Source: an uncultured bacterium
GTDB taxonomy: Bacteria; Krumholzibacteriota; Krumholzibacteriia; WVZY01
Length of the DNA stretch: 64,000 nt
Direction: 5' to 3'
Assembly: GCA_964654695.1 (NCBI GenBank)
Contig: CAZZKJ010000002.1
Span: 1,363 to 65,362, forward strand
Of the stretch, positions 1 to 64,000 are shown piece by piece (within the stretch, counting starts at the first letter, position 1; each line of letters begins with the position of its first letter). The notes beneath the pieces were generated by a model. The model saw nothing but the letters and a program-made list of their open reading frames with translations, was not told the DNA's origin and ran no database searches. The position numbers were made by a program, and so were the translations under genes.

Positions 1-1559
1 CTTCCACCGATTTAACCCACTGGAACATAGAGAACCCGGTTCTTTATGTTCAAGAGGGGGACTGGGATAACATGGCTTTATGGGCTCCGCATGTAATTGA
101 AAGCAACGGCTTCTATTACATGTTTTACACCGGTGTAAACAACTATTGGTCTCAGCAAACGGGTATGGCTTTTTCACTGGATTTCTTTTCATGGACGAAA
201 CTTCCCTGGCCGCTTTATCATCCCGATCCCTCCTGGGCCAGTTGGAGTGAAACCGCATGGGCCAACGGGCGCGATCCCTTCGTTTTCTCTTATAACGGCA
301 AATATTACATGCTCGTAACCGCAACAACCAATAACAATCTCGGCGCCATCGGCAGCGCCGTTTCGGATAATCTTATTACGTGGCAGGACAACGGGCCCCT
401 GTACGTACATAATAGCTGGCATGTTCTCGAGTCGGTTCAATTGATTCAACGCAACAATAAATTCCACTTATTCTTCACAGAAGAAGTAGTAAATGGAACT
501 TCGCACATGATCTCGGATTCGCTTTACAGCGGATGGGATATCAATTCGAGAACAGTCATTGATAATGGACATGCTCCGGAAGTGAACTTATTCGATGGCA
601 ATTACTTCATTTCCCGGCATACTGTCTATAATGATAACCAGGGATCAATGGAATATGTGATAGTCCTGGACACGCTGAAGTGGGCAGGAGATCTGCCCTA
701 TGTTTATAACTCCTGGCCCCTGATCAATAACTGGAATCTGGTGTGGGGCAACGCTTTTGCATTTCAGCCTACGTTCGAAAACAATCTTTATGCCAGAGGT
801 GACACCACCGATGCCAACTTCGAGGGCAACTGCTGGATAGGAACCTACGAGAGATACCAGGGACCTCTAAAGTACGGCTCTCCCGGAGGAACGCAAGGAG
901 ACGGCGCCAAGGGAGTTATCCGTTCAAAAACATTCACGATCACAGGCAATTCCATGAACCTCCTGGTCGGCGGCGGCAACTACCCAGATCAGTGTTATGT
1001 AGCCATGATCGACGCATCTACCGGAGCCGCGCTATTCAAGGAGACCGGCAAGAATACGGATCATATGGACCGCAGGTTCTGGGATATTTCGCCTTATAAG
1101 GGACGGAGTGTTTATATAGAAATTTCCGATATTTCATCCGCGGCCATGGGTCACATAAACTGTGATGATATTCGCGAATCCATGAACATCTTAAACCTGA
1201 ATGAGGGCGGCGGCAATGGAACGGGCAAGAAAAAACCGGGAGGGATTAGCGGTAAAGTCGAATCGGTGCAGATACCTGATTTGCCGCGGCTGTTCCAGAA
1301 TTATCCGAATCCATTCAATCCGTCTACTACGATTTCATATTACACGCCGCAGAAAAGCCGCGTCGTCCTGGAAATATTCGATGTTTTGGGAAGAAGCATA
1401 GCCCGGCTGGTGTCAAAAGAACAGGGCCCGGGAACCCACTACTTGACTTGGGACGGCACCGGCGCGCGCGGAGAAAGACAACCGTCCGGAATCTTTTTCT
1501 ACAGGCTCAATGTTGACGGCAAAGTCATAGCTGTCAAGAAAATGGCCCTCCTCAGATAG
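1..1559 (+). CDS. Secreted glycoside hydrolase, GH43/GH32-like five-bladed beta-propeller, with C-terminal T9SS (Por) sorting domain; 5' end runs off the window
   Basis: The reading frame is open from base 3 with no stop before the first ATG at 72. N-terminal motifs 'THWNIENPVL...WDNMALWAPHVIE-NGFYYMFYTG' are typical of GH43/GH32-type propellers. The last ~80 aa ('FQNYPNPFNPSTTISYYTP...VLEIFDVLGRSIARLV...GIFFYRL') match the type-A T9SS C-terminal domain. Confidence 0.7.
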   Translation, partial: STDLTHWNIENPVLYVQEGDWDNMALWAPHVIESNGFYYMFYTGVNNYWSQQTGMAFSLDFFSWTKLPWPLYHPDPSWASWSETAWANGRDPFVFSYNGKYYMLVTATTNNNLGAIGSAVSDNLITWQDNGPLYVHNSWHVLESVQLIQRNNKFHLFFTEEVVNGTSHMISDSLYSGWDINSRTVIDNGHAPEVNLFDGNYFISRHTVYNDNQGSMEYVIVLDTLKWAGDLPYVYNSWPLINNWNLVWGNAFAFQPTFENNLYARGDTTDANFEGNCWIGTYERYQGPLKYGSPGGTQGDGAKGVIRSKTFTITGNSMNLLVGGGNYPDQCYVAMIDASTGAALFKETGKNTDHMDRRFWDISPYKGRSVYIEISDISSAAMGHINCDDIRESMNILNLNEGGGNGTGKKKPGGISGKVESVQIPDLPRLFQNYPNPFNPSTTISYYTPQKSRVVLEIFDVLGRSIARLVSKEQGPGTHYLTWDGTGARGERQPSGIFFYRLNVDGKVIAVKKMALLR

Positions 1560-1610
1560 CAGTCCCGTTATCCCCGCTATCTCGTTGCCGCGCTCAATAA
1601 TCTCCCCGAA

Positions 1611-2432
1611 TCAATCCTCATTCTCGAGCAGGTAATAAGCGGCGGTGACCACCAATTCTCTTAACAGCGGTATTCTTCCCAGTATCGATGCATTTATAAC
1701 CGGCAGCCCGTATCTTACAGCGAACGTGGGCCTGGAGAGAAACAACTTGGCCTCGCGGATTTTAAAACCCGACTTCTCGGCGCAGCGGAGAAATCTTGAA
1801 ATCGTCATGCGAATAGTCCTGAGTTTTCTAACTTCAACCGACTGGCGGTCCGGCCCTCCGGCTATCTTGCCAAAGAGCAGATCCGGGAGAAGCTGAATGT
1901 ACGGCAGCTTATTATATGGGATGCTGAAAAACCTCTTCGCGGACAAAATTTGTTGATGAGCTCCAAAAGGAGAATAATACGGCGGAAACACTATTAAGCA
2001 TGTCCCGCTGTCTGCGAGGATGGATTTTATGTTATCGAGCGCGGAGCATGGGTCATGAAGATGTTCGATCACATCCCGCATCAGTGCAAAATCAAAAGGG
2101 CTCCTATCGAAAACCGCACATGAGCTGTCGCATATATCACCTTGATAAACGGAAATTCTTATATTCCTGCTTTCATTGTAAGTTTTCGATAAGTCCGCCA
2201 GTCTTCCATCGATTTCGAGGGCGGTAACTTCGGCTCCGTGCTCATACATGGCTTCACCGCATCCTCCATTGCCGCTCCCAACTTCCAGTACTCTCTTCCC
2301 TTCGAGCTCAACGCCCCATGATTCCAGAACAGGTATCAAATAATCTTCGGCCAGTTTAAACTGGTAGTCTCTATAGTATTCTTCCCATGATTCGCCGTTC
2401 AATTCCCGCTTTACTCCTGCTCTCATTATCAT
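1611..2432 (-). CDS. Class I SAM-dependent methyltransferase
   Basis: Motif I 'VLEVGSGNGGCG' (the GxGxG SAM-binding loop) followed by an acidic loop 'ALEID'. Length is 273 aa. Confidence 0.7.
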   Translation of the reverse strand: MIMRAGVKRELNGESWEEYYRDYQFKLAEDYLIPVLESWGVELEGKRVLEVGSGNGGCGEAMYEHGAEVTALEIDGRLADLSKTYNESRNIRISVYQGDICDSSCAVFDRSPFDFALMRDVIEHLHDPCSALDNIKSILADSGTCLIVFPPYYSPFGAHQQILSAKRFFSIPYNKLPYIQLLPDLLFGKIAGGPDRQSVEVRKLRTIRMTISRFLRCAEKSGFKIREAKLFLSRPTFAVRYGLPVINASILGRIPLLRELVVTAAYYLLENED

Positions 2433-2516
2433 TATGCTTCAAAAGACCGTTCCGGCACGGACGCAGACAGTTCAAGAACTGCTGAATTCAAAGCAACCGG
2501 CTGGTGCTTCAAAAAG

Positions 2517-3146
2517 ATGAAGAAAACGATTCTTATTATAGCATTATTTTCTGCAGCAGCCGCAGAAAACATCCATCCTCCCCTGGCGACGGCCCGCGAG
2601 GGCCTGGGACTTAAAACCGGTTATATCCAACCAACGGGAAGACTCAATGATTCCTTTGGCTCCGGGTTTCTTCTCGCCCTCCACTTTACCGAAACGCTTG
2701 GCTGGCCTTTTGGGCTGGATTTTACTCTTGGATCCATGTATCTCGGCGAGACTTCCCGCGGGGATATTTCCCAAAAAATTTTCCTTTCGCCCAACTATGA
2801 AGTTAAAATGAACATAACCTATTTGAACATAGCTCCGTTTATAAATATTGAATTTCCGGGTGGTCTGTCCGCCGATTTCTCAGCCGGAGCGGGTTTATAC
2901 GGAGTTATGGTCCTGGTAAATGCCGGACTTTTCAGTGCCGAGGACACTCAGTATCATGTCGGTTTGAACATCGGCGCCGGTATTTATTATAAACTTGCTT
3001 CATCCTTCAAGATAGGTATGGACCTCGCCGCTTATAAATTATGGACTTCAGATGACGCGGATGATTGGATACGAATCTACACCGAAGGGGATGAGAATCC
3101 CCGCTTTTACCAGATATCTTTGGGAGCTCTTTTGTATTTGAATTAG
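2517..3146 (+). CDS. Small outer-membrane beta-barrel protein (OmpA-like/OmpW-like transmembrane barrel) with signal peptide
   Basis: N-terminal signal 'MKKTILIIALFSAAAA'. Alternating hydrophobic/Gly-rich strands ('GAGLYGVMVLVNAG', 'HVGLNIGAGIYYKL'). Ends in 'LLYLN'. Confidence 0.55.
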   Translation: MKKTILIIALFSAAAAENIHPPLATAREGLGLKTGYIQPTGRLNDSFGSGFLLALHFTETLGWPFGLDFTLGSMYLGETSRGDISQKIFLSPNYEVKMNITYLNIAPFINIEFPGGLSADFSAGAGLYGVMVLVNAGLFSAEDTQYHVGLNIGAGIYYKLASSFKIGMDLAAYKLWTSDDADDWIRIYTEGDENPRFYQISLGALLYLN

Positions 3147-3221
3147 CCAAACGTAAACGAACCGACAAAGCCGCTTTGTCCGGCGGGCAAACTCCTACTA
3201 CCCCAATCTCAAAACTTCGAA

Positions 3222-5312
3222 TCAGCGCTCATCACCGCTCAAGGTATCGCCCCTCTGGATAACGGCGTCTATTTTGCTGATAATCTTCCCGGCCGAGTAA
3301 TCACCCGGGCTGAGATCCAAATATTTTTGCATTGCGCTTTTGGCTTGGCTGAGCATATTTCTCTCTATGAAAACATTTGCCATATTCTTATATGCGTTTG
3401 CATAGTAGGGATCCAAATCAAGTGCTGCCGAGAAACTCCTCAACGCTCCATCCAGATCACCGTTTTCGGCGAGGGCCGCCCCAAGATTGTTGTATGCCTT
3501 TATATAGCGCGGATCCATCCCTATGACTTTCTTAAATAATTTTATAGCTTCCTCATGCTTTTTCATAACCCCATAAGTCATACCCAGGTTATTGTAGGCT
3601 TCAATCATCAGGGAATCCAGTTCAATTGCTTTGATGTATTCTTCCGCTGCTGTTTCATACATCCTTGCCTCCCTCATTGCCTGCGCTAGATCGTAATGCA
3701 CACTGGCCGAGCCGGGATCGATCTCAAGAGCTCTTGAAAAATCTTCTATCGCCTGAAACAGTTTCCCGGCTTTTTTTTGGATAATCGCCTTGTGGATATA
3801 AGATTCCGGATTTTGCGGACGCAGCGCAACCGCCTTGTTTATCTCGGCTATCGCTTCTTTGGTTCGTCCTATTTCATTCCACCTCCTGCCCGTATGAATA
3901 TGCTCCCGCCAGAGAACGAGATCTTCGCTGAGTGCCATCCGATCGGGGCGATTCACATAGAGCGTTACCGCAATAAACGAAGTCAGTATCATTAACCGCC
4001 TGGGTCGAGGAAAACAGGAAGGAAGCACGTCGACCAGGCCGTACGCTGCAAAAAGACTCAAAACAGGCACGATCTGGATCCTGTACCGAGCCGTTATAAA
4101 AAAAATTATTATGGACAAGGAATAGGAAATAACAAACAAATGGAGCAGAATAAAACGCTTCCATTCTTTGAATGCAAAAATGAAACCGGCCAAACCAAAA
4201 GCGCACAAAAACCAGTAATCAACAAACAAAAATTTAAATATACCGAAGCGTTTTCTGGACAAATCGTAGCTCTCGATTTGAGGAATTTCGAAGCCGCTGA
4301 AAAATAGCGCCGTCTTGCGCAGCAGCAGCCGAAGCTCCCGCCCGGGCTGTTCCCTCATGAATCCTAAAACTTTCTTCGTCCAATATCCGGATATCTGTGA
4401 CGGCTTCATATCCCTGCCCAGCATTCGCTCGACATATCTTCTGGTGGTCGCATCGCTGTTGAAGTCTACCCCCATGGGCGGATAAAACACGCCTGAAGCA
4501 TTTTCGTTATTGCCTATATAGAAGTTCACACCGAAGCTGGAAGTAATGGGAATAAAATCTCTGCTGGCGGCATAATTATGCAGGGTCACCGGAACGATTG
4601 CACCAATAACCGCCGCCGTATACACCGCGACGGCCGCTTTTCCTCTGCCGGCGCCTCCGAAATAAAGGATCCAGATCAGTACCGGCGGCACAAATATCAA
4701 AATGTTGGCTCTGGCGAGGGCTGACAAACCCATAGCCAACCCGGCGGCGGCAAATAGCAGAAACGATCTTCCGGAAGACGCTTTGAACAGGAAGAAAAGC
4801 ATCAGCATGTTCAGAAGCGTACCGAGCCACATCATGAGCAGCTGGCCTTCGTAAAAAGTTGCCGCGCCGTAAAAAATCAACAGGAGCGCCCCCAGCAGAG
4901 CGGTAGTCGGACGAAAAACTTTTTTGCCAACGAGATAAGTAAGAACAACTGTAACCGCTCCACCCAGCATTTGAATCAGGCCAACGATCAATTGATTTCT
5001 GCCGAAAACGGCATAGATGCCCGCAAGAACATAGGAATACAAAGGGCCCATGAAAAAAGCCTCCCCCCGGATGATGCCGCCCCGGATGATGCTCTGGGCC
5101 ATCTGGTCGTAGTACTTTGCGTCTAAAATAGGTACGCGCGCCTGAAGAGACTCGGAGTTCTGAAGAACGAAAATTACTTTGAGAATGAACGCCAGCAAGA
5201 AAATAAAAGCTATCCATCTTTTATCCGCTTGCAGTGAATTATCCAAAGACGCCAGGAAACGCTCTCTATTCCATTTCCGTTTGATCATTTTCAATTCCGG
5301 AAGGTATAGCAA
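3222..5312 (-). CDS. Fusion of an N-terminal multi-TM GT-C (PMT/ArnT/TMTC-like) glycosyltransferase domain with C-terminal TPR repeats
   Basis: About 12 predicted TM helices in the N-terminal 450 aa. The C-terminal ~230 aa contain about 6 TPR-like repeats ('AIELDSLMIEAYNNLGMTY', 'AIKLFKKVIGMDPRYIKAYNNLGAAL', 'ALDLDPYYANAYKNMANVF'). Confidence 0.6.
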   Translation of the reverse strand: MLYLPELKMIKRKWNRERFLASLDNSLQADKRWIAFIFLLAFILKVIFVLQNSESLQARVPILDAKYYDQMAQSIIRGGIIRGEAFFMGPLYSYVLAGIYAVFGRNQLIVGLIQMLGGAVTVVLTYLVGKKVFRPTTALLGALLLIFYGAATFYEGQLLMMWLGTLLNMLMLFFLFKASSGRSFLLFAAAGLAMGLSALARANILIFVPPVLIWILYFGGAGRGKAAVAVYTAAVIGAIVPVTLHNYAASRDFIPITSSFGVNFYIGNNENASGVFYPPMGVDFNSDATTRRYVERMLGRDMKPSQISGYWTKKVLGFMREQPGRELRLLLRKTALFFSGFEIPQIESYDLSRKRFGIFKFLFVDYWFLCAFGLAGFIFAFKEWKRFILLHLFVISYSLSIIIFFITARYRIQIVPVLSLFAAYGLVDVLPSCFPRPRRLMILTSFIAVTLYVNRPDRMALSEDLVLWREHIHTGRRWNEIGRTKEAIAEINKAVALRPQNPESYIHKAIIQKKAGKLFQAIEDFSRALEIDPGSASVHYDLAQAMREARMYETAAEEYIKAIELDSLMIEAYNNLGMTYGVMKKHEEAIKLFKKVIGMDPRYIKAYNNLGAALAENGDLDGALRSFSAALDLDPYYANAYKNMANVFIERNMLSQAKSAMQKYLDLSPGDYSAGKIISKIDAVIQRGDTLSGDER

Positions 5313-5339
5313 TACCGCCCACTCCGCAAGTAATTCCCC

Positions 5340-5368
5340 TTGACGCTTTCGATAGACATATTTAATCT
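5340..5368 (+). promoter_or_regulatory. Candidate sigma-70-type promoter for pyrE: -35 TTGACG (5340-5345), 17-bp spacer, -10 TAATCT (5363-5368); Shine-Dalgarno AAGGAGG at 5378-5384
   Basis: Read directly from the sequence. Spacing to the ATG at 5392 is appropriate. Consensus may differ if the host is a Bacteroidota-like organism. Confidence 0.3.
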
Positions 5369-5391
5369 CCCTCGGTAAGGAGGAGAAACAT

Positions 5392-5940
5392 ATGCACCAT
5401 AGAGATGAACTGCTTAAGCTTCTGGCTGTAAAAGCATTGAAACGCGGCGAGTTTACTTTGGCCTCCGGGGCAAAAAGCTCGTATTACATAAATGGCAAAT
5501 TCTGCTCGCTGGATTCCAGGGGAGCATACCTGACAGCCAGAATAATGCTTGGTCTGCTCAAGGACAACATCCCGGATGCTGTCGGCGGCCTATCGCTCGG
5601 GGCCGATCCGATTGTCGGTGCCATGCTTGCGCTCGCCGGTTTGGAGGACCTGGAACTCAAGGGATTTCTCGTGAGGAAAGCGCAAAAGAATCACGGCACC
5701 ATGTCGATGGTAGAAGGTCCCGTTTGCCCGGACGATAAAGTCGTCATAATCGAGGACGTCATAACAACAGGTTCATCGTCGATCAAGGCCATTCAGGCGG
5801 CAGAAAAATGCGGGTGCAAAATTGTAAAAGTCCAGTCGGTAGTAGACCGTGACGAGGGCGCTTCAGAGAATCTTGCGAAAATGGGCTACAGGCTGGAGTC
5901 GATTTTTACCGTGGAAGAACTGCTGGATTTTTCCGGATGA
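5392..5940 (+). CDS. pyrE: Orotate phosphoribosyltransferase
   Basis: PRPP-binding motif 'VVIIEDVITTGSS'. N-terminal 'LKRGEFTLASGAKSSYYIN' is typical of PyrE. Length is 182 aa. Confidence 0.85.
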   Translation: MHHRDELLKLLAVKALKRGEFTLASGAKSSYYINGKFCSLDSRGAYLTARIMLGLLKDNIPDAVGGLSLGADPIVGAMLALAGLEDLELKGFLVRKAQKNHGTMSMVEGPVCPDDKVVIIEDVITTGSSSIKAIQAAEKCGCKIVKVQSVVDRDEGASENLAKMGYRLESIFTVEELLDFSG

Positions 5941-7124
5941 ATGCCCGCAGAAGAATTGAAAAGATGAGCGTAGCGTCCCGCCAACCTGCCGAGAATAAAT
6001 CCTGCCGCGACCAGTGCGTATGCGGCCGCTGCGGCTGCGGCAAATCCTCCGAATATGGGTATCCTGCCGATCAAGCTCCAGAAACCGAGCCAGAGTAGGG
6101 CTATCAGCGCCAAGAAGGCCGCTGATGCGAGGTATTCCATCTCCATAATTGCAAGAGTTCTTACAACCAGCAGGGGATTGACGGCGCTGCGAACGTTTCC
6201 GCTGGTTCCCATGCTTACCACCAGCGCTCCTGGGTAATAAACGCAGAACAAAACGAAAAGTAAAACGCTCATCAACGGGCTTCCCGCTATATATCCGGAG
6301 AGCTGCCCCATACTTCCGCCCGAAGCGAACAGCGCGGCACAAGCACCAATCAAAAAAGGACTCAATATTTCCACTGCCGATAGAAAAGCCGCTGCGAGCA
6401 GCGCCGGAGTTGAGAAAACCATAGGTATCGAATGCAGGCCGCGCGGCAGTAAATCCGCCGCACCGCGGAAGGACCTCTTCATAACATGCACGCAGACGAT
6501 CAAGCAAAGCGGGACAAAAAGATATTTGCCGAAGGGCGCTGCAAGGACCGCACCCAAAAACGCCGCCAGCGCCGAAATACTTCGCCATCCTGATTTAATC
6601 GGACACGCGGCCAGGGCGGCCGGATCCTCCCACCAGGGCGGTTTGCGCTCAAGCAGGCTAAATTTATTATATATTTTGGGTGGAAGACTTCTTTTTATCT
6701 CCTGAGCCAGACGCGGATAGTAGGGCCTGATATTCAGGGCCTGCTGGTAATGAAGCCGGGCTTCCTTTTGCCTGCCGATTGCGGATGCGGCCCGCGCCGC
6801 TCTCATATGCAGATCAAGCGAATTAGGGTCGGAAGCCAATTCGCGGATAATGTTATCGTAATTTTCTTTTTTTACGAATTCTTCATCGAGCCCATCACCT
6901 GCAGTTTCTCCGGCGGCGGGAACCCGAGTATTGTCAAAGAGAATCTTAAGCTCGTCTCTGGATCCTGCTTTTTCCCAATTTTTAGATTCACTATTGAAAA
7001 CCAGGCTGTCGGACTTTATTCGTCCGGACTCGATACCGGCTTTCAGATCCTCCCAAGTCACTTCTTCCTCGTGCGTTGAACTCTCCAGGAAAACAAAATA
7101 TATATCGGGTGCGGTTCTATCCAC
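5886..7124 (-). CDS. Membrane protein with N-terminal DUF4339/GYF-like domain, a TPR-like segment and C-terminal polytopic (Yip1/DUF1282-like) region
   Basis: N-terminal 'TWEDLKAGIESGRIKSDSLVFNSESKNWEKAGSRDELKILF' resembles DUF4339. At least 5 hydrophobic helices sit in the C-terminal half. The 3' end overlaps the pyrE 3' end by 55 bp in convergent orientation, so the exact stop is uncertain. Confidence 0.45.
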   Translation of the reverse strand: MDRTAPDIYFVFLESSTHEEEVTWEDLKAGIESGRIKSDSLVFNSESKNWEKAGSRDELKILFDNTRVPAAGETAGDGLDEEFVKKENYDNIIRELASDPNSLDLHMRAARAASAIGRQKEARLHYQQALNIRPYYPRLAQEIKRSLPPKIYNKFSLLERKPPWWEDPAALAACPIKSGWRSISALAAFLGAVLAAPFGKYLFVPLCLIVCVHVMKRSFRGAADLLPRGLHSIPMVFSTPALLAAAFLSAVEILSPFLIGACAALFASGGSMGQLSGYIAGSPLMSVLLFVLFCVYYPGALVVSMGTSGNVRSAVNPLLVVRTLAIMEMEYLASAAFLALIALLWLGFWSLIGRIPIFGGFAAAAAAAYALVAAGFILGRLAGRYAHLFNSSAGIHPEKSSSSSTVKIDSSL

Positions 7125-7144
7125 CTTCTATAACACTCCAATCT

Positions 7145-7561
7145 TTATTTGTAGAACTCAATATCTCTTGTGCGGTTAAAGTCCATGTAATGCAGCCCCG
7201 CAGGATTGGTAAAATTCATTCCGCCCGGATAAGCCCTGTCGTCTTCGAAGATGAACAAGTTCTTGAGAATCCTCGCCCGAGCATCTTCCACGCTGAATAT
7301 TTCACCTGATGCCGGTTGGAAATTGCCGATTTTTTCCCTGATAACGATCCGGCCTCTCAGCAGTTCTATATCAATTCGTTTTTGTAATTCCCTGTTCAAA
7401 TCGATCTGTCTGCTCAACACATCAACATCACGGTCGGTAGCTTTTCCCAGTTTAGCCCCAGCCTGCTTCGGCCGGTGCGGAATCGAAAACAGCGAAGCCC
7501 ATGAGCGTCCGGGCAATATGAGACACTCGATTATGATCAATAAAAAGAGTATTTTTTTCAT
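7145..7561 (-). CDS. Small secreted hypothetical protein (signal peptide)
   Basis: Internal start 'MKKILFLLIIIECLILPGRSWA' is a canonical signal peptide. I preferred Met14 of the ORF at 7561 over the upstream ATG at 7600. No recognisable domain. Confidence 0.4.
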   Translation of the reverse strand: MKKILFLLIIIECLILPGRSWASLFSIPHRPKQAGAKLGKATDRDVDVLSRQIDLNRELQKRIDIELLRGRIVIREKIGNFQPASGEIFSVEDARARILKNLFIFEDDRAYPGGMNFTNPAGLHYMDFNRTRDIEFYK

Positions 7562-7832
7562 AATAGCAGACTTAAAGACGATCCACGGCAACATGCTCAA
7601 TCCGTATCGGCCTATGCACTTTTAATGCCATCCGGAATCCTATTTGCCCGGGCGGCTCTTCTAACCTGCTCACTTTTCAGGCGTTTTAGTGTAAAGGCTT
7701 TGCATTATAGGAAGTTATTATGGAGATGGCGGAACAGCGCGCGGATTATTCTCCCATTTGGCGTACTTATCCTGCAAAGATGGGAACCAATGCTCAATCG
7801 CCCATCAACACTCAGCAGACGCCCACCCAAAC

Positions 7833-8813
7833 TCAAATCAGAGATTCGCTGTCATGAAGGACGTTTGATCCATTCTCGTACAGAGCGTATTGAAAGCCTT
7901 TATGCAGAGACAGAGCGCCGGTTTCACCGGCCTTATTTACCGCCACATAGGCCACTTGAAAATCGGGCCGGCCTCTGTTGGCCTGGATAATTCTTTTCAG
8001 AGCTTCCTCTATCGCCTCCCGGGGTGAAGCACCTCGGCGCATAGTCTCGACGACCAGAAAGCTACCCGAACTTTTTATAACGGCTTCCCCGCGTCCCGTC
8101 GCAGCCGCACCCCCGACCTCGTTATCCACGTACATTCCCGCACCGATGATGGGTGAATCCCCTACCCTGCCGTGGATCTTCCACTTGAGGCCGCTGGTCG
8201 TGCATGCGCCCGCCAGGTCCCCTTGCGAGTCCTGGGTGATCATGCCGATCGTATCGTGATTATCCTCGTTTACTGGCAGGAACCAGTCGTCTTTATCGCT
8301 CAAAGCCGCCTTCCACTTCAGGTATGCGCGCCGCGCCCTGTCCGTCAACAGGCTCTCTTCCTTGAATCCATGAAGCCTGGCAAATGCCAGGGCGCCTGCC
8401 CCCGCCAGCATGACGTGGTCGGTTTCTTCCATTACCTTACGCGCCACGCTTATCGGATGCTTGATGTTTTCTAAAAACGCAACTGAGCCTGCATTGCCGC
8501 GTGAATTCATGATGCAGGCATCCAGAGTTACATGACCGTTTTCGTCCGGATAACCACCGTAACCGACACCGGTAACCTCCGGATCTCCCTCGGAGACACG
8601 CACGCCCTGTTCCGCTGCATCGACAGCGCTTCCGCCGCCGTTTATTACTTTTTGGGCGGCTTCATTGGCGGCGAAACCATGTTTCCATGTGGAAATTACC
8701 CTGTTTTTCCCGGTTTTTCGGGCCGCAAAAACGGGGGTCTTATCCAATGTTGCGGCCAAACCCGCGCCAAACAGTGCGGATAATGACAGGAAAGACCTGC
8801 GATCGATAGTCAT
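7833..8813 (-). CDS. Isoaspartyl peptidase / L-asparaginase (plant-type asparaginase / glycosylasparaginase, Ntn-hydrolase) with Tat signal
   Basis: Twin-arginine motif 'DRRSFLSL'. Autoproteolytic nucleophile context 'HDTIGMI'. 'TSGLKWKIHGRVGDSPIIGAGMYVDN' and 'GAAATGRGEAVIK' are Asparaginase_2 family signatures. Confidence 0.8.
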   Translation of the reverse strand: MTIDRRSFLSLSALFGAGLAATLDKTPVFAARKTGKNRVISTWKHGFAANEAAQKVINGGGSAVDAAEQGVRVSEGDPEVTGVGYGGYPDENGHVTLDACIMNSRGNAGSVAFLENIKHPISVARKVMEETDHVMLAGAGALAFARLHGFKEESLLTDRARRAYLKWKAALSDKDDWFLPVNEDNHDTIGMITQDSQGDLAGACTTSGLKWKIHGRVGDSPIIGAGMYVDNEVGGAAATGRGEAVIKSSGSFLVVETMRRGASPREAIEEALKRIIQANRGRPDFQVAYVAVNKAGETGALSLHKGFQYALYENGSNVLHDSESLI

Positions 8814-8822
8814 TATGCCTTC

Positions 8823-8850
8823 ACCTCCATGAAAAAAGCCGCACCAAGCG
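8823..8850 (-). terminator. Bidirectional rho-independent terminator (A6-GCCGC-accaa-GCGGC-T6) downstream of the M16 peptidase operon
   Basis: 5-6 bp GC stem (gccgc/gcggc) with a 5-nt loop. An A-run lies 5' and a T6 run 3' on the plus strand, so the minus-strand reading gives a hairpin followed by T6. It lies 127 bp downstream of the 8977 stop. Confidence 0.5.
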
Positions 8851-8976
8851 GCCTTTTTTCATTAAATTACTATTACGAACCAAATATTTACTGAACCACG
8901 CCCGGACAAATCCAACAATTAATACCTCCCCGGAACCAAGAATGCAGTTTGCCCGTGCCTCTGAGTTGCAGCCGCC

Positions 8977-11067
8977 CTACTTGGCGATTTTCTTCAGTTC
9001 GAAAGTCAATCCCTGCGCAGGCATCTCCTGCTTGATCATTATATGAGGAAGATCCTTTGTCAGATATAAAAAAGATTCTCCCTCAGGTTGTTTTACACTT
9101 ACCTTATATACCGCGAAATCACCAGCGGTAACGGAGATTTTTTCTTCACCGGCAACCACGGCCTGGACGTTGCTCAAGCCCCCGGTGGATGTGTGAAATA
9201 CCGGGAACTTATAAGTTTTATCGACCTCCAGCGGCAGCACGGAAAGCGCGTACTCCAATTCGCCGCTAAAAATAGCTCCTTCCACCATGGCTTTATCGAC
9301 ACTCTTGGCCTCTTTAGCCTGCATGGTCTTGATATTTCCGGTTACCCTGCTGCCTTCGCAGGTCAGGCTGGCATTCATAGTGTTGGGGCCGGCCGCCATG
9401 CGGCTCTCTACCTTTATGGGCGTAAAATCGACGGCTTTGAATGAGAGCGTCTCGTTCATCGAGATCATTCCGGCAATCGAGCTGGAAACTTCGAATGCCT
9501 TTTCGCCGCTGATCTCGGTCCTCTTCAGATTCACTTGAAGATCGCCCAGGGCCATTTGAGGAACTGCGAGGCTGTACGTACACTGCATGTCCTTTAGAAC
9601 TGATGTATCGTAATCGTAATCAGCCGGCTCAACTTTCAGCTCCGCAATTGACAGGGGGCTGCCTTCCAGATCGAAAAGCTTTACCGGGAAGATATCTTTT
9701 ACCTTGTCATATATAACCGAGGCATCGCCTACAAGAACTATATTCATTTTCTCGGGATGCAGGTATTTTTTCATTGCCGAAGCGACTTCCTCAACACCGA
9801 TCTTTTCGACATGATCCCTGTATTCTTCCAGATACTTCTTGCCGCGGCCGAGAAGCTTCACTCGGACCACCTGCGAAGCTATCTGGCTCGGTGTTTCGAT
9901 GGTGGTCGGGAAATTGCCGATCAAGTATGATTTGGCATTATCCAGTTCTTCCTTGCTCACCGGCTCATTTACTATTCGCTTCAGTTCGGTCATCAATTCG
10001 ACCAGAGCGCTGTCGGTAACCTCCGTCCTGACCTCAGTGCTGGCCCTGAAATAACCCAGATCTTTACCCGCCGTGAACCTGCTGTAAGCTCCATAGGTCC
10101 AGCCTTTATCCTCCCGCAGGTTCATGAACAACCTCGCATCGGCCCCGCCGCCAAGAACCCGGTTGGCGGTCACGACCGCCGGCCAGTCCGGATTCACCGG
10201 CATCAAGCCGGTATGTCCGGCAAGAATGTTGGTCTGAACAGCCCCGGCTTTGTGATACATATAGATCTTGTTGGTCTCTACCTGGGGAGAGGCCGTGTAC
10301 TCCACAACGGAAGGTTCGCCCTGCGCCCAGGAGCCGAAATACTTCTTTAGATCCTTTCTGACCCGCTTCCATTTTACGTCTCCTACAACCGCTACCAGGG
10401 CATTATTGGCCACATAATTCTTCTTATAAAAGGCCTCTATGTCCTCTCTGGTTACCGCCTCAACGGATTCGACCGACGGATGCTTGGCGTAGGGATGGTC
10501 GCCGTAAATAATTTCGCTGAAATGCCTGCCGGCCACCGCGCTCGGCTGCGACAGCTCCAGTTCAAGAGCGGTCTTGGTGCGCTTCCTCAGTTCCTGCAGC
10601 TCGTCCTCGGGAAAAACCGGATTAAAAATAATATCCTGCAGGTACTCATAAGCGGTGCCGATGTAGTCGCTTAAAATCGATACTGAAATGGTAGTAAAAT
10701 CATCGCTTGATGACAGGTTGACCGATCCGCCTGCGGATTCGATCCACTTAGCCAGTTCGTTTGAATTCTTGTCTTTGGTTCCCTTGTTGAGGAGATTTGC
10801 GGTGAAATCGGCCAGCGATTCCTTGCCGTCGGGATCGAGCACGGACCCGGACTTGAGAACAACCGCGATTGTAACCACAGGCTGTTCGTGATGTTCGACA
10901 ACTACTACATCGACGTTATTATCGGTTTTGAATTCTTTGAATGACGGGAAGGAAAGCTTCTTTATCTTCGCCGGCTCCGGAGGATTTTCTTTTGCCTGAA
11001 GAGAGAACCCGGCAAGCAAGACAGCCCCCGCCAGCAAAAACCCGATCATTACAGCATGTTTTTTCAT
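8977..11067 (-). CDS. M16 family peptidase, non-catalytic (M16B-like) partner with ~250-aa C-terminal extension of unknown function; signal peptide
   Basis: Signal 'MKKHAVMIGFLLAGAVLLAGFSLQA'. M16 N- and C-fold regions are present ('VVVVEHHEQPVVTIAVVLKSGS', 'NALVAVVGDV'), but there is no HxxEH zinc motif. The last ~250 aa have no recognisable domain. Confidence 0.65.
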   Translation of the reverse strand: MKKHAVMIGFLLAGAVLLAGFSLQAKENPPEPAKIKKLSFPSFKEFKTDNNVDVVVVEHHEQPVVTIAVVLKSGSVLDPDGKESLADFTANLLNKGTKDKNSNELAKWIESAGGSVNLSSSDDFTTISVSILSDYIGTAYEYLQDIIFNPVFPEDELQELRKRTKTALELELSQPSAVAGRHFSEIIYGDHPYAKHPSVESVEAVTREDIEAFYKKNYVANNALVAVVGDVKWKRVRKDLKKYFGSWAQGEPSVVEYTASPQVETNKIYMYHKAGAVQTNILAGHTGLMPVNPDWPAVVTANRVLGGGADARLFMNLREDKGWTYGAYSRFTAGKDLGYFRASTEVRTEVTDSALVELMTELKRIVNEPVSKEELDNAKSYLIGNFPTTIETPSQIASQVVRVKLLGRGKKYLEEYRDHVEKIGVEEVASAMKKYLHPEKMNIVLVGDASVIYDKVKDIFPVKLFDLEGSPLSIAELKVEPADYDYDTSVLKDMQCTYSLAVPQMALGDLQVNLKRTEISGEKAFEVSSSIAGMISMNETLSFKAVDFTPIKVESRMAAGPNTMNASLTCEGSRVTGNIKTMQAKEAKSVDKAMVEGAIFSGELEYALSVLPLEVDKTYKFPVFHTSTGGLSNVQAVVAGEEKISVTAGDFAVYKVSVKQPEGESFLYLTKDLPHIMIKQEMPAQGLTFELKKIAK

Positions 11068-11129
11068 ATTATGAGTTCCTCCTTGAACAATATTATCCCT
11101 GCCAAAACGGGAATTTAATGTATCAATGT

Positions 11130-12458
11130 CTACTTATTACCGGCCGGATTTGCGATTACAACAGTTCTGCTCTCCTGCCGGAAGTATTTCTTTGCGACCG
11201 TCATTATGTCTTCCTTGGTCACTTTCATGTATCTATCGATGTCCCCGTTTATATCAGCAAGGTCATCGTGGAACCAGGCGTAATGCTGGAGTGCTTCCGC
11301 CTTGTTGAGAACGGTTTCCCGCCCCTTTATAAAATCCGATTTGAACTGAATCTTCGCTTTATCAAGTTCTTTATCGGTAATCCCCTCTTTGAGGAGTATA
11401 TCGATTTCGTCATAAATCAAATCTTCGCAGGTCTTGATTTCCACATTCACGTTCGAAGCAGCAATAAACCGGAAAAGCCCCGGGCCCTTGCGGCTGTCGG
11501 TTCCACCCCATACCACGAACGCGGCCTCTTCATCCTTTACAAGCCTCTTGTGCATACGGCTCGATTCGCCCTCGGTGAGAATCCTGCTGAGAATACTGAG
11601 AGCGGGTGTGTCGGGGTGCTGGTGGGGCGGCACAAGATAAGTAATGAAAATCGCGGGAACATTGGCATTCTTATCATCGATGACTTTGCGCCGTTCCGCA
11701 TCATGGGGAGGCTCGTTACCGGTAACGGGCGGAGCGGCTGCGCTGCGGGGAATATCGCCGAAATAATGCTTCGCCATTTTAAACGCATCTTTGGTTTTTA
11801 CATCTCCGGTAATAACCAGCACGGCATTATTGGGAGCGTAGTACATGTTAAAGAATTTCTGAACGTCCCCAACCTCCGCATTATCGAGATCGACCATCTT
11901 GCCTATGACCGTGTGGCTGTAAGGAACGTAATCGAACGACAACGTATCCGAAGTCAGAAAAGCCGCACCGTAGGGCTGGTTGTCGACCCTGAGCCGGCGC
12001 TCCTCTTTTACCGTCTTGCGCTGATTTTCGAAATTTTCGGAAGAAATATTCAGGGATCTCATTCTATCGGCTTCGAGCCACAGGGCAAGATTCATCCTGT
12101 TTGCGGGAAGAACTTCAAAATAATTCGTCCGGTCTTCGGTAGTCGAACCGTTGCAGTTGCCGCCGGCCCGAGCCACGAATTGGAAATGTTCGGCTTTTTC
12201 CACGTTTTCAGAGCCCTGGAACATCATGTGCTCGAACAAGTGCGCAAAGCCGCTTCTTCCCTGTTCTTCATTGCGGCTTCCAACATGATACCAGACATCG
12301 ACTGCAACAATAGGCACCGAATGATCTTCGGATATGATCACACGCAGTCCGTTATCCAGAACATCTTCAGTGTAATCTATATGGCCCGCAGGTTTCCCGG
12401 CCGCGGCCGCTGAAAACAGCATGGCGGTGATCAGAAACATTAAACCTATTATTCTCAT
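11130..12458 (-). CDS. M16 family zinc peptidase (pitrilysin/insulinase-like), catalytic subunit
   Basis: Inverted zinc-binding motif 'HLFEHMMFQGS' (HxxEH) and downstream Glu in 'NAVLVITGDV'. Signal peptide 'MRIIGLMFLITAMLFSAAAAG'. It is transcribed immediately upstream of the non-catalytic partner. Confidence 0.8.
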   Translation of the reverse strand: MRIIGLMFLITAMLFSAAAAGKPAGHIDYTEDVLDNGLRVIISEDHSVPIVAVDVWYHVGSRNEEQGRSGFAHLFEHMMFQGSENVEKAEHFQFVARAGGNCNGSTTEDRTNYFEVLPANRMNLALWLEADRMRSLNISSENFENQRKTVKEERRLRVDNQPYGAAFLTSDTLSFDYVPYSHTVIGKMVDLDNAEVGDVQKFFNMYYAPNNAVLVITGDVKTKDAFKMAKHYFGDIPRSAAAPPVTGNEPPHDAERRKVIDDKNANVPAIFITYLVPPHQHPDTPALSILSRILTEGESSRMHKRLVKDEEAAFVVWGGTDSRKGPGLFRFIAASNVNVEIKTCEDLIYDEIDILLKEGITDKELDKAKIQFKSDFIKGRETVLNKAEALQHYAWFHDDLADINGDIDRYMKVTKEDIMTVAKKYFRQESRTVVIANPAGNK

Positions 12459-12757
12459 GGGACCTCCCTTTTCGGAATATTATGAATTCGATCAGCAAGA
12501 TTATCAATTGCACGGTGAGCGGGGTTGTCAACAGGAGATTCACCGCGTGCAAATGTGGTGGAATATTTGTACCATCTATCCGACACGTATGTCAAGGCAA
12601 TTAAGCCTTATACATTAATTCCGGCCATATTGAAATATCTTGCCAATTCGCTCTGCTTCAATTAACATGGCACCCTCGCAGTCCTTCGGCCCTCAGCCGG
12701 CGCCCCGGAGATAATCATTCAACAGTTACGGCCCGGAACAACCCGGGGGAACAGCTC

Positions 12758-14161
12758 ATGAGTTCAAAAAGAAACAGCAACAATCCTTCGCCAGGCAGCG
12801 TCCAATTCTTTTTCAACGGCCGCAGACTTTCGGGCCGCGCAGGGGAACCCGTCGCCAAGGCTCTTTTTAATAATGGAATACGCACCCTGTCGTTAAGCAT
12901 AAAATACCGGCGGCCCAGAGGCATAAGCTGCTTGCGCGGGCGGTGCGGCATGTGCCATGTCGAGATTGACGGCGTTCCGGGAGTACCCTCATGCACGACT
13001 CCGCTGCGGGAGGGAATGCGCATAATAAGAGAAGACTTCAAGCCTTTTTATGGACCGGCGGCGGCAGCTGCGGCGCGCCTGATTCCGCTTCCGGCCGGTT
13101 TTTATTACAGAACTCTTACACGGCCGCGATTCATAAACAAATTATTTCTCCGTTTTCTCCGAAGCATGGCCGGAGTGGGAAGAATGCAATACGGAACCGA
13201 CCCTACTCGCACTTCTTTCGCCCCGGCGGTTAAAGCTCATCTGAAGGATTCGTATGGAATAATCATCGTCGGAGCCGGCATCTCCGGTATGGCCGCTGCG
13301 AATGCCGCCTCCCTAGAAGGAACTGATGTGCTGGTCGTGGATGAGTATCCTCAGCCGGGCGGACATTCTTTCGGTCATCAGAACGATGAGCGGCTGGCGC
13401 GGCAGCGCGATCAATTGGCTTCGAAGCTTGCGAACGATACTTCCATTACATTTTCCCCGGAAACAACCGCATGCGGTTTCTATCCTCCCGGCACCCTTCT
13501 CGTGAAGACGGGGGGATATATCAAAAGGGTCTCATCCCGCGCGTTCATCTTCGCCGGGGGTTGCAGTGACTGCGTCCCCCTGTTCGAAAACAACGACATG
13601 CCCGGAATTTTCGGCGCCAGGGCTTTGAGGGTCCTTCTCGAACGGCATGATCTCATCCCGGGCAAGCACGCCGTTCTATATGGAGAAGGCGAGGAACTCG
13701 AAAATCTCGCCGATCTCCTCGATTACAGAGGAATAAAAACCACTTTGTCGGCATCGCCGTCCGAAGGCGAATGGAAAGCAAGAGAAAGCGCCGGCTCGGT
13801 TATGCGGCCGGCCCGGCTGACCGCCGCACGAGGCGGCTCCTGGGTGAAATACGCTGTTATGACATCACCAAGCGAACGGCCGAGCCATGTCGAACAAGCC
13901 TGCGATTTGATATGCACAGCTTTCCGGGGGCAGCCCAGTTATGAGCTGCCCTACCAGGCTGGATTTTCTTTTGAACTCGGCGGCGGCGCAGTGGAGGAGA
14001 ACCGTGTAATGATCCCCACATCAACCGAGAGGGAAAACGACCGGGGCGTGGCATTTCATTTAACAGGAGAACTGGGTGGTGTTTTGAAGTGGGAGAGCAA
14101 GATCGCTCACGGCACCACCGCGGGGAAAAAAGCCGCAGCATGGGCGGCTTCAAGAATGTAA
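12758..14161 (+). CDS. Oxidoreductase subunit with N-terminal SoxA-like 2Fe-2S domain fused to FAD/NAD(P)-binding domain (sarcosine oxidase alpha / HcnB / OoxA-like)
   Basis: N-terminal 'FFFNGRRLSGRAGEPVAKALFNNGIRTLSLSIKYRRPRGISCLRGRCGMCHVEIDGVPGVPSCTTPLREGMRI' is the SoxA-N-type ferredoxin fold with 4 Cys. It is followed by the dinucleotide motif 'IIIVGAGISGMAAANAASLEG-DVLVVDE'. Confidence 0.7.
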   Translation: MSSKRNSNNPSPGSVQFFFNGRRLSGRAGEPVAKALFNNGIRTLSLSIKYRRPRGISCLRGRCGMCHVEIDGVPGVPSCTTPLREGMRIIREDFKPFYGPAAAAAARLIPLPAGFYYRTLTRPRFINKLFLRFLRSMAGVGRMQYGTDPTRTSFAPAVKAHLKDSYGIIIVGAGISGMAAANAASLEGTDVLVVDEYPQPGGHSFGHQNDERLARQRDQLASKLANDTSITFSPETTACGFYPPGTLLVKTGGYIKRVSSRAFIFAGGCSDCVPLFENNDMPGIFGARALRVLLERHDLIPGKHAVLYGEGEELENLADLLDYRGIKTTLSASPSEGEWKARESAGSVMRPARLTAARGGSWVKYAVMTSPSERPSHVEQACDLICTAFRGQPSYELPYQAGFSFELGGGAVEENRVMIPTSTERENDRGVAFHLTGELGGVLKWESKIAHGTTAGKKAAAWAASRM

Positions 14162-14170
14162 AGAATCTCT

Positions 14171-14476
14171 ATGGGAAAAATCATCATTTGCCACTGCGAA
14201 GATGTAACGGTGGAAGAACTCCGCTCTGCAATAGCACAGGGCTATCGAGATATCGAGACCATCAAGAGATACACGGGAATAGCCACAGGGAAATGCCAGG
14301 GCAAATGCTGTCTCACACAGCTCATACGGCTTCTTGCGATGGAGAAAGAACGAGAGCGCCCCACCTTGACCACCATCAGACAGCCGGTTCTTCCTTTGAG
14401 GATAGACGAGATTATTGAAACATCCTCGCCCCCAAAAAGCGGGGACCGTGAGAACGAAGCGAATGAAAACAGCTGA
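14171..14476 (+). CDS. BFD-like (2Fe-2S)-binding protein (HcnA / sarcosine-oxidase small-subunit-like)
   Basis: 'IICHCEDVTVEEL....GIATGKCQGKCC' carries the CxC...CxxC BFD-like [2Fe-2S] signature. 101 aa. Confidence 0.65.
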   Translation: MGKIIICHCEDVTVEELRSAIAQGYRDIETIKRYTGIATGKCQGKCCLTQLIRLLAMEKERERPTLTTIRQPVLPLRIDEIIETSSPPKSGDRENEANENS

Positions 14477-15602
14477 TGTAATCATAATAGGCGGCGGCGT
14501 CAACGGGCTCGCAGGCGCTTATAACCTGTCCAAGATGGGTGCAGGAAGAATTATCGTCTTGGACTGCGGCTATATCGGATGCGGGGCCAGCGGCCGCTGC
14601 GGAGCGGGGATTCGGCAACAGTGGGGTTTGGATGAGAACATCATCCTGGCCAGGGAAAGCGTCAAGATTTACGAACAGCTATCCGGCGAACTTGGATTCA
14701 ATATTTTTTTCCGACAAGGCGGGTATCTCATGCTCATTTCCGACGACAGGGAATACGAAATCATATCCGGCACCATTCCCCGCCATAACGAGTTGGATGT
14801 GCCCACGGTCATGCTGTCTCCGCGGGAGATTGGCAGGCTGGTCAAAGGAATCAACCTGGCCGGTGTAATCGCGGGGGCTTTCTGTCCCAGTGATGGGACC
14901 GCTTATCCCTATGCAGTTCTATGGGGATATGCAGAAGCGCTGCGCAGAAGGAACGTGGAGATCATCACGCACACTCGCGTCACCGGCATAAAGAAGGAAA
15001 AACACGGGTTCAATATCGAAGCGGGAGGCAATATTTATGAGGCACCAGTAATTCTAAACACCGCCGGCGCTTTCTCGCGCGAAGTGGCGGCCATGCTTGG
15101 CATAGCCATTCCCACGAAGCCCATCAGGCACGAGATAGCAGTCACCGAGCCACTCAAGCCTTTTCTGGAGCCCATGATAATATCCATAAGAAAAGGCTTC
15201 TATTTTTCTCAGAGCATGAGGGGCGAAATCGTGGGAGGTATCGGCGATGCCGATGAGGAATCCTCCTGCGGCATCGGTTCTTCGTGCGAATTCCTATTCA
15301 ACTATTCTGCGGCCCTTCGCAAAATCTTTCCACCCCTGGGCAAAGCAAGAATTATCAGGCAGTGGGCCGGCCTTTATGATGTTTCTCCGGACGCGCGCCC
15401 GATTCTGGGCGGGGTTGAAGAAGTCGCCGGATACTATCATGCCTGCGGTTTCAGCGGCCATGGGTTCATGCTCGCCCCCATTGTATCAAAGCTTATGAGC
15501 GAATTGATAACCACCGGGGAAACATCCCTCCCGATTGACACGCTTGGCCTGGACAGGTTCTCCGGAAAAGATATCACAAGAGATCCGTACGTAGTCGGTT
15601 AG
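14463..15602 (+). CDS. FAD-dependent oxidoreductase, DAO family (sarcosine oxidase beta / HcnC / glycine oxidase-like)
   Basis: 'MKTADVIIIGGGVNGLAGAYNLSKMG...IIVLD' is the Rossmann GxGxxG FAD motif. The C-terminal 'HACGFSGHGFMLAP' is typical of DAO enzymes. I chose the internal ATG at 14463 (14-bp overlap with the upstream gene) over 14415. Confidence 0.7.
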   Translation: MKTADVIIIGGGVNGLAGAYNLSKMGAGRIIVLDCGYIGCGASGRCGAGIRQQWGLDENIILARESVKIYEQLSGELGFNIFFRQGGYLMLISDDREYEIISGTIPRHNELDVPTVMLSPREIGRLVKGINLAGVIAGAFCPSDGTAYPYAVLWGYAEALRRRNVEIITHTRVTGIKKEKHGFNIEAGGNIYEAPVILNTAGAFSREVAAMLGIAIPTKPIRHEIAVTEPLKPFLEPMIISIRKGFYFSQSMRGEIVGGIGDADEESSCGIGSSCEFLFNYSAALRKIFPPLGKARIIRQWAGLYDVSPDARPILGGVEEVAGYYHACGFSGHGFMLAPIVSKLMSELITTGETSLPIDTLGLDRFSGKDITRDPYVVG

Positions 15603-15654
15603 GGGATTATGCTGGAGCTCATCATCAATCAGGGGAACTGCTGATATAATCAAA

Positions 15655-17637
15655 TCATCTGGCCTTCGATCCCGACCTGCTTGATTCCACGAGCAGAGCA
15701 AACCTCTCGCCGGATTTGCGCAGGGCTTCCAGGTCGGGATCCTTGTAGGCCCACTCGAATGCGCTGTAACCGTTCTCAAAAGCCCGAGCCAATGCGCCAA
15801 AGGCGCTTTCGAGTTCGCCATGCAGGGAATAGGTGCATGCAAGATCGTAGAAAACCTGACCGTCCGGACCCGCCAGTTCTATGATTTTGAGAAAATATTT
15901 TTCGGCTTCGGCATAGCCGCCTCTCAGGTAGCATGTATTTGCGGCTCCCAGGTAGGCGTTGGTATAATAGGGATCAAGCTTAATGGCTTTATTATATTGG
16001 GTCAGGGCCGGACCGTATTCCTTCGATTTTTCGTAAAACACTCCCAGGTTGTAATAAGCCGGTGCAAAACTGCCGGATATCGACAAAGCTCGATCGTACA
16101 TTTTGGATGCATCTTCCCTGCGCCCCTGGATATCGAGTACATTAGCAAGCTGCACGGCTGCGTTGATCGACTCGGGATTTATTTTCAGCGCTTTTTCGAA
16201 TTTCGTTCCGGCCGCTTCGTAATCCCCCAGGGAAACAAGAGCCCTGCCGTGATTCAGCAGCGCCCGCCATTCATAAGGGTCCCCCGCTTCAATTATTTCG
16301 AACTCGGATATTGCCTGTTTGATTTGATGTCTTTCCAGGAGGGCGTTGGCATAATTGCCGTGAATCATCGGCGATTCCGTATTCCGGGCAGTTTCGGCGA
16401 ACAATGTGTAATCGTCCAACCAGTCGCGTGAACGGACATTGTCCGCGGCGGCATAGCCGGCGGCGATCATCGCCGCTGCCACCAGCGCGGGCCAACGCAA
16501 CCTGCGCCGCCCGACAAAGTACGCCCCGGCACCCCCGGCAATCAGGGCAAATGCCGCACCGGGAAAGTACAGGAATCTCTCGGCGAGAATCGGATCCGAG
16601 TATGGGGGAAAAACAACGACCGGCAGCAGCGTGCCCGCCAGCAGAAGAGCGGCAAATGCAAAAAGCGGTTCAAAGTCCGTATGTGAAATGTTCTTTCCCG
16701 GCACTTTCTTGAATGTTTCTCTCCATTTTATTACCGCGCAAATTGCGAACAAAAGAATTACCGCCCCGGCTGCGGTGTCGAAGGACGGCTCGACGGCTTC
16801 CACACCGTAGTGAGCCTTCAGCGGATACGGCAGTATGAGAAGTTTCAAATAGTATAAAAGAGATGCGAGGGAGACCGTGAATCTCTCCCCTATCGATCCA
16901 AAATCCCCCCCCAGGTCGATACCGGTTATCTTAATATGAATAGCGGTATACACTGAAAGCTCTATAAAGAACAGTCCCGCCGCCAACATGCCTTTTTTCA
17001 GCCTCCCGCCGGTGGATCTGAGGAAAATGAAAGCCAGCAGCACAAACGGAAGCACCGCCGCCGTTTCCTTTGATAAAAGAGCGCCTGCATAAAAAATTAC
17101 TGATGCAGCAAGCGCGAAAAAAGACCGCAGGCCTTTGCGCGAGAGGCCCTCAAATACGGCGGCCAGAGACGCAAGCGCGAACACCAGGCACAGCACATCG
17201 GTCCGTCCCGAAATCCAGGCCACGGATTCGACATGGACGGGATGAAGCGAGAAAACCAATGCCGACACAAGAGCGGCTGAAAACCGCCCGGTCAGCTGCA
17301 TGCAGACAACTGCAAGCAGGAGCGCGGCCAGCGCATGCAGGAGCAAATTGGTCGCGTGGAACCCCGCTGCATTAAGACCGTAGATTCGGTGATCGATGGC
17401 GAAACTGCTCCTTATCAGCGGTCTGTAAAATTCCGAAAAACGGGAAGGATCATCGAAAGTAACCCAGAAGTCCGAACCGAACACTCCGCCTATTATTTTA
17501 CCGGAAAGTACCTGGGTGTTTTTTTCCACCAGATCGTGATCGTCCCAGACGAAAGATCCGGACAGGCCCGGATAATACGCGCAAGCGACGGCAACGATGA
17601 TGATAGTACTGAGAACAAGCCAATAAAAGGGTTTCAT
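15655..17637 (-). CDS. TMTC-like protein O-mannosyltransferase: N-terminal multi-TM GT-C/DUF1736 domain fused to C-terminal TPR repeats
   Basis: 'YYPGLSGSFVWDDHDLV' is the conserved first-loop motif of TMTC/DUF1736 proteins. About 10 TM helices. The C-terminal ~270 aa contain about 7 TPR repeats ('YNLGVFYEKSKEYGPALTQYNKAIKLDP...'). Confidence 0.65.
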   Translation of the reverse strand: MKPFYWLVLSTIIIVAVACAYYPGLSGSFVWDDHDLVEKNTQVLSGKIIGGVFGSDFWVTFDDPSRFSEFYRPLIRSSFAIDHRIYGLNAAGFHATNLLLHALAALLLAVVCMQLTGRFSAALVSALVFSLHPVHVESVAWISGRTDVLCLVFALASLAAVFEGLSRKGLRSFFALAASVIFYAGALLSKETAAVLPFVLLAFIFLRSTGGRLKKGMLAAGLFFIELSVYTAIHIKITGIDLGGDFGSIGERFTVSLASLLYYLKLLILPYPLKAHYGVEAVEPSFDTAAGAVILLFAICAVIKWRETFKKVPGKNISHTDFEPLFAFAALLLAGTLLPVVVFPPYSDPILAERFLYFPGAAFALIAGGAGAYFVGRRRLRWPALVAAAMIAAGYAAADNVRSRDWLDDYTLFAETARNTESPMIHGNYANALLERHQIKQAISEFEIIEAGDPYEWRALLNHGRALVSLGDYEAAGTKFEKALKINPESINAAVQLANVLDIQGRREDASKMYDRALSISGSFAPAYYNLGVFYEKSKEYGPALTQYNKAIKLDPYYTNAYLGAANTCYLRGGYAEAEKYFLKIIELAGPDGQVFYDLACTYSLHGELESAFGALARAFENGYSAFEWAYKDPDLEALRKSGERFALLVESSRSGSKAR

Positions 17638-17743
17638 AGCAGCGCCAAACCTGTTGAGACCTCCGGGCGGAAAGCCATTCGCCGGGAATTAAACCTTGAT
17701 CTTACAGCGGGAAAGCCTTCCCTGCAATACACCATAATAATAA

Positions 17744-17783
17744 CCCCGACCGGCAACGGGATTCCGATGTGTACCGGTCGGGG
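17744..17783 (-). terminator. Candidate intrinsic terminator of the 4-haem cytochrome gene: 10-bp GC-rich inverted repeat (ccccgaccgg / ccggtcgggg) with a T/A-rich tail on the minus strand
   Basis: Perfect 10-bp inverted repeat at 17744-17753 and 17774-17783, 35-64 bp downstream of the 17818 stop. The minus-strand reading is followed by 'TTATTATTAT'. The loop is long (20 nt), which lowers confidence. Confidence 0.4.
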
Positions 17784-17817
17784 GTGCTTCGCCGCAGGCT
17801 CTCTCCTGAGCGACGAA

Positions 17818-18489
17818 TTATTTAATATGGCAAACCAGGCAAAGAGAGCTTGCCCCGACGCCCGTTCCCGCAGCGCCTTTCGTCTTAACGCGAAGCAAGT
17901 GGGTTCCCGATACCGATTCCAAATCATGCACATCATGGCAGGTTGAACACTGAACCTTGTTATTGTCCAGGACATCCTCGATTGTTCCCGAGGTGCCCAT
18001 GGTCGTTGTAACTGGGTTAAGACCCGCATCCGCCGTATTATAAGTAATAGAGATCGGATGCGTTCTGTTCAGATCTGCGTTGATCTTGTAGCCGGCATCA
18101 TAATCATCGATAAGCACCGTTCCGGCCGAATTGCCGTCGAAGTTATCGATGGCCACAGTTCCGTCATGGCAGCTGAGGCAGAGTTTGGAAACACCGCTGG
18201 GCTGGGTATCCTGCGTTCCATCCAGGGGAGGCATAATGGTAGAGTACATGGTGAATGTCTGGGTGGTAACGTTATGGTTCCAGAGCAATCCATTGTCCCC
18301 TAGCGTCCTTCCATGGTCATGAGGAACATGGCAAACGCGGCAAATCTCGACGCGTTTAGTATTCCAACCTTCAGCGCTAAAATCATGAGGGCTTCCAACA
18401 ATGCCGGATCCGCTGCCGCTGGCAAAAGCTGTCGCTCCGAAGAAGGAAACGAGAGCCAACGAAACAACTAGAAGCTTTAATGCTTTCAT
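17818..18489 (-). CDS. Tetrahaem c-type cytochrome (doubled-CXXCH family), secreted
   Basis: Four CxxCH motifs ('CRVCHVPH', 'CLSCHDG', 'CSTCHDVH', 'CLVCHIK'). Signal peptide 'MKALKLLVVSLALVSFFGATAFA'. Start placed at ATG 18489, because the 60-aa upstream extension in the ORF track contains the sigma-54 promoter. The 'SPHDFS...CxxCHxPH' motif is characteristic of the Geobacter-type paired CXXCH family. Confidence 0.75.
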   Translation of the reverse strand: MKALKLLVVSLALVSFFGATAFASGSGSGIVGSPHDFSAEGWNTKRVEICRVCHVPHDHGRTLGDNGLLWNHNVTTQTFTMYSTIMPPLDGTQDTQPSGVSKLCLSCHDGTVAIDNFDGNSAGTVLIDDYDAGYKINADLNRTHPISITYNTADAGLNPVTTTMGTSGTIEDVLDNNKVQCSTCHDVHDLESVSGTHLLRVKTKGAAGTGVGASSLCLVCHIK

Positions 18490-18614
18490 ATGGTCATGGT
18501 TGTCGTCGAAACAAAACAGATACCGTGAAGGTATCGGCAATGGTCCGCAGCAACGCTGTTTCGACTTCAACACTTCACCTCCTTCCCGCGGACTGATTTG
18601 TGTCCGCACTAAAT

Positions 18615-18630
18615 GGCAAGAGAGGTGCCA
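18615..18630 (-). promoter_or_regulatory. Sigma-54 (RpoN) promoter, minus strand: TGGCAC-ctctc-TTGCC (perfect -24 GG / -12 GC consensus) upstream of the tetrahaem cytochrome gene
   Basis: Plus strand reads GGCAAgagagGTGCCA at 18615-18630; its reverse complement is TGGCACctctcTTGCC. It lies 126 bp upstream of the ATG at 18489 and directly downstream of the sigma-54 activator gene. Confidence 0.65.
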
Positions 18631-18807
18631 CGTATTAAGCATATTTAAGTGTCTGCACAACCTGTTCATATTTTAAGAGTTTAGGGGGTATACGCCATTG
18701 ATAGGGAGAAAAGGGCAAAACGGAACATAGCGTTATATGGCGATATTTTGTGTGATATAACTAAGAGCAATTATTTCCGAAGTCAAACCGGAGGAAGAAA
18801 CAGGAGG

Positions 18808-20184
18808 TCAGTCTTCTTTGAGCAAATTGAATTTCTTCATTCTGTATCGCAAGGCATCGCGGCCGATACCAAGAACGCCGGCAGCCCGCGTTTGATTCCA
18901 CGATGTCCGGTCCAGGGCCTGGACGATGAGCTGCTTTTCAACATCCTCTATGGAAATGCCTTCGGGAGGAAGGCTGAAGGATCCTTTGCCGTTTCCGCGT
19001 TTAATCTTGGGCCCGGTATCAAGAGGAAAATCTTCCTTATCGATCACATCTTTTTCGCATAGAAGGACGGCCCTTTCCACCACGTTTCTCAATTCCCTCA
19101 CATTGCCCGGCCAGTGATAATCGCTTATGACCTTTTCGGTTTCAGCGGTGAAACTCTTTATTTTCTTTCCGCACGACCTGCTGGTTTTTTCCAAAAAATG
19201 CCTGGCTATAAGGATCTCATCGCCTTTGCGTTCCCGCAGCGGCGGGATAAAGACCGGTATCACGTTCAAACGGTAGTACAGATCTTCCCTGAACGATCCC
19301 TCTTCGACGAGATATTTGAGATCCTTGTTGGTAGCCGCCACTATCCTGACATCGACATCGACGTCCGCTATACCGCCGACCCTGCGGAATTTTTTTTCTT
19401 CGAGTATATGGAGCAGGTTAACCTGCGCGCTGGGCAGCAAATCCCCGATCTCGTTAAGAAAAACCGTTCCTCCATCGGCAAGTTCTATAAGCCCTTTCTT
19501 TGTGGTCTTGGCATCTGTAAAGGCGCCCTTTTCATGGCCGAACAGCTCGCTTTCGAACAGGTTATCTATTAGCGAAGGACTGTTTATCGCCATGAAAGGG
19601 TGGCTGCATCGAGGACTTTCGTAATGAATCACCTGCGCGATTAGATCTTTGCCCGATCCGCTCTCACCCTGAAGAAAAACCGTTGACAGGTTGTTTCTGG
19701 CAACTTTTGAGGCGAGCTTCTTGACTTCTTTCATCGCCTTCGACTCGCCGATTATGCTGTCTAATGAAAACGCTTTTTTCTGCCTGGCTACGAAACTCGA
19801 TTCTTTGAGCTTCAATCTCGAGGTTTCCAGCGCTTTTTCGATAACAATCTTGAATTCATCAATAATAAAAGGTTTATTCACATAATCGTATGCTCCCAGG
19901 CGCATCGCTTCCACCGCCGTGCCGACATCCGCATAAGCGGTCAGCATAACCACAGGCAAATCGGGATAGTATGCCTTGAGCTTGGCCAGTGTTTCCAAAC
20001 CCGACATCCCGGGAAGCTTGAGATCCAATACCACCAGGTCGGGCAGTTCTTTTTTAATGGAATCAATAGCTTCGCTGCCGCTGCTGGCTTCATCGGTACG
20101 GTATCCCAGTTTGGCCAATCCGCGGACCAGGCTCCAGCGAACGAGCTTTTCGTCATCTACTATAAGCACAAAGCTTTTTCTCAT
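18808..20184 (-). CDS. Sigma-54-dependent response regulator (NtrC/AtoC family: REC + AAA+ sigma-54 activator + Fis-type HTH)
   Basis: REC domain with phospho-acceptor in 'LVVLDLKLPGMSG'. Walker A 'GESGSGKDLIAQ', GAFTGA-like 'HEKGAFTDA', arginine finger region 'REDLYYRLNV'. C-terminal HTH 'RTSWNQTRAAGVLGIGRDALRYRMKKFN'. Confidence 0.85.
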   Translation of the reverse strand: MRKSFVLIVDDEKLVRWSLVRGLAKLGYRTDEASSGSEAIDSIKKELPDLVVLDLKLPGMSGLETLAKLKAYYPDLPVVMLTAYADVGTAVEAMRLGAYDYVNKPFIIDEFKIVIEKALETSRLKLKESSFVARQKKAFSLDSIIGESKAMKEVKKLASKVARNNLSTVFLQGESGSGKDLIAQVIHYESPRCSHPFMAINSPSLIDNLFESELFGHEKGAFTDAKTTKKGLIELADGGTVFLNEIGDLLPSAQVNLLHILEEKKFRRVGGIADVDVDVRIVAATNKDLKYLVEEGSFREDLYYRLNVIPVFIPPLRERKGDEILIARHFLEKTSRSCGKKIKSFTAETEKVISDYHWPGNVRELRNVVERAVLLCEKDVIDKEDFPLDTGPKIKRGNGKGSFSLPPEGISIEDVEKQLIVQALDRTSWNQTRAAGVLGIGRDALRYRMKKFNLLKED

Positions 20185-20639
20185 AATTGTTGAACAGCCC
20201 CCAAATGCTCTGAGACAGAGTTTTATCGATTCCTCTAGCGATCATAAAACCATGTGTACTCTCAGGAGGAAAAACAGCCTCTCATGCGGTTTTTATATCG
20301 GGATAAAAGTTTCCGTCAACGATAATATATCGGATCGAACCCTATGCGCCTTTAATTATACTATTTTATGTCCTTATTATCACTATTAAAATCGTATCCT
20401 GAAAGGTTCAAAATCTTGTGGAAATGTTCCCTCGGGAGGGAGCTCTGATTCTGTCATTTCACTCAGTTCTGCGTCCTATGGCTCATCTCCCGGACTGAAA
20501 AACCGTTTCTGCCTTGGAAAAAACAAGCGGGGACGGTTTCATAGAATAATACCATAAAATACATACATTCAATACCTTAAAATGCTCATTGAAGTTTCGC
20601 GGTTGCTCGCAATCAGGTAATACCGGGGTTTCGGAGTCA

Positions 20640-20655
20640 AGGTACACAAGTTGCA
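20640..20655 (+). promoter_or_regulatory. Sigma-54 promoter, plus strand: aGGTAC-acaag-TTGCA (-24 GG / -12 GC, 2 mismatches to TGGCAC-N5-TTGCA) upstream of the NHL/cytochrome/barrel operon
   Basis: GG at 20641-20642 and GC at 20653-20654 with correct 10-nt spacing, 181 bp upstream of the ATG at 20836. It sits in a 650-bp AT-rich divergent intergenic region next to the sigma-54 activator gene. Confidence 0.55.
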
Positions 20656-20835
20656 CATAAAAACGAAGCGCAACCAGACGGGATTCCAAAGCGCCGCTGA
20701 TATTTCGTTCTCAGCCCTCTTCTGGAAGGTTCAAAACCGATTTTGCCGGTTACGGCGAACCGCTGGGATATCCCGTCCGGCACGCATTATCTAACCGTGT
20801 GGATCGACCAGAAAGTATCATAAAAGGTGTGACCA

Positions 20836-21951
20836 ATGAATTACCAGAATAATCCCGGAGTACGTCGGCTCATTGTCATTTCAACGGCATTATCGGCACT
20901 GTTGGCCGCCGCAGCGCTCATGACCAGCTGCTCGACGGCTCGTATGAGCAAAGATTCGATAGAGGTATTCTACCCGCCCCCACCGGAAGAACCCAAAATA
21001 CAGTTCTTGCAATCATTCAATTCATCAGCCGATATCGAAGACAAGCAATCATGGTTCGCAAAAACCGTTGTCGGCTCCAAGCAGCTTCAAAAAGGCCTTG
21101 GCAAACCTTACGGCATCACAATCGACAGGGGCAAAATCTATATCTGCGACACTTTGATCGGATCGATCGTCGTGATTGATCTGGACAAAAAGACCTTCGA
21201 ACTTTTCCCCGATAAGGGCAGAGGCAAATTGATCAAACCGATACACATTACAATCGACAGCGATGGGTTCAAATATGTATCGGACATCGGCAGAGGACAG
21301 ATTGTGGTTTTTGACGATCAAAACAAATATATAAAAACGATCGGCACCAAGAATGAATTACTCCCAGCCGACGCGGCGGTCTGGGGAGATACTTTGTTTA
21401 TAGCGGACACAAAGGATAATGAAGCCGAAGCAAGGAATAAACGCACCGGCGAACTGCTGTTCAAGTTCGGCAGAGGCGGCAATGAAAAAGGTGAGTTTCT
21501 TAAACCAACGAATATATCTCTAGACTCCGATGGGAACCTATACATAACGGATACAATTAATTTCCGCGTGCAGAAATTCGACCGGAGGGGAAATCTGCTG
21601 ACCGTTTTTGGCAAGGCCGGCGACGGTATCGGAGCTTTCACGCGTCCAAAAGGAACCGCGCTCGATAAAATGGATAACCTGTATGTTGTCGACAGCGCCT
21701 TCGAAAATGTTCAAATTTTTGACCAAACCGGGGATGTGCTGATGTTTTTTGGTGGAGCCGGAGCGGATCCGGGATCGATGTATCTGCCTGCAGATATATA
21801 TATAGATTACGACAATATTGAATATTTCCAAAAGCATGCGGCCGATGATTTTGAAATCGAATATTTGATTTTCGTAACCAACCAGTACGGTTCAATGAAG
21901 ATCAACGTATATGGTTTCGGCCATTCCAAGAACGGGAGCGGAGGATCTTGA
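20836..21951 (+). CDS. NHL-repeat six-bladed beta-propeller lipoprotein
   Basis: Lipoprotein signal with lipobox 'LMTSC'. Repeated NHL units ('KPYGITIDRGKIYICDT', 'KPIHITIDSDGFKYVSD', 'KPTNISLDSDGNLYITDTINFRVQKFD', 'RPKGTALDKMDNLYVVDSAFENVQIFD'). Confidence 0.75.
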   Translation: MNYQNNPGVRRLIVISTALSALLAAAALMTSCSTARMSKDSIEVFYPPPPEEPKIQFLQSFNSSADIEDKQSWFAKTVVGSKQLQKGLGKPYGITIDRGKIYICDTLIGSIVVIDLDKKTFELFPDKGRGKLIKPIHITIDSDGFKYVSDIGRGQIVVFDDQNKYIKTIGTKNELLPADAAVWGDTLFIADTKDNEAEARNKRTGELLFKFGRGGNEKGEFLKPTNISLDSDGNLYITDTINFRVQKFDRRGNLLTVFGKAGDGIGAFTRPKGTALDKMDNLYVVDSAFENVQIFDQTGDVLMFFGGAGADPGSMYLPADIYIDYDNIEYFQKHAADDFEIEYLIFVTNQYGSMKINVYGFGHSKNGSGGS

Positions 21952-22760
21952 TTAGAAAAAAGGCATCGAACAGATTTTTTGCGGCTCTGTGGAAACTCAC
22001 ATCCGAAGTATCTGTATATCCGCCGGGATCTCTCGCGATCCGCCGGCGGCGGGAATACACGCCTGCGGCCCTCTGGATATTGTGCTGTCTTATCGGATGG
22101 GCTACGGCGAACTGCTCTTCACAAACCAGGTATAATGTGCTGAGCACAGTATTCGACGGGGTTCCGCCACCCATAAGTGCAGTCTCTGATTATGCGGACA
22201 GCTTGTCAGTCAGGGCATCCAGGGATTGGGAGCTGGAACAAATCACGACCTACGCCCATGGGCCGTTCGCTGCAAAAGAATGCGGGGCTTGTCACAACCT
22301 GCCTGAAACAAAAAGTTTTAGAAACGGCATGAATAAGAGTTATGCCGTTCCGTCTTATTCCAGCAGCGCGAATAAAATGGGGAGGCTTCTCCGGCCGGAA
22401 GAAGAACTTTGTTCATACTGCCATTATGAAAAATCCGCCGACAATCCCGATAATAATGACAAGTTTCTTCACGGACCCGTGGCGGCCGGAGAATGCATCG
22501 TCTGCCATCATCCACATCAGTCGCCCAGACCGTTCATGCTTCTAAAATCTCCGGATTGGGAGCTCTGCTCGTCCTGCCATGGAGACGAAAATGAAAAGAG
22601 TTTCAAGCACATGAACGCCGATGCCGGCAGCGGATCTGCCGGCACGGCGAATAATAAATGCATCGAATGCCACGATCCTCATTCGAGCAGCAGGCAGTAT
22701 ATGTTGAAGAAAAGCGCCGATATTACTAAATCCTCCGCGACCGGCGAAAGCAGCATTTGA
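21948..22760 (+). CDS. Pentahaem c-type cytochrome (c3/c7-like, doubled-CXXCH type)
   Basis: Five CxxCH motifs ('CGACHNL', 'CSYCHYE', 'CIVCHHPH', 'CSSCHGD', 'CIECHDPH'). TTG start at 21948 is preceded by GGAGG and overlaps the upstream stop (TTGA). N-terminal hydrophobic segment 'ILCCLIGWATANCSS'. Confidence 0.75.
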   Translation: MIRKKASNRFFAALWKLTSEVSVYPPGSLAIRRRREYTPAALWILCCLIGWATANCSSQTRYNVLSTVFDGVPPPISAVSDYADSLSVRASRDWELEQITTYAHGPFAAKECGACHNLPETKSFRNGMNKSYAVPSYSSSANKMGRLLRPEEELCSYCHYEKSADNPDNNDKFLHGPVAAGECIVCHHPHQSPRPFMLLKSPDWELCSSCHGDENEKSFKHMNADAGSGSAGTANNKCIECHDPHSSSRQYMLKKSADITKSSATGESSI

Positions 22761-24772
22761 GAATCAGCAGCTCGAGGCTTACAATGCCCCCTGCAAGAAA
22801 AGAAAAAACAAATAATAAAACCGGCTGCACCCGTTTGCACCGGACCGCAGCGCTTGCATTCATCGCTTTGGTTTTGACGGCCCTTTTCCCCCGGTATTCA
22901 CAGGCCCAGGAAGTGAGACTCTTCAAGATTACTGCATATGAAGGTTACCTGGGCTTCGGCTATGAGTATCAGCGGGAAATGTGGGATAAATCCCAGCGCT
23001 TTCAGAACCTGCTCGCAAAGAATCACAGGTTCACGGAAGAACCTTCTCTTGATGTTTGGAGTTATTTTTATCATCCAAACGTTGCAAAAATCAAAACTTC
23101 TTTGACATGGACGCAGCGCCAGGAATTTCTGTCCAATGAATCGGCTCCCAACTACAACACCGGCATTGCCATAAAGGATTTTAGCGCGGATGCGGAGCTT
23201 TTCAAACGCCTTCCGGTCAATTTCCAGCTTTTCGCATCGCGGATCACTACCACCATCGACAATACTTACTGGTCTAAACGCGATCTTATTACCAGGAGAC
23301 TGGGAGCAAGAATAAATCTAAGGTCCCTTCTTCTTCCCGCCTCGCTCCAATCAAGCACCACCGAACAGGAAGGATTTGGTTTCTATTATTACCGGGAGAA
23401 ACGCAAAGATCTTCGGCTTGACATTTCCAACAACAATAAGTTCATACGCACCACGTTAAGCGGCGAAACCGCCGATATCTGGAGATCCGAACAAAACGTT
23501 AACAGTAAAATCGACCAGGCGGAGATTCAAAACATTTTCAATCCAAACAATATGGGAAGGGCTCAACTCGTATCCAACGTCCATTATTACCGGCAGAGAA
23601 ACGGCTACAACACGAAAAATTTCAGCGTCTTGGAAAACCTCAACATGCACTTGACATCGCGCCTGTCAATGCAGCTGTCTTATTCCAATTCTTCAGGAAC
23701 TTCACAGAATTTGAGCAACAAGACCGAAGTATTTCAGGGTATACTGTCACACAGGTTATACGAAAGCCTTCTCAGCTCGCTGGAGTTCTTCAGGACGTCC
23801 TTCGGTTTCGACCGCGGGAAACAAACGGACAGGGGAGGGAGGGTAGGTATTTCCTATCATAAATTCGTGCCTTTCGGCAAAATAGAAGCAGGGTACACGG
23901 CGCGATATCAGGAAGAATGGCAGGACTTCGAAGAAGATCTCGCCGCAATAATAAAGGAATCGCACCAGTTTATTCCTGGGGTTCCGCTGTTTCTCGACAG
24001 GCAGTTGATTAAACCCGAAACCATTGAGATACGCGACGAAACCGGCATTATTCTATACGAAGAAGGCATCGACTATATCATCAGGGCTTTTAGCAGTTAC
24101 ACTGAGATTATCATTCTTCCCGCCGGAAATATTCCGCGCGACGCGTTTTTGCAGGTAAGTTACCAGTTCCAGGTGGACCCCGCGCTGTCGTTCAAAACCT
24201 TGTCCGCTCAGTGGAATACATCAATCAATGTTAAAAATAAACTCATCATCAGCTACAAGCAAAGCGCCGACGATCAGACTCTGCTCGGCGGAATCGACGC
24301 CGGGAACCTCCAGGATATCAATCAAAACACGCTCACGGTTCAGACAATTATTAAAGGCTCCACAACGACCATGGAGTACCAGAAATACGGGGCCGATATA
24401 AATCCATTCAATGCCAGGAGGATAAATGAATATTTCTTCCATAATTTTTCCAGCAAAACCCAGATGAACCTTCAGGCAGATTACACAGTCATTGATTTTA
24501 CCGGAACGCCTGTCACCGCTACTTTATGGGACGTTATTCTTGGTTTCAAAAGCAGGCTCTCGCGGTCTATGAAACTCAACTTTCGCTCTTATTACCGGGA
24601 GCACCGCGGCCAGGGCGATACCAGCGTGATCTATGGATTGGAGAACGAACTCAGATACAGGTTCCGGATGGTTGAACTCTTTGCTTCGGGCGCGTTCGAA
24701 TACGGCCGGATCGAAGGATTTGAAAAGAGAAATAGAATATTTTTAAAAACCCAATTGAGAAGATATTTTTGA
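22757..24772 (+). CDS. Large outer-membrane beta-barrel protein (porin-like, ~670 aa; candidate porin of a porin-cytochrome conduit)
   Basis: N-terminal signal-like 'AALAFIALVLTALFPRYSQAQE'. Amphipathic beta-strand periodicity runs throughout, rich in Y/F/N/S/T/Q. C-terminal residue is Phe ('LRRYF'), the classical OMP barrel sorting signature. No enzymatic motifs. Start overlaps the upstream stop by 4 bp. Confidence 0.55.
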   Translation: MRISSSRLTMPPARKEKTNNKTGCTRLHRTAALAFIALVLTALFPRYSQAQEVRLFKITAYEGYLGFGYEYQREMWDKSQRFQNLLAKNHRFTEEPSLDVWSYFYHPNVAKIKTSLTWTQRQEFLSNESAPNYNTGIAIKDFSADAELFKRLPVNFQLFASRITTTIDNTYWSKRDLITRRLGARINLRSLLLPASLQSSTTEQEGFGFYYYREKRKDLRLDISNNNKFIRTTLSGETADIWRSEQNVNSKIDQAEIQNIFNPNNMGRAQLVSNVHYYRQRNGYNTKNFSVLENLNMHLTSRLSMQLSYSNSSGTSQNLSNKTEVFQGILSHRLYESLLSSLEFFRTSFGFDRGKQTDRGGRVGISYHKFVPFGKIEAGYTARYQEEWQDFEEDLAAIIKESHQFIPGVPLFLDRQLIKPETIEIRDETGIILYEEGIDYIIRAFSSYTEIIILPAGNIPRDAFLQVSYQFQVDPALSFKTLSAQWNTSINVKNKLIISYKQSADDQTLLGGIDAGNLQDINQNTLTVQTIIKGSTTTMEYQKYGADINPFNARRINEYFFHNFSSKTQMNLQADYTVIDFTGTPVTATLWDVILGFKSRLSRSMKLNFRSYYREHRGQGDTSVIYGLENELRYRFRMVELFASGAFEYGRIEGFEKRNRIFLKTQLRRYF

Positions 24773-25809
24773 GGCTTATGAAATCATTTATGAACAACAA
24801 AACCGTAATAGCAGCAGTCCTGATCGCATGCACGGCCGCGTTCTCATGTTCAAGGAAAGCCGCCTCACCCAAGAAAACGCGGATCTCCTGGCCGGCCGAT
24901 CCCGAAAGGGCCCGCGTGCGTTTCGTGACAGGCTTTTTTGCGCAGGAGGGATTAGAGCACGAACCGGGTTTCTTCGGCAGCCTGCGAAGGTTCATCACGG
25001 GCGGCAAATCTCCTTCCCTGCAGCAGCCTTACGGTCTGGAAACCGCGGACGACGGCAGCCTCTATGTAGTGGATACCGGGCTCAGGAAAATTATTATCTT
25101 TTCAAAGGAGGGACGCAAACTCGGCGAACTTTCTGCAGACCACCGCCTCTTATCGCCGATAGATATAGCTATCACCGGCGGCAGGATATTCGTTACCGAT
25201 TCCGCAAGGAAAAAAGTCTTCATCATCGACAAAAAAGGCAAAATCATCGGATCTATCGGCGAAGGCATTTTCGAACGGCCGACAGGGATCGCTGCATCAG
25301 CGGATGGACGTTATTTGTATACCGTCGATACCGCCGGGCACTGCATTTTCAGAACCAGCCCGGACGGAAAAGCTCTGAAGCGAATCGGCAAAAGAGGCTC
25401 GGCCCCGGGGGAATTCAATTATCCGACAAACATAACCGTGTCCGCAGACGGCCGAATCATAGTAACCGATTCAATGAATTTCCGCATACAAATCATGGAT
25501 GCCGGGGGCGCCCCACTGGCATCAATAGGAACCGCCGGCGACGGGCCGGGGACCTTTTCAAAGCCGAGGGGCGTGGCGGTCGACAGTGAAGGGCATATTT
25601 ATGTAGTAGACGCGATGTTCGATAACGTTCAAGTGTTCTCGCTCGATGGGACGCTGCTCCTGGCTTTCGGCTCGTCGGGTTACGGCCCGGGCCGTTTTTA
25701 TCTTCCCAGCGGAATATTTATAGATTCCAACGACAGGATATTCATCGCAGACACTTTCAACCGGGCCGTCCAGGTATTCGATTACATGCCGGAAGGGAAT
25801 GCCGATTGA
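24769..25809 (+). CDS. NHL-repeat six-bladed beta-propeller lipoprotein (second copy)
   Basis: Lipobox 'AAFSC'. NHL repeats ('QPYGLETADDGSLYVVDTGLRKIIIFS', 'SPIDIAITGGRIFVTDSARKKVFIID', 'YPTNITVSADGRIIVTDSMNFRIQIMD', 'KPRGVAVDSEGHIYVVDAMFDNVQVFS', 'LPSGIFIDSNDRIFIADTFNRAVQVFD'). Start overlaps the upstream stop. Confidence 0.75.
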   Translation: MRLMKSFMNNKTVIAAVLIACTAAFSCSRKAASPKKTRISWPADPERARVRFVTGFFAQEGLEHEPGFFGSLRRFITGGKSPSLQQPYGLETADDGSLYVVDTGLRKIIIFSKEGRKLGELSADHRLLSPIDIAITGGRIFVTDSARKKVFIIDKKGKIIGSIGEGIFERPTGIAASADGRYLYTVDTAGHCIFRTSPDGKALKRIGKRGSAPGEFNYPTNITVSADGRIIVTDSMNFRIQIMDAGGAPLASIGTAGDGPGTFSKPRGVAVDSEGHIYVVDAMFDNVQVFSLDGTLLLAFGSSGYGPGRFYLPSGIFIDSNDRIFIADTFNRAVQVFDYMPEGNAD

Positions 25810-27602
25810 TGCCGCGCGGGAACCGCTGCATAAAGGGCGTACGTATCTTTTTTAGGCGTTCGAAAAATCGCCGCAGTACTCCCGGAAAAGTTACTGGGGC
25901 CTTATTTACCGGGGCTTTCCTGGCCGCCTTCGCGGCTTCTACCTGCGCAACTTTGGAAATCAGAGCGCAGTCCGGTGTAATCGTATCGACCAAGCATAAT
26001 TTATCAATAAGCGGACCTGGATCGGTAAAAGCCGTGGACGAGACCAGGATTTGTATCTTCTGTCACACCCCCCACAGGGCAAGCAGCAGCGGCCCGCTGT
26101 GGAACAAGATGGATTCGCAGGCCGGCTACCTGCCCTATCAAAGCACGAGCATGCACGTTCTTCCCGGCCAGCCCGCCGGCAGCTCGAAACTCTGTTTGAG
26201 CTGCCATGACGGCACAATCGCCCTGGGACTCCTGGTTAGCGAACAGGCCCAACTGGGTATGACCTTCCAGTTCCCTACCGGCAGGAGCCTGCTGGGCACG
26301 GATCTAAGAGACGATCATCCGGTCAGTTTTTTATACGATGCCGGACTTGCCGCCGCGAATCCGGAACTGATAGACCCCGTGGGAAATCCCGACGTGCATC
26401 TTGATATGAACCAGCAGATGCAGTGCAATTCCTGTCACGATGCCCATAACAATATTCACGGACATTTCCTGCGAGAATCCAATACTCGGTCCGCGCTGTG
26501 CAGGCGGTGTCATGTTAAGAATGGATGGAACACCTGCAGCCACGCGGTTTCAACGAAATCCTGGAACGGCGCCGCTCCGGATCCATGGCCCTATACCGGC
26601 GAGCAGACCGTAGCCGACAACGCATGTGCCAACTGCCATTCCCCGCATCTTGCCGGCGAACCGGAGAGGCTTCTCTATAATGCGATCGAAGAACAGAACT
26701 GTTTCAAGTGCCATAACGGGCACGCTGCATCTAAGAACGTCGAAGCGGATTTTGCCAAGATATCCTACCATCCCGTAGACATGTATCAATCGGTCCACCA
26801 GCCCGGCGAAGATCCCGCGGCCATGAATAAGCATGTCGAATGCCTCGACTGCCATAACCCCCATGTCGCGAACGCGCTCGGCAACGAACAACCCCCGGCA
26901 AACCGCAGCCAGACCAAAGGTGTATCCGGGGTTACGAATTCAAATAATTTTACGGCCGAAGCGGTTTACCAGTATGAAATATGCTTCAAATGCCACGCCG
27001 GACAGCACTCCGCTTCCGCGAAAGTGCCTCGGGTCATCGCCCAGACCGATACCAGGTTCGAATTCGATCCCGGCAATCCTTCATACCACCCGGTCGAAGC
27101 CGCCGGCAGAAACCAGGATTGCCCCAGTCTCAAGTCGCCTTACACGACATCGAGCATCATCTATTGTACGGACTGCCATTCGAGCGATACCGGAACCGGC
27201 GCCGGAGGCCAGGGCGCAAGCGGCCCGCACGGTTCCGCATGGGAGCCGATCCTGGAAAGACGTTTCGAACTTTCCAACGGCCTCAGGGAAAACGCGGATA
27301 TATACGCCTTGTGTTACAAGTGCCATGATCGTCAGAATATTTTGGACAACCGGAGCTTCAAGGAACACAAGAAGCATATAGACGGAGAAAAAGCATCGTG
27401 CGCTACCTGCCATGATCCCCATGGTATAAGCTCGACCCAGGGAAATACCTCCAATAACACGCACCTGATAAACTTCAACACACTCGAAGTCACACCGAGC
27501 AAATCCGGAAAGCTGGAATTCATCGACGACGGTTATCGCCGCGGCAGGTGTTACCTGACATGCCACAGGAAAAACCACGATCCCAAAGACTATAAACCGT
27601 AG
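25806..27602 (+). CDS. Large multihaem c-type cytochrome, 11 canonical CxxCH plus one CX3CH motif
   Basis: CxxCH at CIFCH, CLSCH, CNSCH, CRRCH, CANCH, CFKCH, CLDCH, CFKCH, CTDCH, CYKCH and CATCH, plus C-terminal 'CYLTCH'. N-terminal signal-like 'ALFTGAFLAAFAASTCA'. The first ~200 aa are paralogous to the tetrahaem cytochrome at 17818-18489 (shared 'SKLCLSCHDGT'). Confidence 0.8.
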   Translation: MMPRGNRCIKGVRIFFRRSKNRRSTPGKVTGALFTGAFLAAFAASTCATLEIRAQSGVIVSTKHNLSISGPGSVKAVDETRICIFCHTPHRASSSGPLWNKMDSQAGYLPYQSTSMHVLPGQPAGSSKLCLSCHDGTIALGLLVSEQAQLGMTFQFPTGRSLLGTDLRDDHPVSFLYDAGLAAANPELIDPVGNPDVHLDMNQQMQCNSCHDAHNNIHGHFLRESNTRSALCRRCHVKNGWNTCSHAVSTKSWNGAAPDPWPYTGEQTVADNACANCHSPHLAGEPERLLYNAIEEQNCFKCHNGHAASKNVEADFAKISYHPVDMYQSVHQPGEDPAAMNKHVECLDCHNPHVANALGNEQPPANRSQTKGVSGVTNSNNFTAEAVYQYEICFKCHAGQHSASAKVPRVIAQTDTRFEFDPGNPSYHPVEAAGRNQDCPSLKSPYTTSSIIYCTDCHSSDTGTGAGGQGASGPHGSAWEPILERRFELSNGLRENADIYALCYKCHDRQNILDNRSFKEHKKHIDGEKASCATCHDPHGISSTQGNTSNNTHLINFNTLEVTPSKSGKLEFIDDGYRRGRCYLTCHRKNHDPKDYKP

Positions 27603-27661
27603 CTCCGGCCGCTGACGGCGACTCCATCGCGGCATCGAAACATGGGTAAAACCATGGGTTT

Positions 27662-28357
27662 CTACTTGGAAGATGATCCGGAACGATCGTAGATACGGCG
27701 CTTGTGGCATGAAGGGGAACAGCTTCCCCCGCTTTTGTTCTGGTCCCAACTGATGCTCATCTTCCACTTTCCAAAGGGGGAACGGTCGCGTAATAGAGCG
27801 GGCTTCGGGCCGGTGTGGGGAAAATGGCAGATCTTGCACGAACGCCCCTTATCGGGGCGGCCGACGTGGACCGAGTGCAGGTTTTTATCGCCGTTGCGAA
27901 AGGAAGTTGCTTCCGTTGTAACCTTATTCGCTACAAGAGACACTTCGTGGCATGAAAAGCATAGTGCAAACGCTTCCTCGGACCACGGAGCATAAAGACC
28001 TTCAGGAAAATCCATAGTGAGCATCTTCTTGCTGCCGCTGCCGTGAGGATCATGGCACATCGTGCATCCCCCCGCTTCGATCGCACCGTGCACAACGGTT
28101 CCGGCGGCGGTTTCCTCGTGGCAGAGGAGACAAAGCGCATTGTCTTCTTCCATCAGATTGAATGCGTGTTTTTTCTCGTCTGTGAGTTCGTGGCAGTTAT
28201 CGCATCCTTCTTCGAGAATCGGGTGCTTGTTTTCCATCTCCCTGAAGTTCTCATGACAGCCGGGGGCAATGCATTCCGTTTCCTGGGAGAAAACTGGTGC
28301 CGAGAAAAGCATTGGGGTCAAAACGGCGCAAATATTAATAAAACGCACACGGTTCAT
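27662..28357 (-). CDS. Multihaem c-type cytochrome (5 canonical CxxCH plus CX3CH and CX4CH variants), secreted
   Basis: Signal peptide 'MNRVRFINICAVLTPMLFSAPVFSQE'; start chosen at ATG 28357. Motifs are CDNCH, CLLCH, CTMCHDPH, CFSCH and CKICHFPH, plus 'CIAPGCH' and 'CSPSCH'. It converges on the 12-haem gene with a 59-bp gap. Confidence 0.7.
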   Translation of the reverse strand: MNRVRFINICAVLTPMLFSAPVFSQETECIAPGCHENFREMENKHPILEEGCDNCHELTDEKKHAFNLMEEDNALCLLCHEETAAGTVVHGAIEAGGCTMCHDPHGSGSKKMLTMDFPEGLYAPWSEEAFALCFSCHEVSLVANKVTTEATSFRNGDKNLHSVHVGRPDKGRSCKICHFPHTGPKPALLRDRSPFGKWKMSISWDQNKSGGSCSPSCHKRRIYDRSGSSSK

Positions 28358-28523
28358 ATAGCTATCTCCAGGGATAAAGTCGTAACTCCCGTTCGGCTGA
28401 TTATCGGATTCCCGTTTTAAGCCGGTCGATAATACCACGTCTTTCGGCAAAATCCTATCTAATTCATGCTCGACAACGATTCTTTAACCGGTTAAATTAA
28501 ATTGCTGAGAAAGGGAGTTCCTT

Positions 28524-28913
28524 ATGGACATGACCATCAGACTTGCCGGCGGCAAAAAAGTAGAAGCGGCGTTTGGGGAATTTACCGTCAAAACCGATCA
28601 ACCGGCAGAAGCCGGCGGAAGCGGCTCCGCCCCGACACCGTTCGATCTCTTTTTGGCCTCCATCGGCACATGTGCGGGATTATATGTCGGCAATTTCTGT
28701 TCGGAGCGCGGCATCTCTTTGGATCAACTCGCGATTACACTCCGGACCGCGCGCAGTTCAGGGGGAAGTATGATCGACAGAATCACTCTTGAAATCTCCC
28801 TGCCGCCGGAGTTTCCCGAGAAATACAAAGACACGGTAATAAAAGTCGCCAACCTTTGCGCGGTAAAGAAGCACATAATGAATCCGCCGGTGTTCGAGAT
28901 TACGACAGTATAA
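28524..28913 (+). CDS. OsmC/Ohr family peroxiredoxin-like protein
   Basis: 129 aa. 'APTPFDLFLASIGTCAGLYV' and 'LCAVKKHI' carry the two conserved Cys of the OsmC fold. Confidence 0.7.
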   Translation: MDMTIRLAGGKKVEAAFGEFTVKTDQPAEAGGSGSAPTPFDLFLASIGTCAGLYVGNFCSERGISLDQLAITLRTARSSGGSMIDRITLEISLPPEFPEKYKDTVIKVANLCAVKKHIMNPPVFEITTV

Positions 28914-28968
28914 GAGCGGCACTCTGCTAAGAACTTGTCAAAGAGCTTTTTTCTCAGCCGGAGATCTT

Positions 28969-29787
28969 ATGATAATACGAGAATCTTTTGCCGGACTCCA
29001 CCCGGTCATTCAGGCCCTGGTCGCCACGTCCTTTACATGGTTTCTGACGGCCCTCGGCGCGGGAATAGTACTTGTAATCAAGGATATTAACAGGAAACTC
29101 TTGGACGGCATGCTCGGCTTCGCTGCGGGCGTAATGATCGCAGCCAGCTATTGGTCGCTTCTCGCCCCGGCGATAGAGATGTCCGCGGGCCAATCACTGC
29201 CGGTTTGGATTCCTCCCGCGGTTGGTTTTCTTCTGGGGGCGGTGGTGCTTCGCAGTATCGACAAGATCCTGCCGCACTTGCATCTTGGATTTCCGACCGA
29301 AGAGGCCGAAGGAGTCAGCACGCGGTGGCGGCGAACCACTCTTCTGGTGCTCGCCATTACCCTGCACAATATTCCCGAAGGCCTGGCCGTGGGCGTGGCC
29401 TTCGGCGCTGTCGCGGCCGGCATTCCCTCCGCTACGATGGCCGGCGCCGTGGCCCTCGCCCTGGGTATCGGAATTCAGAATTTTCCGGAGGGCGTTGCCG
29501 TCGCGATGCCTCTCAGAAGAGAAGGCTTATCGCGGTTCAGGAGCTTTTTCTTTGGACAGCTTTCAGCAGTAGTAGAGCCCATGGCCGGGGTTGTGGGAGC
29601 GGCTGCGGTAATAATAGCGAGACCGATATTACCCTACGCTCTCTCATTCGCGGCCGGCGCAATGATTTTTGTAGTGGTGGAGGAAGTCGTTCCCGAATCG
29701 CATCGGGGCGGAAACACCGACACCGCGACCATGGGGGCGATGATCGGCTTCGTGGTCATGATGATCCTGGATGTAGCTTTTGGATAG
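28969..29787 (+). CDS. zupT: ZIP family metal (Zn/Fe) transporter
   Basis: 'HNIPEGLAVGVAFGAV' and 'GIQNFPEGVAVAMPL' are ZIP signature helices IV/V. There are 8 predicted TM helices. 272 aa. Confidence 0.8.
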   Translation: MIIRESFAGLHPVIQALVATSFTWFLTALGAGIVLVIKDINRKLLDGMLGFAAGVMIAASYWSLLAPAIEMSAGQSLPVWIPPAVGFLLGAVVLRSIDKILPHLHLGFPTEEAEGVSTRWRRTTLLVLAITLHNIPEGLAVGVAFGAVAAGIPSATMAGAVALALGIGIQNFPEGVAVAMPLRREGLSRFRSFFFGQLSAVVEPMAGVVGAAAVIIARPILPYALSFAAGAMIFVVVEEVVPESHRGGNTDTATMGAMIGFVVMMILDVAFG

Positions 29788-29792
29788 CCGGA

Positions 29793-31931
29793 TCAGTAGA
29801 GCTCCGCAGGGCTGATCTTTATCCTCGCATCGACGATCTTGCAGCCTTCCCGGTCGGGCGTGAAAATAAAAGGATTGATGTCCAGCTCTTCCAGACAGTG
29901 TACATCGGACACTAGCTGTGACAACCGCTGGATGGATTCCACTATATATTCTATGTCCACCCGCTCTTCCCCTCGAACACCTTGCAGAATTGGATAGCCC
30001 TTGATACTTTGGACCATTTCCCAGGCATCCAGCCCTGTTACCGGCATCACGCGGAAAGAAATATCTTTCAAAGTCTCGACGTACTTCCCGCCCATTCCAA
30101 ACATAATAAGCGGTCCGAACTTATCATCCATGCTCATACCCAGGATGACTTCTTTTCCGCTTTCAGCCATTTCCTGGACAAAGAATCCTTTTACTCTGTC
30201 TACAGCGCCTGCGTCTGCCACGCGCTCTTCGATTATTTTCCTGGCAGCGTGCAGCTCATCGCTGTTTTTTATTCCCACAACCACCCCGCCAATGTCCGAC
30301 TTGTGGATAATTCCCTCGCCTTCGACTTTAAGAACCAAAGGATAACCCACAGATTCCGCAGCCTCGATGAGGTCTCCTTTCTTGGGGACAACGGCATGGC
30401 GGCATACCGGAAATCCGTAATCAGCGAGGATTCTATAGACTTCAACGGGGGCAAGGAATCCGCCGCCGCTTTTTTGCCGGCCGCATATGATATCGCTGAT
30501 ACCGGCTCTCCGGGCTTCGAAGTGCTTTATTTCACCTTCGGGCCGGTTTTTCCATTTTTGATACCCATGCATCAGCGAAGCCACCTTGACGGCGGACTCG
30601 GGGAAAATATAAAACGGAGGCGCATCTTTTATCTCAATCGGCAGCTCTTCGAGGTATCGATCCTCAGCCATCAGCACCATGAATACCGGCTTGTCGAACT
30701 TGCGCACAGATTCGGTAAGTCTTCTCACGACTTCCTTGGGCTCTATCATTATAGGGGGAACAAAAATTACAATAAGCATATCCACTTCGCCGTCTTCCAG
30801 AACAAACGCGGCGGCGCGCTCATATTCTCCGGCACCCGCACCGGCCAGCATGTCGACGGGATTACTGACACTGGCTTCCGCCGGCAGGATACCGGCCAGT
30901 TTGTTACAGGTATTCTCGCTCAAGGGCGCGATTTTCAAACCCTGCGTTTCAACGGCATCCGCCGCCATGATGCCCGGACCGCCGGCGTTTGTAAGAATGC
31001 CTACTTTGTCGCCAATCGGCAGCGGGGACTTGGTAAACCCCAGGACCAAGTCCATCATCTCTTCTATCGTAGACACCCGGACTACACCGCACTGCTTTAG
31101 CAGCGCGTCGACCGCAATTTCCATTCCCGCGAGCGCTCCGGTGTGAGAGGAAGCAGCCCTCGCTCCGGCCGCGGTGGTTCCTGACTTAACGACGACGATC
31201 GGTTTTTTCTTCGATATCCTCTTGGAAAGCTGCGTAAAATGGCGGGGATGGCCGAACGACTCCAGGTAGAGTGCTATGACTTTTGTATATTCATCGTGTT
31301 CCCAATACTCCAGCAGATCGTTTCCGGAAACATCGGCTTTGTTTCCCACGCTTATAAAATAGGAAAGCCCGAGATTGAGTTTTTTGGCTGCCAGCAGAAT
31401 AGCAACGCCCAGGGCTCCGCTCTGGCTCATCATTGCGAGCGCCCCGGCCTCAGGCTCCACCGGCGCGAAAGTTGCATTCAACCGCACCGAAGGTGTTGCA
31501 TTTATCAGCCCCATGCAGTTGGGTCCAACTATGCGGAAGCCGTATTTGCCCGCCAGATCTGTAAGCGCATTTTCTCTATTTATGCCTTCCCCGCCGATTT
31601 CCTTGAAGCCCGCACTAATAACGACCAGCCCTTTGACTCCTTTTTTGCCGCAGTTCTCTGCAACTTCGAGGACTTTTTCCTTGGGAACGATGATAATCGC
31701 AAGATCGATCTCGTCGGGTATGCTCAAAACCGATGGATATGCCTTGATGCTGTGAATGAATTCATACTTGGAATTTACCGGGAAGAGTTTGCCGTTGAAT
31801 TCAAACTCTATCAAGTTATGCAGAAGCTCATGGCCGATACTGCCCTTGCGCGCCGTCGCTCCAACAATCGCCACGGATTTTGGTTTGAAAATGGAATCGA
31901 GGGTTTTCATGCCGGCACCGCCCGCCTTCAC
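29793..31931 (-). CDS. Acetate-CoA ligase (ADP-forming) / NDP-forming acyl-CoA synthetase, fused alpha-beta (CoA-binding + succinyl-CoA-synthetase-like + ATP-grasp)
   Basis: N-terminal CoA-binding 'KSVAIVGATARKGSIGHELLHNL'. Catalytic His context 'AGARAASSHTGALAG'. C-terminal ATP-grasp 'GYPLVLKVEGEGIIHKSDIGGVVVGI'. Confidence 0.8.
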   Translation of the reverse strand: MKAGGAGMKTLDSIFKPKSVAIVGATARKGSIGHELLHNLIEFEFNGKLFPVNSKYEFIHSIKAYPSVLSIPDEIDLAIIIVPKEKVLEVAENCGKKGVKGLVVISAGFKEIGGEGINRENALTDLAGKYGFRIVGPNCMGLINATPSVRLNATFAPVEPEAGALAMMSQSGALGVAILLAAKKLNLGLSYFISVGNKADVSGNDLLEYWEHDEYTKVIALYLESFGHPRHFTQLSKRISKKKPIVVVKSGTTAAGARAASSHTGALAGMEIAVDALLKQCGVVRVSTIEEMMDLVLGFTKSPLPIGDKVGILTNAGGPGIMAADAVETQGLKIAPLSENTCNKLAGILPAEASVSNPVDMLAGAGAGEYERAAAFVLEDGEVDMLIVIFVPPIMIEPKEVVRRLTESVRKFDKPVFMVLMAEDRYLEELPIEIKDAPPFYIFPESAVKVASLMHGYQKWKNRPEGEIKHFEARRAGISDIICGRQKSGGGFLAPVEVYRILADYGFPVCRHAVVPKKGDLIEAAESVGYPLVLKVEGEGIIHKSDIGGVVVGIKNSDELHAARKIIEERVADAGAVDRVKGFFVQEMAESGKEVILGMSMDDKFGPLIMFGMGGKYVETLKDISFRVMPVTGLDAWEMVQSIKGYPILQGVRGEERVDIEYIVESIQRLSQLVSDVHCLEELDINPFIFTPDREGCKIVDARIKISPAELY

Positions 31932-31944
31932 TTAATATTACTTA

Positions 31945-34900
31945 TTATTTACCGCGGTCAAGTAAATCATAAATCACCGGAATTGCATAGAGCGTAAATA
32001 CCGCGGAAACCATTACGCCGCCCATGGTTACAATCGCCATTACCGCTCTGAATTCGCTGCCGGCTCCGCCTAGAGCCTGCGGCAGCATGCCGATGGCGAT
32101 GGCCAGGTTGGATATGATTACCGGCCGCAGTCTGACGGGACATGCTTCTATCAGGGCTTCGCGCCGCCCCATACCCCGGTTTCTCAGGACCGAAGTATAA
32201 TCCAGAAGCAGGATGGCGTTGTTTACCACTATTCCCACCAGCATTACCAGCGCCATGAGAGAAAAAATATTAATGGTTTGCCCTGTTATGAAAAGCCCGA
32301 AACCCATACCCACCAGCCCCAGCGGAAGCGTCATCATGACCGTAACGGGATGGAGGAAGGACTCCAAAACGCCCGCCAAAACCATGTACGTAAGTATTAT
32401 TGCCAAAATAAGCGCCGTAAATATGGATGCGAATGATTCCTCCTGCATTTCCACCAGACCGCCATAGTGAACCCTGTACCCCGACGGCATTTCCACGCCT
32501 TCGAGTTTGCTCCTTATGGTTTTAACCAGCTCATTCAATGTGCCGCTCGCTATATTTGCTTCAATTCGTATAAGTTTTTGCCTGTCTTTGCGAAGAATCT
32601 GGCGCTGGGTGGATCCGAACTCGACGGAACCCAGCTGGGTAATAGGCACCATGTAATCGCCGGCGGCTATCTCGGTGGCCAGCACATCCGCAACTTCATT
32701 TCTTTCACTATCAGAATATCGAACCCGTATATCGAACTCATCATTCCCGTCACGGAAGCGCGATTGAATATCTCCTTCGTAGCCCGTCCTGAGCGCCATC
32801 GCCAGCATCAAGGAACTCAATCCGAAACGATCAAGCTCCTTTCTGTCCGGAATGAACGCAAGTTCGGGTTTTTCCTCTTTAAAGCTGGTTTGGAGACCAG
32901 ACAATCCGCGTATCGTGGCGACCGAGTCGAAAATAGTTTTCGACAGGTTTTTCAGGACTTCTATGTCGGCTCCGGTGATATTCAATACTATATCGGATTG
33001 TTCTTCTTCTCCCCCGGAGGCTTTTGCTCTTATCGTTGCCCCCGGTATCGACGCCAAAAGAGGATTAAGGGAGCTCGTGAATTCTACGATGCCTTGATCG
33101 CGCTCCTTCTTTTCAACAATCCTCAGCACTATCGTGCCGTCTTCCACACCTTTGTTCTCTCCTCCCACGGAAGCGAGGACCGATATCGTTTCGGGGATTT
33201 TTTCTAACTTGCTTTCAATTTCTTTCATTACCCTGTCAGTTTCATCGAGACTGCTGCCCGGAGGCATTTCTATTTCAATAGTGATGAGGGCTTCGTCCAA
33301 AGTGGGCATGAACTCTCCCCCTACTTTGCCCAGAAGAAAAACAGCAAAAAATAACGCCAATACCGATGCCGCCACAACGCGCGCCCGGTGGTTGAGGGCG
33401 CTTTCGAGACTGCTTTTGTACAGTGCGGTAACCGCGTTATAAAAATTGTCCCAGGATTTTTCGAATCTGTTTTTCAGGCCGGTCCCGCCTGCCGCCGGTC
33501 CGCCGGGCGATTCTTTCGGGGATCCATTATTCTTGTCCGCCCCTTCGTTGGATTCGCCATCCGCCTGGCTTCGGCTCCGGCGGGCGCGGAAGAACTTGCT
33601 CGCCAAAAGCGGCGTAAGCGTGAAGGATACGAAAAGGGAAAAAATGGTAGCAAACACCACTGTAAGACCGAACTGATAGAAAAACCTGCCCACGATTCCG
33701 GACATGAAGGCGATGGGGGTGAAAACAACGATGTTGGTAAGAGTCGACGCTACAACCGCCAGAGCTATTTCGCTTGTCCCCTCGATCGCCGCATCATCAG
33801 GGCTCTTTCCCATGTCCAGGTGGCGCATGATATTTTCCAGAACCACGATGGCATTTGTAACAAGAACGCCCACGGTGATTCCCAGGGCCATAAGCGTCAT
33901 GATGTTAAGCGTGAACCCTGCAAAATCTATCAAGAGGAACGTCGCAATCACGGATGTGGGCATCGCCACTGCGGCTATCGTCGTCACACGCAGGCTGTGC
34001 AGGAATAAATACAGCAAGATGGTTGTGAGAATGATTCCGATGAAAATATTCTGAGTAACGTCCTTTACGGCGTCCTTTATGAACTGCGAACGATCCTGCG
34101 CAACATCAACTTTATAATCGGGAGGCAATATGTCAGCAAGTTCTTCCAGCGCTGCGTACACGCCGTCGGATGTTTCAACCGTATTGGCACCCGAACGTTT
34201 CTGGATTTCAACGCCGACACTGGGCTTGCCGTTGAATCTCGCCAGATCGCGCTGGTCCTTGAATCCGTCTATTATTTCGGCGATATTTTCGAGGGCTATG
34301 GAACCATTATCCTTCAGAGGTATCCTTATTTTTCTCAACTCTTCGAGATTCTCGAATTCTCCCAGGAGCCTGAGCGTGTATTCTTTTCTTTTTTCAATAA
34401 TGCGGCCGGCCGGAACATTGAGATTTTCGGCGGCAACCGCTCCGGAAATCTGGGGAAGAGACAAACCATAAGCCCTCAGCAGACGTTTATCCACCGCTAC
34501 GTGGATCTCGCGCTGTCTTCCGCCGATAATGCCCACGCTCGCTACGCCCTCGACGCGGGACAGGTAATCTTTTATTACGTCCTTGGTGGTTTGATATACC
34601 TCGTCGAGCGGCCGCGGGCTGGAAACGGCTAGATCTATGATTGGCTCGGCATTGATATCAAACTTCTGAATGACCGGCAGCTTGGCGTCTTCGGGAAATT
34701 CGGCCGTAATAGCATCAACTTTATCTTTGACTTCGTTCGCGGCAACATCTACATCCACCCCCAGTTCGAACTCCAGGATAACCAGCGATACGTTTTCCTG
34801 CGAAATGCTTTCCAGTGTTTTGAGGTCGCTGATGGTGCTGGCCGCATCCTCGATTTTCTTGGTAATCTGGGTTTCAACTTCGTTTGGGCCGGCGCCCGGA

Positions 34901-35052
34901 TAAACCGTGGTTACAATCACAAATGGGAATTCGACATCGGGAAGCAGGTCTATTACCAGCCTCCGCCACGAAAAGAGACCGAGAACCACGAATGCCAGGA
35001 CGAGCATCGTAGTCATCACAGGTTTTTTAACCGCTGTTCTCGCAAGAAACAA
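31945..35052 (-). CDS. RND efflux transporter permease (AcrB/HAE1-type, 12 TM, two large periplasmic loops)
   Basis: 1035 aa. 'FLARTAVKKPVMTTMLVLAFVVLG' is a typical AcrB N-terminus. Duplicated TM bundles are 'LMALGITVGVLVTNAIVVLENI' and 'SLMALVMLVGIVVNNAILLLD'. Confidence 0.9.
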   Translation of the reverse strand: MFLARTAVKKPVMTTMLVLAFVVLGLFSWRRLVIDLLPDVEFPFVIVTTVYPGAGPNEVETQITKKIEDAASTISDLKTLESISQENVSLVILEFELGVDVDVAANEVKDKVDAITAEFPEDAKLPVIQKFDINAEPIIDLAVSSPRPLDEVYQTTKDVIKDYLSRVEGVASVGIIGGRQREIHVAVDKRLLRAYGLSLPQISGAVAAENLNVPAGRIIEKRKEYTLRLLGEFENLEELRKIRIPLKDNGSIALENIAEIIDGFKDQRDLARFNGKPSVGVEIQKRSGANTVETSDGVYAALEELADILPPDYKVDVAQDRSQFIKDAVKDVTQNIFIGIILTTILLYLFLHSLRVTTIAAVAMPTSVIATFLLIDFAGFTLNIMTLMALGITVGVLVTNAIVVLENIMRHLDMGKSPDDAAIEGTSEIALAVVASTLTNIVVFTPIAFMSGIVGRFFYQFGLTVVFATIFSLFVSFTLTPLLASKFFRARRSRSQADGESNEGADKNNGSPKESPGGPAAGGTGLKNRFEKSWDNFYNAVTALYKSSLESALNHRARVVAASVLALFFAVFLLGKVGGEFMPTLDEALITIEIEMPPGSSLDETDRVMKEIESKLEKIPETISVLASVGGENKGVEDGTIVLRIVEKKERDQGIVEFTSSLNPLLASIPGATIRAKASGGEEEQSDIVLNITGADIEVLKNLSKTIFDSVATIRGLSGLQTSFKEEKPELAFIPDRKELDRFGLSSLMLAMALRTGYEGDIQSRFRDGNDEFDIRVRYSDSERNEVADVLATEIAAGDYMVPITQLGSVEFGSTQRQILRKDRQKLIRIEANIASGTLNELVKTIRSKLEGVEMPSGYRVHYGGLVEMQEESFASIFTALILAIILTYMVLAGVLESFLHPVTVMMTLPLGLVGMGFGLFITGQTINIFSLMALVMLVGIVVNNAILLLDYTSVLRNRGMGRREALIEACPVRLRPVIISNLAIAIGMLPQALGGAGSEFRAVMAIVTMGGVMVSAVFTLYAIPVIYDLLDRGK

Positions 35053-35097
35053 TTTGTTCCGCCTTTTTTATAATATCTGCGGCCGTACCCGCAGGGT

Positions 35098-36210
35098 CTA
35101 TTTGCCGTTCCCTCCGGCCGATCCGTGGATCTTCACCTTCGCCCCGTCGGCAAGCTTGAATTGTCCTCTAATAACCAGTTGATCGCCCACGGAAACATTT
35201 TTCACAGCGAATCTTCGCCCATTCCCCATTCCAATATCCACTTTGGTCAAGACCGCCCTATCTTCCTTTACCAGATAAACGAAATTCCCACTTTCGCGTT
35301 TTACCAGCGCATCGCCGGGAATGGTTACAATGTTTTCCATTTTCTCTACAAGAACCGATACCGCTGCTACAAGTCCTGGCTTTAGAAGTCCATTGGGGTT
35401 CTCCGCTGTTATCTCGGCCAAAAAAAGCTTGGTTTGCGTGTCCGCCGACAGGGATACCGTAGATACCACACCCTCGATGCCGCAGTTTTCGGGATTATCA
35501 ATTGCGTCGCCGCGCGGAGTATTGAGGCAGATGAAAGCCTTTTGCCCCTTCTGCAAAAGCCCGACTTCATTTTGTCCAACGAAGCAGCGCACGCGCACGC
35601 GGCCGGTTGACGCCACCGTTGCCAGCGGCAGGCCCGGCGCCGCGGCCGTTCCTTTTGTCGCATCCACCCGGGTAACCACGCCGTCGATAGGACTCATCAG
35701 GTCTACCATTGACAACGCCTGCGTGTATTGTGATTTCGCGTTCTTGTATCCCAGACGCGCTTTTTCCAGCATCTGCGCTGAGATGGCGCCTTCCTCGTAG
35801 AGATTCTCCGAACGTTCGAGATCACGCTCGGCATTGCCGAGGGCCTGTTCCGCGAGGGCGAACTGGTGGTAGGCGTTCCCCCTGCGGTCGCGGGCAAGCT
35901 TTATAACCACATCGCCTTTTTTAACCGATTCACCCTCCTTTTTCAGTATACCGGTTACATCTATGGCCATAGAACTTACGAGTTCCACCTGTTCGTATCC
36001 CTGGATGTCGCCCAGAAGACGCATGTATCTGCTCAGGGAGTTCCTTTCAACCGTCATTACATCAACGGGAATGCCTTCTTGCGCCTGGATTTCATCGATG
36101 CTGCGGACGGGCGTCTTGCCGCGGAGCGCGATGAACCGCAGCGCAAACACGATCACCAGGAAGATAATAATAACAGCTATAACGAATCTTGCTCTTTTGT
36201 TTGCAGACAT
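35098..36210 (-). CDS. RND efflux periplasmic adaptor (membrane fusion protein, HlyD/AcrA family)
   Basis: Start placed at ATG 36210 ('MSANKRARFVIAVIIIFLV' TM anchor, AGGAG RBS upstream). Coiled-coil 'ALAEQALGNAERDLERSENLYEEGAISAQMLEKARLGYKNAKSQYTQA'. Barrel domains. Confidence 0.85.
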   Translation of the reverse strand: MSANKRARFVIAVIIIFLVIVFALRFIALRGKTPVRSIDEIQAQEGIPVDVMTVERNSLSRYMRLLGDIQGYEQVELVSSMAIDVTGILKKEGESVKKGDVVIKLARDRRGNAYHQFALAEQALGNAERDLERSENLYEEGAISAQMLEKARLGYKNAKSQYTQALSMVDLMSPIDGVVTRVDATKGTAAAPGLPLATVASTGRVRVRCFVGQNEVGLLQKGQKAFICLNTPRGDAIDNPENCGIEGVVSTVSLSADTQTKLFLAEITAENPNGLLKPGLVAAVSVLVEKMENIVTIPGDALVKRESGNFVYLVKEDRAVLTKVDIGMGNGRRFAVKNVSVGDQLVIRGQFKLADGAKVKIHGSAGGNGK

Positions 36211-36227
36211 CTTTTTGCTCCTCGTGA

Positions 36228-37574
36228 TCAATAACCTATTGCGTTTGCAAGTCTTTCCCCGGTAATTATGCACCGGTACTTCGCTTCTATATAATTTAAA
36301 CGGGCCGTAGTCAAAGCCAGCTCCGTATCACTGAGTTCTAAAGAAGTTGACACCCCGTTTCGATACCGTGCCACGGCGAGGCGGTAGGCTTCCTCCGCCA
36401 TGGCCACGGTTGCTTTCTGGCTGTTCAGATTCTTAACATCCGCCGCGAGCTCGTCATAGAGCTGAGTGATCTGCAGGGCCACCGCTTTTTCGATCTTATC
36501 CAGAGAATACCTGGCAATATTATAATCCGCTTTTGCCTGTTTTATCTTGCCGCGGTTGGCGAAACCGTCGAAAAGCGGAACCGACAGCGACAGCCCCACC
36601 CCCAAACTGCTCGCGATTTTATCCGACGAGGGAAAAAACTTGTCCGATTCCTGGCCTTCCACGAAGTAACTTCCGAACGCGGACAGGAACGGATAGTTGA
36701 AGCGCCTGGTTACTTTGTAAATTTTCTGCGCCATGTTTACTCTGAGGCGAAGGGATTGAATATCAGGACGGCTTTCGTAAGCCTTTGCGATTACGCTTTC
36801 CAGATCGTACCGGACAGATTCGAACTCGAGCGTGCCCGTGAGTTTCACCGGCGTCGACCTGTCGATACCGATCGTTCGTTTCAAATCGAGAAGCGCGAGG
36901 TTGACCGCGTTCTCCGAGGCAATCACAGCCGGCACCGTGTTTTTTACACTTACCTCGGCCCGCAGCGAATCGAAGCGGGACGCCATCTGCTGCTGAAACA
37001 TCAGCATGGTCTCTCTGAAATGCCTTTGCGCCTGAGTGAGTGTCTGCCTGCTGATTACAAGCGCTTCGCGGGCGAGAAGAACACCATAGTAGGCTTCCTT
37101 TGCTTGCAGCACCACAGTCTGCTCGACGCTTTCCGCATCTTTTTCGGAGCTTCTCAAAAAATAATCCGCGATTTTTATCGCACCGCCGATCCTGCCGAAT
37201 GCAAAAAGGGGTTGGGTCAATAACAGCGATGCGCGAAAATCGTTTTTCTCGCCGATTTCGATTTGCATTATCTCGTCGGTCTCGGGATTCGGGAAAAAGA
37301 TTACCGGCCGAAGGATGTTTCTCGTATATCCCAGTTCTGCGGACAACTTCGGCAGCGCGGAAGCAAAGGCTTCCTGTTTTTGCCCCCGGGCCTTGTCAAA
37401 CGCAGACCTGGCGATCTTTATGTCTTCATTGTGCTCGAGGGCCATCTTCACGGCCGTACCCAGGCTCAAAAAGAGAGTGTCTGTTCGGGTGTTCTCATAC
37501 GGCACTGCGTTCGCATGCACCGCCGGAAGCAGCATCGCAAGAATGATTGATATATTAATTACGCGCAAAAACAT
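36228..37574 (-). CDS. TolC-family outer membrane efflux protein
   Basis: Signal 'MFLRVINISIILAMLLPAVHA'. Two repeated OEP halves with coiled-coil regions. 448 aa. It lies immediately upstream of the adaptor and RND genes. Confidence 0.85.
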   Translation of the reverse strand: MFLRVINISIILAMLLPAVHANAVPYENTRTDTLFLSLGTAVKMALEHNEDIKIARSAFDKARGQKQEAFASALPKLSAELGYTRNILRPVIFFPNPETDEIMQIEIGEKNDFRASLLLTQPLFAFGRIGGAIKIADYFLRSSEKDAESVEQTVVLQAKEAYYGVLLAREALVISRQTLTQAQRHFRETMLMFQQQMASRFDSLRAEVSVKNTVPAVIASENAVNLALLDLKRTIGIDRSTPVKLTGTLEFESVRYDLESVIAKAYESRPDIQSLRLRVNMAQKIYKVTRRFNYPFLSAFGSYFVEGQESDKFFPSSDKIASSLGVGLSLSVPLFDGFANRGKIKQAKADYNIARYSLDKIEKAVALQITQLYDELAADVKNLNSQKATVAMAEEAYRLAVARYRNGVSTSLELSDTELALTTARLNYIEAKYRCIITGERLANAIGY

Positions 37575-37708
37575 CGCGTACCCGCCCAGGTTGCATGTGT
37601 AAATAAATTATCATATCTTTTTAATAGTTATCGGGCGGCCTGCCCGGGGATTATCAAACAACGGCCGAGAGCGAATCAAAAACGGCCGTTATGAGCAGTC
37701 ATAAAATA

Positions 37709-38137
37709 TCAATTTCGCGTCGGTTCTTTTTCTTTCCAAATTGCTTCCAGGAATTCCCTGACCTTGGCCTCAATTGCGTCGCGAACCCGCCTGAAATACT
37801 CGATGGGCTTGCCAATGGGATCTTCGATGTTCCAATCAATTCTGGAGCCGATATAACCCACCGGGCAAAGACTGTTGGCCGAGCAGCAGCCCATGGTAAT
37901 CACATAATCCATTTCGTCGATAGGAACCTCACTCAGGGGTTTCGACCACTGTGTGGAAATATCCACGCCCGCTTCCGACATCACCGCCGCAGCAATGTCG
38001 CTGACCATACCGGTTGCGTTCGTGCCGGCGCTGAAGGGTTCGACGAAATCCCCCCCGATTGCCCTGGCGAATCCCTCCGCCATCTGCGAGCGGCACATGT
38101 TGCCTATGCAAACGAATAATACTTTTTTTTTCTCCAT
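37709..38137 (-). CDS. arsC: Arsenate reductase, thioredoxin-coupled LMW-PTP family (ArsC)
   Basis: 'KKKVLFVCIGNMCRSQMAEG' is the P-loop CX5R. The downstream Cys pair in 'ITMGCCSANSLCP' matches the Cys82/Cys89 relay of Bacillus/Staphylococcus-type ArsC. Start at ATG 38137 ('MEKKKVLF'). Confidence 0.7.
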   Translation of the reverse strand: MEKKKVLFVCIGNMCRSQMAEGFARAIGGDFVEPFSAGTNATGMVSDIAAAVMSEAGVDISTQWSKPLSEVPIDEMDYVITMGCCSANSLCPVGYIGSRIDWNIEDPIGKPIEYFRRVRDAIEAKVREFLEAIWKEKEPTRN

Positions 38138-38348
38138 ATTGTGTTCCTGGTGACAGCGCCGGGGCCCATTCCCGCGCTGCCCATCTATTCCCATTATACC
38201 GATTATTTCCAAGTAAAATAAACGATTGCCTCGCATTCATCAAGGCCAAACTGAGGAAACAAAGGCAAATGAAACCGCTTTAAGATTCGTTCGCCCATGG
38301 GATACGGAATGATTGATGATTAATCAAAACCGATTGGAAAATCCTGCC

Positions 38349-39749
38349 TTACTGCGGATTATTGGCAAATCCGGACGGATTCACGATTCGGCGTTTTCTT
38401 AATGCCAAAGTAAAGATACCGCCCGACACCGCCAGCCCCGGAAAAATCGGTTCGATCGCGAGCGGATAACCGCCTCCGAGGCCGCTGAAAATATACGGGC
38501 TTAGAAGCCATAACAGTGAAACCCCGCCTCCGGCCGTGATCATGCTCATCGCCTCACCCGGTTTAATAACAGCATTTTTGGACATCGCCGCAATAATCGG
38601 AAAAACCAGTGCAGGAGTGCCCACTGACCCGAAATGGTGCCATATGTCCACAACGCTTCTGAGCTTCAGAGCGAAGAACACGGCAACCGCGCCACAGGCG
38701 ACAAGCGCGACGGCGCTCGATCGTTTCGAATCGTCATCCTTCCGGCCTTTGGCGCGCCAGATGATATCGCGCCCCAGCGTTATCGCGGACAAAAAAGAAT
38801 AGCTGTCGATTGTCGACATAACCGTCGCCAGGAGACCGAGTATAAAAACCGTCCCCAGCGGCGCGGGCAGGAGATTCAGTGCAAGGGCGGGAAAAGCCAG
38901 CACGGGGTCATCAAGCGCCGGCATTAAGGCCCGCGCGTAAAGGCCTACTGTGGTAGTCATGGCATCGAAAATCATCCAGAAAAATATCGATATGATGATG
39001 CCCTGCTTTGCCGTCCTGGCGCTGTTGGCCGCGAAGCACCGCTGGTAGAAGGCCGGTTCCACGAGTGTTGCCAGGGCTATCACATACCAGACAAGAACGT
39101 ATTGAGGCGAACGCCCGCCGCGCCATGTAAGGTGGCCGCCGGGAAGCATTCCCGGGAGTATCGAGATGCCCCCGTAATGAAACACCAGGTACGCCAGGGC
39201 GGCAAAAAAAGCAGCGTACATCAAAACAAACTGCAGCAAGTCGGTTCTGACCACCGAACGAAGACCGCCCCTGTACACGTAAACGATGGAAAAAAAAGTG
39301 CCTGCTATGACTCCCGCCGCCAGCGAGTAGCCAAAGATCGCTTTTATTAAAATGCCCAGCATAAGCACATAAGCGCCGGGCACCGTCATGAAAAAAATAA
39401 CCACCGCTCCTGCGATGGAAACATTCCTCCCGAATCTGCGGGCCAGCAGATCGGGAATTGTATAGTAGCTAGATTCCCGGGCCTTTTTTGCGAGGAACAC
39501 CGCGAAGGCAAACGCGGCCAGGTAATATGGAACGCCGAAAACCAGCCAGTTGGATATACCGTAGCGATACGTATACTCTCCGACTCCCAGAATTCCTCCG
39601 TACCACGTGGACACCAATGAAGCAACGAACGCCGGAAGCGTCATCGCTCGTCCCAGTACGAAGTAGTTGTCCTCGCCGTCCGATTTGCTCCGGAAGAACC
39701 CCAGACCCAGGATAAGCGCCGCGTAGACTAAAGAAACCGTAAGAATCAT
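38349..39749 (-). CDS. Sodium:solute symporter family (SSF) transporter
   Basis: 466 aa with ~13 TM helices. The N-terminal 'DYFVLGR...TLPAFVASLVSTWYGGILGVGE' region is typical of SSF/PutP/SglT-like transporters. Confidence 0.7.
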   Translation of the reverse strand: MILTVSLVYAALILGLGFFRSKSDGEDNYFVLGRAMTLPAFVASLVSTWYGGILGVGEYTYRYGISNWLVFGVPYYLAAFAFAVFLAKKARESSYYTIPDLLARRFGRNVSIAGAVVIFFMTVPGAYVLMLGILIKAIFGYSLAAGVIAGTFFSIVYVYRGGLRSVVRTDLLQFVLMYAAFFAALAYLVFHYGGISILPGMLPGGHLTWRGGRSPQYVLVWYVIALATLVEPAFYQRCFAANSARTAKQGIIISIFFWMIFDAMTTTVGLYARALMPALDDPVLAFPALALNLLPAPLGTVFILGLLATVMSTIDSYSFLSAITLGRDIIWRAKGRKDDDSKRSSAVALVACGAVAVFFALKLRSVVDIWHHFGSVGTPALVFPIIAAMSKNAVIKPGEAMSMITAGGGVSLLWLLSPYIFSGLGGGYPLAIEPIFPGLAVSGGIFTLALRKRRIVNPSGFANNPQ

Positions 39750-39758
39750 GTCAGGTTA

Positions 39759-40199
39759 TCAGACGTCGGAATGTTCGCGTTTGCTCAAGTAATAAATATC
39801 TTTGTGGAGTACATAACCGCAGGCCTTGAACAATTCGAGGCTCGGCTGGTTGTAGTCTTCAATGAGTGCGGCGTATATTTCGATCTTCTGTTCGAGTAAA
39901 TATTTTTCCGCTCGTTCGATCAGCGCCCTTCCCAACCCTTTTCTTCTTAGTGACGCATCGACCGCAAGCCTGTTTATCCATCCTTTTCTACCGTCATGGG
40001 TAACGAGTACGGCACCTGCAAGCTCGCCGCTCGAAAAAGCTCCAAAAAAACAATCACTTCCGCTATCGACGGCTCTTGTGATCCTGCCGGACAGATCGCG
40101 CCCCCTTGGCTTGAACGGCAGCCCCGCACGCTCCCATAACGCAATAATCGCGGAAACGTGCGAGGAATCGAGTTTTTTTATTTCCAGTTTATTCGGCAT
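39759..40199 (-). CDS. GNAT family N-acetyltransferase
   Basis: 'GWINRLAVDASLRRKGLGRALIERAEKYL' is the acetyl-CoA binding motif A (Q/RxxGxG/A). 146 aa. Confidence 0.75.
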   Translation of the reverse strand: MPNKLEIKKLDSSHVSAIIALWERAGLPFKPRGRDLSGRITRAVDSGSDCFFGAFSSGELAGAVLVTHDGRKGWINRLAVDASLRRKGLGRALIERAEKYLLEQKIEIYAALIEDYNQPSLELFKACGYVLHKDIYYLSKREHSDV

Positions 40200-40207
40200 C
40201 TTTCCGG

Positions 40208-41038
40208 CTAATCCAGGTTCTTGGGTTTGCGTTCGTTCAATGCCCAGTTATAATCCATGAATTTTATCTTCCATTTCCCGGAAACGAGAGCCGAGCGTAC
40301 ATCTTCAACGACATTTGCGCTTATAAAATCCATAAGCGCGCGGTCTTTCGAGCCGTATTCCTTGAACCTGCCGTTTTGCCCGTAAACACGCGCGAAGTCA
40401 TCGCCGAACCATTTGAATATCGACGATAAGTATAGTACTCCCTGTCCCGCATCGATACGGAAATTTCCCGGATCGGCAAGAAAGCGCCGGCTTTGATCCG
40501 CAAGCTGCTCTTCCAGCTTTTCCCCGCTGTAGGGTTCGCTCCTCAGGGGCGGACACGACACAGCGGCACAAACCAGGGCCATGTGAATTCGGGGCTCATT
40601 GAACTCTTTTCTCAATATGTCGTTCTCAAGGCCGTCCAGGGTCAGCTTCCTTCCTGCAGCCATAAATGTAATGCGGTCCCATGCTCCTTTTATCTCCTGG
40701 ATGCTCTTCTTCGGGTAGTTGTCTATAATCACCTTCATCGTTTGTGCGTTATAGACATTGATCCAATAGGCCAGCCGTTCGTTCCGGTCAAGACGGTTAT
40801 ATGCCGCGGACAGCAGGTGGCTGGTTTTTCCGAGAAAGCTGTAGAGCATAGCGCTGTCCGTTTTTAAGCTCTTGTAATCAACCATGCCCGTGCTGTCGGT
40901 ATGGGACTTTAGAACGGCCGCAAAATCGTCCTTGGGAAAAATCAGGCTATTTTTTTTGGCAGGAGCTTCCGATTCCAGAGCCGCCGCCACTGAAACCAGG
41001 AAAAATAATAATAAAAATGCCGGTCCTGCTTTTTTCAT
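40208..41038 (-). CDS. DUF547 domain protein with signal peptide
   Basis: Signal 'MKKAGPAFLLLFFLVSVAAA'. 'ERLAYWINVYNAQTMKVIIDNYP...SIQEI' matches the DUF547 core. The start overlaps the upstream GT2 stop by 4 bp. Confidence 0.6.
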   Translation of the reverse strand: MKKAGPAFLLLFFLVSVAAALESEAPAKKNSLIFPKDDFAAVLKSHTDSTGMVDYKSLKTDSAMLYSFLGKTSHLLSAAYNRLDRNERLAYWINVYNAQTMKVIIDNYPKKSIQEIKGAWDRITFMAAGRKLTLDGLENDILRKEFNEPRIHMALVCAAVSCPPLRSEPYSGEKLEEQLADQSRRFLADPGNFRIDAGQGVLYLSSIFKWFGDDFARVYGQNGRFKEYGSKDRALMDFISANVVEDVRSALVSGKWKIKFMDYNWALNERKPKNLD

Positions 41039-41742
41039 TGCTTGTTCTCCTTTCTTACAACGTGCCGGGGATAATGCCTGAAAATAGTACCGATTATCTT
41101 AACCCCCGCGAGCACCGTACCTTTTACGGTGCCAGAAATTTTCGAACGTCCGATCCTTTTTCTGTACCTGACCGGGACTTCCATAATGCTCATGCCGTTC
41201 ATTACGGCTTTAACCTGCATCTCTACGTTCCATCCGAAGCTCCGGTCGGTCATATTCAGCTCCGCAAGACTGTTTCTTCTGATCGCCCTGAAGGGACCCA
41301 TGTCGGTAAACCTCGCCCCGTAGAGAATTCTCATGAGCGAGCACGCGAGACGGTTGCCGAAACGCTGGTTCCACGGAAGGGCTCCCTTTTCGCTTTCGCC
41401 TAATACACGCGAACCGATCACCATGTCCGCTTCGCCCCGGACGAGGGGACCCAGAATAATCACCAGGTCTTCGGGGAAGTCGGAATGGTCGGCGTCCAGG
41501 ATCACGACCACATCTGCGTCTGCCGGCAGCGCCGCGATTCCTCGCAGGCATGCCGCTCCATACCCCCTGCGATCTTCCTTAACAACACGCGCACCCCACC
41601 GGGCGGCCGATTCGGCGGTATTATCGGTTGAGCCGTTATCGACGACGATTATATCACCAACCAGATCCTTTGGTACCTCTTGAAGAACGAGCCCGATCGA
41701 TTCTTCCTCGTTTAGAGCCGGTATGATAACCGCAGCTTTCAT
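41035..41742 (-). CDS. Glycosyltransferase family 2 (dolichol/polyprenol-phosphate sugar transferase-like, ArnC/DPM1-type)
   Basis: 'MKAAVIIPALNEEESIGLVLQEV...IIVVDNGSTDNTAESA' and the 'ILDADHSD' DxD region. 235 aa. Confidence 0.75.
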   Translation of the reverse strand: MKAAVIIPALNEEESIGLVLQEVPKDLVGDIIVVDNGSTDNTAESAARWGARVVKEDRRGYGAACLRGIAALPADADVVVILDADHSDFPEDLVIILGPLVRGEADMVIGSRVLGESEKGALPWNQRFGNRLACSLMRILYGARFTDMGPFRAIRRNSLAELNMTDRSFGWNVEMQVKAVMNGMSIMEVPVRYRKRIGRSKISGTVKGTVLAGVKIIGTIFRHYPRHVVRKENKQ

Positions 41743-41746
41743 TTTT

Positions 41747-43117
41747 TCAGCTCTTCTTAGTTCCGGCCGCCAATCGCCCTTTGCCGGCCGTAAGACCGAA
41801 CAACATTAAAAAATAAAAGGGTATATATTCGATCAACAGCACTTTCTCATCCAATACCCAGAAATGCGTATTATAATAAAAGGAGACCACGGAGTATGAC
41901 GCCGTGACCAGACCTGTAAAAATGATCCAAGCTCGGTTTGGATAGAAGCACAGAAACGGAACAATCCAGCACACGTACCACGGATAAACCGTGGGGCTGA
42001 GTAACAGGGCGCAGCCTATCACCAAATAGCTGTACCTCAGAAAATCCCGGCTCTTGTATCCCTGGAAGAGTGAAAATGCCGCGAGCAGAAGAAACAACAC
42101 TCTTCGAATCAGCATCGTATCGAGTCCGGTTATTCTCAAGAGAGTAAACGAGGCTGAGTTGAATTCCCACTGCAAAGCATAGATTTTGAGACTGCTGATC
42201 AGCTTCCCCGCCGCACCTGCAAAGGGCAAGTACCCGGCAAGAACCACCAGGACAGACAGTGCCAGCCATTTTGAATACCTCTTTTTGAAAAGAAAATACG
42301 GAGCCAGCACGCCGGAAGAATACTTCGAGAGAAACGACAGTGACAGGGCGGCGATACCGCGTCCGCATCTCCCTTTTTCCATTAATAGTATGCCCAAGAA
42401 AAGGAATAACATGCCCAGGGAGTCGAGGTGGCCCGAATGAGCAAATTCAATTACAACCAGCGGATTCCACGCGTACATGACGCAGCGCGCGGGATCGATT
42501 TTTCGCGCGGCAAGCAGGAGCACCAGGAGAACCAAAAGCATAAGATCAAGCAGCACGAAGATTATCTTCTGCACGGTAATAGATGGCTTCAGTGCCGCGC
42601 CCACGGCAAACACGCCCTGCGCCAGCGGGGGATAGATCGCTTCGAGGTCTTTATGATTTATGTTTTCATAATTATTATCGCGGAGATTCGCGAGCGCGGG
42701 ATCTTCTGGCGCGTGGGAAAAAGGGTTTTCACCTGACAGGCTCACACGCCCCTCCCAGAGATAGCGGTATATATCGTTCGACAGCACGGGCCTGCAGGGC
42801 AGAAGAACCGCACGGAAGATGACGGCGAAAATAATTATAATGAAAAGTCGCCGTCTGTAATCATTCCCGGGATTCTTGAAGATCTCAGCGACGGCCAGAA
42901 TGTAACCTGCGAATGCAGCCGCAAAGGCGGCGAAAAAACGGATGATATGAGCCCCCAGATCACCGAGAGCTGCGATATAAATGAATACCCCTGTGATAAC
43001 GAATCCCAGGAGCATTACGATCAAGGTGTTGTTTTTATTCATTTGATCGAACCGGATTGTCGGCTTGCCTCCGGGCACGAACGCTTCGTAGATCCGGACA
43101 GGCCAAAGACCCCGCAC
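41747..43117 (-). CDS. Polytopic membrane protein, probable GT-C-fold glycosyltransferase (DUF2029/GT87-like)
   Basis: At least 11 TM helices. The first-loop acidic motif region 'DIYRYLWEGRVSLSGENPFSHAPEDP' resembles GT-C mannosyltransferases. No soluble domain. Confidence 0.4.
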   Translation of the reverse strand: MRGLWPVRIYEAFVPGGKPTIRFDQMNKNNTLIVMLLGFVITGVFIYIAALGDLGAHIIRFFAAFAAAFAGYILAVAEIFKNPGNDYRRRLFIIIIFAVIFRAVLLPCRPVLSNDIYRYLWEGRVSLSGENPFSHAPEDPALANLRDNNYENINHKDLEAIYPPLAQGVFAVGAALKPSITVQKIIFVLLDLMLLVLLVLLLAARKIDPARCVMYAWNPLVVIEFAHSGHLDSLGMLFLFLGILLMEKGRCGRGIAALSLSFLSKYSSGVLAPYFLFKKRYSKWLALSVLVVLAGYLPFAGAAGKLISSLKIYALQWEFNSASFTLLRITGLDTMLIRRVLFLLLAAFSLFQGYKSRDFLRYSYLVIGCALLLSPTVYPWYVCWIVPFLCFYPNRAWIIFTGLVTASYSVVSFYYNTHFWVLDEKVLLIEYIPFYFLMLFGLTAGKGRLAAGTKKS

Positions 43118-43127
43118 GGGGTTCAGA

Positions 43128-44588
43128 TCATTTAGAATGCAGGAGACTGAGACAGAATATGTAGCAGTATCCCATCACAAAAAGCAGTATATAAGGAAGC
43201 GCGCCCCAGTTGCCAAGCAGCGCCAAAACGGTCACCGAGATGAGCATATAGAGGGCGAATGCAAATTCGGTCAGAAGGAACTTCTTGTTCGCGGTGCGGT
43301 AGATCTTGCCCTTCCAGCTGTCCTTGAGGGTCTCTATCCTGTACTTGGCGGTGCGTATAAATGGAGTCCTGCGCGAAAAAACCGCTTCGAGTACTGCACC
43401 CGCGTTGTTGAGACACATACCTATACCAAGCGCCATAATGAAAGGGATGTCTTTCAATCGCCATTTCCAATCCGGATAAAGTTCTCTTTGCGATACCAGG
43501 TAGAAAAAACTGATTGATGCGGTTGTAAAAAGGAATATTCCCATTTCAAGCGCGGGGTATTTGTGAATGGTTGCGTTGTATCTAAATATAATTGACAACG
43601 GGAGCAAAACCGACAGGAGCACCAGCAGCACGTAACAGTAGTTGGCCGTCAGGTGAAATGTGGCTTCGAGCTTGACCTTCAGCGGCGCGGAGCATTTCCA
43701 CAGCCTGGGCAGGAGCTTCTTGCCCACCTGGATCGATCCCTTCGTCCATCGGTGCTGCTGGGTTTTGAACCCGTAAATATCAACCGGGAGTTCGCTGGGA
43801 ACAACCAGTTCGGGAACGAAAGCGAACTTCCATCCCCGCATCTGCGCCCGGTACGAGAGATCGAGATCCTCGGTAAGCGTATCCCCATCCCAACCGCCTG
43901 AATCCAGGATCGCCCGCCGCCTGAATACCCCACCGGTTCCGTTGAAGTTGAAAAACCTCCCGGAATAAAACCTGGCCGTATGCTCCAAAATGAAATGCCC
44001 GTCCAGCAGAAGCGACTGCAGACGTGTAAGCAGGCTGTAGGTGCGGTTCAAGTAACCCCACCGCGCCTGCGCCATGCCGATTTTTTTATCACGGAAATAG
44101 GGCACGATCCGCTTAAGAAAATTCTCTGGGGGAACGAAATCTGCATCAAAAATCGCGATCAACTCGTCGTCGGTGTGTTCGAGCCCCTCCTTCAGCGCGC
44201 CCGCTTTGAATCCTTTGCGGTCCGAGCGGTGAATATACTGAACGCGGACCCCCCTGGCTTCCAATTCGGCCGCAGCCTTGCGGGCGATAGCCTTGGAATC
44301 ATCCGTGGAATCATCGAGGACTTGTATGCGGAGCAGTTCCCGGGGATAATCGAGATTCGCAGCAGCTTCAATGATCCGCCTGGCGACATAATATTCATTG
44401 AAAAGCGGCAGCTGCACAGTTACCGTGGGGTAGTCCTTTTCATCCAGGGAGCCGACTTCGAGCCTCTTGCCGAACTTATAATGCCTGAAATAGAGATAGA
44501 GAATGAAATACCTGTGCAGCCCGTATATCGACAGCAGAAGCAGAATGGCAAAATACAGATAAACCGTGATATCAGCTAATAGAGACAT
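43128..44588 (-). CDS. Processive glycosyltransferase family 2 (cellulose-synthase/CesA-like; QxxRW motif)
   Basis: 'IQVLDDSTDDS', 'AIFDADFVPPENF' (DxD), 'TEDLDLSYRAQ' and 'QQHRWTKG' (the QxxRW processivity motif). N- and C-terminal TM helices. 486 aa. Confidence 0.75.
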   Translation of the reverse strand: MSLLADITVYLYFAILLLLSIYGLHRYFILYLYFRHYKFGKRLEVGSLDEKDYPTVTVQLPLFNEYYVARRIIEAAANLDYPRELLRIQVLDDSTDDSKAIARKAAAELEARGVRVQYIHRSDRKGFKAGALKEGLEHTDDELIAIFDADFVPPENFLKRIVPYFRDKKIGMAQARWGYLNRTYSLLTRLQSLLLDGHFILEHTARFYSGRFFNFNGTGGVFRRRAILDSGGWDGDTLTEDLDLSYRAQMRGWKFAFVPELVVPSELPVDIYGFKTQQHRWTKGSIQVGKKLLPRLWKCSAPLKVKLEATFHLTANYCYVLLVLLSVLLPLSIIFRYNATIHKYPALEMGIFLFTTASISFFYLVSQRELYPDWKWRLKDIPFIMALGIGMCLNNAGAVLEAVFSRRTPFIRTAKYRIETLKDSWKGKIYRTANKKFLLTEFAFALYMLISVTVLALLGNWGALPYILLFVMGYCYIFCLSLLHSK

Positions 44589-44710
44589 TTCAACAAAATT
44601 GTCCGGATTTTGAGTTCGTGCTCGCTACAAAAGCCCCGGGTGCCTGCTTTAAGCTCAATTCACCCTTGCCCCGTTTCGCAGCAGGTCGGGCGGCTCGACC
44701 CCGGTATCAC

Positions 44711-45694
44711 TCAGTCCACAATCGCGCCCGCGCATGACGATCCGCTGCCCGCCGTGCATCCATAGCAGTGGCTCCCCGTCATGATCCTTCTCTCCCTGAG
44801 CGCTCCTATATCGAAATCCTTTATATGCATGGGCGCCCCGTGGTTTACGCACAATCCCAGCGCCAGGTTGAAATCGCAGTCGTAGAGTTTGCCGTCCCAA
44901 TCTACGCTCAGCTGATGGCGGCACATCAGTCCATCCACTGTCATGCTATTAAAAGCGCCGATGAGCGTGCGCATGTACTCCTTATCCTTTTTCTGGCGCT
45001 TCAAATCCGTCAGGAAGCGGCCGATGGGCATATTCGTAATCGTAAGGAGATGCGTGAATATTATATTGTAATTGTCTCCCAATTCCCGCCTGTAATCTTC
45101 TTCCAGCGCTCCCTGGCCGGGAGGCAAAACCGGCCCGGCGGGATTGTAAACCAGATTTAGCGGCAGGCCGGGCTCGATACCATAGCCGATTCCATTGAGA
45201 AGTTTGATCGCATCGATGCTTTTCTCGTAAACCCCTGCGCCGCGCTGGGCCCTTACGTTTTCTTCAAGATAACACGGAAGCGAAGCCACCAGCGACACAT
45301 CGTGATCCCGGCAAAACTCTGCCATATCTTCCATGCCCGGCTCGAGCAGCACAGTCAGGTTCGTTCTTACCTGCACGGCAATATTTTCGATCCTGAGAGC
45401 TTTTATGAAACGCCGGAAATTGGGATTCAGTTCCGGCGATCCTCCGGTTATATCAACGAGTTCACAGCCGGTATCAAGAGCCGCTCGTGTTATCATTTTC
45501 ATAGTCTCCCAATTCATCACTTCTTTGCGTTTGGGAGATGCGGATACATGGCAGTGGATGCACTCCTGGTTGCACTTCAGCCCTACATTCGCTTGAATGA
45601 TCTTGATCTCTGCATTGTAAAGCCCCTCCCCACCTTTTACAGCCACTTTTTTATCGAAGTTGTCGACCAGAGTGCGTTCCATAGCGGACCTCAC
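44711..45694 (-). CDS. Radical SAM protein with C-terminal Cys-rich tail (ArsS-like, rSAM/Cys-rich TIGR04167-type family)
   Basis: 'GLKCNQECIHCH' is the CX3CX2C radical-SAM motif. The C-terminal 'SHCYGCTAGSGSSCAGAIVD' Cys-rich tail resembles the ArsS family; the family assignment is from memory and needs an HMM check. Confidence 0.55.
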   Translation of the reverse strand: MRSAMERTLVDNFDKKVAVKGGEGLYNAEIKIIQANVGLKCNQECIHCHVSASPKRKEVMNWETMKMITRAALDTGCELVDITGGSPELNPNFRRFIKALRIENIAVQVRTNLTVLLEPGMEDMAEFCRDHDVSLVASLPCYLEENVRAQRGAGVYEKSIDAIKLLNGIGYGIEPGLPLNLVYNPAGPVLPPGQGALEEDYRRELGDNYNIIFTHLLTITNMPIGRFLTDLKRQKKDKEYMRTLIGAFNSMTVDGLMCRHQLSVDWDGKLYDCDFNLALGLCVNHGAPMHIKDFDIGALRERRIMTGSHCYGCTAGSGSSCAGAIVD

Positions 45695-47910
45695 ATTTTA
45701 ATTTTCAGTTCTTGAGCAAGAAATGCGTACACATCGCTCAGTTCTTCGATGATTTTAGATGTAGGCTTGCCCCCGCCGTGACCCGCCTTGGTTTCGATGC
45801 GGATCAGTATGGGGTTCCGGCCCGTGTCATTAGCCTGCAGCGCGGCGGTGAATTTCTTGGCGTGCATCGGAACCACGCGGTCGTCGGTGTCGGCCGACGT
45901 TACCAATGTCGGAGGGCATGTCATGCCCGGTTTGACATTATGCAGCGGCGAATACTTGTATAGAAATTTGAAGTGTTCGGGATTCTCTTCGGCATTGCCG
46001 TACTCCGGCGTCCAGTAGCGGCCTACAGTGAATTTGTGGTAGCGCAGCATATCGGTAACCGGGACCCGGCTTACTACCGCTCCGAAAAGATTGGGTCTTT
46101 GGAGCATACAGGCCGCGACCAGGAGTCCGCCGTTGCTGCCACCCATAATGGCGAGTTTTTTCGTGCTGGTGTATTTTTTCTTTATCAAGTGTTCGGCGGC
46201 GCCGATAAAATCATCGAACACGTTTTGCTTATTCCCCAGCATCCCTGCCTTGTGCCACTCTTCGCCGTATTCATTGCCGCCGCGCATGCACGCGACCGCG
46301 TATATGCCCCCCTTTTCGAGCCATGGCAGAACCGAAGTCGAAAAATACGGTTTCAGGCTGATATTGAACCCCCCGTAGCCGTAGAGGATGGCCGGATTAT
46401 CACCGTTCATCTTGATATTCTTCTTGTGGGTTATAAAAATGGGAATCTTTGTGCCGTCTTTGGATGAGGAGAAAATCTCGTGTGTCTCGTAACCGGATGG
46501 GTCGAAATCAATATCGGAGCTGCGGAACACCGCGACTTTCTCGGAACCGAAATCATAACGGTATGCCGTGTACGGAAACAGGAATGACGTGAAACCAAAA
46601 AACATTTCCTTATCCTCGCGCCTTCCCGAGAGCCCCCGCACCGACCCGACGGTCGGCAGTTCTATCTCGCGCACGAATCCGCCGCCGGTATCGAATATTT
46701 TCATTATATTATGAGCGTCGTGCATATAGGCGACAACAAGACGGTTATCAACCATAGTTGTGAAATCGATAACGTCTTCTTGCTGGGGCACGATATCGCG
46801 CCAGTTCTCTTTGCCGGGATCTTTCAAATCGACTGCGATTATTTTGCCCCGGGGCGCATCGAGCTTGGTCTGAAAATAGAATACCGTGCCAATATTATCT
46901 ATCGGAGAATACTCCGCCTCTTCCACTTCCATCAGTACCTTGAAAGGCTCGTTCGAGTTCACTTTCCGGTAGTAGATACCGTTCCTGTCATCAGTACCGT
47001 GGTAAACGTAGATAAGGAGATACCTGCCGTCGTCAGTTATCATAGGAGCGAACCCGAGTTCTTTCTGTTCGGGTCTTTCGTATACGAGCACATCCTCTGC
47101 CTGCGGAGTACCCAGTTTGTGCCAGTAAACGCGGCTGAAGCTGTTGCGGTCATCTTCGGCAACCTCGCCCTCGGCGGGGAAACGGTTGTAAAAGAATCCG
47201 GAGTTATCGTGCTTCCATGCGATCGAGCTGAATTTGCACCATTTTATCAGTTCATCGTAATCGCGGCCCTTGTCGATATCACGCACCCGTATCTCCTGCC
47301 AGTCGCTGCCGCTGGAGGACAGTCCGTAGGCGAGCAGCCTGCCGTCTTCGCTGTAGGATTGATTTCTCAGGGCTACGGTCCCGTCTTCGGAGAGCTTGTT
47401 CGGATCGATGACAACCGCCGCTTCGCCGTCCAGGGATTTTTGCATATAGAGAACCGATTGATTTTGCAGGCCGTCGTTCTTTGAAAAGAAATAGCGGTCA
47501 CCGTGTTTATAAGGCAGAGAATAGCGCGGGTAGTTCCATAGTTCTTTCATGCGCTTTTCAATCCGCGCGCGCGCCGGGATAGCATCGATGAACGAATGCG
47601 TGAGCTCGTTCTCCGCGGCGACCCAATTCATGGTTTCCTGGGACGCGGGATCCTCCATCCAGCGGTATGGATCCGGAACATCCGTGCCGTGATAGTTCGT
47701 TACGACATCGCCTTTTCGGGCCTCTGGGTATGAGAACTTCTCGGCGCTCACCTGTGTCATCAGGGAGGCCGACAGAAGTACTGCCGCCGCAGCGGCGAAG
47801 AGCTTATTCAGGGATTTCGACCGGCGTTTCGCCGCAATCTGGGGCGGATTACCAAGGGAAAGTAATGTGGGTATATAATGGAGCGGGTGATCCTGATTGT
47901 AAGTTCGCAT
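45691..47910 (-). CDS. Prolyl oligopeptidase family serine peptidase (S9A), secreted
   Basis: Catalytic Ser in 'LAIMGGSNGGLLVAACMLQRP'. Asp/His region 'LVTSADTDDRVVP...GHGGG'. The N-terminal beta-propeller has a signal-like 'LFAAAAAVLLSASLMTQVSA'. 739 aa. The stop overlaps the start of the radical SAM gene by 4 bp. Confidence 0.8.
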   Translation of the reverse strand: MRTYNQDHPLHYIPTLLSLGNPPQIAAKRRSKSLNKLFAAAAAVLLSASLMTQVSAEKFSYPEARKGDVVTNYHGTDVPDPYRWMEDPASQETMNWVAAENELTHSFIDAIPARARIEKRMKELWNYPRYSLPYKHGDRYFFSKNDGLQNQSVLYMQKSLDGEAAVVIDPNKLSEDGTVALRNQSYSEDGRLLAYGLSSSGSDWQEIRVRDIDKGRDYDELIKWCKFSSIAWKHDNSGFFYNRFPAEGEVAEDDRNSFSRVYWHKLGTPQAEDVLVYERPEQKELGFAPMITDDGRYLLIYVYHGTDDRNGIYYRKVNSNEPFKVLMEVEEAEYSPIDNIGTVFYFQTKLDAPRGKIIAVDLKDPGKENWRDIVPQQEDVIDFTTMVDNRLVVAYMHDAHNIMKIFDTGGGFVREIELPTVGSVRGLSGRREDKEMFFGFTSFLFPYTAYRYDFGSEKVAVFRSSDIDFDPSGYETHEIFSSSKDGTKIPIFITHKKNIKMNGDNPAILYGYGGFNISLKPYFSTSVLPWLEKGGIYAVACMRGGNEYGEEWHKAGMLGNKQNVFDDFIGAAEHLIKKKYTSTKKLAIMGGSNGGLLVAACMLQRPNLFGAVVSRVPVTDMLRYHKFTVGRYWTPEYGNAEENPEHFKFLYKYSPLHNVKPGMTCPPTLVTSADTDDRVVPMHAKKFTAALQANDTGRNPILIRIETKAGHGGGKPTSKIIEELSDVYAFLAQELKIKM

Positions 47911-48172
47911 GAAATCCTCCCTTTGGGTTCACTAGCCTTGCCAACCGTTATTATGTCTGAGGTGCGTTCTATCGATACATGATTGAAAAAAGATAAGTAA
48001 TATATAAACCATCCGGACAACAGGAGAAAATGAAATTTTGTAAAGTTTTGCCGCCGTTCGGGTTAACTTGTTGAAATTGGGGATATTTGTGATATGATGA
48101 ATATCGATTCCAATAAAACCTTTTGCGATATGGTGAGGATACCGCAGGGCATCCAACCGGAGGCGTACAAGC

Positions 48173-48604
48173 ATGTCTCTTCAGAAACTTCCTGCAGAAT
48201 ATCTTTCCGACCTGGCTAGACAGTTTTGTTTCATCAGCGCGTTTTTGGGCGGCTGTTCCGCAACTTTTCTGGGCGCTCTATTGATGACAGAATCAAAGAT
48301 TCGTCCTGTCGGCGAGGCCATTCGCACGGCCGCGCTTGCTGCAGGAGCATTCACGATAGCCGCCATTTCTGCAGCGATGCTCGCAGCCGCTCTCCATCCG
48401 AACGCCCCGGCATCCGTGGCTGAAAATGCTTCGATTCTGCACGCGAGAATAGTAACAGTTCTTTTTTTCCTTATCGGCGTTTGCAGTTTTCTTGTAACGA
48501 TAGGAATAAGCGGCTTCATCCATTCCAGAAAAACCGGCATCATTACTCTAATTATTTCCGTGATAAGCTGCATTTTCGCAACATGGGCTATGGTCGGGTT
48601 TTGA
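48173..48604 (+). CDS. Small hypothetical membrane protein (4 TM)
   Basis: Four hydrophobic helices. No motif. The antisense ORF 48181-48573 was judged spurious. Confidence 0.35.
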   Translation: MSLQKLPAEYLSDLARQFCFISAFLGGCSATFLGALLMTESKIRPVGEAIRTAALAAGAFTIAAISAAMLAAALHPNAPASVAENASILHARIVTVLFFLIGVCSFLVTIGISGFIHSRKTGIITLIISVISCIFATWAMVGF

Positions 48605-48660
48605 TTAGATATTGAGAATCAACCCGAAAATCGACTATTGATTATCGTCGGCATGAAGGA

Positions 48661-49185
48661 TTGAATAAATTATCCTTGGCTTTCGAGAGGCGGATAACGA
48701 GAGTGATCGCGGCGGGACACGCGATTGATTACATGAAAAGCATGAACGCTATATTTTATTGGCTGCACATGTGGCTCTACAGAAAACACAAAAAATTCAT
48801 GACGCGTCTGACCGAGAAGAAGTTCATGAGCTCCAAGGAAAGCATTCCGGGATGGATGGTAAAACATCTGATGTATATAACCAAAAAAGATAAACCTCTG
48901 GACGCATTGGAGACCTATCTGTTGATGAATGCGCAAAACATTCATTCGGAACTCGTAATGCAGGATATCCTGCTGCTGTCGGGAGAGGGTGATCATTTTA
49001 TACCGAACAAAATGCCGGCCATGCAGGAGAATGCGCTGATAAACGCAAGATCGGTGGCATCGAGAATGTTCACAAAAGAGGAGAATGCACAGAATCACTG
49101 CCAGGTCGGGAATATCGGTCTCTCGCTGGAAGTGATGGTAAAGTGGCTGGATACAGTGACGATAGACCCAAAGGAACCAATATGA
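48661..49185 (+). CDS. Hypothetical protein, possibly a C-terminal fragment of an alpha/beta hydrolase
   Basis: 'LLLSGEGDHFIPNK....NAQNHCQVGNIG' resembles the Asp/His end of the alpha/beta-hydrolase catalytic triad, but no GxSxG nucleophile elbow is present. The antisense ORF 48670-49188 has low-complexity, odd composition and was judged spurious. Confidence 0.3.
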   Translation: MNKLSLAFERRITRVIAAGHAIDYMKSMNAIFYWLHMWLYRKHKKFMTRLTEKKFMSSKESIPGWMVKHLMYITKKDKPLDALETYLLMNAQNIHSELVMQDILLLSGEGDHFIPNKMPAMQENALINARSVASRMFTKEENAQNHCQVGNIGLSLEVMVKWLDTVTIDPKEPI

Positions 49186-49706
49186 CAATCACCGGCTTCG
49201 ACGCAGTCTCGGCCCCGGACGCACACTCTCTCATTCTAGGCACCATGCCGGGCGAAAAATCGCTCCGCGCGGGGGAATATTACGCCCATCCCCGCAACGC
49301 CTTTTGGAGGATCATGGGAGAACTATACGGATTCGCTCATGACGCGCAATATCAAATAAGGCTCGAAAGTCTGACATCGAACGGCGTGGCCCTATGGGAC
49401 GTACTCGGAGCATGCGAGCGCACGGGTTCGCTCGACTCCAATATCAAAATGAAAAGCGCGAAGCCGAATAATTTGCAATTATTCCTGACCGAGCATCCGG
49501 GAATTACGCGGATCTTCTTTAACGGCAAGAAAGCCGCCGATCTGTTCGGGCGCCTGGTGCTTCCAAAGCTTCCTCCCAAATCCGGAATGCCGGGCATATT
49601 GATCATGCCTTCCACCAGCCCAGCCAACGCTCATCTCAGTTATAAAGACAAATTCTTGCAGTGGAAGAGAATTAAATCGGTTTCTCGTCTCTCATATGTT
49701 TATTGA
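49182..49706 (+). CDS. UDG-superfamily DNA glycosylase (DNA-deoxyinosine / hypoxanthine-DNA glycosylase-like)
   Basis: 'LILGTMPGEKSL' (the G-x-x-P-G active-site loop) and 'HPRNAFWRIMGEL' (the HPxNxFW motif of family-6-type UDGs). Start at ATG 49182 ('MTITGFD'). Confidence 0.6.
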   Translation: MTITGFDAVSAPDAHSLILGTMPGEKSLRAGEYYAHPRNAFWRIMGELYGFAHDAQYQIRLESLTSNGVALWDVLGACERTGSLDSNIKMKSAKPNNLQLFLTEHPGITRIFFNGKKAADLFGRLVLPKLPPKSGMPGILIMPSTSPANAHLSYKDKFLQWKRIKSVSRLSYVY

Positions 49707-50063
49707 TCCTCGTGGCCGGAATCAATCATTTGATAAGCTCGCGCAGCTCCTGATTTTTTGGGCTTTCCCGGTGCGGCCCGGATACGCCACGCGGACGGCA
49801 ATATAGTCAATAATGATATCCGGCGCTTAGGTTTTGCTTCCATCAGCAGTAGCCCGGGCCCTGTATGCCTGCAAGGGAGGTTAAAACATGATAAATTTGT
49901 GAAGATATCGTGGCCATAATCATGACCAATGATGCGTGCTTGAAGGACGACCTGCCGTCAACTGTTGTAATACTAACACCTTAAGATGACGCGGCGATAG
50001 TATCGGTCATTATGAACAAATCATTAGAAGATTAAACGTTTAGTAGTTGGAAAGGAGTGGCAA

Positions 50064-50405
50064 ATGAGCGATCTATCTGGACAAAAATGTGAAGCGTGCC
50101 GGGTCGGGGCGCCTTTGGCGACTCGGAAACAGATCAACGAATTCATGCCTCAGATTCCGGATTGGGAGATAGTCGAAATAGACGGCATTAACAGGTTGAG
50201 CAGAACGTTTGAATTTGATAATTTTGCTGATGCCCTGTCATTTACGAACAAGGTCGGGGAGCTTGCGGAAAAAGAACAGCATCATCCTGCAATTCTGACC
50301 GAATGGGGCAAAGTCACCGTGTCGTGGTGGACTCATAAAATAGGAGGGCTGCACATCAACGACTTTGTCATGGCCGCCAAGACGGATGCGGCTGCTTCAT
50401 CATAA
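50064..50405 (+). CDS. Pterin-4a-carbinolamine dehydratase (PCD/DCoH)
   Basis: '[23 protein letters not shown]' is the [EDK]-H-H-P signature. 113 aa. A strong SD (GGAAAGGAG) lies upstream. Confidence 0.8.
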
Positions 50406-50506
50406 CGCAACCCTTAATAAGATCATGGCCAAGTTAACCGCGCGGCCGGGCTTAAATTAATACTACTTCAAGAATCAATGCGCCGCTTAATAGAGAAGCC
50501 AACGCT

Positions 50507-51238
50507 ATGAAACACGACCTGCAGCATTATTACAGCACAGTAGTGGCTGAGGGTTTGTATTCAAACGAGAAAAACCTCGAGTTCAATCTGAGCATGGTTT
50601 TCAACGAAATTAACTTTGAAAACGCGCGTTTTTTGGAAGTCGGCGGCGGCCGCGGCCTGCACAGTTTTTACGCCGCGTGCAGGGGTGCGCTCGAAGTCAT
50701 CTGCCTCGAACCCGAAGCCGCCGGCAGTACATCGGGCGTGGTGGAAAAGTTTCGCAGGATCAGCAGCTTACTGGGAGTCAAAAACGTCGATCTCGAACCG
50801 GCAACGTTTCAGGATTTTGAACCCCGGGACAAACTTTTTGACATCATACTGCTCCATGATTCTATCAACCACCTGGATGAAGACGCTTGTATCAATCTGC
50901 TAAATAACGATTCATCGAAAACTGCCTACAAAAATCTTTTCCATAAACTGGCTTCTATGGCTGATACCGGGGCTTCCCTGATCATATGCGACTGCTCCCG
51001 CTTCAATTTCTTCGCTTCGTTGGGCATAAGGAATCCCCTGACTCCAAATATAGAATGGCATAAACACCAATCTCCGTCGGTGTGGATCTCCATGCTAATC
51101 GAAGCGGGGTTCGGCAGGCCGCGGACGAAGTGGATTTCTTTCAACCGGTTCGGTTCTTTGGGACAGCTTATCACCGGCAATAAATTCGCGTCGTATTTTC
51201 TAAAAAGTTACTTTTGCCTTGCTATGAAAAAACTTTAG
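50507..51238 (+). CDS. Class I SAM-dependent methyltransferase
   Basis: Motif I 'FLEVGGGRGLHSFYAA' and acidic 'CLEPE'. 243 aa. Confidence 0.65.
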   Translation: MKHDLQHYYSTVVAEGLYSNEKNLEFNLSMVFNEINFENARFLEVGGGRGLHSFYAACRGALEVICLEPEAAGSTSGVVEKFRRISSLLGVKNVDLEPATFQDFEPRDKLFDIILLHDSINHLDEDACINLLNNDSSKTAYKNLFHKLASMADTGASLIICDCSRFNFFASLGIRNPLTPNIEWHKHQSPSVWISMLIEAGFGRPRTKWISFNRFGSLGQLITGNKFASYFLKSYFCLAMKKL

Positions 51239-51446
51239 CTTCGGCATCTTTGCACCATAAATATTATTTAGTCGAGAAGAGCGCCCCTCCCTACCACGAC
51301 GTTTGGGTTTTTACTTTGAAGATTTCGCAAATTCGAAAAAGCCGGGCAGGGACCGTTTCTCACAATTGACTTTGCCTTTCTTGCCATATGGTTTATTTTA
51401 TCCTCACAGTATTAGCCCTTACGCAAATCAAGGAACGGGGATTATC

Positions 51447-53087
51447 GTGAAAGCATCGGACCTGTTCGTGAAAGTTTTGGAGAATGAAGGGGTTGAATAC
51501 ATATTCGGGCTTCCAGGCGAAGAGAACCTGGATCTGCTCGACTCGCTTAAGAATTCCTCCATTGAATTGATTATCACCCGTCATGAACAAGGTGCAGGAT
51601 TCATGGCCGCCACGTACGGAAGGCTTACGGGAAAACCAGGAGTGTGCTTATCGACTTTGGGGCCGGGCGCCACCAACCTTGTCACCCCGGCGGCCTACGC
51701 CCAGCTCGGCGCCATGCCCATGATGATGATAACCGGACAAAAACCCATCAAGAAAAGCAAACAGGGCAAATTCCAGATAGTGGATATAATAGAATTGATG
51801 CGTCCCATCACGAAATTTACGCGGCAGATAGTAAACGGCAATAATATTCCATCGGTGATCAGGGAGGCGTTTCGCCAGGCCACGGAAGAACGGCCGGGCG
51901 CGGTTCATATAGAACTGCCTGAAGACATCGCCGTTGAAAATGCAGAAGAAAAAATAATCGAAGCCGACACGTACCGCAGGCCGGATGCTGATGAGAAAGT
52001 ATCGCGCCAGGCCGCAAAAATGATAGAACAGGCTTCCATGCCGCTGCTTTTAATCGGCGCCGGAGCCAACCGCAAAAGCACGAGCAAGGCCCTGACGGCA
52101 TTTATCGATAAAACCGGAATCCCCTTTTTCAATACGCAAATCGGCAAAGGCGTGGTCGACGAGAGGCATCCAAAATTTCTGGGCACGGCCGCTCTCAGCG
52201 ACAGTGATTTTATCCACTGCGCCATCGACAGGGCCAACCTGATAGTAAACATCGGTCATGATGTAGTGGAGAAACCGCCCTTTCTGATGGAAGTTGGCGG
52301 GAAAAAAGTCATTCATGTCAATTTTTTCCCTGCACAAATCGACGAAGTGTACTTTCCTCAACTCAACGTCGTTGGAGATATTACTACGTCGGTAATACAC
52401 ATAGCCCGCCATATAAAAAACATGAGCGGCTGGGATTTGTCTTATTTTGATCGGATAAAGACCGAAGTGGACGCTCACCTAGGGAAATATGCCGGTGATG
52501 ACCGTTTCCCGGTTCTTCCGCAAAGGCTCGTGAATATCGTTCGCGAAAAGCTCCCCGAAGATGGCATCGTCACGCTCGATAACGGAGTCTACAAAATATG
52601 GTTCGCGCGCAATTATAAATGCTATCGTCCCAATACTCTTTTGCTCGACAATTCCCTTGCCGCCATGGGCGCGGGACTCCCGAGCGCCCTGGCCGCTAAA
52701 ATGGTCCATCCCCGGAAAAAAGTAATATCGATAAGCGGCGACGGCGGATTTTTGATGAATTCACAAGAATTGGAAACGGCCGTTCGCATGGATTTGGATC
52801 TGGTCGTGATTATTCTCAACGACGGCGCATATGGAATGATCAAGTGGAAACAGGAAGGATTGGGATTTGACAGCTTTGGATTGGACTTTAATAATCCTGA
52901 TTTTGTAAAATACGCCGAGAGTTTCGGAGCTGCAGGATACAAACCCAAAAGCTGTGAAGAATTCTGCTCGATCCTGGAAAACTGTTTGGCTGCAAAAGGG
53001 ATTCATGTAATAGATCTTGATGTTGATTATTCGCTTAACCATTCGATTCTCAACGTGCTCCTGCGTGAAAAAACTTGCATTTTATAA
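51447..53087 (+). CDS. Thiamine-diphosphate-dependent enzyme of the acetolactate synthase large subunit family
   Basis: The N-terminal PYR domain 'SDLFVKVLENEGVEYIFGLPGEENL' carries the catalytic Glu. The TPP-binding motif is 'ISGDGGFLMNSQELETAVRMDLDLVVIILNDGAYGMI' (GDG...N). GTG start at 51447 with AGGAA RBS; the ORF track's upstream extension has no homology. Confidence 0.75.
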   Translation: MKASDLFVKVLENEGVEYIFGLPGEENLDLLDSLKNSSIELIITRHEQGAGFMAATYGRLTGKPGVCLSTLGPGATNLVTPAAYAQLGAMPMMMITGQKPIKKSKQGKFQIVDIIELMRPITKFTRQIVNGNNIPSVIREAFRQATEERPGAVHIELPEDIAVENAEEKIIEADTYRRPDADEKVSRQAAKMIEQASMPLLLIGAGANRKSTSKALTAFIDKTGIPFFNTQIGKGVVDERHPKFLGTAALSDSDFIHCAIDRANLIVNIGHDVVEKPPFLMEVGGKKVIHVNFFPAQIDEVYFPQLNVVGDITTSVIHIARHIKNMSGWDLSYFDRIKTEVDAHLGKYAGDDRFPVLPQRLVNIVREKLPEDGIVTLDNGVYKIWFARNYKCYRPNTLLLDNSLAAMGAGLPSALAAKMVHPRKKVISISGDGGFLMNSQELETAVRMDLDLVVIILNDGAYGMIKWKQEGLGFDSFGLDFNNPDFVKYAESFGAAGYKPKSCEEFCSILENCLAAKGIHVIDLDVDYSLNHSILNVLLREKTCIL

Positions 53088-53101
53088 TCTGAACTTTACT
53101 T

Positions 53102-53611
53102 ATGAATCCAACTAACACATTGGCGGCCGCACTTGCGTTTAGCCTGCTGGCAGGTCCCTGCAGCGTTCTGTGCGCAGCCGGCGGCCCATCCGCCAATTCT
53201 CCCGAGCCCCGCAATTCTCTGGGCATTGGCATCGGCCTGCCGCAGACGGTTGCCCTGACATATGAGAGGCAGTTAGAACCGGGTTTCGCCCTGCGTCTGC
53301 ACGCGGGAACTTTTTTCTTGATCAGTTCAGCAGGCGGACGCCTGCAGTGGGAGCGCGGAAAACACCGCTACCGGCCGTTCTTCTTTGCCGGGGGCGCCAT
53401 TATTCATGTTGTAGGGGAATACTCCCTTGATCCGGACGGAGCGGCCGGCTACCTGTGGCTGGGATCGGGATTGAATGTCAAGCTCCGGAGGTGGACGTTC
53501 TACGGCGAAGGCAGTATTCTATATGGCGGAGACCAGAATCACGGATTGGGCGAGAATTGGGTTTTTCCTTTTAACCCGGCCATGGCGGCGGGAATCATGT
53601 TTGGGTTCTGA
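53102..53611 (+). CDS. Small outer-membrane beta-barrel protein (hypothetical)
   Basis: Signal 'MNPTNTLAAALAFSLLAGPCSVLCAAG'. Gly/aromatic-rich strands. C-terminal 'GIMFGF' ends in Phe. Confidence 0.45.
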   Translation: MNPTNTLAAALAFSLLAGPCSVLCAAGGPSANSPEPRNSLGIGIGLPQTVALTYERQLEPGFALRLHAGTFFLISSAGGRLQWERGKHRYRPFFFAGGAIIHVVGEYSLDPDGAAGYLWLGSGLNVKLRRWTFYGEGSILYGGDQNHGLGENWVFPFNPAMAAGIMFGF

Positions 53612-53629
53612 TTGAAAACATAATCCAGT

Positions 53630-54532
53630 ATGCCCGACAAAGTTGAACAAAAATTTTTCACGGATATGCGGGGAGTAAAGCTCTTCTGCTTGATCGCTTT
53701 TTCCTACTCCTGGATAATATTCATAATCGTCGACATCTTTATACTTCCCGGATTGTTTCGCGCCGGGGACACCGCGAAGGTCTGGTTAATAGCTCTTTTC
53801 GGCCACATGCTCGCCATGGCCGGACCGGCCCTTGCTTCAGCGATTCTCTGGAAATTTTACCACAAAGAACACTTCCCGAGGTGGAAATGGAGCCGTCCCA
53901 AATACTACCTGCTGGCGGCCGGCTCGATGCTTGCTATTTGGACTCTTCCCTCGCTGCTGGGCTTAATTTTTGGGAATACACTTTCTTTGCGTTCACCGGT
54001 CGAAACGTTTGCATGGGTGGTTATCGGCGCCAGTTTTTCAATAGGATGGCTGGCCGGACTTGGAGAAGAAACCGGATGGACGGCCTATCTGCTGCCTCGA
54101 CTGGCTCCCCGCATGGGAAAGAGCCGCGCTCTCATCGCAGCCGGCATGATTCGCGGGCTCTGGCATATCCCGGTTCTGATCGGTCCCCGCGTAGCCCAAA
54201 CAATGGCCGGAGAAATAACAACCGCCAGATTGGCAGCGCTTTCCGTCATCTTTGTATTTCAACTGGTTGTTTCCAATGCGTTGTTCGGCGCACTCTTTGG
54301 GTCGGTATGGTACAAGACGGAAAGCCTGCCGCTTTTGGGATGGATGCACCAGTGGTTCGACGCGGCGCGCGATGTCACGGCGCTTATGGTAATTGGGTAC
54401 GCCGGCAGCGCGTGGTTTACCATCTATTGGGGAATCCCGTTCTATTTAGCGGCCGGGCTGTTCCTTACACAAACGGCGCGCGATGAAGGGGCAAACATGT
54501 GGACTCTTGCTCCGCCCCGCAATCCGGCTTGA
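53630..54532 (+). CDS. CPBP family intramembrane glutamic endopeptidase (CAAX protease/Abi-like)
   Basis: 'LAGLGEETGWTAYLLPRL' is the EExxxR motif 1. 'FGHMLAMAG' and 'RGLWHIP' lie in the histidine motif regions. About 8 TM helices. Confidence 0.65.
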   Translation: MPDKVEQKFFTDMRGVKLFCLIAFSYSWIIFIIVDIFILPGLFRAGDTAKVWLIALFGHMLAMAGPALASAILWKFYHKEHFPRWKWSRPKYYLLAAGSMLAIWTLPSLLGLIFGNTLSLRSPVETFAWVVIGASFSIGWLAGLGEETGWTAYLLPRLAPRMGKSRALIAAGMIRGLWHIPVLIGPRVAQTMAGEITTARLAALSVIFVFQLVVSNALFGALFGSVWYKTESLPLLGWMHQWFDAARDVTALMVIGYAGSAWFTIYWGIPFYLAAGLFLTQTARDEGANMWTLAPPRNPA

Positions 54533-54601
54533 TCACATCTTGCAAATAATCATCCCTATAGTTAAGCTGGCGTTGTTTAGATCCAATAGGCGCCTTCTCT
54601 T

Positions 54602-56362
54602 ATGAAAGGCTCGAACTTGCCGCCCATCAACCAAAGCCGGCCTGCAAATGAAGTCTCGAGTGGAATCAAATCCGTTCGTACGGCGATTATATGTTTCATT
54701 TTCTTGGTTGTATGTCCTTTTTTCATTTATGAATTTTATCAGATGGGCAGGACGGAATTCGATGATGCATATATGTACATACGCTATGCGAGGCATTTCC
54801 TGGATGGATACGGCTTTTCCTGGAATATTTCCGAAGGCTCCGCTTATGGATGTACAAGTGTTCTTTATCTGCTCCTTATTACCCTCGAACGCGGCCTCAC
54901 CTCACTATCCGACGGCTCGGTGCTGACAATAACATCCCTGTTGTCCGGGTTGGCCGCAGTCACCGCCCTTTCGGCTCTCGCCCACTCCATACTGGAATCC
55001 CCGGGATTGCGCCGCGCATGGGTTCCCCTTCTCGTCGTACCCGCCGTCGTCGCTACCAAAGAGTTTGTCTACCACTGCAAAACGGGCATGGAAACGAACC
55101 TCGCCCTGTTCCTGATTACTCTTTTCTGTTTGTTCGTTTTTAAGTATACGAAGAGACAGACCCGTCTTCGCTTTGTGTTAATCCTCGTCACCGGTTATCT
55201 GAGCTTTCTTACCCGTCCTGACGCCGGGATATACTGGATTCTCTTCCCGCCGGTCTTTTTTATATTTTGGGGCGGCTTGCCTTTGAAACGTACTTTTGCA
55301 TACATAGCTTCGTGCGTCGCAATCCTGGCAATCGATGCATTGATCAAGATCCGTCTGTTTGGAGGATTCATTCCGCTGCCTTTCTTCGCCAAGTCCAACG
55401 GATTTTATGAAGGATACCTGGGGATGCATGAATGGAACGCATTCGAGTTCCTGGTTTCATTTTTCAGGATAAGCCTGCCGTTTGTTCTCGCGATCATATG
55501 CCTGGGCGGCCGTACCGTCCTGAAAAAGATCTTTCTAATCCTGATCCCTTTATTTCTGACTTTCGCTTACTTTTCATCAATAGTTCAGATTATGGGTTAC
55601 AAATCGCGTTTCTACTATCCATCCCTGCCGTTCATGCTCACCGCCGCTATGCTTGCACTCAATTCCTTCACGGCTTCGGGAGGCAGGATACGAGTTGCAG
55701 ACGCAAGGTCGCTCGCCGTGCGGATGCTGGTAATCGTTCTGGCGCTGGTGATTTTTGCGGGATCCGTTTTCTGGTATGTCACGGACTTCGCGTGGAACAA
55801 AATCCATGATGCGCGAGGGCAGGAATTCCTCCCGAAAAGAGAGTACGTCTTAGCCGACGGGACTTCGGAAGAACTTCCGCTTCCGGAATGGTGGGAGGCG
55901 GTTGGATCGCTTGCGGATCTGCTGCAAAGCCTGCCCGCCGAAGTCGTATTCGCAGGGTCCGAATACGGCTTTGTAGGTTCGCGCATACCGGAGAAAAAAA
56001 TCATAGACCTTGTAGGACTTCATGATAAAAAAATTGCAAAAAAAGGCTTCTCGCTGGATCATATCCTCGAACAGAAGCCAGATATTATTTGGTTCCCGCA
56101 CTGGGACTACTCCCGTATTATTGTTGAATTCCTGGACAGCCCGCGGTTCGCAGCCGATTTCGATTATATCCCGCGCATCTATATGTGCGGCCTCGCGGTT
56201 CGAAAAGATTCGCAGTACTTCAATCAAATCGCGGAAGGAATACAGAAGCAGTTTTCCATTCTCTACGGCCGGGGAGATATATCGGGATACATAGCGCAGC
56301 CGGCAGATGCCGGCCCCAAAGAAACAGCCCGGCCATTCCCTCCCTACGACCCCGGATCATAA
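54602..56362 (+). CDS. Large polytopic membrane protein, possible GT-C-fold glycosyltransferase with C-terminal soluble domain
   Basis: About 11 TM helices in the first 400 aa. Acidic first-loop motif 'EFDDAYMYIRYARHFLDGYGF' (a DD motif as in GT-C enzymes). C-terminal ~190-aa soluble domain. No confident family. Confidence 0.35.
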   Translation: MKGSNLPPINQSRPANEVSSGIKSVRTAIICFIFLVVCPFFIYEFYQMGRTEFDDAYMYIRYARHFLDGYGFSWNISEGSAYGCTSVLYLLLITLERGLTSLSDGSVLTITSLLSGLAAVTALSALAHSILESPGLRRAWVPLLVVPAVVATKEFVYHCKTGMETNLALFLITLFCLFVFKYTKRQTRLRFVLILVTGYLSFLTRPDAGIYWILFPPVFFIFWGGLPLKRTFAYIASCVAILAIDALIKIRLFGGFIPLPFFAKSNGFYEGYLGMHEWNAFEFLVSFFRISLPFVLAIICLGGRTVLKKIFLILIPLFLTFAYFSSIVQIMGYKSRFYYPSLPFMLTAAMLALNSFTASGGRIRVADARSLAVRMLVIVLALVIFAGSVFWYVTDFAWNKIHDARGQEFLPKREYVLADGTSEELPLPEWWEAVGSLADLLQSLPAEVVFAGSEYGFVGSRIPEKKIIDLVGLHDKKIAKKGFSLDHILEQKPDIIWFPHWDYSRIIVEFLDSPRFAADFDYIPRIYMCGLAVRKDSQYFNQIAEGIQKQFSILYGRGDISGYIAQPADAGPKETARPFPPYDPGS

Positions 56363-56756
56363 TCCACAGCCGGCGCTTTGACATGGGATATCGGTTGCTG
56401 CATCCATTTGAGCTAAAACCCGGATTGCACATACGCAGCTTTTATTGTATTCTCTAACCGTTCAAAAAACAGCAGGAGCCCCACACAAAACGAATTGAAC
56501 ACATCATTCTTAGAGAGTCCTCTCATGAACAAAGCTTGTTTCAGCAGGCGTCCCGCAAAAACGGAATATTTCGATTATAATGTCAGGCTTTTTCAGGGAT
56601 TTGATGAAAATATTCTTGGAAGCAAAGGCCGGGCCAGTGGACATTTTTTCACAGTCCGATCCATACTCCATATAATCGCCGGGCATGCCGCCCACCATTT
56701 AGATTTCTTGAGCAAAAACTACCTGCTTTAGTGCGCCTAGAGCAAATTTGTTATAA

Positions 56757-58349
56757 ATGAAAACCCCTGATACCGACAGATCCGTGAACTTGAAGTATCG
56801 GAATAAATATGAAGGGCTTTCCTCGCTGCGGTGCCTTCTCCGTTTGTGCTTTACAGTAGCGATCGCGGCCGGAATTGGGCCCCCGCCCACATCGGCCGCG
56901 CACAAAGGCGTGGATCCCAAGCATATCTCCTTTTTGATAGAACAGATGTCAACTGATATGCGGTACGAAATATCGTCGCTGCAGTATCTGCTTGAACCCG
57001 GGGAACTGCTCGAACTGCTCAAGCTTCGCACCGATTACGCGCGAGTCAGGTGGATTCGAGAATTCTGGGAATCTCAAGATCCGGTATTCACCACGAAGGA
57101 GAACGAACGCCTGACCGAACATAAGCAGCGCGTTGCTTATGCGGAATCCAACTTTTACATACCGCGCTGGCCGATGTGGGACCAGCGCGGAGAAGTTTAC
57201 ATCCGCTTCGGTCCTCCCGATTTCCGCAAAGCGATCGAACCCAAAACGACTATTATGGGCCCGATTCCCAAGAAAGAAATATGGTACTACGGGCAGTTCG
57301 ATATGTATGTTCTCTTTGAAGACGCTTTATCCAACGGCGAATATACTTGCTTTTTGAAGCACATTAGAGCCGCGCGCGGGATGTCCCTCGGTATAGCCGG
57401 TGATGGTATTGACGCTCCGGTCGGCAAGGAGACTATTCTTCCACCCAGAATTACCGTAGAATCCCGCTTGGATTTGATTGAAAAAAAACTCAACAATTTC
57501 ACCGAAGTGGCTCGGTCAATCCGCGCCTCATCCCGCTATCAATCCCGGAGATTCAAACTTCCTTTTGTTTTCCAGGCGGCCGATTTCCGGGGAGGCGCGT
57601 CGCTCAACCGGGTCGATGTCAATATCGAGTTCTCAGCCGATTCGTCCGCGGTCAAAAACAAAGAAGACTTCATGGAATACACCGCGACGGCCGTGTGCAT
57701 GAATACCGACAAAAAGGAAATCGGACGCGATGCCCGCAGCATAAAAATTCCAACCCCGCTAGCCGCGTCCGCGGACATGCGCCTTATACCGACGCAGCTG
57801 ACGTTTTCCCTTCCTCCCGGGTTCTATTTCCTGGCGGTTACAATGGAAGAGAAAGGCACCGGCAGGTTGACTTCATATCGCAAAGATATTACGTGCAGGG
57901 ATTTCGAAAACAATCTGTCCGTAAGCGATGTGCTTTTCGCCAGGAAAATAACACCCGCCAAAGGCAACTCAATGTTTAACAGAGGGGCGATTCAGGTTGT
58001 TCCGCATCCTTTATCCCGTTACCGCAAGCCGGTCGGCATTCCCGTCTATTTTGAAGTTTACAACCTGTTTAATGATCAAAACGGATCCGCTTCGTATACT
58101 GTTGAGTACAGGATCGTTTCCCGCCAATTGAAAAAAGCGGGATTCTGGGGTCTCTTCAAGAGAGCAAAACCGTTGTTCGATATATCATCCAGTTTCCAGG
58201 CAGCATGCCGCGGCGGCCGCGACCAGGTTCACATAGATATTGGTTCGGACAACTTCGACAAGGGAGAGTATACTCTCAACGTAATAATCACGGACAACCT
58301 GTCCGGAAATAAAGCCGAAAGGGAAGCGGATTTTACGATATTGGAGTAA
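56757..58349 (+). CDS. GWxTD domain-containing protein
   Basis: 'RWPMWDQRGEVYIRFGPPDF' matches the GWxTD-domain core (GWxTDRG..Y..GPPD) found in FCB-group bacteria. Signal-like N-terminus. 530 aa. Confidence 0.5.
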   Translation: MKTPDTDRSVNLKYRNKYEGLSSLRCLLRLCFTVAIAAGIGPPPTSAAHKGVDPKHISFLIEQMSTDMRYEISSLQYLLEPGELLELLKLRTDYARVRWIREFWESQDPVFTTKENERLTEHKQRVAYAESNFYIPRWPMWDQRGEVYIRFGPPDFRKAIEPKTTIMGPIPKKEIWYYGQFDMYVLFEDALSNGEYTCFLKHIRAARGMSLGIAGDGIDAPVGKETILPPRITVESRLDLIEKKLNNFTEVARSIRASSRYQSRRFKLPFVFQAADFRGGASLNRVDVNIEFSADSSAVKNKEDFMEYTATAVCMNTDKKEIGRDARSIKIPTPLAASADMRLIPTQLTFSLPPGFYFLAVTMEEKGTGRLTSYRKDITCRDFENNLSVSDVLFARKITPAKGNSMFNRGAIQVVPHPLSRYRKPVGIPVYFEVYNLFNDQNGSASYTVEYRIVSRQLKKAGFWGLFKRAKPLFDISSSFQAACRGGRDQVHIDIGSDNFDKGEYTLNVIITDNLSGNKAEREADFTILE

Positions 58350-58365
58350 GCCGCTCATCAAAAAA

Positions 58366-59022
58366 ATGCCTAAAACCGTCATATTCGCCAACGGATGCCC
58401 CATGGAAGAACCACCGGTTGATGATCTTATCCATCCGGAGGATACGGTTATTTGCGCCGACGGCGGGGCCGTTCACGCTTTGTCCTTGGGAATAATCCCA
58501 AATATCGTCATTGGAGACTGCGATTCTCTGCCGAAGGGAACAACCGACGACCTGCGTGCACGCGGCGTCCAGATTATTAAAAAGCCATCAAAAAAAAACG
58601 AAACCGACCTGGAACTCGCCGTGCAATTGGCGGTGGCAAGAGGAGCGTCTCGTATTTTAGTCCTCACCGCTCTCGGCGGCAGGATGGATCAGAGCCTGGC
58701 AAATATCCTATTGCTGGCGAAACCTGAATGGCAGCCCATACGGATTGAATTGGCGGAAGGAAAACAAGCAGCAGTTCTCATACGCGGCCCCGACGAGATA
58801 GAGATTGCCGGCGATAAAGGTGATATATTCTCGTTGATTCCACTCAGTGAAGTATTGAACGGCGTGACCCTCGAAGGTCTGGAATGGCCGGCGAAAGACT
58901 CGGTTTTTCACCTCGGCAGCACCGAGCCCATAAGCAACTCTTTTACGGGAGAAAAAGCCCTGGTCCGTATCGATTCAGGAACAGCCCTTATCGTACACAT
59001 CCCCAAAATCGCAGCCCGATAA
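58366..59022 (+). CDS. Thiamine diphosphokinase (thiamine pyrophosphokinase)
   Basis: 'VICADGGAVHA', the 'IVIGDCDSL' (GDxDS) motif and 'ETDLELAV' are TPK catalytic-domain signatures, followed by a C-terminal thiamin-binding beta-domain. Confidence 0.7.
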   Translation: MPKTVIFANGCPMEEPPVDDLIHPEDTVICADGGAVHALSLGIIPNIVIGDCDSLPKGTTDDLRARGVQIIKKPSKKNETDLELAVQLAVARGASRILVLTALGGRMDQSLANILLLAKPEWQPIRIELAEGKQAAVLIRGPDEIEIAGDKGDIFSLIPLSEVLNGVTLEGLEWPAKDSVFHLGSTEPISNSFTGEKALVRIDSGTALIVHIPKIAAR

Positions 59023-59050
59023 TTGGGGCTGCCTGGACAATTATTCTTAT

Positions 59051-59659
59051 TTGCCATATGATGTAATCCCAAATTACAATCCCAAAAGGCAGGACTTTAT
59101 TATCAAAACAAAACCGCCCACAATTGGCTGTTATTCCCGCCGCATAAAAGCTTTATTTTTTATTCCGGCATTTTTCACTCTGGTTATTACTGCATGCGGG
59201 CCGGAAGAGGAGTTGGAGTGGCCGGTCGTAAAAAACAAAATCCGCAGCCGCTTCCCGGATGTCGCGCAGATGTCCACCGAAGAGTTGGCAGGACTTATGG
59301 AGGTTGAAAACGGAAACAAACCCGTTCTCATTGACGTTCGCGCACTTGAGGAGTTCGAGGTCAGCCGTATTCGCGGCGCAAAACGCGCCGAAAGTGAACG
59401 CGATGCTATCGAAGTTCTAAAGAACATAGACAAAGATTGCCCGATAGTGCTTTATTGCTCGGTCGGCTATCGGTCGTCGCAGCTGGCGGACAAGCTGCGC
59501 CGCCGCGGCTATTCAAAGGTATTCAATCTGGAGGGGGCCATTTTCCAATGGGCCAATGAAGGAAGACCGGTTTATTCCGACAGCGGCAGGGTTTACAGGG
59601 TTCATCCCTATGACCGCCGCTGGGGACGGTTATTGGATGAAAAATACAGGACACATTAA
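59051..59659 (+). CDS. Rhodanese-domain protein (sulfurtransferase), probable lipoprotein
   Basis: 'VLIDVRALEEFEVSRIRGA' and the active-site loop 'IVLYCSVGYRSS' with catalytic Cys. N-terminal 'FFTLVITACG' lipobox-like. The true start is uncertain; it may be a non-ATG codon. Confidence 0.6.
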   Translation: MPYDVIPNYNPKRQDFIIKTKPPTIGCYSRRIKALFFIPAFFTLVITACGPEEELEWPVVKNKIRSRFPDVAQMSTEELAGLMEVENGNKPVLIDVRALEEFEVSRIRGAKRAESERDAIEVLKNIDKDCPIVLYCSVGYRSSQLADKLRRRGYSKVFNLEGAIFQWANEGRPVYSDSGRVYRVHPYDRRWGRLLDEKYRTH

Positions 59660-59678
59660 TACTCCGGATTGCTCCTAT

Positions 59679-60425
59679 ATGGATGGATCTAAACCTCTTT
59701 CTGTCAGCATTGTAATCCCATTGAAAAACGAGCACGAATCCATCATTCCGCTTGCCTGTGAAATACAATCGGTCATGGACGGTTTGGAGTTTCCATGGGA
59801 ATGCATTTGGATCGATGACGGTTCAACGGATAATTCACTGCAGGAGCTAAAAAAAATCCGCGACGGGAATTCCTGCCATCATTTTATCCGGTTTCAAAAT
59901 AATTTCGGACAATCCGCAGCCATTTCTGAGGGATTCAAGCATGCTTCGGGACGAATCATTGCAACGATGGATGCAGATTTGCAAAGCGATCCGAAGGATA
60001 TTCCAAAACTGCTCAAACTGCTGCTAGAAAGCGGCGCAGACATGGTAAACGGCGTGCGCAGAAACCGCAAGGATTCCCGGACAAGAAAATTTTCATCTCG
60101 AATCGCAAATGGTTTCCGTAATATTGTTACCGGCAGCCGGGTGACGGATATCGGCTGTTCGATGAGGATATTCAAGCGGGAATGCGTGGACGGTATTATT
60201 CTTTTCAAGGGAATGCACAGGTTTCTTCCCACGCTGGCGGAATCAAACGGCTGCAAAATCATGGAAACAGATGTGAATCACCGCCAAAGGCGCTACGGCA
60301 GGCCCAAATACGGCGTCAGCAACCGGTTGTGGGTGGGCATACTGGATACACTTATGATAAGGTGGTACTGTTTCAGGCGCATCAATCCACAAATCGAATC
60401 GAAATCCATAGAAAAGGAAGACTAG
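59679..60425 (+). CDS. Glycosyltransferase family 2, polyprenol-phosphate sugar transferase (ArnC/GtrB-like)
   Basis: 'LSVSIVIPLKNEHESI...IWIDDGSTDNS' and 'IATMDADLQSDP' (DxD). Start at ATG 59679, 20 bp after the rhodanese stop. Confidence 0.75.
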   Translation: MDGSKPLSVSIVIPLKNEHESIIPLACEIQSVMDGLEFPWECIWIDDGSTDNSLQELKKIRDGNSCHHFIRFQNNFGQSAAISEGFKHASGRIIATMDADLQSDPKDIPKLLKLLLESGADMVNGVRRNRKDSRTRKFSSRIANGFRNIVTGSRVTDIGCSMRIFKRECVDGIILFKGMHRFLPTLAESNGCKIMETDVNHRQRRYGRPKYGVSNRLWVGILDTLMIRWYCFRRINPQIESKSIEKED

Positions 60426-60427
60426 GG

Positions 60428-60715
60428 ATGGATAAGCTCTGGCTGATAGTGGGATTCTTGGGACAAGTAATTTTCGGGGGACGTTTTGTGATCCAATGGA
60501 TAAGCAGCGAAAGAGCTCGCAAGAGCTATGTGCCGATTGCGTTCTGGTACATGAGTATAGCCGGGGCTGCCTGTCTTCTCGTCTATGCGCTTCATAAGAA
60601 AGATCCCGTATTCATATTGGGCCAGTCCACAGGATTCCTGATATACTCCCGCAACCTTTATCTCATTCGCCGGCAGAAACAGGATATACATGGCCCTGCG
60701 GTCAGACAGGCATAA
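60428..60715 (+). CDS. Small membrane protein with lipid-A-biosynthesis N-terminal-like (LAB_N) domain
   Basis: 'MDKLWLIVGFLGQVIFGGRFVIQWISSERARKSYVPIAFWYMSIAGAACLLVYALHKKDPVFILGQ' matches the LAB_N/DUF2304-type 3-TM domain that commonly sits between ArnC-like and ArnT-like genes. Start at ATG 60428, 3 bp after the GT2 stop. Confidence 0.55.
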   Translation: MDKLWLIVGFLGQVIFGGRFVIQWISSERARKSYVPIAFWYMSIAGAACLLVYALHKKDPVFILGQSTGFLIYSRNLYLIRRQKQDIHGPAVRQA

Positions 60716-62195
60716 TCTGCTTCTCGTTCTGGCCGTTGCGGCCGTAACGGGCATTTCATTCCAGGGCTCCAGGGGACTCTATGAAACTACCGAAGGCCGC
60801 TATGCCGAATGCGCCCGGGAGATGGCTGAAACCAATAATTGGCTGACCCCCCAGATCGATTATAAACCCCACCTGTCCAAGCCTCCGCTTGCATACTGGG
60901 CTATTGCCGCCGGTTTGAAAGCAGCCGGCAGAAACGAATGGGGGGCCAGGCTGCCCGGCGCCCTGGCCTTCATCCTGATCTCGCTGGCCCTCTACAGAAC
61001 AGGATCGCTCATGTGGGATGACCGCACCGGGCTTTTGGCGGGTGTGGTCTTTGCAACATCGCCTTTCGCGGTCGCAGGAGAAAACAGCCTTTCTACAGAT
61101 ATATTCCTCGCTCTCTGGTCGGTGCTGACGGTGATGGGCTACTGGAAAGCCCAAAGGGCTCAAACCTCCGGTACCGGCAGGATATGGATGCTTTCGGCAT
61201 GGTTCTTTGCGGCTATGGGGTTTTTGACCAAAGGGCCGCCTTCGCTGCTCACCCCCGCTTCCATACTGGTATTTCATTTTTGTTGCAAGCGCAGGAGCGA
61301 AAAGCCGAAATCTCTCTTTGCGTTTCCCGGCGTATTGCTGTTCCTGGCGGCCGGATTATCCTGGTACGTATTCTCGGTTTTCAAGCATTCGGGCACCGCC
61401 TCATACTTTTTGGGACAAGAAGTTTTCGAGCGTATCTTCACAGGCAAGTTTCACCGAAATCCACATTGGTACTCGCCTGTTTTCGTTTACATACTGCCCA
61501 TTGTATTTGGATTGGGAGGATGGCTCGCGTTTATACCCGGGATTTTAAGAAGATATGGAGCACTAAAAAAGCCTTTTATGTTTGCGCGATCGCTGACTTC
61601 ATCTCCGGAAAAATTCTTCACAGCAATATGGTGCGTTCTCCCCCTGCTCGTTCTTTCTGTTTCACGCAGCCGGCTTCCTCTCTATATGCTTCCATTTTTC
61701 CCCGCCATCGTCTTGGGTATTGCCCGCAGTATAAGGATGCTCGGAGGGTCTTCGCAAAAGAGAAAAATTATTCTGGTGGCGGCCTGCAGCACGCTGCTTC
61801 TTGCGGCCGCCAAGAATTTTTCGCAGTATTATAAGTCCGACCTCGATATGCGCAGGCTTTATAACAGCATGCCGGCGGCCGTTCCCGGTCGGACGGATTA
61901 TTTTATCTACAGAGAAAATAATATGTTCGGACTTCAATTCTATCTGGACGGCTCGCTCGAAAGGGTCCGCGGCCAATCCGACACCGGGAGGCCGGGCGTG
62001 GATCTTGAAGCTGTCATAAACAACATCAAGACCGGTTCCGAACGAAGAAAAGCCGTATTCGTAGTTCGCAAAAACAATACATCCCTTGAGCGCCGCCTTG
62101 AAGAGGCCGGGCTTCAACTCAATAAAAGGCGCGCATCCGGTTCGTTCTATATTATCTCCCTGGAGGAGGGCTCTTCGGGACCTCCGGAGCATTAA
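60690..62195 (+). CDS. ArnT/PMT-like GT-C glycosyltransferase (GT83/GT39 family; undecaprenyl-phosphate-sugar dependent)
   Basis: 'YETTEGRYAECAREMAETNNWLTPQIDYKPHLSKPPLAYWAIAAG' is the ArnT/PMT N-terminal motif region. About 11 TM helices. C-terminal periplasmic domain. 501 aa. Confidence 0.7.
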   Translation: MALRSDRHNLLLVLAVAAVTGISFQGSRGLYETTEGRYAECAREMAETNNWLTPQIDYKPHLSKPPLAYWAIAAGLKAAGRNEWGARLPGALAFILISLALYRTGSLMWDDRTGLLAGVVFATSPFAVAGENSLSTDIFLALWSVLTVMGYWKAQRAQTSGTGRIWMLSAWFFAAMGFLTKGPPSLLTPASILVFHFCCKRRSEKPKSLFAFPGVLLFLAAGLSWYVFSVFKHSGTASYFLGQEVFERIFTGKFHRNPHWYSPVFVYILPIVFGLGGWLAFIPGILRRYGALKKPFMFARSLTSSPEKFFTAIWCVLPLLVLSVSRSRLPLYMLPFFPAIVLGIARSIRMLGGSSQKRKIILVAACSTLLLAAAKNFSQYYKSDLDMRRLYNSMPAAVPGRTDYFIYRENNMFGLQFYLDGSLERVRGQSDTGRPGVDLEAVINNIKTGSERRKAVFVVRKNNTSLERRLEEAGLQLNKRRASGSFYIISLEEGSSGPPEH

Positions 62196-62286
62196 AACAC
62201 ACCGGAGAACCGGAGAGCATTTTCTTTACTTCGAGCAGCAAATAATGGATAATTAAAATGGTGGTCCCTCACAGCGGGAGGATGCA

Positions 62287-63246
62287 ATGAGCAGCGTTTC
62301 CACATGGATTGAAACGACCCTCAGGTTGAGTACCCACGCCCAATCAAAGATACTCATCTCTCTGATCGTTATAGCCGTTTTGTGGCTTCTTCGCTTTTTG
62401 GTTTCAAGACTGGTTTGGAAGCGCACGGAAGACATCCGCACCCGGTATTTATGGAGAAAAAGCCTCATATACATAGAAGTCGGACTGACCGTCATTCTGG
62501 TGAGCCGCATATGGTTCGAAGGCTTCAAGTCTTTTACAACCTTTCTGGGACTGGTATCGGCCGGCCTGGCTATTGCTTTAAAAGATACGGTGGCCAACAT
62601 TGCAGGCTGGGTTTTCCTGATCGCAAGGAGACCTTTTACTATAGGCGACCGGATACAGGTTGGGGAATGTACGGGGGATGTAATAGACACGCGCTTGTTT
62701 CAATTTACACTTCTTGAAATCGGCAACTGGGTGGACGCGGATCAGAGCACCGGAAGGGTGATCCATGTTCCCAATGGATGGGTCCTATCCAAAACCCTTG
62801 CAAACTACAGCAAGGGGTTCCAATATATATGGCACGAAATCCCGGTGCTGGTCACTTTTGAAAGCAATTGGAGAAATGCAAAAAACATGCTGCAGAGCAT
62901 TGCGGCCAAGCATGCCGAACACCTGAGCAAGTCAGCGGAAAAAAGAGTCAAGGAGGCCAATAAGCGGTTCATGATTTTTTATTCGCACTTTTCTCCATAT
63001 GTCTACACCACCATAAGGGACAGCGGCGTTCTGCTGACGGTGCGTTACCTGTGCGAACCCCGCCGGCGGCGCAGCACCGAGAATGCCATAAGCGAAGATA
63101 TCCTCCTTGAATTCTCCCGACACGATGATATCGATTTTGCTTATCCAACGCAGCGGTTCTATAACAACCATCTGGAAGGAAGAGCGGGAAAAAACGAACC
63201 CGAGACCAAGAAAGAATCCCTGGTGCGCGGCCGCCCGGACAAATAG
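62287..63246 (+). CDS. Mechanosensitive ion channel family protein (MscS-like)
   Basis: Three N-terminal TM helices. The pore-lining TM3/beta-domain is 'GLVSAGLAIALKDTVANIAGWVFLIARRPFTIGDRIQVGECTGDVIDTRLFQFTL'. Confidence 0.75.
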   Translation: MSSVSTWIETTLRLSTHAQSKILISLIVIAVLWLLRFLVSRLVWKRTEDIRTRYLWRKSLIYIEVGLTVILVSRIWFEGFKSFTTFLGLVSAGLAIALKDTVANIAGWVFLIARRPFTIGDRIQVGECTGDVIDTRLFQFTLLEIGNWVDADQSTGRVIHVPNGWVLSKTLANYSKGFQYIWHEIPVLVTFESNWRNAKNMLQSIAAKHAEHLSKSAEKRVKEANKRFMIFYSHFSPYVYTTIRDSGVLLTVRYLCEPRRRRSTENAISEDILLEFSRHDDIDFAYPTQRFYNNHLEGRAGKNEPETKKESLVRGRPDK

Positions 63247-63316
63247 ATAAGCATGCTCAGGCCGATGTGGGAATTCGAGCAGGGATCTACGCGGAAAATA
63301 ATTATCAAGGGATACC

Positions 63317-63892
63317 ATGAAACAACCGATTAAGATAATCATTCTCATTATTATCTGCTGTTCCTTTTACTATATAGCGCCGGCGGCAAAGGCCGGAAAG
63401 TCCGAAAAAAAGAAAGCAAAGAAAATGATCATCACTTCACAAGCTTTCAAAAACGGCGGCGAGATTCCCAAGAAGCATACCTGCCAGGGCAGCGACATAT
63501 CCGTTCCGCTGGAGTGGGCTAATGTTCCCGGCAATACCAGAAGCCTCGTTCTGATAGTGGACGACCCGGACGCGCCCGACCCGAAAGCGCCAAAAATGAC
63601 ATGGGTTCACTGGGTGCTTTACAATATCCCGGTCGAATCAAAGGGCCTTCGGGAAGCAGCGGCATCCGGAGATCTGCCCAAAGGCACACTGAAAGGAATA
63701 AACAGTTGGAAAAGAACCGGCTACGGAGGACCCTGTCCTCCTATCGGGATCCACCGGTATTTTCATAAGCTCTACGCCCTTGATATGGTTTTACCGGATT
63801 TGAAAAGGCCCGATAAAGACGCTCTTGAAAAAGCCATGAGCGGCCACATCATTGCCGAAACCGAGATTGTAGGAAAATATAAGAAACAATGA
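63317..63892 (+). CDS. YbhB/YbcL family PEBP (Raf-kinase-inhibitor-like) protein with signal peptide
   Basis: 'LVLIVDDPDAPDP', 'WVHWVLYNIP' and 'GGPCPPIGIHRYFHKLYALD' are PEBP signatures. N-terminal signal 'IIILIIICCSFYYIAPAAKA'. Confidence 0.75.
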   Translation: MKQPIKIIILIIICCSFYYIAPAAKAGKSEKKKAKKMIITSQAFKNGGEIPKKHTCQGSDISVPLEWANVPGNTRSLVLIVDDPDAPDPKAPKMTWVHWVLYNIPVESKGLREAAASGDLPKGTLKGINSWKRTGYGGPCPPIGIHRYFHKLYALDMVLPDLKRPDKDALEKAMSGHIIAETEIVGKYKKQ

Positions 63893-64000
63893 CGCGGACA
63901 CTTCGCGCCGCGGCGATCGAAAGCAAGGTTGACGGCATCAACGGAGGCATCAACGGGGGACGCGCCTGCTGGGCGGTATCCGGAACCTTTTGTGATAATC

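What the first reader, a model, noticed from the sequence alone, without database searches (positions are those of the whole stretch)
17744..28450. Sigma-54-controlled gene cluster: four multihaem cytochromes, two NHL beta-propeller lipoproteins and a ~670-aa outer-membrane beta-barrel (candidate non-canonical porin-cytochrome electron conduit)
Within 10.7 kb there are four secreted c-type cytochromes (4, 5, 11-12 and 5-7 haem motifs), two paralogous NHL six-bladed propeller lipoproteins and one large OMP-type barrel (C-terminal Phe, no enzymatic motifs). These are arranged around an NtrC-family activator gene. The plus-strand genes run NHL, cyt5, barrel, NHL, cyt12, each overlapping the previous stop by 4 bp, so the five gene products are likely made stoichiometrically as one complex. 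Known porin-cytochrome conduits (MtrCAB, PioAB, Geobacter Omb/Oma/Omc) pair a periplasmic decahaem or octahaem cytochrome with a barrel and an outer-surface cytochrome. To my knowledge NHL propellers as integral partners are not described, and the cytochromes here are of the Geobacter-like doubled-CXXCH type rather than MtrA-like. This may be an undescribed extracellular-electron-transfer module, or alternatively a periplasmic redox/sensor complex.
Basis: partly seen in the sequence, partly recalled or inferred. Interest (0 to 1): 0.85.

Follow-up and report, generated by a model that had tools for sequence, protein, structure and literature searches.

The report
OmcE-type cytochrome nanowire gene cluster
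The cluster is real and matches a recently described gene set for OmcE-type extracellular cytochrome "nanowires" (filament subunit, MtrA-like cytochrome, large outer-membrane barrel, two propeller lipoproteins, a 12-haem cytochrome), so it is a new member of a known, still uncharacterised kind.

Summary
Window 17.8-28.4 kb encodes four secreted multihaem cytochromes (4, 5, 12 and 5-7 haem motifs), two NHL six-bladed propellers, a ~670-aa all-beta outer-membrane barrel and an NtrC-type sigma-54 activator.

The claim that this is undescribed does not hold:
- The 4-haem protein belongs to the OmcE nanowire-subunit family. Its family profile matches PDB 7TFS at E 4e-46 and 9YUQ at E 4e-42.
- The 5-haem lipoprotein upstream of the barrel is an MtrA-type pentahaem module (E 4e-30).
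- The six-gene set equals the minimal omcE cluster described for Desulfuromonadia in a 2025 preprint: two multihaem cytochromes, two propeller lipoproteins, OmcE and a large barrel.
- NHL partners are also published for the Uet and Occ clusters and for Desulfovibrio ferrophilus.

New here:
- The module is co-conserved in many phyla. At least 590 species genomes hold the 12-haem cytochrome, and 67 of the best 80 loci also hold the barrel.
- The barrel family has 2,640 representatives at 50% identity and no Pfam model.
- Residues 53-238 of the 12-haem cytochrome form a complete OmcE-like domain, so it could be the filament's cell-proximal base.
- Sigma-54 promoters recur upstream of the omcE-like gene.

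Function is inferred, not shown.

The parts
17818..18489 (-). cyt4: OmcE-family tetrahaem cytochrome, the putative nanowire subunit. Sec signal MKALKLLVVSLALVSFFGATAFA, not a lipoprotein.
   Evidence: It has 4 CXXCH. phmmer matches 9yuq_N (D. soudanensis OmcE) at E 4.7e-12 over the full length. The profile of 40 orthologues matches 7tfs_A (G. sulfurreducens OmcE) at E 4e-46 and 9yuq_N at E 4e-42. The 4 motifs and His35, His57, His144 and His188 are invariant in 45 orthologues. A lipobox-like Cys occurs in 1 of 45.
18616..18630 (-). Sigma-54 (-24/-12) promoter TGGCACCTCTCTTGC, about 127 nt upstream of cyt4.
   Evidence: It is the only perfect match in the window; 0.09 are expected by chance. 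The relative L001 has AGGCACCGCATTTGC at the same relative position. Similar sites lie 113-180 nt upstream of cyt4 orthologues in other phyla, at 0.65 per kb against 0.18 background.
18808..20184 (-). NtrC-family sigma-54-dependent response regulator (receiver, AAA+ with GAFTDA loop, HTH_8).
   Evidence: Pfam Sigma54_activat E 7e-63, Response_reg E 1e-29, HTH_8 E 6e-17. It falls below every NCBIfam equivalog cut-off. It is conserved in the same place in L001. A similar gene lies within 10 kb of the module in 15 of 87 loci.
20640..20654 (+). Candidate sigma-54 promoter AGGTACACAAGTTGC, about 185 nt upstream of NHL1.
   Evidence: It has 2 mismatches with GG and GC intact. The 15-mer is exactly conserved in L001, inside a conserved block of about 27 nt in an otherwise diverged intergenic region.
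20836..21951 (+). NHL1: six-bladed NHL beta-propeller, probable lipoprotein (…AALMTSC|STA).
   Evidence: Pfam NHL E 3e-16. A lipobox-like Cys is present in 43 of 57 orthologues. It sits upstream of cyt5 and the barrel in most loci.
21948..22760 (+). cyt5: MtrA-type pentahaem cytochrome, probable lipoprotein (…ATANC|SSQT). TTG start with a GGAGG Shine-Dalgarno sequence.
   Evidence: It has 5 CXXCH. Its only PDB sequence hit is MtrA 6r2q_A at E 1.9e-8. The family profile matches MtrA at E 4.4e-30, aligning to both halves of MtrA, and MtrF at E 3.7e-15. Cys56 is at least 90% conserved. A lipobox is present in 35 of 59 orthologues.
22757..24772 (+). Outer-membrane beta-barrel of about 28-30 strands. 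The probable start is ATG 22784. Signal peptide cleavage …YSQA|QEV; C-terminal …RRYF.
23939..24181 (+). Conserved non-barrel insert within the barrel (residues ~395-475), containing the family's best-conserved motif (EG-IDY, Tyr469).
   Evidence: DSSP shows short strands and a helix here, with pLDDT about 70. Asp439, Tyr440, Tyr469, Glu401 and Leu413 are invariant or near-invariant. Information content is above average here.
24769..25809 (+). NHL2: six-bladed NHL beta-propeller, probable lipoprotein (…VLIAC|TAAFSC|S). The probable start is ATG 24778.
   Evidence: Pfam NHL E 3e-29. It matches the PDB NHL domains of Thin, TRIM71 and Brat, E down to 4e-68. It lies directly upstream of cyt12 in 67 of 80 loci.
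25806..27602 (+). cyt12: dodecahaem cytochrome with a Sec signal, not a lipoprotein in most homologues. The probable start is ATG 25809.
   Evidence: All 12 haem motifs and 16 further His are invariant in 66 homologues. 5,207 proteins match at E<1e-30. At least 590 species genomes hold a relative. The C-terminal 8-haem part has no PDB match.
25962..26519 (+). OmcE-like tetrahaem domain at the N-terminus of cyt12 (residues 53-238).
   Evidence: phmmer aligns it to the whole mature OmcE: 7tfs_A E 5e-26, 9yuq_N E 1e-23. The profile gives E 6e-43. Foldseek's only significant hit is 7TFS, at 35% identity. It is 32% identical to the window's cyt4, E 3e-23.
27662..28357 (-). cyt7: accessory 5-7-haem cytochrome with a Sec signal (…MLFSAPVFS|QE), convergent with the operon.
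   Evidence: It has 5 CXXCH plus 2 CX3-4CH. Paired_CXXCH_1 E 4e-21. It has a weak MtrA hit at E 1e-3. It is conserved in L001, and similar ~260-aa 7-haem genes flank the module in L010, L044, L056, L061 and L076.
15655..17637 (-). Membrane protein with weak, sub-threshold similarity to GT39-type (PMT_2) glycosyltransferases plus TPR repeats, immediately downstream of cyt4 on the same strand. Possibly linked; not conserved in L001.
   Evidence: PMT_2 E 2e-4, scoring 21.9 bits against a 26.1-bit cut-off, plus many TPR hits. The preprint reports GT2/4/39 and TPR genes following many omcE clusters. L001 lacks it.

Best explanation
This is an OmcE-type extracellular cytochrome-filament ('nanowire') gene cluster joined to an outer-membrane electron conduit.

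Shown by homology and synteny:
- cyt4 is an OmcE-family tetrahaem subunit.
- cyt5 is an MtrA-type pentahaem lipoprotein encoded directly upstream of a ~28-30-strand outer-membrane barrel.
- Two NHL propeller lipoproteins and a dodecahaem cytochrome complete the conserved six-gene set.

Inferred mechanism:
- cyt5 sits in or at the barrel, as MtrA sits in MtrB, and carries electrons across the outer membrane.
- The dodecahaem is held by NHL2 at the barrel and relays electrons.
- Through its own N-terminal OmcE-like domain, the dodecahaem docks or nucleates a polymer of cyt4 on the cell surface.
- NHL1 and NHL2 act as scaffolds or assembly chaperones.
- cyt7 may be a periplasmic feeder.

Expression is driven from sigma-54 promoters by the adjacent NtrC-type response regulator. 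Its sensor kinase is not in the window. The direction of electron flow (reducing minerals or humics, or taking up electrons) cannot be told from sequence.
For: Identity of the parts:
- The cyt4 family profile matches both solved OmcE nanowires (7tfs_A E 4e-46, 9yuq_N E 4e-42). The four haem motifs and four distal His are invariant. PDB identities are confirmed.
- The cyt5 family matches MtrA of the Mtr complex at E 4.4e-30.

Co-conservation:
- The order cyt4-NHL-cyt5-barrel-NHL-cyt12 is kept even where the barrel is only ~20% identical.
- It recurs across many phyla: 67 of 80 species loci have the barrel, and 31 of 80 have all six genes under strict adjacency.

The dodecahaem:
- cyt12 residues 53-238 form a full OmcE-like domain.

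Localisation:
- Lipoboxes are conserved in NHL1, NHL2 and cyt5 but not in cyt4 or cyt12.

Regulation:
- Sigma-54 promoters are conserved with L001 and recur upstream of cyt4 orthologues.
Against: - There is no experimental datum for this organism or for any non-Desulfuromonadia member. Polymerisation of cyt4 cannot be read from sequence: a monomer and a polymer need the same eight His.
- Roles of the barrel, the propellers and the two larger cytochromes are untested even in Geobacter. The preprint only calls the barrel 'putatively functioning as a secretion or anchor'.
- cyt5 is a lipoprotein, unlike MtrA, so its side of the membrane is uncertain.
- In D. ferrophilus, deleting related cytochrome genes did not impair Fe(III) oxide reduction.
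- The AlphaFold2 model of cyt12 has low confidence in the OmcE-like region.
- I could not fetch the Geobacter or Desulfuromonas cluster proteins to test orthology of the barrel, the propellers and cyt12 directly.
Confidence: 0.7

Rival explanations
1. It is a porin-cytochrome conduit without a filament. The barrel, MtrA-like cyt5 and surface dodecahaem form an Mtr- or Uet-like trans-outer-membrane wire. cyt4 is a monomeric tetrahaem shuttle or surface cytochrome rather than a polymer. This is essentially the first reader's model.
For: cyt5 is homologous to MtrA and sits directly upstream of the barrel. The barrel is conduit-sized. The Tenderiales Uet cluster has similar parts (tetrahaem, 28-strand barrel, two NHL proteins, an 11-haem doubled-CXXCH cytochrome) and is interpreted this way. 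The preprint itself warns that tetrahaems similar to OmcE are widespread.
Against: The cyt4 family matches the two experimentally solved OmcE filaments over their full length, with all haem ligands conserved. The preprint uses exactly this gene neighbourhood (barrel plus propeller lipoprotein) as its criterion for nanowire-competent OmcE homologues.
Confidence: 0.2
2. The barrel and the propellers are mainly a secretion and assembly machine (usher-like) for the cytochromes, and the barrel does not itself conduct electrons. Electrons reach the filament by another route.
For: The preprint's suggestion is 'secretion or anchor', with a porin-like mounting pathway proposed for OmcS. cyt4 and cyt12 have plain Sec signals yet must cross the outer membrane if they are extracellular. 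The barrel carries a conserved non-barrel insert domain.
Confidence: 0.25
3. It is a periplasmic redox, detoxification or sensing complex, or the barrel is an unrelated substrate transporter that happens to be adjacent.
Against: There is no plug, TonB-box or transporter family hit in the barrel or in 60 relatives. The cytochromes have no inner-membrane anchor. The barrel is co-conserved with the cytochromes across many phyla. No catalytic domain is present.
Confidence: 0.03

Closest known systems
omcE nanowire gene cluster of Desulfuromonadia (G. sulfurreducens OmcE, PDB 7TFS; Desulfuromonas soudanensis WTL OmcE, PDB 9YUQ; bioRxiv 10.1101/2025.10.22.684050)
   Same: It has the same six-part inventory: an OmcE-family tetrahaem, two further multihaem cytochromes, two beta-propeller lipoproteins and a large outer-membrane barrel. 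cyt4 is homologous to both solved OmcE subunits and conserves all haem ligands. A membrane protein with TPR repeats and weak, sub-threshold PMT_2 (GT39-type) similarity lies next to cyt4, recalling the glycosylation genes that follow many omcE clusters.
   Different: The lineage and genomic context differ: the purHDE...ffh synteny block is absent. cyt4 is divergently transcribed, with a sigma-54 activator inserted between it and the operon. Filament formation is unproven here. Orthology of the barrel, the propellers and cyt12 with the Geobacter genes could not be tested directly. As far as I could read, the preprint does not mention the OmcE-like domain in the large cytochrome.
Uet (undecahaem electron transfer) cluster of Ca. 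Tenderia electrophaga, Tenderiales and some Gallionella
   Same: It has a tetrahaem (UetA), a ~28-strand barrel (UetC), two NHL propellers (UetH/I) and an 11-12-haem 'doubled CXXCH / cytochrome c3 family' protein (UetJ). The window's cyt12 has 11 CXXCH plus 1 CX3CH.
   Different: Uet also contains a peptidyl-prolyl isomerase, three c7-type trihaems and a cupredoxin, and lacks the pentahaem upstream of the barrel. None of those extras is in the window cluster. Sequence-level homology was not testable because no Uet sequences were available.
Desulfovibrio ferrophilus IS5 outer-membrane cytochrome clusters DFE_0448-0451 and DFE_0461-0465 (used as FeGenie markers)
   Same: Multihaem cytochromes are interleaved with six-bladed NHL propellers. 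They include a pentahaem NrfB-like lipoprotein cytochrome and an NHL lipoprotein directly upstream of a Sec-secreted multihaem cytochrome.
   Different: No porin or barrel is apparent in D. ferrophilus, whereas here the barrel is central. Deleting those cytochromes gave no Fe(III) oxide phenotype.
MtrCAB / MtoAB / PioAB porin-cytochrome conduits
   Same: A periplasm-side MtrA-type cytochrome gene lies directly upstream of a large outer-membrane barrel gene. cyt5 is homologous to MtrA. The barrel superposes on MtrB over 422 residues.
   Different: The barrel has no detectable sequence relationship to MtrB or PioB. cyt5 is a pentahaem lipoprotein, not a soluble decahaem. There is no MtrC/OmcA-type decahaem. 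The set also has NHL propellers and an OmcE-type subunit.

Membership tests
OmcE-type nanowire gene cluster | A tetrahaem OmcE-family subunit with 4 CXXCH and 4 conserved distal His | tested here: met
   The family profile gives E 4e-46 to 7tfs_A and E 4e-42 to 9yuq_N. His35, His57, His144 and His188 are invariant in 45 orthologues.
OmcE-type nanowire gene cluster | A large outer-membrane beta-barrel gene in the cluster | tested here: met
OmcE-type nanowire gene cluster | Two beta-propeller lipoproteins and two further multihaem cytochromes | tested here: met
   The inventory matches the definition quoted.
OmcE-type nanowire gene cluster | The subunit polymerises into an extracellular filament with inter-subunit His-haem ligation | not testable with these tools
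   This needs cryo-EM or biochemistry. Sequence cannot distinguish a monomer from a polymer.
OmcE-type nanowire gene cluster | Barrel, propellers and larger cytochromes orthologous to those of the Geobacter or Desulfuromonas clusters | not tested
   No Desulfuromonadia locus was among the 80 returned.
MtrCAB/PioAB porin-cytochrome complex | An MtrB/PioB-family barrel | tested here: not met
   There is no Pfam hit for the barrel or for 60 relatives. The profile finds no MtrB in PDB at E<=10. Only generic fold similarity is seen.
MtrCAB/PioAB porin-cytochrome complex | An MtrA/DmsE-family decahaem periplasmic cytochrome | tested here: inconclusive
   cyt5 is homologous to MtrA (E 4.4e-30). However, it is a single pentahaem module with a lipobox, and it scores below the TIGR03508 cut-off (42 against 192 bits).
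Uet cluster (Tenderiales) | Peptidyl-prolyl isomerase, three c7 trihaems and a cupredoxin alongside barrel, NHL proteins and undecahaem | tested here: not met
   None of these domains is found in the cluster ORFs. The shared parts (tetrahaem, barrel, 2 NHL, 11-12-haem) are present.
TonB-dependent transporter | An N-terminal plug domain and TonB box; the TonB_dep_Rec barrel family | tested here: not met
   There are no such Pfam or NCBIfam hits. Strands begin right after the signal peptide.
NtrC-family sigma-54 activator | A receiver domain, an AAA+ sigma-54 interaction domain with a GAFTGA loop, and a Fis-type HTH | tested here: met
   All three domains are well above their cut-offs. The sequence shows GAFTDA. 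It meets no specific NCBIfam equivalog.

The most novel reading that the evidence does not exclude
The conserved dodecahaem cytochrome may be the missing cell-proximal base of OmcE-type nanowires.
- Its N-terminal OmcE-like domain (residues 53-238, all haem ligands conserved) would join the filament through the same subunit interface and start polymerisation of cyt4.
- Its eight further haems, held by the NHL2 lipoprotein, would wire the filament to the MtrA-like cyt5 inside the barrel.

If so, one conserved six-gene machine would explain how OmcE-type cytochrome filaments are anchored and charged. It is present in at least ten phylum-level groups, including Bacteroidota, Ignavibacteria, Verrucomicrobiota and Planctomycetota.
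Probability: 0.3. Interest if true: 0.75.

Novelty: new member of a known kind. Interest (0 to 1): 0.5.

Why it matters
How cytochrome nanowires are exported, anchored and electrically connected to the cell is an open question. The authors of the OmcE structures say so explicitly.

This window shows three things:
- The omcE-type six-gene set is a compact, strongly co-conserved module far beyond Desulfuromonadia. [quoted passage not shown] - There is a concrete, testable lead. The large cytochrome carries an OmcE-like domain and could be the filament's base, and the barrel-adjacent cytochrome is MtrA-like.

It also cautions that markers such as FeGenie's 'DFE_0461-0465' probably pick up parts of this module.

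Tried and rejected
- The word-indexed homologue search made the barrel look rare: 6-7 hits. The exhaustive profile search overturned this with 2,640 representatives.
I used the cyt12 alignment instead.
- The afdb50 fold library was unavailable.
- The idea that the barrel is a TonB-dependent or other transporter was rejected: no plug, no family hit, only generic barrel similarity.
- An MtrB/PioB sequence relationship was rejected.
- Sigma-70 promoter and terminator scans showed no enrichment over shuffles.
- No histidine kinase was found among the window ORFs I scanned.
- The taxon of the window was not determined. There are no tRNA or marker genes, and cluster look-ups returned no organism names. 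An identical cyt12 is on JGI sample 3300002231, contig KVRMV2_100043095.
- I could not read the OmcE 2022 paper, which is not held.
- I did not test whether the 'novel porin-MHC' of bog Verrucomicrobia is this same module. The OetABI conduit of syntrophic sulfate reducers appears to be a different system.
- The AlphaFold2 model of cyt12 is poor in the OmcE-like region, so the domain assignment rests on sequence.

Full report

Yes. ORF listing and translation give these genes.

| Coordinates | Strand | Content |
|---|---|---|
| 17818-18669 | - | 4 CXXCH; likely start ATG 18489, giving the signal peptide MKALKLL…ATAFA |
| 18808-20184 | - | Response regulator |
| 20836-21951 | + | NHL propeller (NHL1) |
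| 21948-22760 | + | 5 CXXCH (cyt5) |
| 22757-24772 | + | 671 aa, no domain hit (barrel) |
| 24769-25809 | + | NHL propeller (NHL2) |
| 25806-27602 | + | 11 CXXCH + 1 CX3CH (cyt12) |
| 27662-28450 | - | 5 CXXCH + 2 CX3-4CH; likely start 28357 (cyt7) |

- Pfam and NCBIfam confirm NHL repeats and Paired_CXXCH_1 domains.
- The regulator has the full NtrC-type architecture: Response_reg, Sigma54_activat at E 7e-63, and HTH_8.
- The '4-bp overlap at every junction' holds only if TTG starts are used. NHL1/cyt5 has no alternative (TTG preceded by GGAGG). The barrel, NHL2 and cyt12 each have a nearby ATG with a better Shine-Dalgarno sequence, giving a 1-nt overlap to a 23-nt gap.
- A public gene call of the identical cyt12 is 597 aa, which corresponds to the ATG start.
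- Either way the five plus-strand genes are packed like an operon.

**2. The 671-aa protein is a large outer-membrane barrel of an unannotated but very large family**

- It has a Sec signal (…YSQA|QEV) and ends in …RRYF.
- AlphaFold2 with six sequences gives pLDDT 77 and pTM 0.62. The chain is all-beta, with about 17-18 long strands before and 11-12 after a ~80-residue insert at residues ~395-475. That makes roughly 28-30 strands. I had no coordinates, so the count comes from the DSSP string.
- The barrel and 60 relatives hit no Pfam family. The family profile finds nothing credible in PDB sequences even at E<=10. No plug domain is present.
- The word-indexed search suggested the family is rare, with 6-7 hits. 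The exhaustive profile search found 2,640 representatives at 50% identity with E<1e-3 and 1,187 with E<1e-30, nearly all ~650 aa and matched end to end.
- Named members are 'hypothetical protein' in Desulfocapsaceae and Hydrogenophilales MAGs.
- The insert holds the best-conserved positions of the family: Glu401, Leu413, Asp439-Tyr440 and Tyr469.

**3. The genes are co-conserved as a six-gene module**

- Contigs encoding barrel relatives of only ~20% identity keep the order NHL-cytochrome-barrel-NHL-~570-aa cytochrome.
- One relative, L001, has a barrel 61% identical. It shares the whole neighbourhood, including the regulator.
- The 12-haem cytochrome is much better conserved: 46-50% identity where the barrel is ~20%.
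- The best 80 loci come from:
  - Nitrospirota, Verrucomicrobiota, Planctomycetota and Bacteroidota;
  - Ignavibacteria, Calditrichota, Desulfobacterota and Myxococcota;
  - Acidobacteriota, Gamma- and Betaproteobacteria, and others.
- I scanned those loci with my own HMMs. 67 of 80 contain the barrel. Most of the rest are contigs cut off next to cyt12. 31 of 80 have all six parts under strict adjacency rules.
- The usual order is tetrahaem - NHL - pentahaem - barrel - NHL - dodecahaem.
- Ignavibacteria, Bacteroidota and Calditrichota have a rotated order: NHL - dodecahaem - tetrahaem - NHL - pentahaem - barrel.

**4. What the cytochromes are**

*cyt4 (tetrahaem)*
- The single sequence matches PDB 9yuq_N over its full length at E 4.7e-12.
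- A profile of 40 orthologues matches 7tfs_A at E 4e-46 and 9yuq_N at E 4e-42.
- 7TFS is the G. sulfurreducens OmcE nanowire. 9YUQ is the Desulfuromonas soudanensis WTL OmcE nanowire bundle.
- In 45 orthologues the four CXXCH motifs and four further histidines (His35, His57, His144, His188) are invariant. This matches the 'four CxxCH and four other histidines' reported for OmcE homologues.
- cyt4 orthologues almost never have a lipobox: 1 of 45.

*cyt5 (pentahaem)*
- Its only PDB sequence hit is MtrA, chain A of 6R2Q, at E 1.9e-8.
- The family profile matches MtrA at E 4.4e-30, aligning to both halves of MtrA, and then MtrF at E 3.7e-15.
- A Cys at the end of the signal peptide is at least 90% conserved. 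35 of 59 orthologues show a lipobox. cyt5 is therefore an MtrA-type pentahaem module that is lipidated.
- In some Verrucomicrobiota and Planctomycetota, a 9-19-haem cytochrome takes this position.

*cyt12 (dodecahaem)*
- All 12 haem motifs and 16 other histidines are invariant in 66 homologues.
- More than 5,200 database proteins match at E<1e-30. They are annotated at most as 'cytochrome c3 family' or 'predicted CXXCH cytochrome'.
- Residues 53-238 align with the entire mature OmcE: E 5e-26 and 35% identity to 7TFS, E 1e-23 to 9YUQ. The profile gives E 6e-43.
- This region is 32% identical to the window's own cyt4.
- Foldseek on an AlphaFold2 model finds 7TFS as the only significant match. 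The model has pLDDT 67.7 and is weak in exactly this coil-rich region.
- The remaining eight-haem part has no solved relative.
- cyt12 is usually not a lipoprotein: 12 of 85 have a lipobox-like Cys.

*NHL1 and NHL2*
- Both are canonical six-bladed NHL propellers. Most orthologues carry lipoboxes: 43 of 57 and 38 of 76 by a crude test.

**5. Comparison with what is published**

The decisive text is bioRxiv 10.1101/2025.10.22.684050. In Desulfuromonadia:
- larger versions add GT2/4/39 glycosyltransferases, TPR proteins and regulators;
- the barrel is described as 'putatively functioning as a secretion or anchor';
- homologues with this neighbourhood were reported in five phyla.

The window's inventory is the same. 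Directly downstream of cyt4 it also has a membrane protein with TPR repeats and weak, sub-threshold PMT_2 (GT39-type) similarity (E 2e-4, 21.9 against 26.1 bits).

NHL propellers next to multihaem cytochromes are also published for:
- D. ferrophilus IS5, DFE_0448-0451 and DFE_0461-0465. No porin is apparent there, and the deletions gave no Fe(III) oxide phenotype.
- The Tenderiales and Gallionella Uet cluster: tetrahaem UetA, 28-strand barrel UetC, NHL proteins UetH/I and 11-haem UetJ. It also has a PPIase, three trihaems and a cupredoxin, which are absent here.
- The Occ cluster of Ca. Dechloromonas occultata.
- Dethiobacter and Geoalkalibacter.

The statement that NHL partners are undescribed is therefore wrong, and so is the idea that the module as a whole is undescribed.

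I did not find two points in the text I could read. One is that the large cytochrome carries an OmcE-like domain. The authors in fact write that no OmcE-like tip or initiator candidate is encoded in the operons. The other is how far the full module extends beyond the five phyla they list.

**6. Regulation**

- The only perfect TGGCAC-N5-TTGC in 64 kb (0.09 expected) lies at 18616-18630(-). It is about 127 nt upstream of cyt4, in the 320-nt gap next to the activator gene.
- L001 has a one-mismatch site at the same relative place.
- Upstream of NHL1, AGGTACACAAGTTGC (20640-20654) is exactly conserved in L001, within a conserved block of about 27 nt in an otherwise diverged spacer.
- Across the 80 species loci, such sites are about 3.6-fold enriched in the 300 nt upstream of cyt4 orthologues. 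They include perfect or one-mismatch sites at -113 to -180 in Nitrospirota, Planctomycetota and Myxococcota loci. No enrichment is seen upstream of internal genes.
- A sigma-54 activator gene lies within 10 kb of the module in 15 of 87 loci.
- Sigma-54 control is therefore well supported for this window and recurs elsewhere. The sensor kinase is not in the window.

**7. Most likely mechanism**

*Shown:* the family identity of the parts, their signals, their co-conservation and the promoters.

*Inferred:*
- The MtrA-type cyt5 and the barrel form the trans-outer-membrane step.
- The dodecahaem, paired with NHL2, relays electrons.
- Through its OmcE-like domain, the dodecahaem docks or nucleates the cyt4 polymer.
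- The propellers scaffold or chaperone the assembly.
- cyt7 is an accessory periplasmic carrier.

*Unknown:*
- whether cyt4 polymerises in this lineage;
- which face of the membrane cyt5 and the propellers occupy;
- how cyt4 and cyt12 cross the outer membrane;
- the direction of electron flow;
- the inner-membrane partner.

The main rivals are a conduit without a filament, and a barrel that is mainly a secretion usher. The second does not exclude the main model.

**8. Verdict**

- The finding is a correct observation of a real, conserved system. It is a new member, in an unplaced lineage, of a recently recognised kind and not a new kind.
- Its value lies in three things: the breadth of the module, the large unmodelled barrel family, and the OmcE-like domain of the dodecahaem as a testable answer to how such filaments are anchored.
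- Interest 0.5. The anchor hypothesis has probability about 0.3, and interest about 0.75 if true.

Noticed in passing
window 25962-26519 (+): The N-terminal 186 residues of the dodecahaem cytochrome are a complete OmcE-like tetrahaem domain. They are closer to G. sulfurreducens OmcE (E 5e-26) than the window's own OmcE-like gene is. I did not find this mentioned in the omcE-cluster preprint.
   Followed up: yes
window 22757-24772 (+), residues His106 and His332: Two histidines in the barrel are at least 90% conserved across 60 distant relatives (motifs GW-YHP and L-H-LYENLTT). Conserved His in a cytochrome-associated barrel might contact haems or partners. This is unexplained.
   Followed up: no
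window 18519-18535 (-): A hairpin (GATACCTTCACGGTATC) followed by a T-run lies in the cyt4 leader, between the sigma-54 promoter and the start codon. It is not conserved in L001. It may be a chance match or a local attenuator.
   Followed up: partly
window 18560-18600 (-) and L001 3480-3520: A conserved GGAGGTGAAG block lies about 60-100 nt upstream of the cyt4 ATG in both the window and L001. It may be an upstream start, a leader peptide or part of a leader RNA. The long ORF call (start 18669) runs through it.
   Followed up: no
window 3222-5312 (-) and 15655-17637 (-): Two paralogous ~660-700-aa membrane proteins combine a PMT_2 (GT39-type) region with C-terminal TPR repeats. The PMT_2 match is clear for the first and sub-threshold for the second. 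The second sits directly downstream of the OmcE-like gene. The window also holds three GT2 genes (41035-41742, 43128-44588, 59556-60425) and an ArnT-like gene (60690-62195).
   Followed up: partly
window 44711-45694 (-): A radical SAM protein scores above the NCBIfam cut-off for arsenosugar biosynthesis ArsS (410 against 300 bits). It lies next to glycosyltransferase genes.
   Followed up: no
window 31945-37574 (-): An RND efflux set: AcrB-type pump, HlyD-type adaptor and TolC-type channel. The pump is also adjacent to the cluster in the relative L001.
   Followed up: no
window 8977-12458 (-): A pair of M16 (insulinase-type) peptidases. The larger one is fused to a C-terminal DUF3108 domain.
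   Followed up: no
L002 1-7000; L016, L033, L053, L061 downstream of cyt12: Several Desulfobulbia-like and gammaproteobacterial loci carry a second set next to the module: two 8-haem cytochromes, a 3-haem protein, a third NHL propeller and a 16-18-haem cytochrome that also hits the cyt12 profile. L002 adds a cytochrome b. This may be an extended or duplicated version.
   Followed up: no
L009, L022, L023, L034, L064, L086 (Verrucomicrobiota); L015; L057: In these loci the cytochrome directly upstream of the barrel has 9-19 haems instead of 5. This may correspond to the 'novel porin-multihaem cytochrome' reported for bog Verrucomicrobia, but I did not test that.
   Followed up: no
L025, L029, L032, L037, L040, L046, L054, L058, L059: Ignavibacteria, Bacteroidota and Calditrichota share a rotated gene order (NHL-dodecahaem-tetrahaem-NHL-pentahaem-barrel). 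The window has the unrotated order.
   Followed up: partly
L088 (JGI sample 3300002231, contig KVRMV2_100043095): A protein identical to the window's cyt12 occurs in this metagenome and on a 127-kb NCBI contig. From memory only, the sample prefix suggests a hydrothermal microbial mat. I did not verify this.
   Followed up: no

Follow-up and report, generated by a model that had tools for sequence, protein, structure and literature searches.

Organization of the locus

The window, by which we mean the whole 64,000-nt stretch of DNA analyzed, comes from an uncultured FCB-group lineage; among named groups, Latescibacteria, Krumholzibacteria, and KSB1 are closest to it. Within it, the gene of an NtrC-family response-regulator activator (bEBP) is located between a tetrahaem cytochrome gene, encoded on the same strand, and an operon of five genes on the opposite strand. 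The features of the locus are as follows.

17742..17763, minus strand: terminator-like hairpin 3' of the cytochrome gene
17818..18489, minus strand: gene of a tetrahaem c-type cytochrome, a relative of the OmcE kind (223 aa; signal peptide and four CXXCH motifs)
18573..18600, minus strand: conserved 28-nt start of the predicted cytochrome leader, from the L081 alignment (CAAATCAGTCCGCGGGAAGGAGGTGAAG)
about 18604, minus strand: predicted transcription start for P(cyt)
18615..18630, minus strand: site 1, very probable sigma-54 -24/-12 promoter P(cyt) (TGGCACCTCTCTTGCC, the reverse complement of 18615-18630)
18732..18755, minus strand: candidate enhancer (UAS) for P(cyt) (TCACACAAAATATCGCCATATAAC)
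18808..20184, minus strand: regulator gene (458 aa; loop GAFTDA, Walker A GESGSGKD, Walker B FLNEI)
20355..20383, minus strand: sigma-70-type promoter of the regulator gene (GTGATA-17-TATAAT, 10/12 matches)
20459..20482, plus strand: candidate enhancer (UAS) for P(NHL) (TCACTCAGTTCTGCGTCCTATGGC)
20640..20655, plus strand: site 2, probable but atypical sigma-54 -24/-12 promoter P(NHL) (AGGTACACAAGTTGCA)
about 20666, plus strand: predicted transcription start for P(NHL)
20666..20697, plus strand: conserved 32-nt start of the predicted NHL-operon leader (AAGCGCAACCAGACGGGATTCCAAAGCGCCGC)
20836..27602, plus strand: five-gene operon with 4-nt start/stop overlaps

The operon encodes, in this order, an NHL lipoprotein (371 aa), a 5-haem cytochrome (270 aa), a 671-aa protein with no Pfam match that ends in ...RRYF (C-terminal Phe) and is probably an outer-membrane barrel, a second NHL lipoprotein (346 aa), and, last, a 598-aa cytochrome with 11-12 haems and an N terminus that matches OmcE. 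The haem-motif counts in the cytochromes of the cluster are thus 4, 5, and 11(+1). The 223-aa cytochrome matched PDB chain 9yuq_N (E = 4.7e-12) and shared 34% identity with the OmcE-like N-terminal portion of the 598-aa cytochrome. Its start at 18489 is backed by the signal peptide and by the start of the orthologue; a longer reading frame from 18669, which would engulf site 1, was rejected, since 18489 is where the signal peptide begins and since indels in the upstream alignment with the related locus L081 break that frame. The initial annotation placed this gene in an operon, but it apparently stands alone, with the terminator-like hairpin after it, which suggests a one-gene transcript; the hairpin comes from a consensus scan alone, and the number of such sites was not above that in shuffled sequences.

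The gene order of the operon recurs in L081, in L082, and in numerous loci from metagenomes. The tetrahaem gene of most relatives heads the same operon as the NHL and barrel genes, and there the NHL genes lack a separate promoter. For both promoter sites, conservation among close relatives was assessed against a single independent relative, L081, since L153 proved identical to it at the sites of interest, as was L082.

Site 1 as a very probable promoter of the tetrahaem cytochrome gene

Both motifs were found at the positions and on the strands previously assigned to them, and their distances from the downstream genes, 126 and 181 nt, were exact. Site 1 is intergenic and lies on the strand of its downstream gene, 126 nt from the cytochrome ATG (18489). 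Its layout, TGGCAC-CTCTC-TTGCC, has the GG and GC dinucleotides exactly 10 nt apart and falls within TGGCAC-N5-TTGCW, the sole departure being the last base. Calling it "perfect" was slightly generous, because this base is C where the consensus has A/T; for all the other bases the description holds. The exact core TGGCAC-N5-TTGC occurs once in the window, against 0.09 expected. The initial annotation had proposed a scan with an RpoN PWM. In the window, which offers about 128,000 positions, site 1 came 2nd when a PWM of the literature style was used and 5th with a data-driven PWM built from 16 independent related loci; the ranks of site 2 were 13th and 37th, respectively.

In L081, GGCACC-N4-TTGCC is retained within a diverged spacer and flanks (AGGCACCGCATTTGCC). 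Sense-strand sigma-54 sites with a PWM score of at least 12 were present upstream of 17 of the 54 non-redundant homologues of the tetrahaem cytochrome and antisense ones upstream of none (0/54), while such sites occurred in 1.7% of random windows (Fisher 1.6e-14). Sites scoring at least 13 were located just upstream of a tetrahaem cytochrome gene in about half of the cases in 563 kb of related loci. Judged by these sequence data, site 1 is very probably a real sigma-54 promoter.

Site 2 as a probable promoter of the NHL operon

Site 2 lies 181 nt from the ATG at 20836. It has the GG/GC frame and TTGCA, with mismatches at -26 (A) and -23 (T); a T at -23 was present in none of the 16 related-locus sites (0/16). 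It is among the 27 two-mismatch consensus matches in the window, where 28 were expected, and is the one match to the relaxed core GGYAY-N5-TTGCW, against 0.79 expected. Site 2 is thus not above chance by sequence alone, and the earlier description of both sites as near-consensus overstates it. In the 651-nt intergenic region it is the only plausible GG-N10-GC, with a score of 8.07 versus 0.46 for the runner-up (16-locus PWM).

The one ground on which site 2 is probably functional is its location inside a perfectly conserved run at neutral divergence. The longest exact conserved run in the comparison with L081 spans 22 nt (20634-20655) and contains site 2, at a four-fold-site identity of 0.40, and the intergenic region around it is otherwise neutrally diverged. 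The two promoters also have a common layout, in which a conserved -24/-12 element is followed by about 10 diverged nucleotides and then by a conserved leader of about 30 nt. We lean toward regarding site 2 as a real sigma-54 promoter of the NHL operon.

Upstream elements, leaders, and other signals

The two 24-nt candidate UAS, both of which are conserved footprints in the comparison with L081, are centered about 139 nt upstream of the predicted start at P(cyt) and about 196 nt upstream of that at P(NHL). They match each other in the same orientation (31/48 matches), a level reached by 3 of 5,000 column shuffles for an element that was chosen by eye from the footprints before the shuffle test. 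No further copies with up to 3 mismatches were found in the window, nor was the element found in the more distant loci searched. The proposal of one activator with two divergent targets gains some support from this shared element, to which the regulator may bind. IHF-like sites were found only with a mismatch.

A search of positions 17500-21500, both leaders included, gave no Rfam match. The start of the NHL-operon leader holds a 20-nt exact run shared with L081. Folding of the cytochrome leader was no better than that of shuffled sequences (z = -1.3), and the same was true of the NHL-operon leader (z = -1.8), whose predicted pairing is not retained in L081. A terminator-like hairpin in the cytochrome leader (18535-18519) was set aside as not conserved in L081, such matches being no more numerous than in shuffles. 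No terminator was found between the regulator gene and P(cyt), so read-through could add to cytochrome expression. The sigma-70-type promoter of the regulator gene overlaps a 14-nt exact conserved run in the L081 alignment (TAATTATACTATTT); no promoter of this type was found on the plus strand of 20400-20835.

The regulator and its relatives

The Pfam domains of the regulator, Response_reg (PF00072, E = 1e-29), Sigma54_activat (PF00158, E = 7e-63), AAA_lid_14, and HTH_8 (PF02954, E = 5.5e-17), agree with the architecture assigned initially, i.e., a receiver, a sigma-54-interacting AAA+ domain with a GAFTDA loop, and a C-terminal Fis-type HTH. Its best solved relative is Aquifex NtrC1 (4l4u/1ny5, E = 1e-105). 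In the alignment of the two, the receiver residues (equivalents of DD10-11, D54, T82, and K104), Walker A, the arginine-finger region, sensor II, and the HTH are all intact. The GAFTDA loop had been considered unusual. It turned out to be present in 114 of the 120 best matches to the regulator and, among the nearest 150 50%-cluster representatives, in 61, compared with 56 for GAFTGA; it also occurs in DVU2106 (PMC4641369).

What the regulator, unexpectedly, lacks is a canonical Walker B motif (hhhhDE); it has VFLNE, with Asn aligned to the Asp of NtrC1 (FLDEI). The same Asn is found in P0001-3 and P0018, in every clade member linked to this gene cluster, and in 10 of the 149 nearest representatives, where it accompanies various loop variants and where, in every case, Asp follows the lysine of Walker A. 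In the window regulator these two residues are N244 and D180. The D107A substitution in PspF abolishes about 99% of the ATPase activity (Vmax of 0.23 versus 39.5 per minute; PMC3419264), so the activity of an Asn-bearing regulator cannot be assumed. In the HrpR/HrpS pair, catalytic-site mutations are tolerated in one partner (PMC3105312). Recurrence of the Asn together with the paired Asp looks like a tolerated or compensated state and not like decay. On this sequence pattern one could propose that the regulator belongs to a small recurrent NtrC-family class with a rebuilt ATP site (Walker B Asn plus Asp after the Walker A lysine), dedicated in this lineage to OmcE/uet-like electron-transfer clusters, but we consider this doubtful. 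If the rebuilt site did change the binding or hydrolysis of ATP, whether by slowing turnover, by a step that needs no metal, or by making the protein a ring partner that does not hydrolyse ATP, sigma-54 activation would here take a mechanistically new form, and the substitutions would be more than drift of the sequence.

The initial annotation did not mention the Walker B Asn, the leading position of the tetrahaem gene in the NHL/barrel operon of most relatives, or the conserved sigma-70-type promoter of the regulator.

When the 49 long ORFs (at least 150 aa) of the 64-kb window were compared with Pfam, none had HisKA/HATPase_c domains, as expected from the previous statement that no histidine kinase gene lies nearby, and none had a sigma-54 domain (rpoN). 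The arrangement in L081 and L082 is the same as in the window, the L081 regulator being 79% identical, and L090, L106, and L135 also combine the regulator, a sigma-54 site, and the same cluster. More distant relatives have a kinase gene adjoining that of the regulator. In the P0018 locus the regulator gene (54% identical product) has a histidine kinase gene on one side and cytochrome genes on the other and diverges from an NHL-cytochrome-barrel-NHL-cytochrome series, and in Geobacter pickeringii the gene of a 54%-identical homologue (P0013) comes after a kinase gene. The kinase next to P0018 and P0013 has 493 aa. In G. pickeringii a single strong sigma-54 site (TGGCACCGATATTGCT) was present in 15 kb, 82 nt upstream of the adjacent NHL/cytochrome genes. 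L083 (73% identical regulator) was discarded as a comparison locus, since it is a 2.4-kb contig with another downstream gene and no sigma-54 site. A search of genome contigs with the regulator gave, among the matches listed, only paralogue-level ones, with at most 51% identity.

Proposed mechanism and alternative explanations

We propose that the regulator gene (18808-20184) would be transcribed from its own sigma-70-type promoter (20383-20355) and that its product, an NtrC1-like response regulator, would receive a phosphoryl group on its receiver Asp from a kinase whose gene lies at another place. The phosphorylated regulator would then assemble on the conserved 24-nt element upstream of each target, and its AAA+ domain with the GAFTDA loop would open the closed complexes of sigma-54-RNA polymerase, presupposing ATP hydrolysis by a protein with Asn in Walker B. 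At P(cyt) (18630-18615, minus strand) this would yield a one-gene transcript for the OmcE-related tetrahaem cytochrome, and at P(NHL) (20640-20655, plus strand) the transcript of the NHL - 5-haem - barrel - NHL - 11/12-haem operon. We think it likely that the locus is a sigma-54 regulatory module for a gene set of the extracellular-electron-transfer type, and to a similar degree we favor the adjacent regulator as the activator of both promoters.

That both matches arose by chance, in an organism that does not use sigma-54 at these genes, is very improbable. Two-mismatch consensus matches are indeed as frequent in the window as in shuffled sequence, but the exact core of site 1 exceeds its expectation (1 versus 0.09), the upstream sites of homologues are all on the sense strand (17/54 versus 0/54), and about half of the sites with a PWM score of at least 13 in related loci precede this very cytochrome gene. 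Moreover, both sites are conserved in L081, with the 22-nt run at a four-fold-site identity of 0.40, the G. pickeringii site is upstream of adjacent NHL/cytochrome genes, and an intact sigma-54 interaction domain is encoded between the two sites. A possibility with better prospects, although still not the one we prefer, is that only P(cyt) depends on sigma-54, the conserved block at 20634-20697 having some other role, such as an operator to which another regulator binds, a promoter read by a different sigma factor, or the 5' end of a conserved leader or small RNA, and the GG-N10-GC match in it being coincidental. In favor of this are the chance-level sequence and 37th rank (data-driven PWM) of site 2, its T at -23, seen in none of the 16 related sites, and the NHL genes of most relatives, which follow the tetrahaem gene without a promoter of their own; since the 22-nt block is conserved throughout, spacer included, its conservation does not single out the -24/-12 bases. 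However, the PWM ranks give only about a 0.2-2% chance of finding a right-strand site of such a score in a given conserved block of 22-64 nt, and neither a plus-strand sigma-70-type promoter in 20400-20835 nor an Rfam match or conserved fold was detected. The layout of site 2 mirrors that of site 1, and the rearranged gene order left the operon needing a new promoter.

It is also conceivable, but unlikely, that the sigma-54 promoters are real and the regulator is not a conventional activator, the Walker B Asn causing poor or no ATP hydrolysis, so that the protein acts as a brake, a mixed-ring partner, or a DNA-bound repressor. The alignment of FLNEI with FLDEI of NtrC1, the low Vmax of PspF D107A (0.23 versus 39.5 per minute; PMC3419264), the tolerance of catalytic-site mutations in one partner of HrpR/HrpS (PMC3105312), and the lack of an adjoining kinase gene in the window are consistent with such a role. 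Against it, the Asn is present in every cluster-linked clade member and, in 10 of the 149 nearest representatives, always with the Asp after the Walker A lysine; the remaining catalytic motifs are intact; and the locus has no second activator gene. Activation of both promoters by the adjacent regulator, which we prefer, is a textbook kind of switch and is therefore useful rather than surprising; as its regulatory logic is already well known, the gain is one of annotation, not of concept. For an outer-membrane cytochrome cluster of an uncultured FCB-group lineage, it supplies a specific model of regulation that can be tested. The presence of sigma-54 promoters ahead of this tetrahaem gene in about one-third of the non-redundant relatives from environmental metagenomes is of help in predicting when electron-transfer genes of this type are turned on.

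Comparison with known systems

BccR (GSU0598) of Geobacter sulfurreducens, composed of a receiver, a sigma-54 AAA+ domain, and an HTH, is encoded divergently from the sigma-54-dependent cbcBA and is needed for its induction (10.1101/2021.04.15.440034). The window resembles this system in having a regulator divergent from a cytochrome operon, probably sigma-54-dependent, of the extracellular-electron-transfer kind, whereas the BccR/cbcBA targets are inner-membrane b/c cytochromes and not an outer-membrane-type cluster. Orthology with BccR was set aside on gene context only, since the closest Geobacter relative, P0013, adjoins a kinase gene and NHL/multihaem genes, with no genes of the cbcBA type. 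The domain order is the same as in NtrB/NtrC-glnAp2 and in Aquifex NtrC1 (PDB 1NY5 and 4L4U), and classical NtrC systems have upstream binding sites 100-200 nt from the -24/-12 promoter, for which the elements in the window are candidates. Unlike NtrC and NtrC1, the window regulator has no adjacent kinase gene, carries GAFTDA instead of GAFTGA, Asn in Walker B, and GK-D in Walker A, and has two divergent targets, with sites flanking its own gene. DVU2106 of Desulfovibrio vulgaris is a sigma-54 activator with a GAFTDA loop, and sigma-54-dependent operons have been assigned on both sides of its gene (PMC4641369); the window regulator shares the loop and has candidate sigma-54 targets on both sides, but DVU2106 is a single-component protein and no response regulator, and the genes it controls function in cell division.

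In composition, and only in composition, the gene set resembles the uet (undecahaem electron transfer) cluster of "Ca. Tenderia electrophaga" (10.1101/2022.05.06.490989; PMC10734462), which comprises one tetrahaem and one 11-haem cytochrome, a barrel of the outer membrane, and two proteins with NHL repeats; uet also includes trihaem, cupredoxin, and prolyl-isomerase genes, which are absent from the window. A search of the text of the uet paper for "sigma" and "regulator" found neither word. The 223-aa protein, with its four CXXCH motifs and its match to the related chain 9yuq_N, is a tetrahaem cytochrome related to those of the OmcE kind, although it gave no match to OmcE itself (7TFS) at E of up to 1. 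The first 190 or so residues of the 598-aa cytochrome do match OmcE, a tetrahaem nanowire cytochrome (PDB 7TFS; PMC12954529), with an E value of 5e-26. Taken as a whole, the locus shows a sigma-54/activator arrangement of the ordinary sort, placed on a cytochrome cluster that is uet-like and related to OmcE.

Predicted promoters on either side of the regulator gene

The initial annotation had placed near-consensus sigma-54 promoters on both sides of the NtrC-type activator gene, and both sequences were found at the positions claimed. Conservation was judged against L081 (NCBI GCA_964464035.1), a locus syntenic with the window that carries the single independent close relative of the regulator (P0002, 79% identical). 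The same relative is found on L082 and L153, the promoter regions of which match those of L081, and conservation thus counts one independent relative. Between the window and L081, identity at the four-fold degenerate sites of three flanking genes was just 40%, so that DNA free of constraint is essentially randomised.

Predicted features flanking the regulator gene
18519-18535, minus strand: terminator-like hairpin and T-run, GATACCTTCACGGTATC TGTTTTGTTT, in the predicted cytochrome leader, ~30 nt before the ATG
18573-18600, minus strand: conserved start of the cytochrome leader, kept in L081 at neutral divergence
18615-18630, minus strand: site 1, reverse complement TGGCACCTCTCTTGCC, 126 nt 5' of the tetrahaem cytochrome ATG at 18489
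18732-18755, minus strand: conserved footprint, cytochrome side, centre ~139 nt upstream of the predicted start
20355-20383, minus strand: sigma-70-type promoter of the regulator gene, GTGATA-17-TATAAT, ~170 nt 5' of the ATG
20459-20482, plus strand: conserved footprint, NHL side, centre ~196 nt upstream of the predicted start
20640-20655, plus strand: site 2, AGGTACACAAGTTGCA, 181 nt 5' of the NHL operon ATG at 20836
20666-20697, plus strand: conserved start of the NHL operon leader, kept in L081 at neutral divergence

Two position weight matrices (PWMs) were used, one of our own, modelled on the published sigma-54 consensus, and one built from 16 sigma-54-like sites in unrelated loci only. 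Site 1 ranked 2nd of ~128,000 positions with the former and 5th with the latter, and its exact core, TGGCAC-N5-TTGC, occurred once in the window versus 0.09 expected. The intergenic region between the regulator and cytochrome genes aligned with that of L081 over 319 columns at 50% identity; GGCACC-N4-TTGCC was retained, while 3 spacer bases and both flanks were changed. We also collected 67 metagenome loci with relatives of the tetrahaem cytochrome (26-56% identity), which gave 54 upstream regions after removal of redundancy. A site with a PWM score of at least 12 was present on the sense strand in 17 of the 54, 39-311 nt from the start codon (for example, TGGCACGCGGGTTGCT, TGGCATAACATTTGCT, and TGGCACTGTCCTTGCA), on the antisense strand in none of them, and in 1.7% of same-size random windows from the same loci (Fisher 1.6e-14). 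About half of the sites scoring at least 13 in 563 kb of related loci lay directly 5' of a tetrahaem gene. The excess of the core, its conservation, and the enrichment on the sense strand (17/54 versus 0/54) indicate that site 1 is very probably a real sigma-54 promoter and that sigma-54 control is a family trait of the tetrahaem cytochrome gene. For site 1, the proposal withstood comparison with the RpoN matrices.

The near-consensus status of site 2 turned out to be overstated. It was one of 27 two-mismatch consensus matches in the window, versus 28 expected, and ranked only 13th with the published-consensus PWM and 37th with the 16-site PWM; its relaxed core, GGYAY-N5-TTGCW, was expected 0.79 times by chance, and the T at -23 was absent from all 16 sites behind the second matrix. 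By itself, the sequence of site 2 is no evidence for a promoter.

The surroundings of site 2 have to be weighed against a main rival explanation, namely, that the conserved block around it was kept for a reason other than a sigma-54 promoter. Over the 651 nt that separate the regulator and NHL genes, identity to L081 was 40%, which is the neutral level, and the longest exact run was 22 nt (GAGTCAAGGTACACAAGTTGCA, 20634-20655; ~1e-6 expected at neutral identity), with site 2 wholly inside. Site 2 was also the top sigma-54-like site of the region (8.07 versus 0.46 for the runner-up), and the chance of such a site, on the right strand, in a given conserved block of that size was ~0.2-2%, as derived from its PWM rank. 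A consensus scan found no sigma-70-type promoter on the plus strand 5' of the NHL gene.

Gene order bears on the same question. In most of the related loci compared (L085, L090, L093, L096, L100, L101, and others), the tetrahaem gene comes first in one co-directional cluster, followed in some cases by a small cytochrome gene and then by NHL, cytochrome, barrel, NHL, and large cytochrome genes. In the window and L081, the tetrahaem gene runs in the opposite direction and the regulator separates both halves, so the NHL operon needs a promoter of its own. Site 2 is, with moderate confidence, probably a sigma-54 promoter, although an atypical one. A cluster split by the regulator was also found at the locus of P0018, a 54% identical regulator relative.

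Regulator, sigma-54 site, and cluster occurred together in L090 (regulator 50% identical), L106, and L135, and the sole strong sigma-54 site in 15 kb of Geobacter pickeringii, TGGCACCGATATTGCT, lay 82 nt 5' of adjoining NHL and multihaem genes. Past the regulator, L090 had two strong sites in series, 7798-7813 and 9811-9826 (plus strand), one 5' of genes for a receiver-only protein and a small cytochrome and the other 5' of the tetrahaem-led cluster; two additional strong sites were seen at 1191 (minus) and 1495 (plus).

Shared layout and candidate enhancer

In both promoters, the conserved -24/-12 element is followed by 9-14 diverged bases (-11 to ~+1) and a conserved segment of ~30 nt. The two segments bear no sequence relation to each other, and neither an Rfam match nor a conserved fold was found in either. 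The hairpin at 18519-18535 was not kept in L081, and such hits were no more numerous than in shuffles.

Read each toward its own target, the two footprints give an ungapped alignment, TCACWCA-N5-KCGYCMTATRRC. The pair, picked by eye, gave 31/48 matches over both genomes, reached by 3 of 5000 column shuffles. No further copy was found in the window at up to 3 mismatches, nor was the element found in more distant loci. Enhancer sites usually lie in the range of distances seen here (footprint centres ~139 and ~196 nt from the predicted starts), and the shared element is a candidate binding site of the regulator. The sigma-70-type promoter of the regulator gene coincides with a 14-nt exact run conserved in L081; as the candidate enhancer at 20459-20482 lies ~80 nt 5' of it, autoregulation is possible.

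Predicted targets

The plus-strand unit is an operon with four 4-nt overlaps between genes, encoding two NHL lipoproteins, a 5-haem cytochrome, a 671-aa protein ending in ...RRYF without a Pfam match, and a 598-aa cytochrome (25806-27602) with 11 CXXCH motifs and one CX3-4CH, the first ~190 residues of which match the OmcE nanowire cytochrome (7TFS, E 5e-26). The minus-strand gene (17818-18489) encodes a secreted 223-aa protein with four CXXCH motifs that matches the OmcE-related chain 9yuq_N, a 218-aa cytochrome present as 16 chains (E 4.7e-12). Judging from these matches, the tetrahaem and 598-aa proteins may be filament-type cytochromes. Since a terminator-like hairpin lies 3' of the tetrahaem gene, the minus strand probably has a single-gene unit here rather than the cytochrome operon that had been proposed.

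Regulator and kinase genes

The regulator (18808-20184, minus strand) has the Response_reg, Sigma54_activat, AAA_lid_14, and HTH_8 domains and the GAFTDA loop of the NtrC-type activator that had been described. Of its relatives with solved structures, Aquifex NtrC1 scores best (E 1e-105), and the two proteins align throughout at the receiver residues, Walker A, the arginine-finger region, sensor II, and the HTH. GAFTDA, initially considered unusual, is an ordinary loop variant, present in 114 of the best 120 matches and in 61 of the nearest 150 50%-cluster representatives, versus 56 with GAFTGA. It is among the variants expected to leave an activator transcription competent and is carried by DVU2106, a regulator to which sigma-54 target operons have been assigned (PMC4641369).

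Walker B reads VFLNE, versus LFLDE in NtrC1 (Asn for Asp, residue N244). Walker A reads GESGSGK-D (residue D180), the residue after the lysine usually being Glu. The Asn is common to P0001 to P0003 and P0018, members linked to the cytochrome cluster, and was found in 10 of the 149 nearest representatives, with assorted loop variants. All 10 had Asp after the Walker A lysine, versus 25 of the 139 with the canonical Walker B Asp (Fisher 1.7e-7 among the nearest 50%-cluster representatives, kinship ignored). Since PspF D107A loses ~99% of its ATPase (PMC3419264), activity of the regulator is not to be assumed. The Asn pattern is, however, recurrent, paired, and conserved, and so looks less like decay than like a state that is tolerated; D180 and N244 possibly form a compensating pair in the ATP site. 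This pairing is the sole feature worth a biochemical look.

A Pfam scan of the 49 ORFs of at least 150 aa in the 64 kb found neither a histidine kinase gene nor a sigma-54 gene, in agreement with the reported lack of a kinase gene near the regulator. Relatives of the regulator at 54% identity are directly preceded by a gene for a 493-aa HAMP-HisKA-HATPase kinase (P0018 locus; L152, 5431-6912). P0018 is divergent from NHL-cytochrome-barrel-NHL-cytochrome genes, and in G. pickeringii the 54% identical homologue comes after a 493-aa kinase gene. No kinase gene adjoins the regulator in the window or L081. Given the kinase genes adjoining these relatives, the kinase-less state looks derived: the locus has probably lost the gene, or the gene has moved, and the cognate kinase is probably the product of a gene elsewhere.

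Other observations in the window

The top-scoring sigma-54-like site of the window, the intergenic TGGCCCGGCCTTTGCT (56621-56636, minus strand), aims antisense at the 3' end of gene 54602-56362, with no convincing ORF downstream; a weaker site lies in the same gap at 56384 (plus strand). Another intergenic site, TGGCATTAAAAGTGCA (7615-7630, minus strand), ranked 3rd-4th with both PWMs and may be a third sigma-54 promoter. It lies 54 nt 5' of an in-frame ATG at 7561 (ORF 7145-7600), which opens a signal peptide (MKKILFLLIII...) of a protein without a Pfam match. The top named matches of a 739-aa peptidase (63-68% identity) are in Latescibacteria, Krumholzibacteria, and KSB1, and one protein has a weak, below-cutoff match to a type IX secretion sorting domain, both being consistent with the FCB group.

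Comparison with known systems

The locus is best read as a pair of sigma-54 promoters, of which one is well supported and the other probable, with a plausible shared enhancer element and an orphan response-regulator activator. In Geobacter, electron-transfer cytochromes are already known to be under the control of sigma-54 (PMC2725144). The uet cluster of 'Ca. Tenderia electrophaga' (10.1101/2022.05.06.490989; PMC10734462) resembles the locus in its set of parts only. BccR/cbcBA of Geobacter (10.1101/2021.04.15.440034) and the classical NtrC systems work in the way that the arrangement found here would.

Follow-up and report, generated by a model that had tools for sequence, protein, structure and literature searches.

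ArsS beside membrane glycosyltransferases in an uncultured Krumholzibacteriia bacterium: a candidate reduced arsenosugar-type cluster

Why does the gene for an ArsS-type radical SAM enzyme adjoin membrane glycosyltransferase genes, with no arsM beside it? ArsS converts DMAs(III) to DDMAA, transferring the 5'-deoxyadenosyl moiety from SAM to dimethylarsenite (PMC13598754); the same article, citing Cheng et al. 2021, gives adenosylation of dimethylarsenite to 5'-deoxy-5'-dimethylarsinoyl-adenosine as established for the Synechocystis enzyme, whose gene is co-transcribed with arsM (bioRxiv 10.1101/2022.09.23.509062). An earlier note on the stretch of DNA analysed here (64 kb, hereafter the window) suggested that its ArsS may act on a sugar or lipid acceptor. 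We judge it somewhat more probable than not that the window instead holds a pared-down form of a larger arsenosugar-type cluster that is itself characterised only in part, and not a repurposed enzyme.

The gene run and its ArsS protein

All eight open reading frames of the run are present on the minus strand at the coordinates and in the order first described, with arsC beyond them:

45691..47910, minus strand: S9 prolyl oligopeptidase gene (PF02897 and PF00326)
44711..45682, minus strand: arsS, radical SAM/DUF3641 protein, TIGR04167 (323 aa; alternative GTG start at 45694)
44589..44710, no strand: spacer between arsS and the glycosyltransferase genes (122 bp)
43128..44588, minus strand: BcsA-like membrane GT2 (486 aa; QQHRW motif, no PilZ domain)
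41747..43117, minus strand: GT-C fold glycosyltransferase, GT87/MptA_B-like (by homologue domains and AF2 model)
41035..41742, minus strand: polyprenyl-phosphate GT2, AglJ/DPM-synthase-like (TIGR04182 below cut-off; PDB 5mlz match)
40208..41038, minus strand: DUF547 protein (PF04784; N-terminal signal or anchor helix)
39759..40199, minus strand: GNAT acetyltransferase (family profile matches)
38349..39749, minus strand: sodium:solute symporter (PF00474 and TIGR00813)
37709..38137, minus strand: arsC, LMWP-type arsenate reductase-like (PF01451; TIGR02689 at 111.6 bits, below the 157.6 cut-off)

From the peptidase gene to the symporter the gaps measure 8 (or -4, if arsS begins at the GTG), 122, 10, 4, -4, 8 and 9 bp, with no predicted terminator along the run. 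The tight packing claimed earlier (gaps of at most 10 bp or 4-bp overlaps) holds at the other junctions and fails between arsS and the BcsA-like GT2, where the 122-bp spacer has no predicted terminator or promoter, no Rfam family match and no unusual fold (z-score 0.21). The gene arsC, previously placed upstream of the operon, lies downstream of the gene run, 3' of the symporter on the same strand and 112–211 bp distant.

The predicted product of 44711-45682 is, by its sequence, an intact ArsS family member. The profile search suggested in the earlier note bears out its ArsS-type assignment, giving 410 bits to TIGR04167/ArsS (equivalog cut-off 300) across profile positions 4–303 of 303; PF04055 matches at 51 bits and PF12345/DUF3641 at 176 bits. 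The protein carries CNQECIHC (CX3CX2C) and the C-terminal CYGCTAGSGSSCAG, and the columns of CNQECIHC and CYGCTAGSGSSC are invariant in the family alignment. Of the 101 columns with at least 95% conservation among relatives it keeps 99, and both changes are conservative. An identical 323-aa protein (P0001) is present in an NCBI-derived collection. Identity is 63–64% to arsM-linked ArsS and 57–70% across all relatives, and a full-length orthologue (70% identical) is kept in L001/L002, where arsM and TIGR04283 are likewise missing from beside arsS. The ArsS tree gives no resolution at deep nodes and puts the window outside the clade of loci that have the BcsA-like GT2 next after arsS. By family profile the enzyme is like that of Synechocystis sp. 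PCC 6803 (TIGR04167, radical SAM plus DUF3641, CX3CX2C, C-terminal Cys-rich tail); the settings differ, since the window has membrane glycosyltransferases and DUF547 as neighbours and no arsM in 64 kb.

HpnH (adenosyl-hopene transferase) is a radical SAM precedent for 5'-deoxyadenosyl addition to a lipid, the kind of chemistry put forward in the earlier note. We rejected an HpnH-type lipid-adenosylating enzyme as a candidate identity, because its score of 19.6 bits is far below the 225 cut-off, leaving the window ArsS outside that family.

The earlier statement that no arsM lies beside arsS extends to the whole 64-kb window, where tblastn with four ArsM-type neighbour proteins from related loci returned noise only. 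PHO4, TIGR04282, TIGR04283 and MTAP genes were likewise not found in the window.

Syntenic relatives and the genes missing from the window

Related loci show a longer arrangement: S9 peptidase, TIGR04283 glycosyltransferase, (PHO4 permease, arsM), arsS, a 284-aa secreted protein, BcsA-like GT2, GT-C, polyprenyl-phosphate GT2, DUF547, further genes, GNAT, arsC and RND efflux. Judged by gene order, the window neighbourhood is of the Latescibacterota type. Two loci (L164 and L166) agree with it all the way from S9 peptidase to RND pump, and in both a genuine TIGR04283 (224–244 bits) intervenes between the peptidase and arsS genes. A TIGR04283 glycosyltransferase stands upstream of arsS with arsM in L032, L047 and L058 and without it in L007, L164 and L166, and scores as a genuine member in L007, L032, L047, L164 and L166. 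The S9 peptidase gene lies upstream of arsS in L001, L032, L058, L164 and L166, separated from it in all but L001 by one to three genes (TIGR04283, PHO4, arsM); it would appear to be a conserved syntenic flank and is not evidently a pathway member.

Downstream of arsS, L164, L166 and L001 have a secreted-protein gene (283–296 aa, mutual identity 57–62%) at the position of the spacer, in which we found no trace of it. GNAT orthologues (53–54% identical) precede arsC in L164 and L166, both Latescibacterota, and arsC orthologues (52–59% identical) occupy the same position in L007, L022, L047, L164 and L166. The symporter has no orthologue at its position in any syntenic locus and is a window-specific insertion between GNAT and arsC. 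The run from peptidase to symporter is not kept whole: its two ends are variable flanks, and in the closest relative (L001/L002) arsS and the glycosyltransferase genes stand apart, with about 7 kb of other genes, some of opposite strand, between them.

By this comparison the window is a trimmed copy in which TIGR04283, arsM/PHO4 and the 284-aa gene are absent, so that the peptidase gene directly adjoins arsS and 122 bp of spacer lie ahead of the glycosyltransferase genes; the missing arsM points to local loss. On this comparison, arsS would adjoin membrane glycosyltransferase genes because the genome keeps a trimmed version of a larger arsenic cluster whose relatives still have arsM, which makes new, non-arsenic chemistry unlikely.

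ArsM-type genes are found within 10 kb of arsS in 16 of 81 ArsS loci, scattered over the whole ArsS tree. In four loci (L030, L032, L047 and L058) arsM is directly upstream of arsS with the same glycosyltransferase genes downstream, and the ArsM proteins of L032 and L047 keep all four ArsM cysteine motifs. ArsM accompanies 5 of 10 loci with GT-C versus 11 of 54, an enrichment that is not significant (p = 0.10). The Latescibacterota loci L007, L022, L164 and L166 keep arsS without an adjacent arsM.

The glycosyltransferase module and its association with arsS

The BcsA-like GT2 (motifs DDSTDD, FDADF, TED and QQHRW) finds its best PDB sequence matches in cellulose synthase BcsA (1.8e-25). It shares the D, DxD, TED and QxxRW motifs and flanking transmembrane segments of BcsA-type processive enzymes but, unlike them, is only 486 aa long, with neither a PilZ domain nor a BcsB partner. 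It also matches GT21 (ceramide glucosyltransferase) weakly, so that a glycolipid is as possible a product as a polymer. Orthologues (65–77% identical) follow arsS in L001, L007, L022, L030, L032, L047, L058, L164 and L166, whereas 79 of 80 metagenomic homologues (46–69% identity) have no ArsS nearby.

The GT-C protein has no match in the Pfam copy searched; its homologues have PF26314 MptA_B and PF09594 GT87. Foldseek comparison of its AF2 model (pLDDT 90.8, pTM 0.90) retrieves ALG6, GPI-MT-I, PimE, ArnT and ALG3 (probability 1.00, TM 0.39–0.55), and as modelled the protein resembles polyprenyl-phosphate-sugar-dependent transferases of the GT-C fold, whose donor is a polyprenyl-phosphate sugar. 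The best profile of the adjacent 235-aa GT2 is TIGR04182 AglJ (149 bits, below the 325 cut-off), and it matches PDB 5mlz, a dolichol-P-mannose synthase, over residues 1–205 (3.8e-11). Against TIGR04283 (cut-off 182) both window GT2 proteins fall short, the 235-aa one at 44.9 bits and the 486-aa one at 19.9 bits. Fusion of GT-C and GT2, seen in L164 and several of the GT-C homologues listed, or adjacency of the two supports a probable polyprenyl-phosphate role for the 235-aa protein. A cytoplasmic-face GT2 adjoining or fused to a GT-C is also the layout of ArnC/ArnT, GtrB/GtrC, Ppm1/PimE and DPM synthase with the ALG/GPI mannosyltransferases. None of these two-step systems is described with ArsS and DUF547, and no flippase gene was identified in the window. 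DUF547 homologues align on an invariant H-x-A-x-V-C-A-A-x-x-C-P motif, and the AF2 model of the DUF547 protein (pLDDT 90.6) has no PDB fold match.

The succession of ArsS, BcsA-like GT2, GT-C, polyprenyl-phosphate GT2 and DUF547 recurs in Latescibacterota, in Krumholzibacteriia and in one distant lineage. This last (L144) brings together BcsA-like GT2, ArsS (362 bits), GT-C, TIGR04282 and polyprenyl-phosphate GT2. Across the 81 ArsS loci, from several phyla, DUF547 is present in 22, GT-C in 12 and polyprenyl-phosphate GT2 in 11, and in 17 loci of several phyla DUF547 immediately follows arsS. In five loci (L067, L011, L018, L038 and L071, the last four seen by tblastn) the polyprenyl-phosphate GT2 is fused to both TIGR04282 and TIGR04283, families that NCBI (NCBIfam) names "arsenosugar biosynthesis" glycosyltransferases, and in other loci TIGR04282 is fused to ArsS. 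With the same glycosyltransferase genes beside arsS in several lineages, the link noted earlier is conserved and not accidental. The window thus resembles the TIGR04167/TIGR04282/TIGR04283 cassette through its relatives, which have TIGR04283 directly upstream of arsS, and through fusions of its GT2 subfamily elsewhere, but itself lacks TIGR04282 and TIGR04283. Further recurrent partners of ArsS are a VTT/TVP38 membrane protein and a MerA-like flavoprotein.

The module also occurs alone. Among DUF547 loci, four on long contigs were sampled, and three of them have no ArsS within 6–8 kb; in Symploca and L172 GT-C, polyprenyl-phosphate GT2 and DUF547 are all present, and in L171 DUF547 is beside an FAD oxidoreductase. 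For this reason, action of the module on the ArsS product is a proposal only.

Competing readings and a proposed pathway

Might the two halves of the locus be neighbours by chance? An ordinary arsenic ArsS would then adjoin an unrelated envelope glycan or glycolipid module made up of the BcsA-like GT2, GT-C, polyprenyl-phosphate GT2 and DUF547, which we regard as possible though doubtful. The BcsA-like family is near ArsS in just 1 of 80 cases, the other three genes occur without ArsS in Symploca and L172, the 7-kb insertion of L001/L002 includes opposite-strand genes, and the window has its own spacer at the arsS/glycosyltransferase junction. Chance sits poorly, however, with DUF547 directly after arsS in different phyla, with the fusions of polyprenyl-phosphate GT2 to TIGR04282 and TIGR04283 and of TIGR04282 to ArsS, and with the same gene combination in an independent lineage (L144).

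Under repurposing, as first suggested, the neighbouring glycosyltransferases would make a sugar, lipid or polysaccharide acceptor, and ArsS would decorate it with a 5'-deoxyadenosyl or deoxy-sugar group. The conserved glycosyltransferase linkage and the absence of arsM from 64 kb are consistent with it, as is the scarcity of arsM within 10 kb across the family, by which most members act outside tested contexts. We nevertheless find it improbable. The protein shows no sign of divergence, scores far over the curated equivalog cut-off, is equally close to arsM-linked ArsS and barely matches the lipid-adenosylating HpnH; sister loci with the same glycosyltransferase genes have arsM and TIGR04283 directly upstream. 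Orthology to arsM-linked ArsS was half of what the earlier note had itself named as telling against its idea, and such orthology is found. It is more improbable still that arsS is a functionless, decaying remnant: three cluster genes of its relatives are indeed missing around it, but the reading frame is intact, its conserved residues are retained, L001/L002 keeps a full-length orthologue in a similarly depleted setting, and the four Latescibacterota loci keep arsS without an adjacent arsM.

Under the reduced-cluster reading that we favour, ArsS would still produce 5'-deoxy-5'-dimethylarsinoyl-adenosine, from dimethylarsenite supplied by an arsM elsewhere in the genome or by the environment. 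The polyprenyl-phosphate GT2 would load a sugar onto a polyprenyl phosphate carrier, GT-C would transfer it on the outward side of the membrane, where DUF547 would also act, and the BcsA-like GT2 may provide the glycan or glycolipid acceptor or lengthen it. The carrier-bound sugar may be an arsenoribose derived from the ArsS product; a natural isoprenoid-linked arsenoriboside exists, the phytyl arsenosugar (PMC10456119). A bolder version, which we think rather unlikely, takes ArsS together with DUF547, the GT87-like GT-C, the AglJ-like polyprenyl-phosphate GT2, TIGR04282/TIGR04283, the VTT/TVP38 protein and the MerA-like flavoprotein as a widespread undescribed envelope pathway of uncultured, mostly non-phototrophic phyla. 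A 5-deoxyribosyl unit from the ArsS product would travel on polyprenyl phosphate and be joined to a glycan or lipid beyond the cytoplasmic membrane; in lineages like the present one, with no arsM close by, something other than dimethylarsinoyl might be installed.

We know of no assigned enzymes for the arsenosugar and arsenolipid steps after ArsS (adenine removal, arsenoribose activation, and attachment to glycerol, lipid or isoprenoid), and our literature search turned up no article about TIGR04282/TIGR04283 or bacterial DUF547. The neighbour survey nominates MTAP, TIGR04282, TIGR04283, the polyprenyl-phosphate GT2 with its GT-C partner and DUF547 as candidates for these steps, and places ArsS in many uncultured phyla, including Latescibacterota, Krumholzibacteriia, Acidobacteriota, Planctomycetota, Poribacteria and Nitrospirota. 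The window would be a reduced example, useful mainly as a natural test for the retention of ArsS and the glycosyltransferase module where a local arsM is lacking.

ArsS and its gene run

Eight minus-strand genes at 38349–47910 form a single run, and ORF listing with translation bears out the order that an earlier note had proposed.

Genes of the run at 38349–47910, in order
First, minus: S9 prolyl oligopeptidase gene (HMM scans)
Second, 44711–45682, minus: arsS, radical SAM/DUF3641 protein (TIGR04167 (ArsS), 410 bits, cut-off 300)
Third, minus: BcsA-like GT2, 486 aa (QQHRW motif, HMM scans)
Fourth, minus: polytopic membrane protein (GT-C), 456 aa
Fifth, minus: AglJ/DPM-synthase-like GT2 (HMM scans)
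Sixth, minus: DUF547 protein (HMM scans)
Seventh, 39759–40199, minus: GNAT acetyltransferase (HMM scans)
Eighth, minus: sodium:solute symporter (HMM scans)

The spacing of at most 10 bp described for this run holds at all junctions but one (−4 to +10 bp), the exception being the 122 bp from the arsS stop to the GT2 start. This spacer matched no consensus terminator or promoter and no Rfam family, and folds no better than shuffled sequence; window-wide Rfam and tRNA scans also returned no matches. The LMWP-type arsC (37709–38137), previously placed upstream of the operon, lies downstream on the same strand.

HMM placement identifies the radical SAM protein as ArsS. Its relatives at E ≤ 1e-20 number in the thousands, and the best 120 listed, apart from one identical database copy, share 61–70% identity with it. 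Some 110 positions are invariant in the family alignment, among them CX3CX2C and a C-terminal CxxCTAGxGSSC. Of the 101 columns with at least 95% conservation in 81 relatives, the window protein retains 99; its two deviations (A to S, F to Y) are well within the normal family range. MoaA, SPASM maturases, QueE and HpnH, a lipid-adenosylating radical SAM enzyme, were rejected (19–43 bits against cut-offs of 131–850). No solved structure of a close ArsS relative was found. Its sequence marks the enzyme as an ArsS orthologue and shows nothing to suggest an altered function. ArsS adenosylates dimethylarsenite, yielding 5'-deoxy-5'-dimethylarsinoyl-adenosine (PMC13598754), and in Synechocystis arsS and arsM are co-transcribed (bioRxiv 10.1101/2022.09.23.509062).

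The glycosylation module

The GT-C protein gives a confident model (pLDDT 90.8) whose best structural matches, ALG6, GPI mannosyltransferase I, PimE, ArnT and ALG3, are all polyprenyl- or dolichyl-phosphate-sugar transferases; its sequence had no match in the Pfam copy used, even at E = 1. The small GT2 resembles dolichol-phosphate-mannose synthase, and with GT-C it would make up the classic combination of a donor synthase with a transferase on the outer face. DUF547 combines a hydrophobic N-terminal helix with an invariant H-x-A-x-V-C-A-A-x-x-C-P motif. It has no match among PDB sequences, and its confident model (pLDDT 90.6) finds no PDB fold below E = 0.001. We speculate that its cysteine pair might bind trivalent arsenic or perform redox chemistry. 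Literature searches turned up nothing relevant on DUF547 together with radical SAM enzymes, on DUF2064, or on arsenosugars in combination with glycosyltransferases. A phytyl arsenoriboside occurs in nature (PMC10456119), so isoprenoid-linked arsenosugars do exist, though this is no more than a precedent.

ArsS loci and a probably trimmed copy in the window

An alignment-based scan for ArsS, with one genome per species and flanks of up to 10 kb on each side, returned 80 loci, unlike a single-protein scan of genome contigs, which had no matches. Adding the closest relative (L001; L numbers denote contigs of relatives, with coordinates internal to each locus) gave 81 loci, which were probed by tblastn, the queries being the window proteins and representative members of those neighbour clusters that recurred, as recognised through all-against-all clustering and NCBIfam/Pfam scans.

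Genes within 10 kb of ArsS (of 81 loci)
VTT/TVP38 membrane protein: 40/81
MerA-like FAD oxidoreductase (NF004991): 35/81
TIGR04283: 24/81
DUF547: 22/81, 17 of them directly downstream
ArsM-type methyltransferase: 16/81
TIGR04282: 16/81
GT-C: 12/81
Polyprenyl-phosphate GT2: 11/81
MsrB: 10/81
MTAP with MBL-fold gene: 8/81, all Poribacteria
BcsA-like GT2: 7/81

All four ArsM cysteine motifs are present in 15 of the 16 ArsM neighbours and three in the other, and in a neighbour-joining tree with unresolved deep nodes the ArsM-linked loci are scattered over the entire ArsS family. ArsM is commoner, but not significantly so, in loci carrying GT-C (5/10 versus 11/54, p = 0.10). Several partners are fused: polyprenyl-phosphate GT2 with TIGR04282 and TIGR04283 (L067, L011, L018, L038 and L071), TIGR04282 with ArsS (L052 and L063), and GT-C with GT2 (L164 and several listed homologues). 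These fusions tie ArsS partners to one another.

The commonest neighbours, VTT/TVP38 and the MerA-like FAD oxidoreductase, occur in about half of loci L003–L082 and are sometimes fused (for example, L009 11893–14176 and L170 8186–10483). In Poribacteria L044, L049, L050, L056, L059, L061 and L078 (ArsS at about 10001–10963 in most of them), arsS has a divergent 5'-methylthioadenosine phosphorylase (MTAP) gene on its upstream side and is followed directly by an MBL/RNase-Z-like gene; MTAP suggests itself as the enzyme that could cleave adenine off the ArsS product. In Acidobacteriota a gene for a PHO4-family phosphate/sulfate-type permease (PF01384, 1.3e-63) separates arsM from arsS, and in Krumholzibacteriia it precedes arsM (L006 1547–2659; L009 8762–9913; L012 8777–9940; L032 6332–7483); it may serve arsenate uptake.

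Between the S9 peptidase gene and the RND pump, both included, the window is syntenic with L164 and L166, two loci of Latescibacterota. Their order is S9 peptidase, TIGR04283 (224–244 bits), arsS, a 283–284-aa secreted protein, BcsA-like GT2, GT-C, polyprenyl-phosphate GT2, DUF547 and, after further genes, GNAT, arsC, TetR, TolC, MFP and RND. Krumholzibacteriia L032 reads S9 peptidase, TIGR04283, PHO4-like permease, arsM and arsS, then this GT gene set and DUF547; L058 has the same neighbours by tblastn, and L047 runs TIGR04283, arsM, arsS and then the L032-type downstream genes as far as arsC. Set against L032, L047, L058, L164 and L166, the window has neither TIGR04283 nor any arsM or PHO4 gene in the interval from the peptidase gene to arsS. 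The TetR gene of L164/L166 is missing as well, and a symporter insertion splits the GNAT–arsC pair. Nor is arsS followed by the 284-aa gene, of which the 122-bp spacer contains no remnant. In L001/L002, the closest relative (ArsS 70% identical), the peptidase gene abuts arsS too, and unrelated genes, in part opposite-strand, fill the roughly 7 kb between arsS and the GT genes.

Further features of this region were recorded. The secreted protein (283–296 aa, weak DUF3108 match) directly follows arsS in the closest relatives (L164 11028–11879; L166 9436–10290; L001 9196–10086) and is absent from the window. L163, an 8.5-kb metagenome contig (JGI sample 3300002231, contig KVRMV2_100041395), has identical gene order and a DUF547 100% identical to the window's; its arsS, GT2 and GT-C genes are fragmented, probably by sequencing frameshifts. 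The pairing of GNAT (39759–40199) with arsC (37709–38137) is kept in L164 and L166; an ArsN2 identity for GNAT was rejected (19 bits, cut-off 125). Flanking genes include a multihaem cytochrome-like gene with doubled CXXCH (27662–28450), and an ADP-forming acyl-CoA ligase (29793–31931) and a TolC–MFP–RND efflux system (31945–37574), both syntenic in Latescibacterota relatives.

Linkage and function

The earlier note was right that arsM is not adjacent: tblastn with four ArsM-type neighbour proteins of related loci found none in the 64 kb, and queries for PHO4, TIGR04282, TIGR04283, MTAP, VTT and MerA-like proteins were equally negative in the window. From this absence, beside glycan synthases, it had suggested that the radical SAM enzyme may act on a sugar or lipid acceptor, a non-arsenic chemistry. 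Because arsM–arsS linkage is widely spread across phyla, arsM and TIGR04283 appear to have been lost in the window lineage rather than gained in others, and the missing arsM would then reflect local loss from a cluster whose link to arsenic is seen in sister lineages. An orthologue without altered-function signs, together with such a loss, argues against non-arsenic chemistry, which we regard as improbable.

The linkage to glycosyltransferase genes fared better, the context survey revealing a real, conserved association with a polyprenyl-phosphate glycosylation module and DUF547. The tightness of this linkage was also tested in reverse, with the BcsA-like GT2 as the anchor of a metagenome scan. 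Among the 80 homologues returned (46–69% identity), GT-C was nearby in 8 and ArsS in one, L144, which combines ArsS with BcsA-like GT2, GT-C, TIGR04282 and polyprenyl-phosphate GT2. What makes L144 informative is an ArsS that shares only 41% identity with that of the window and still reaches 362 bits on TIGR04167. Two further genes flank ArsS in this distant lineage (11472–14874), one for a NapH-like ferredoxin-type membrane protein and one for a B12-binding radical SAM protein. Four DUF547 loci on long contigs were also sampled: L170 has ArsS and a VTT–flavoprotein fusion nearby, L171 the flavoprotein only, and the cyanobacterium Symploca and L172 carry GT-C, polyprenyl-phosphate GT2 and DUF547, with ArsS absent within 6–8 kb. 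L172 3295–5961 encodes a fusion of DUF547 with a glycoside hydrolase family 15 domain, adjoined by a second DUF547, GT-C and polyprenyl-phosphate GT2, a carbohydrate-related setting with ArsS not nearby. These loci and the reverse test therefore define GT-C, polyprenyl-phosphate GT2 and DUF547 as a module in its own right, of which ArsS is a frequent, not obligate, neighbour. Mere adjacency is a reading to which we give some weight, though we think it rather unlikely.

We found no paper describing an association of ArsS with a polyprenyl-phosphate glycosylation module and DUF547, and NCBIfam hints at an ArsS–glycosylation association solely via the names of TIGR04282 and TIGR04283, its "arsenosugar biosynthesis" glycosyltransferases. 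Our preferred reading is that the module processes the ArsS product.
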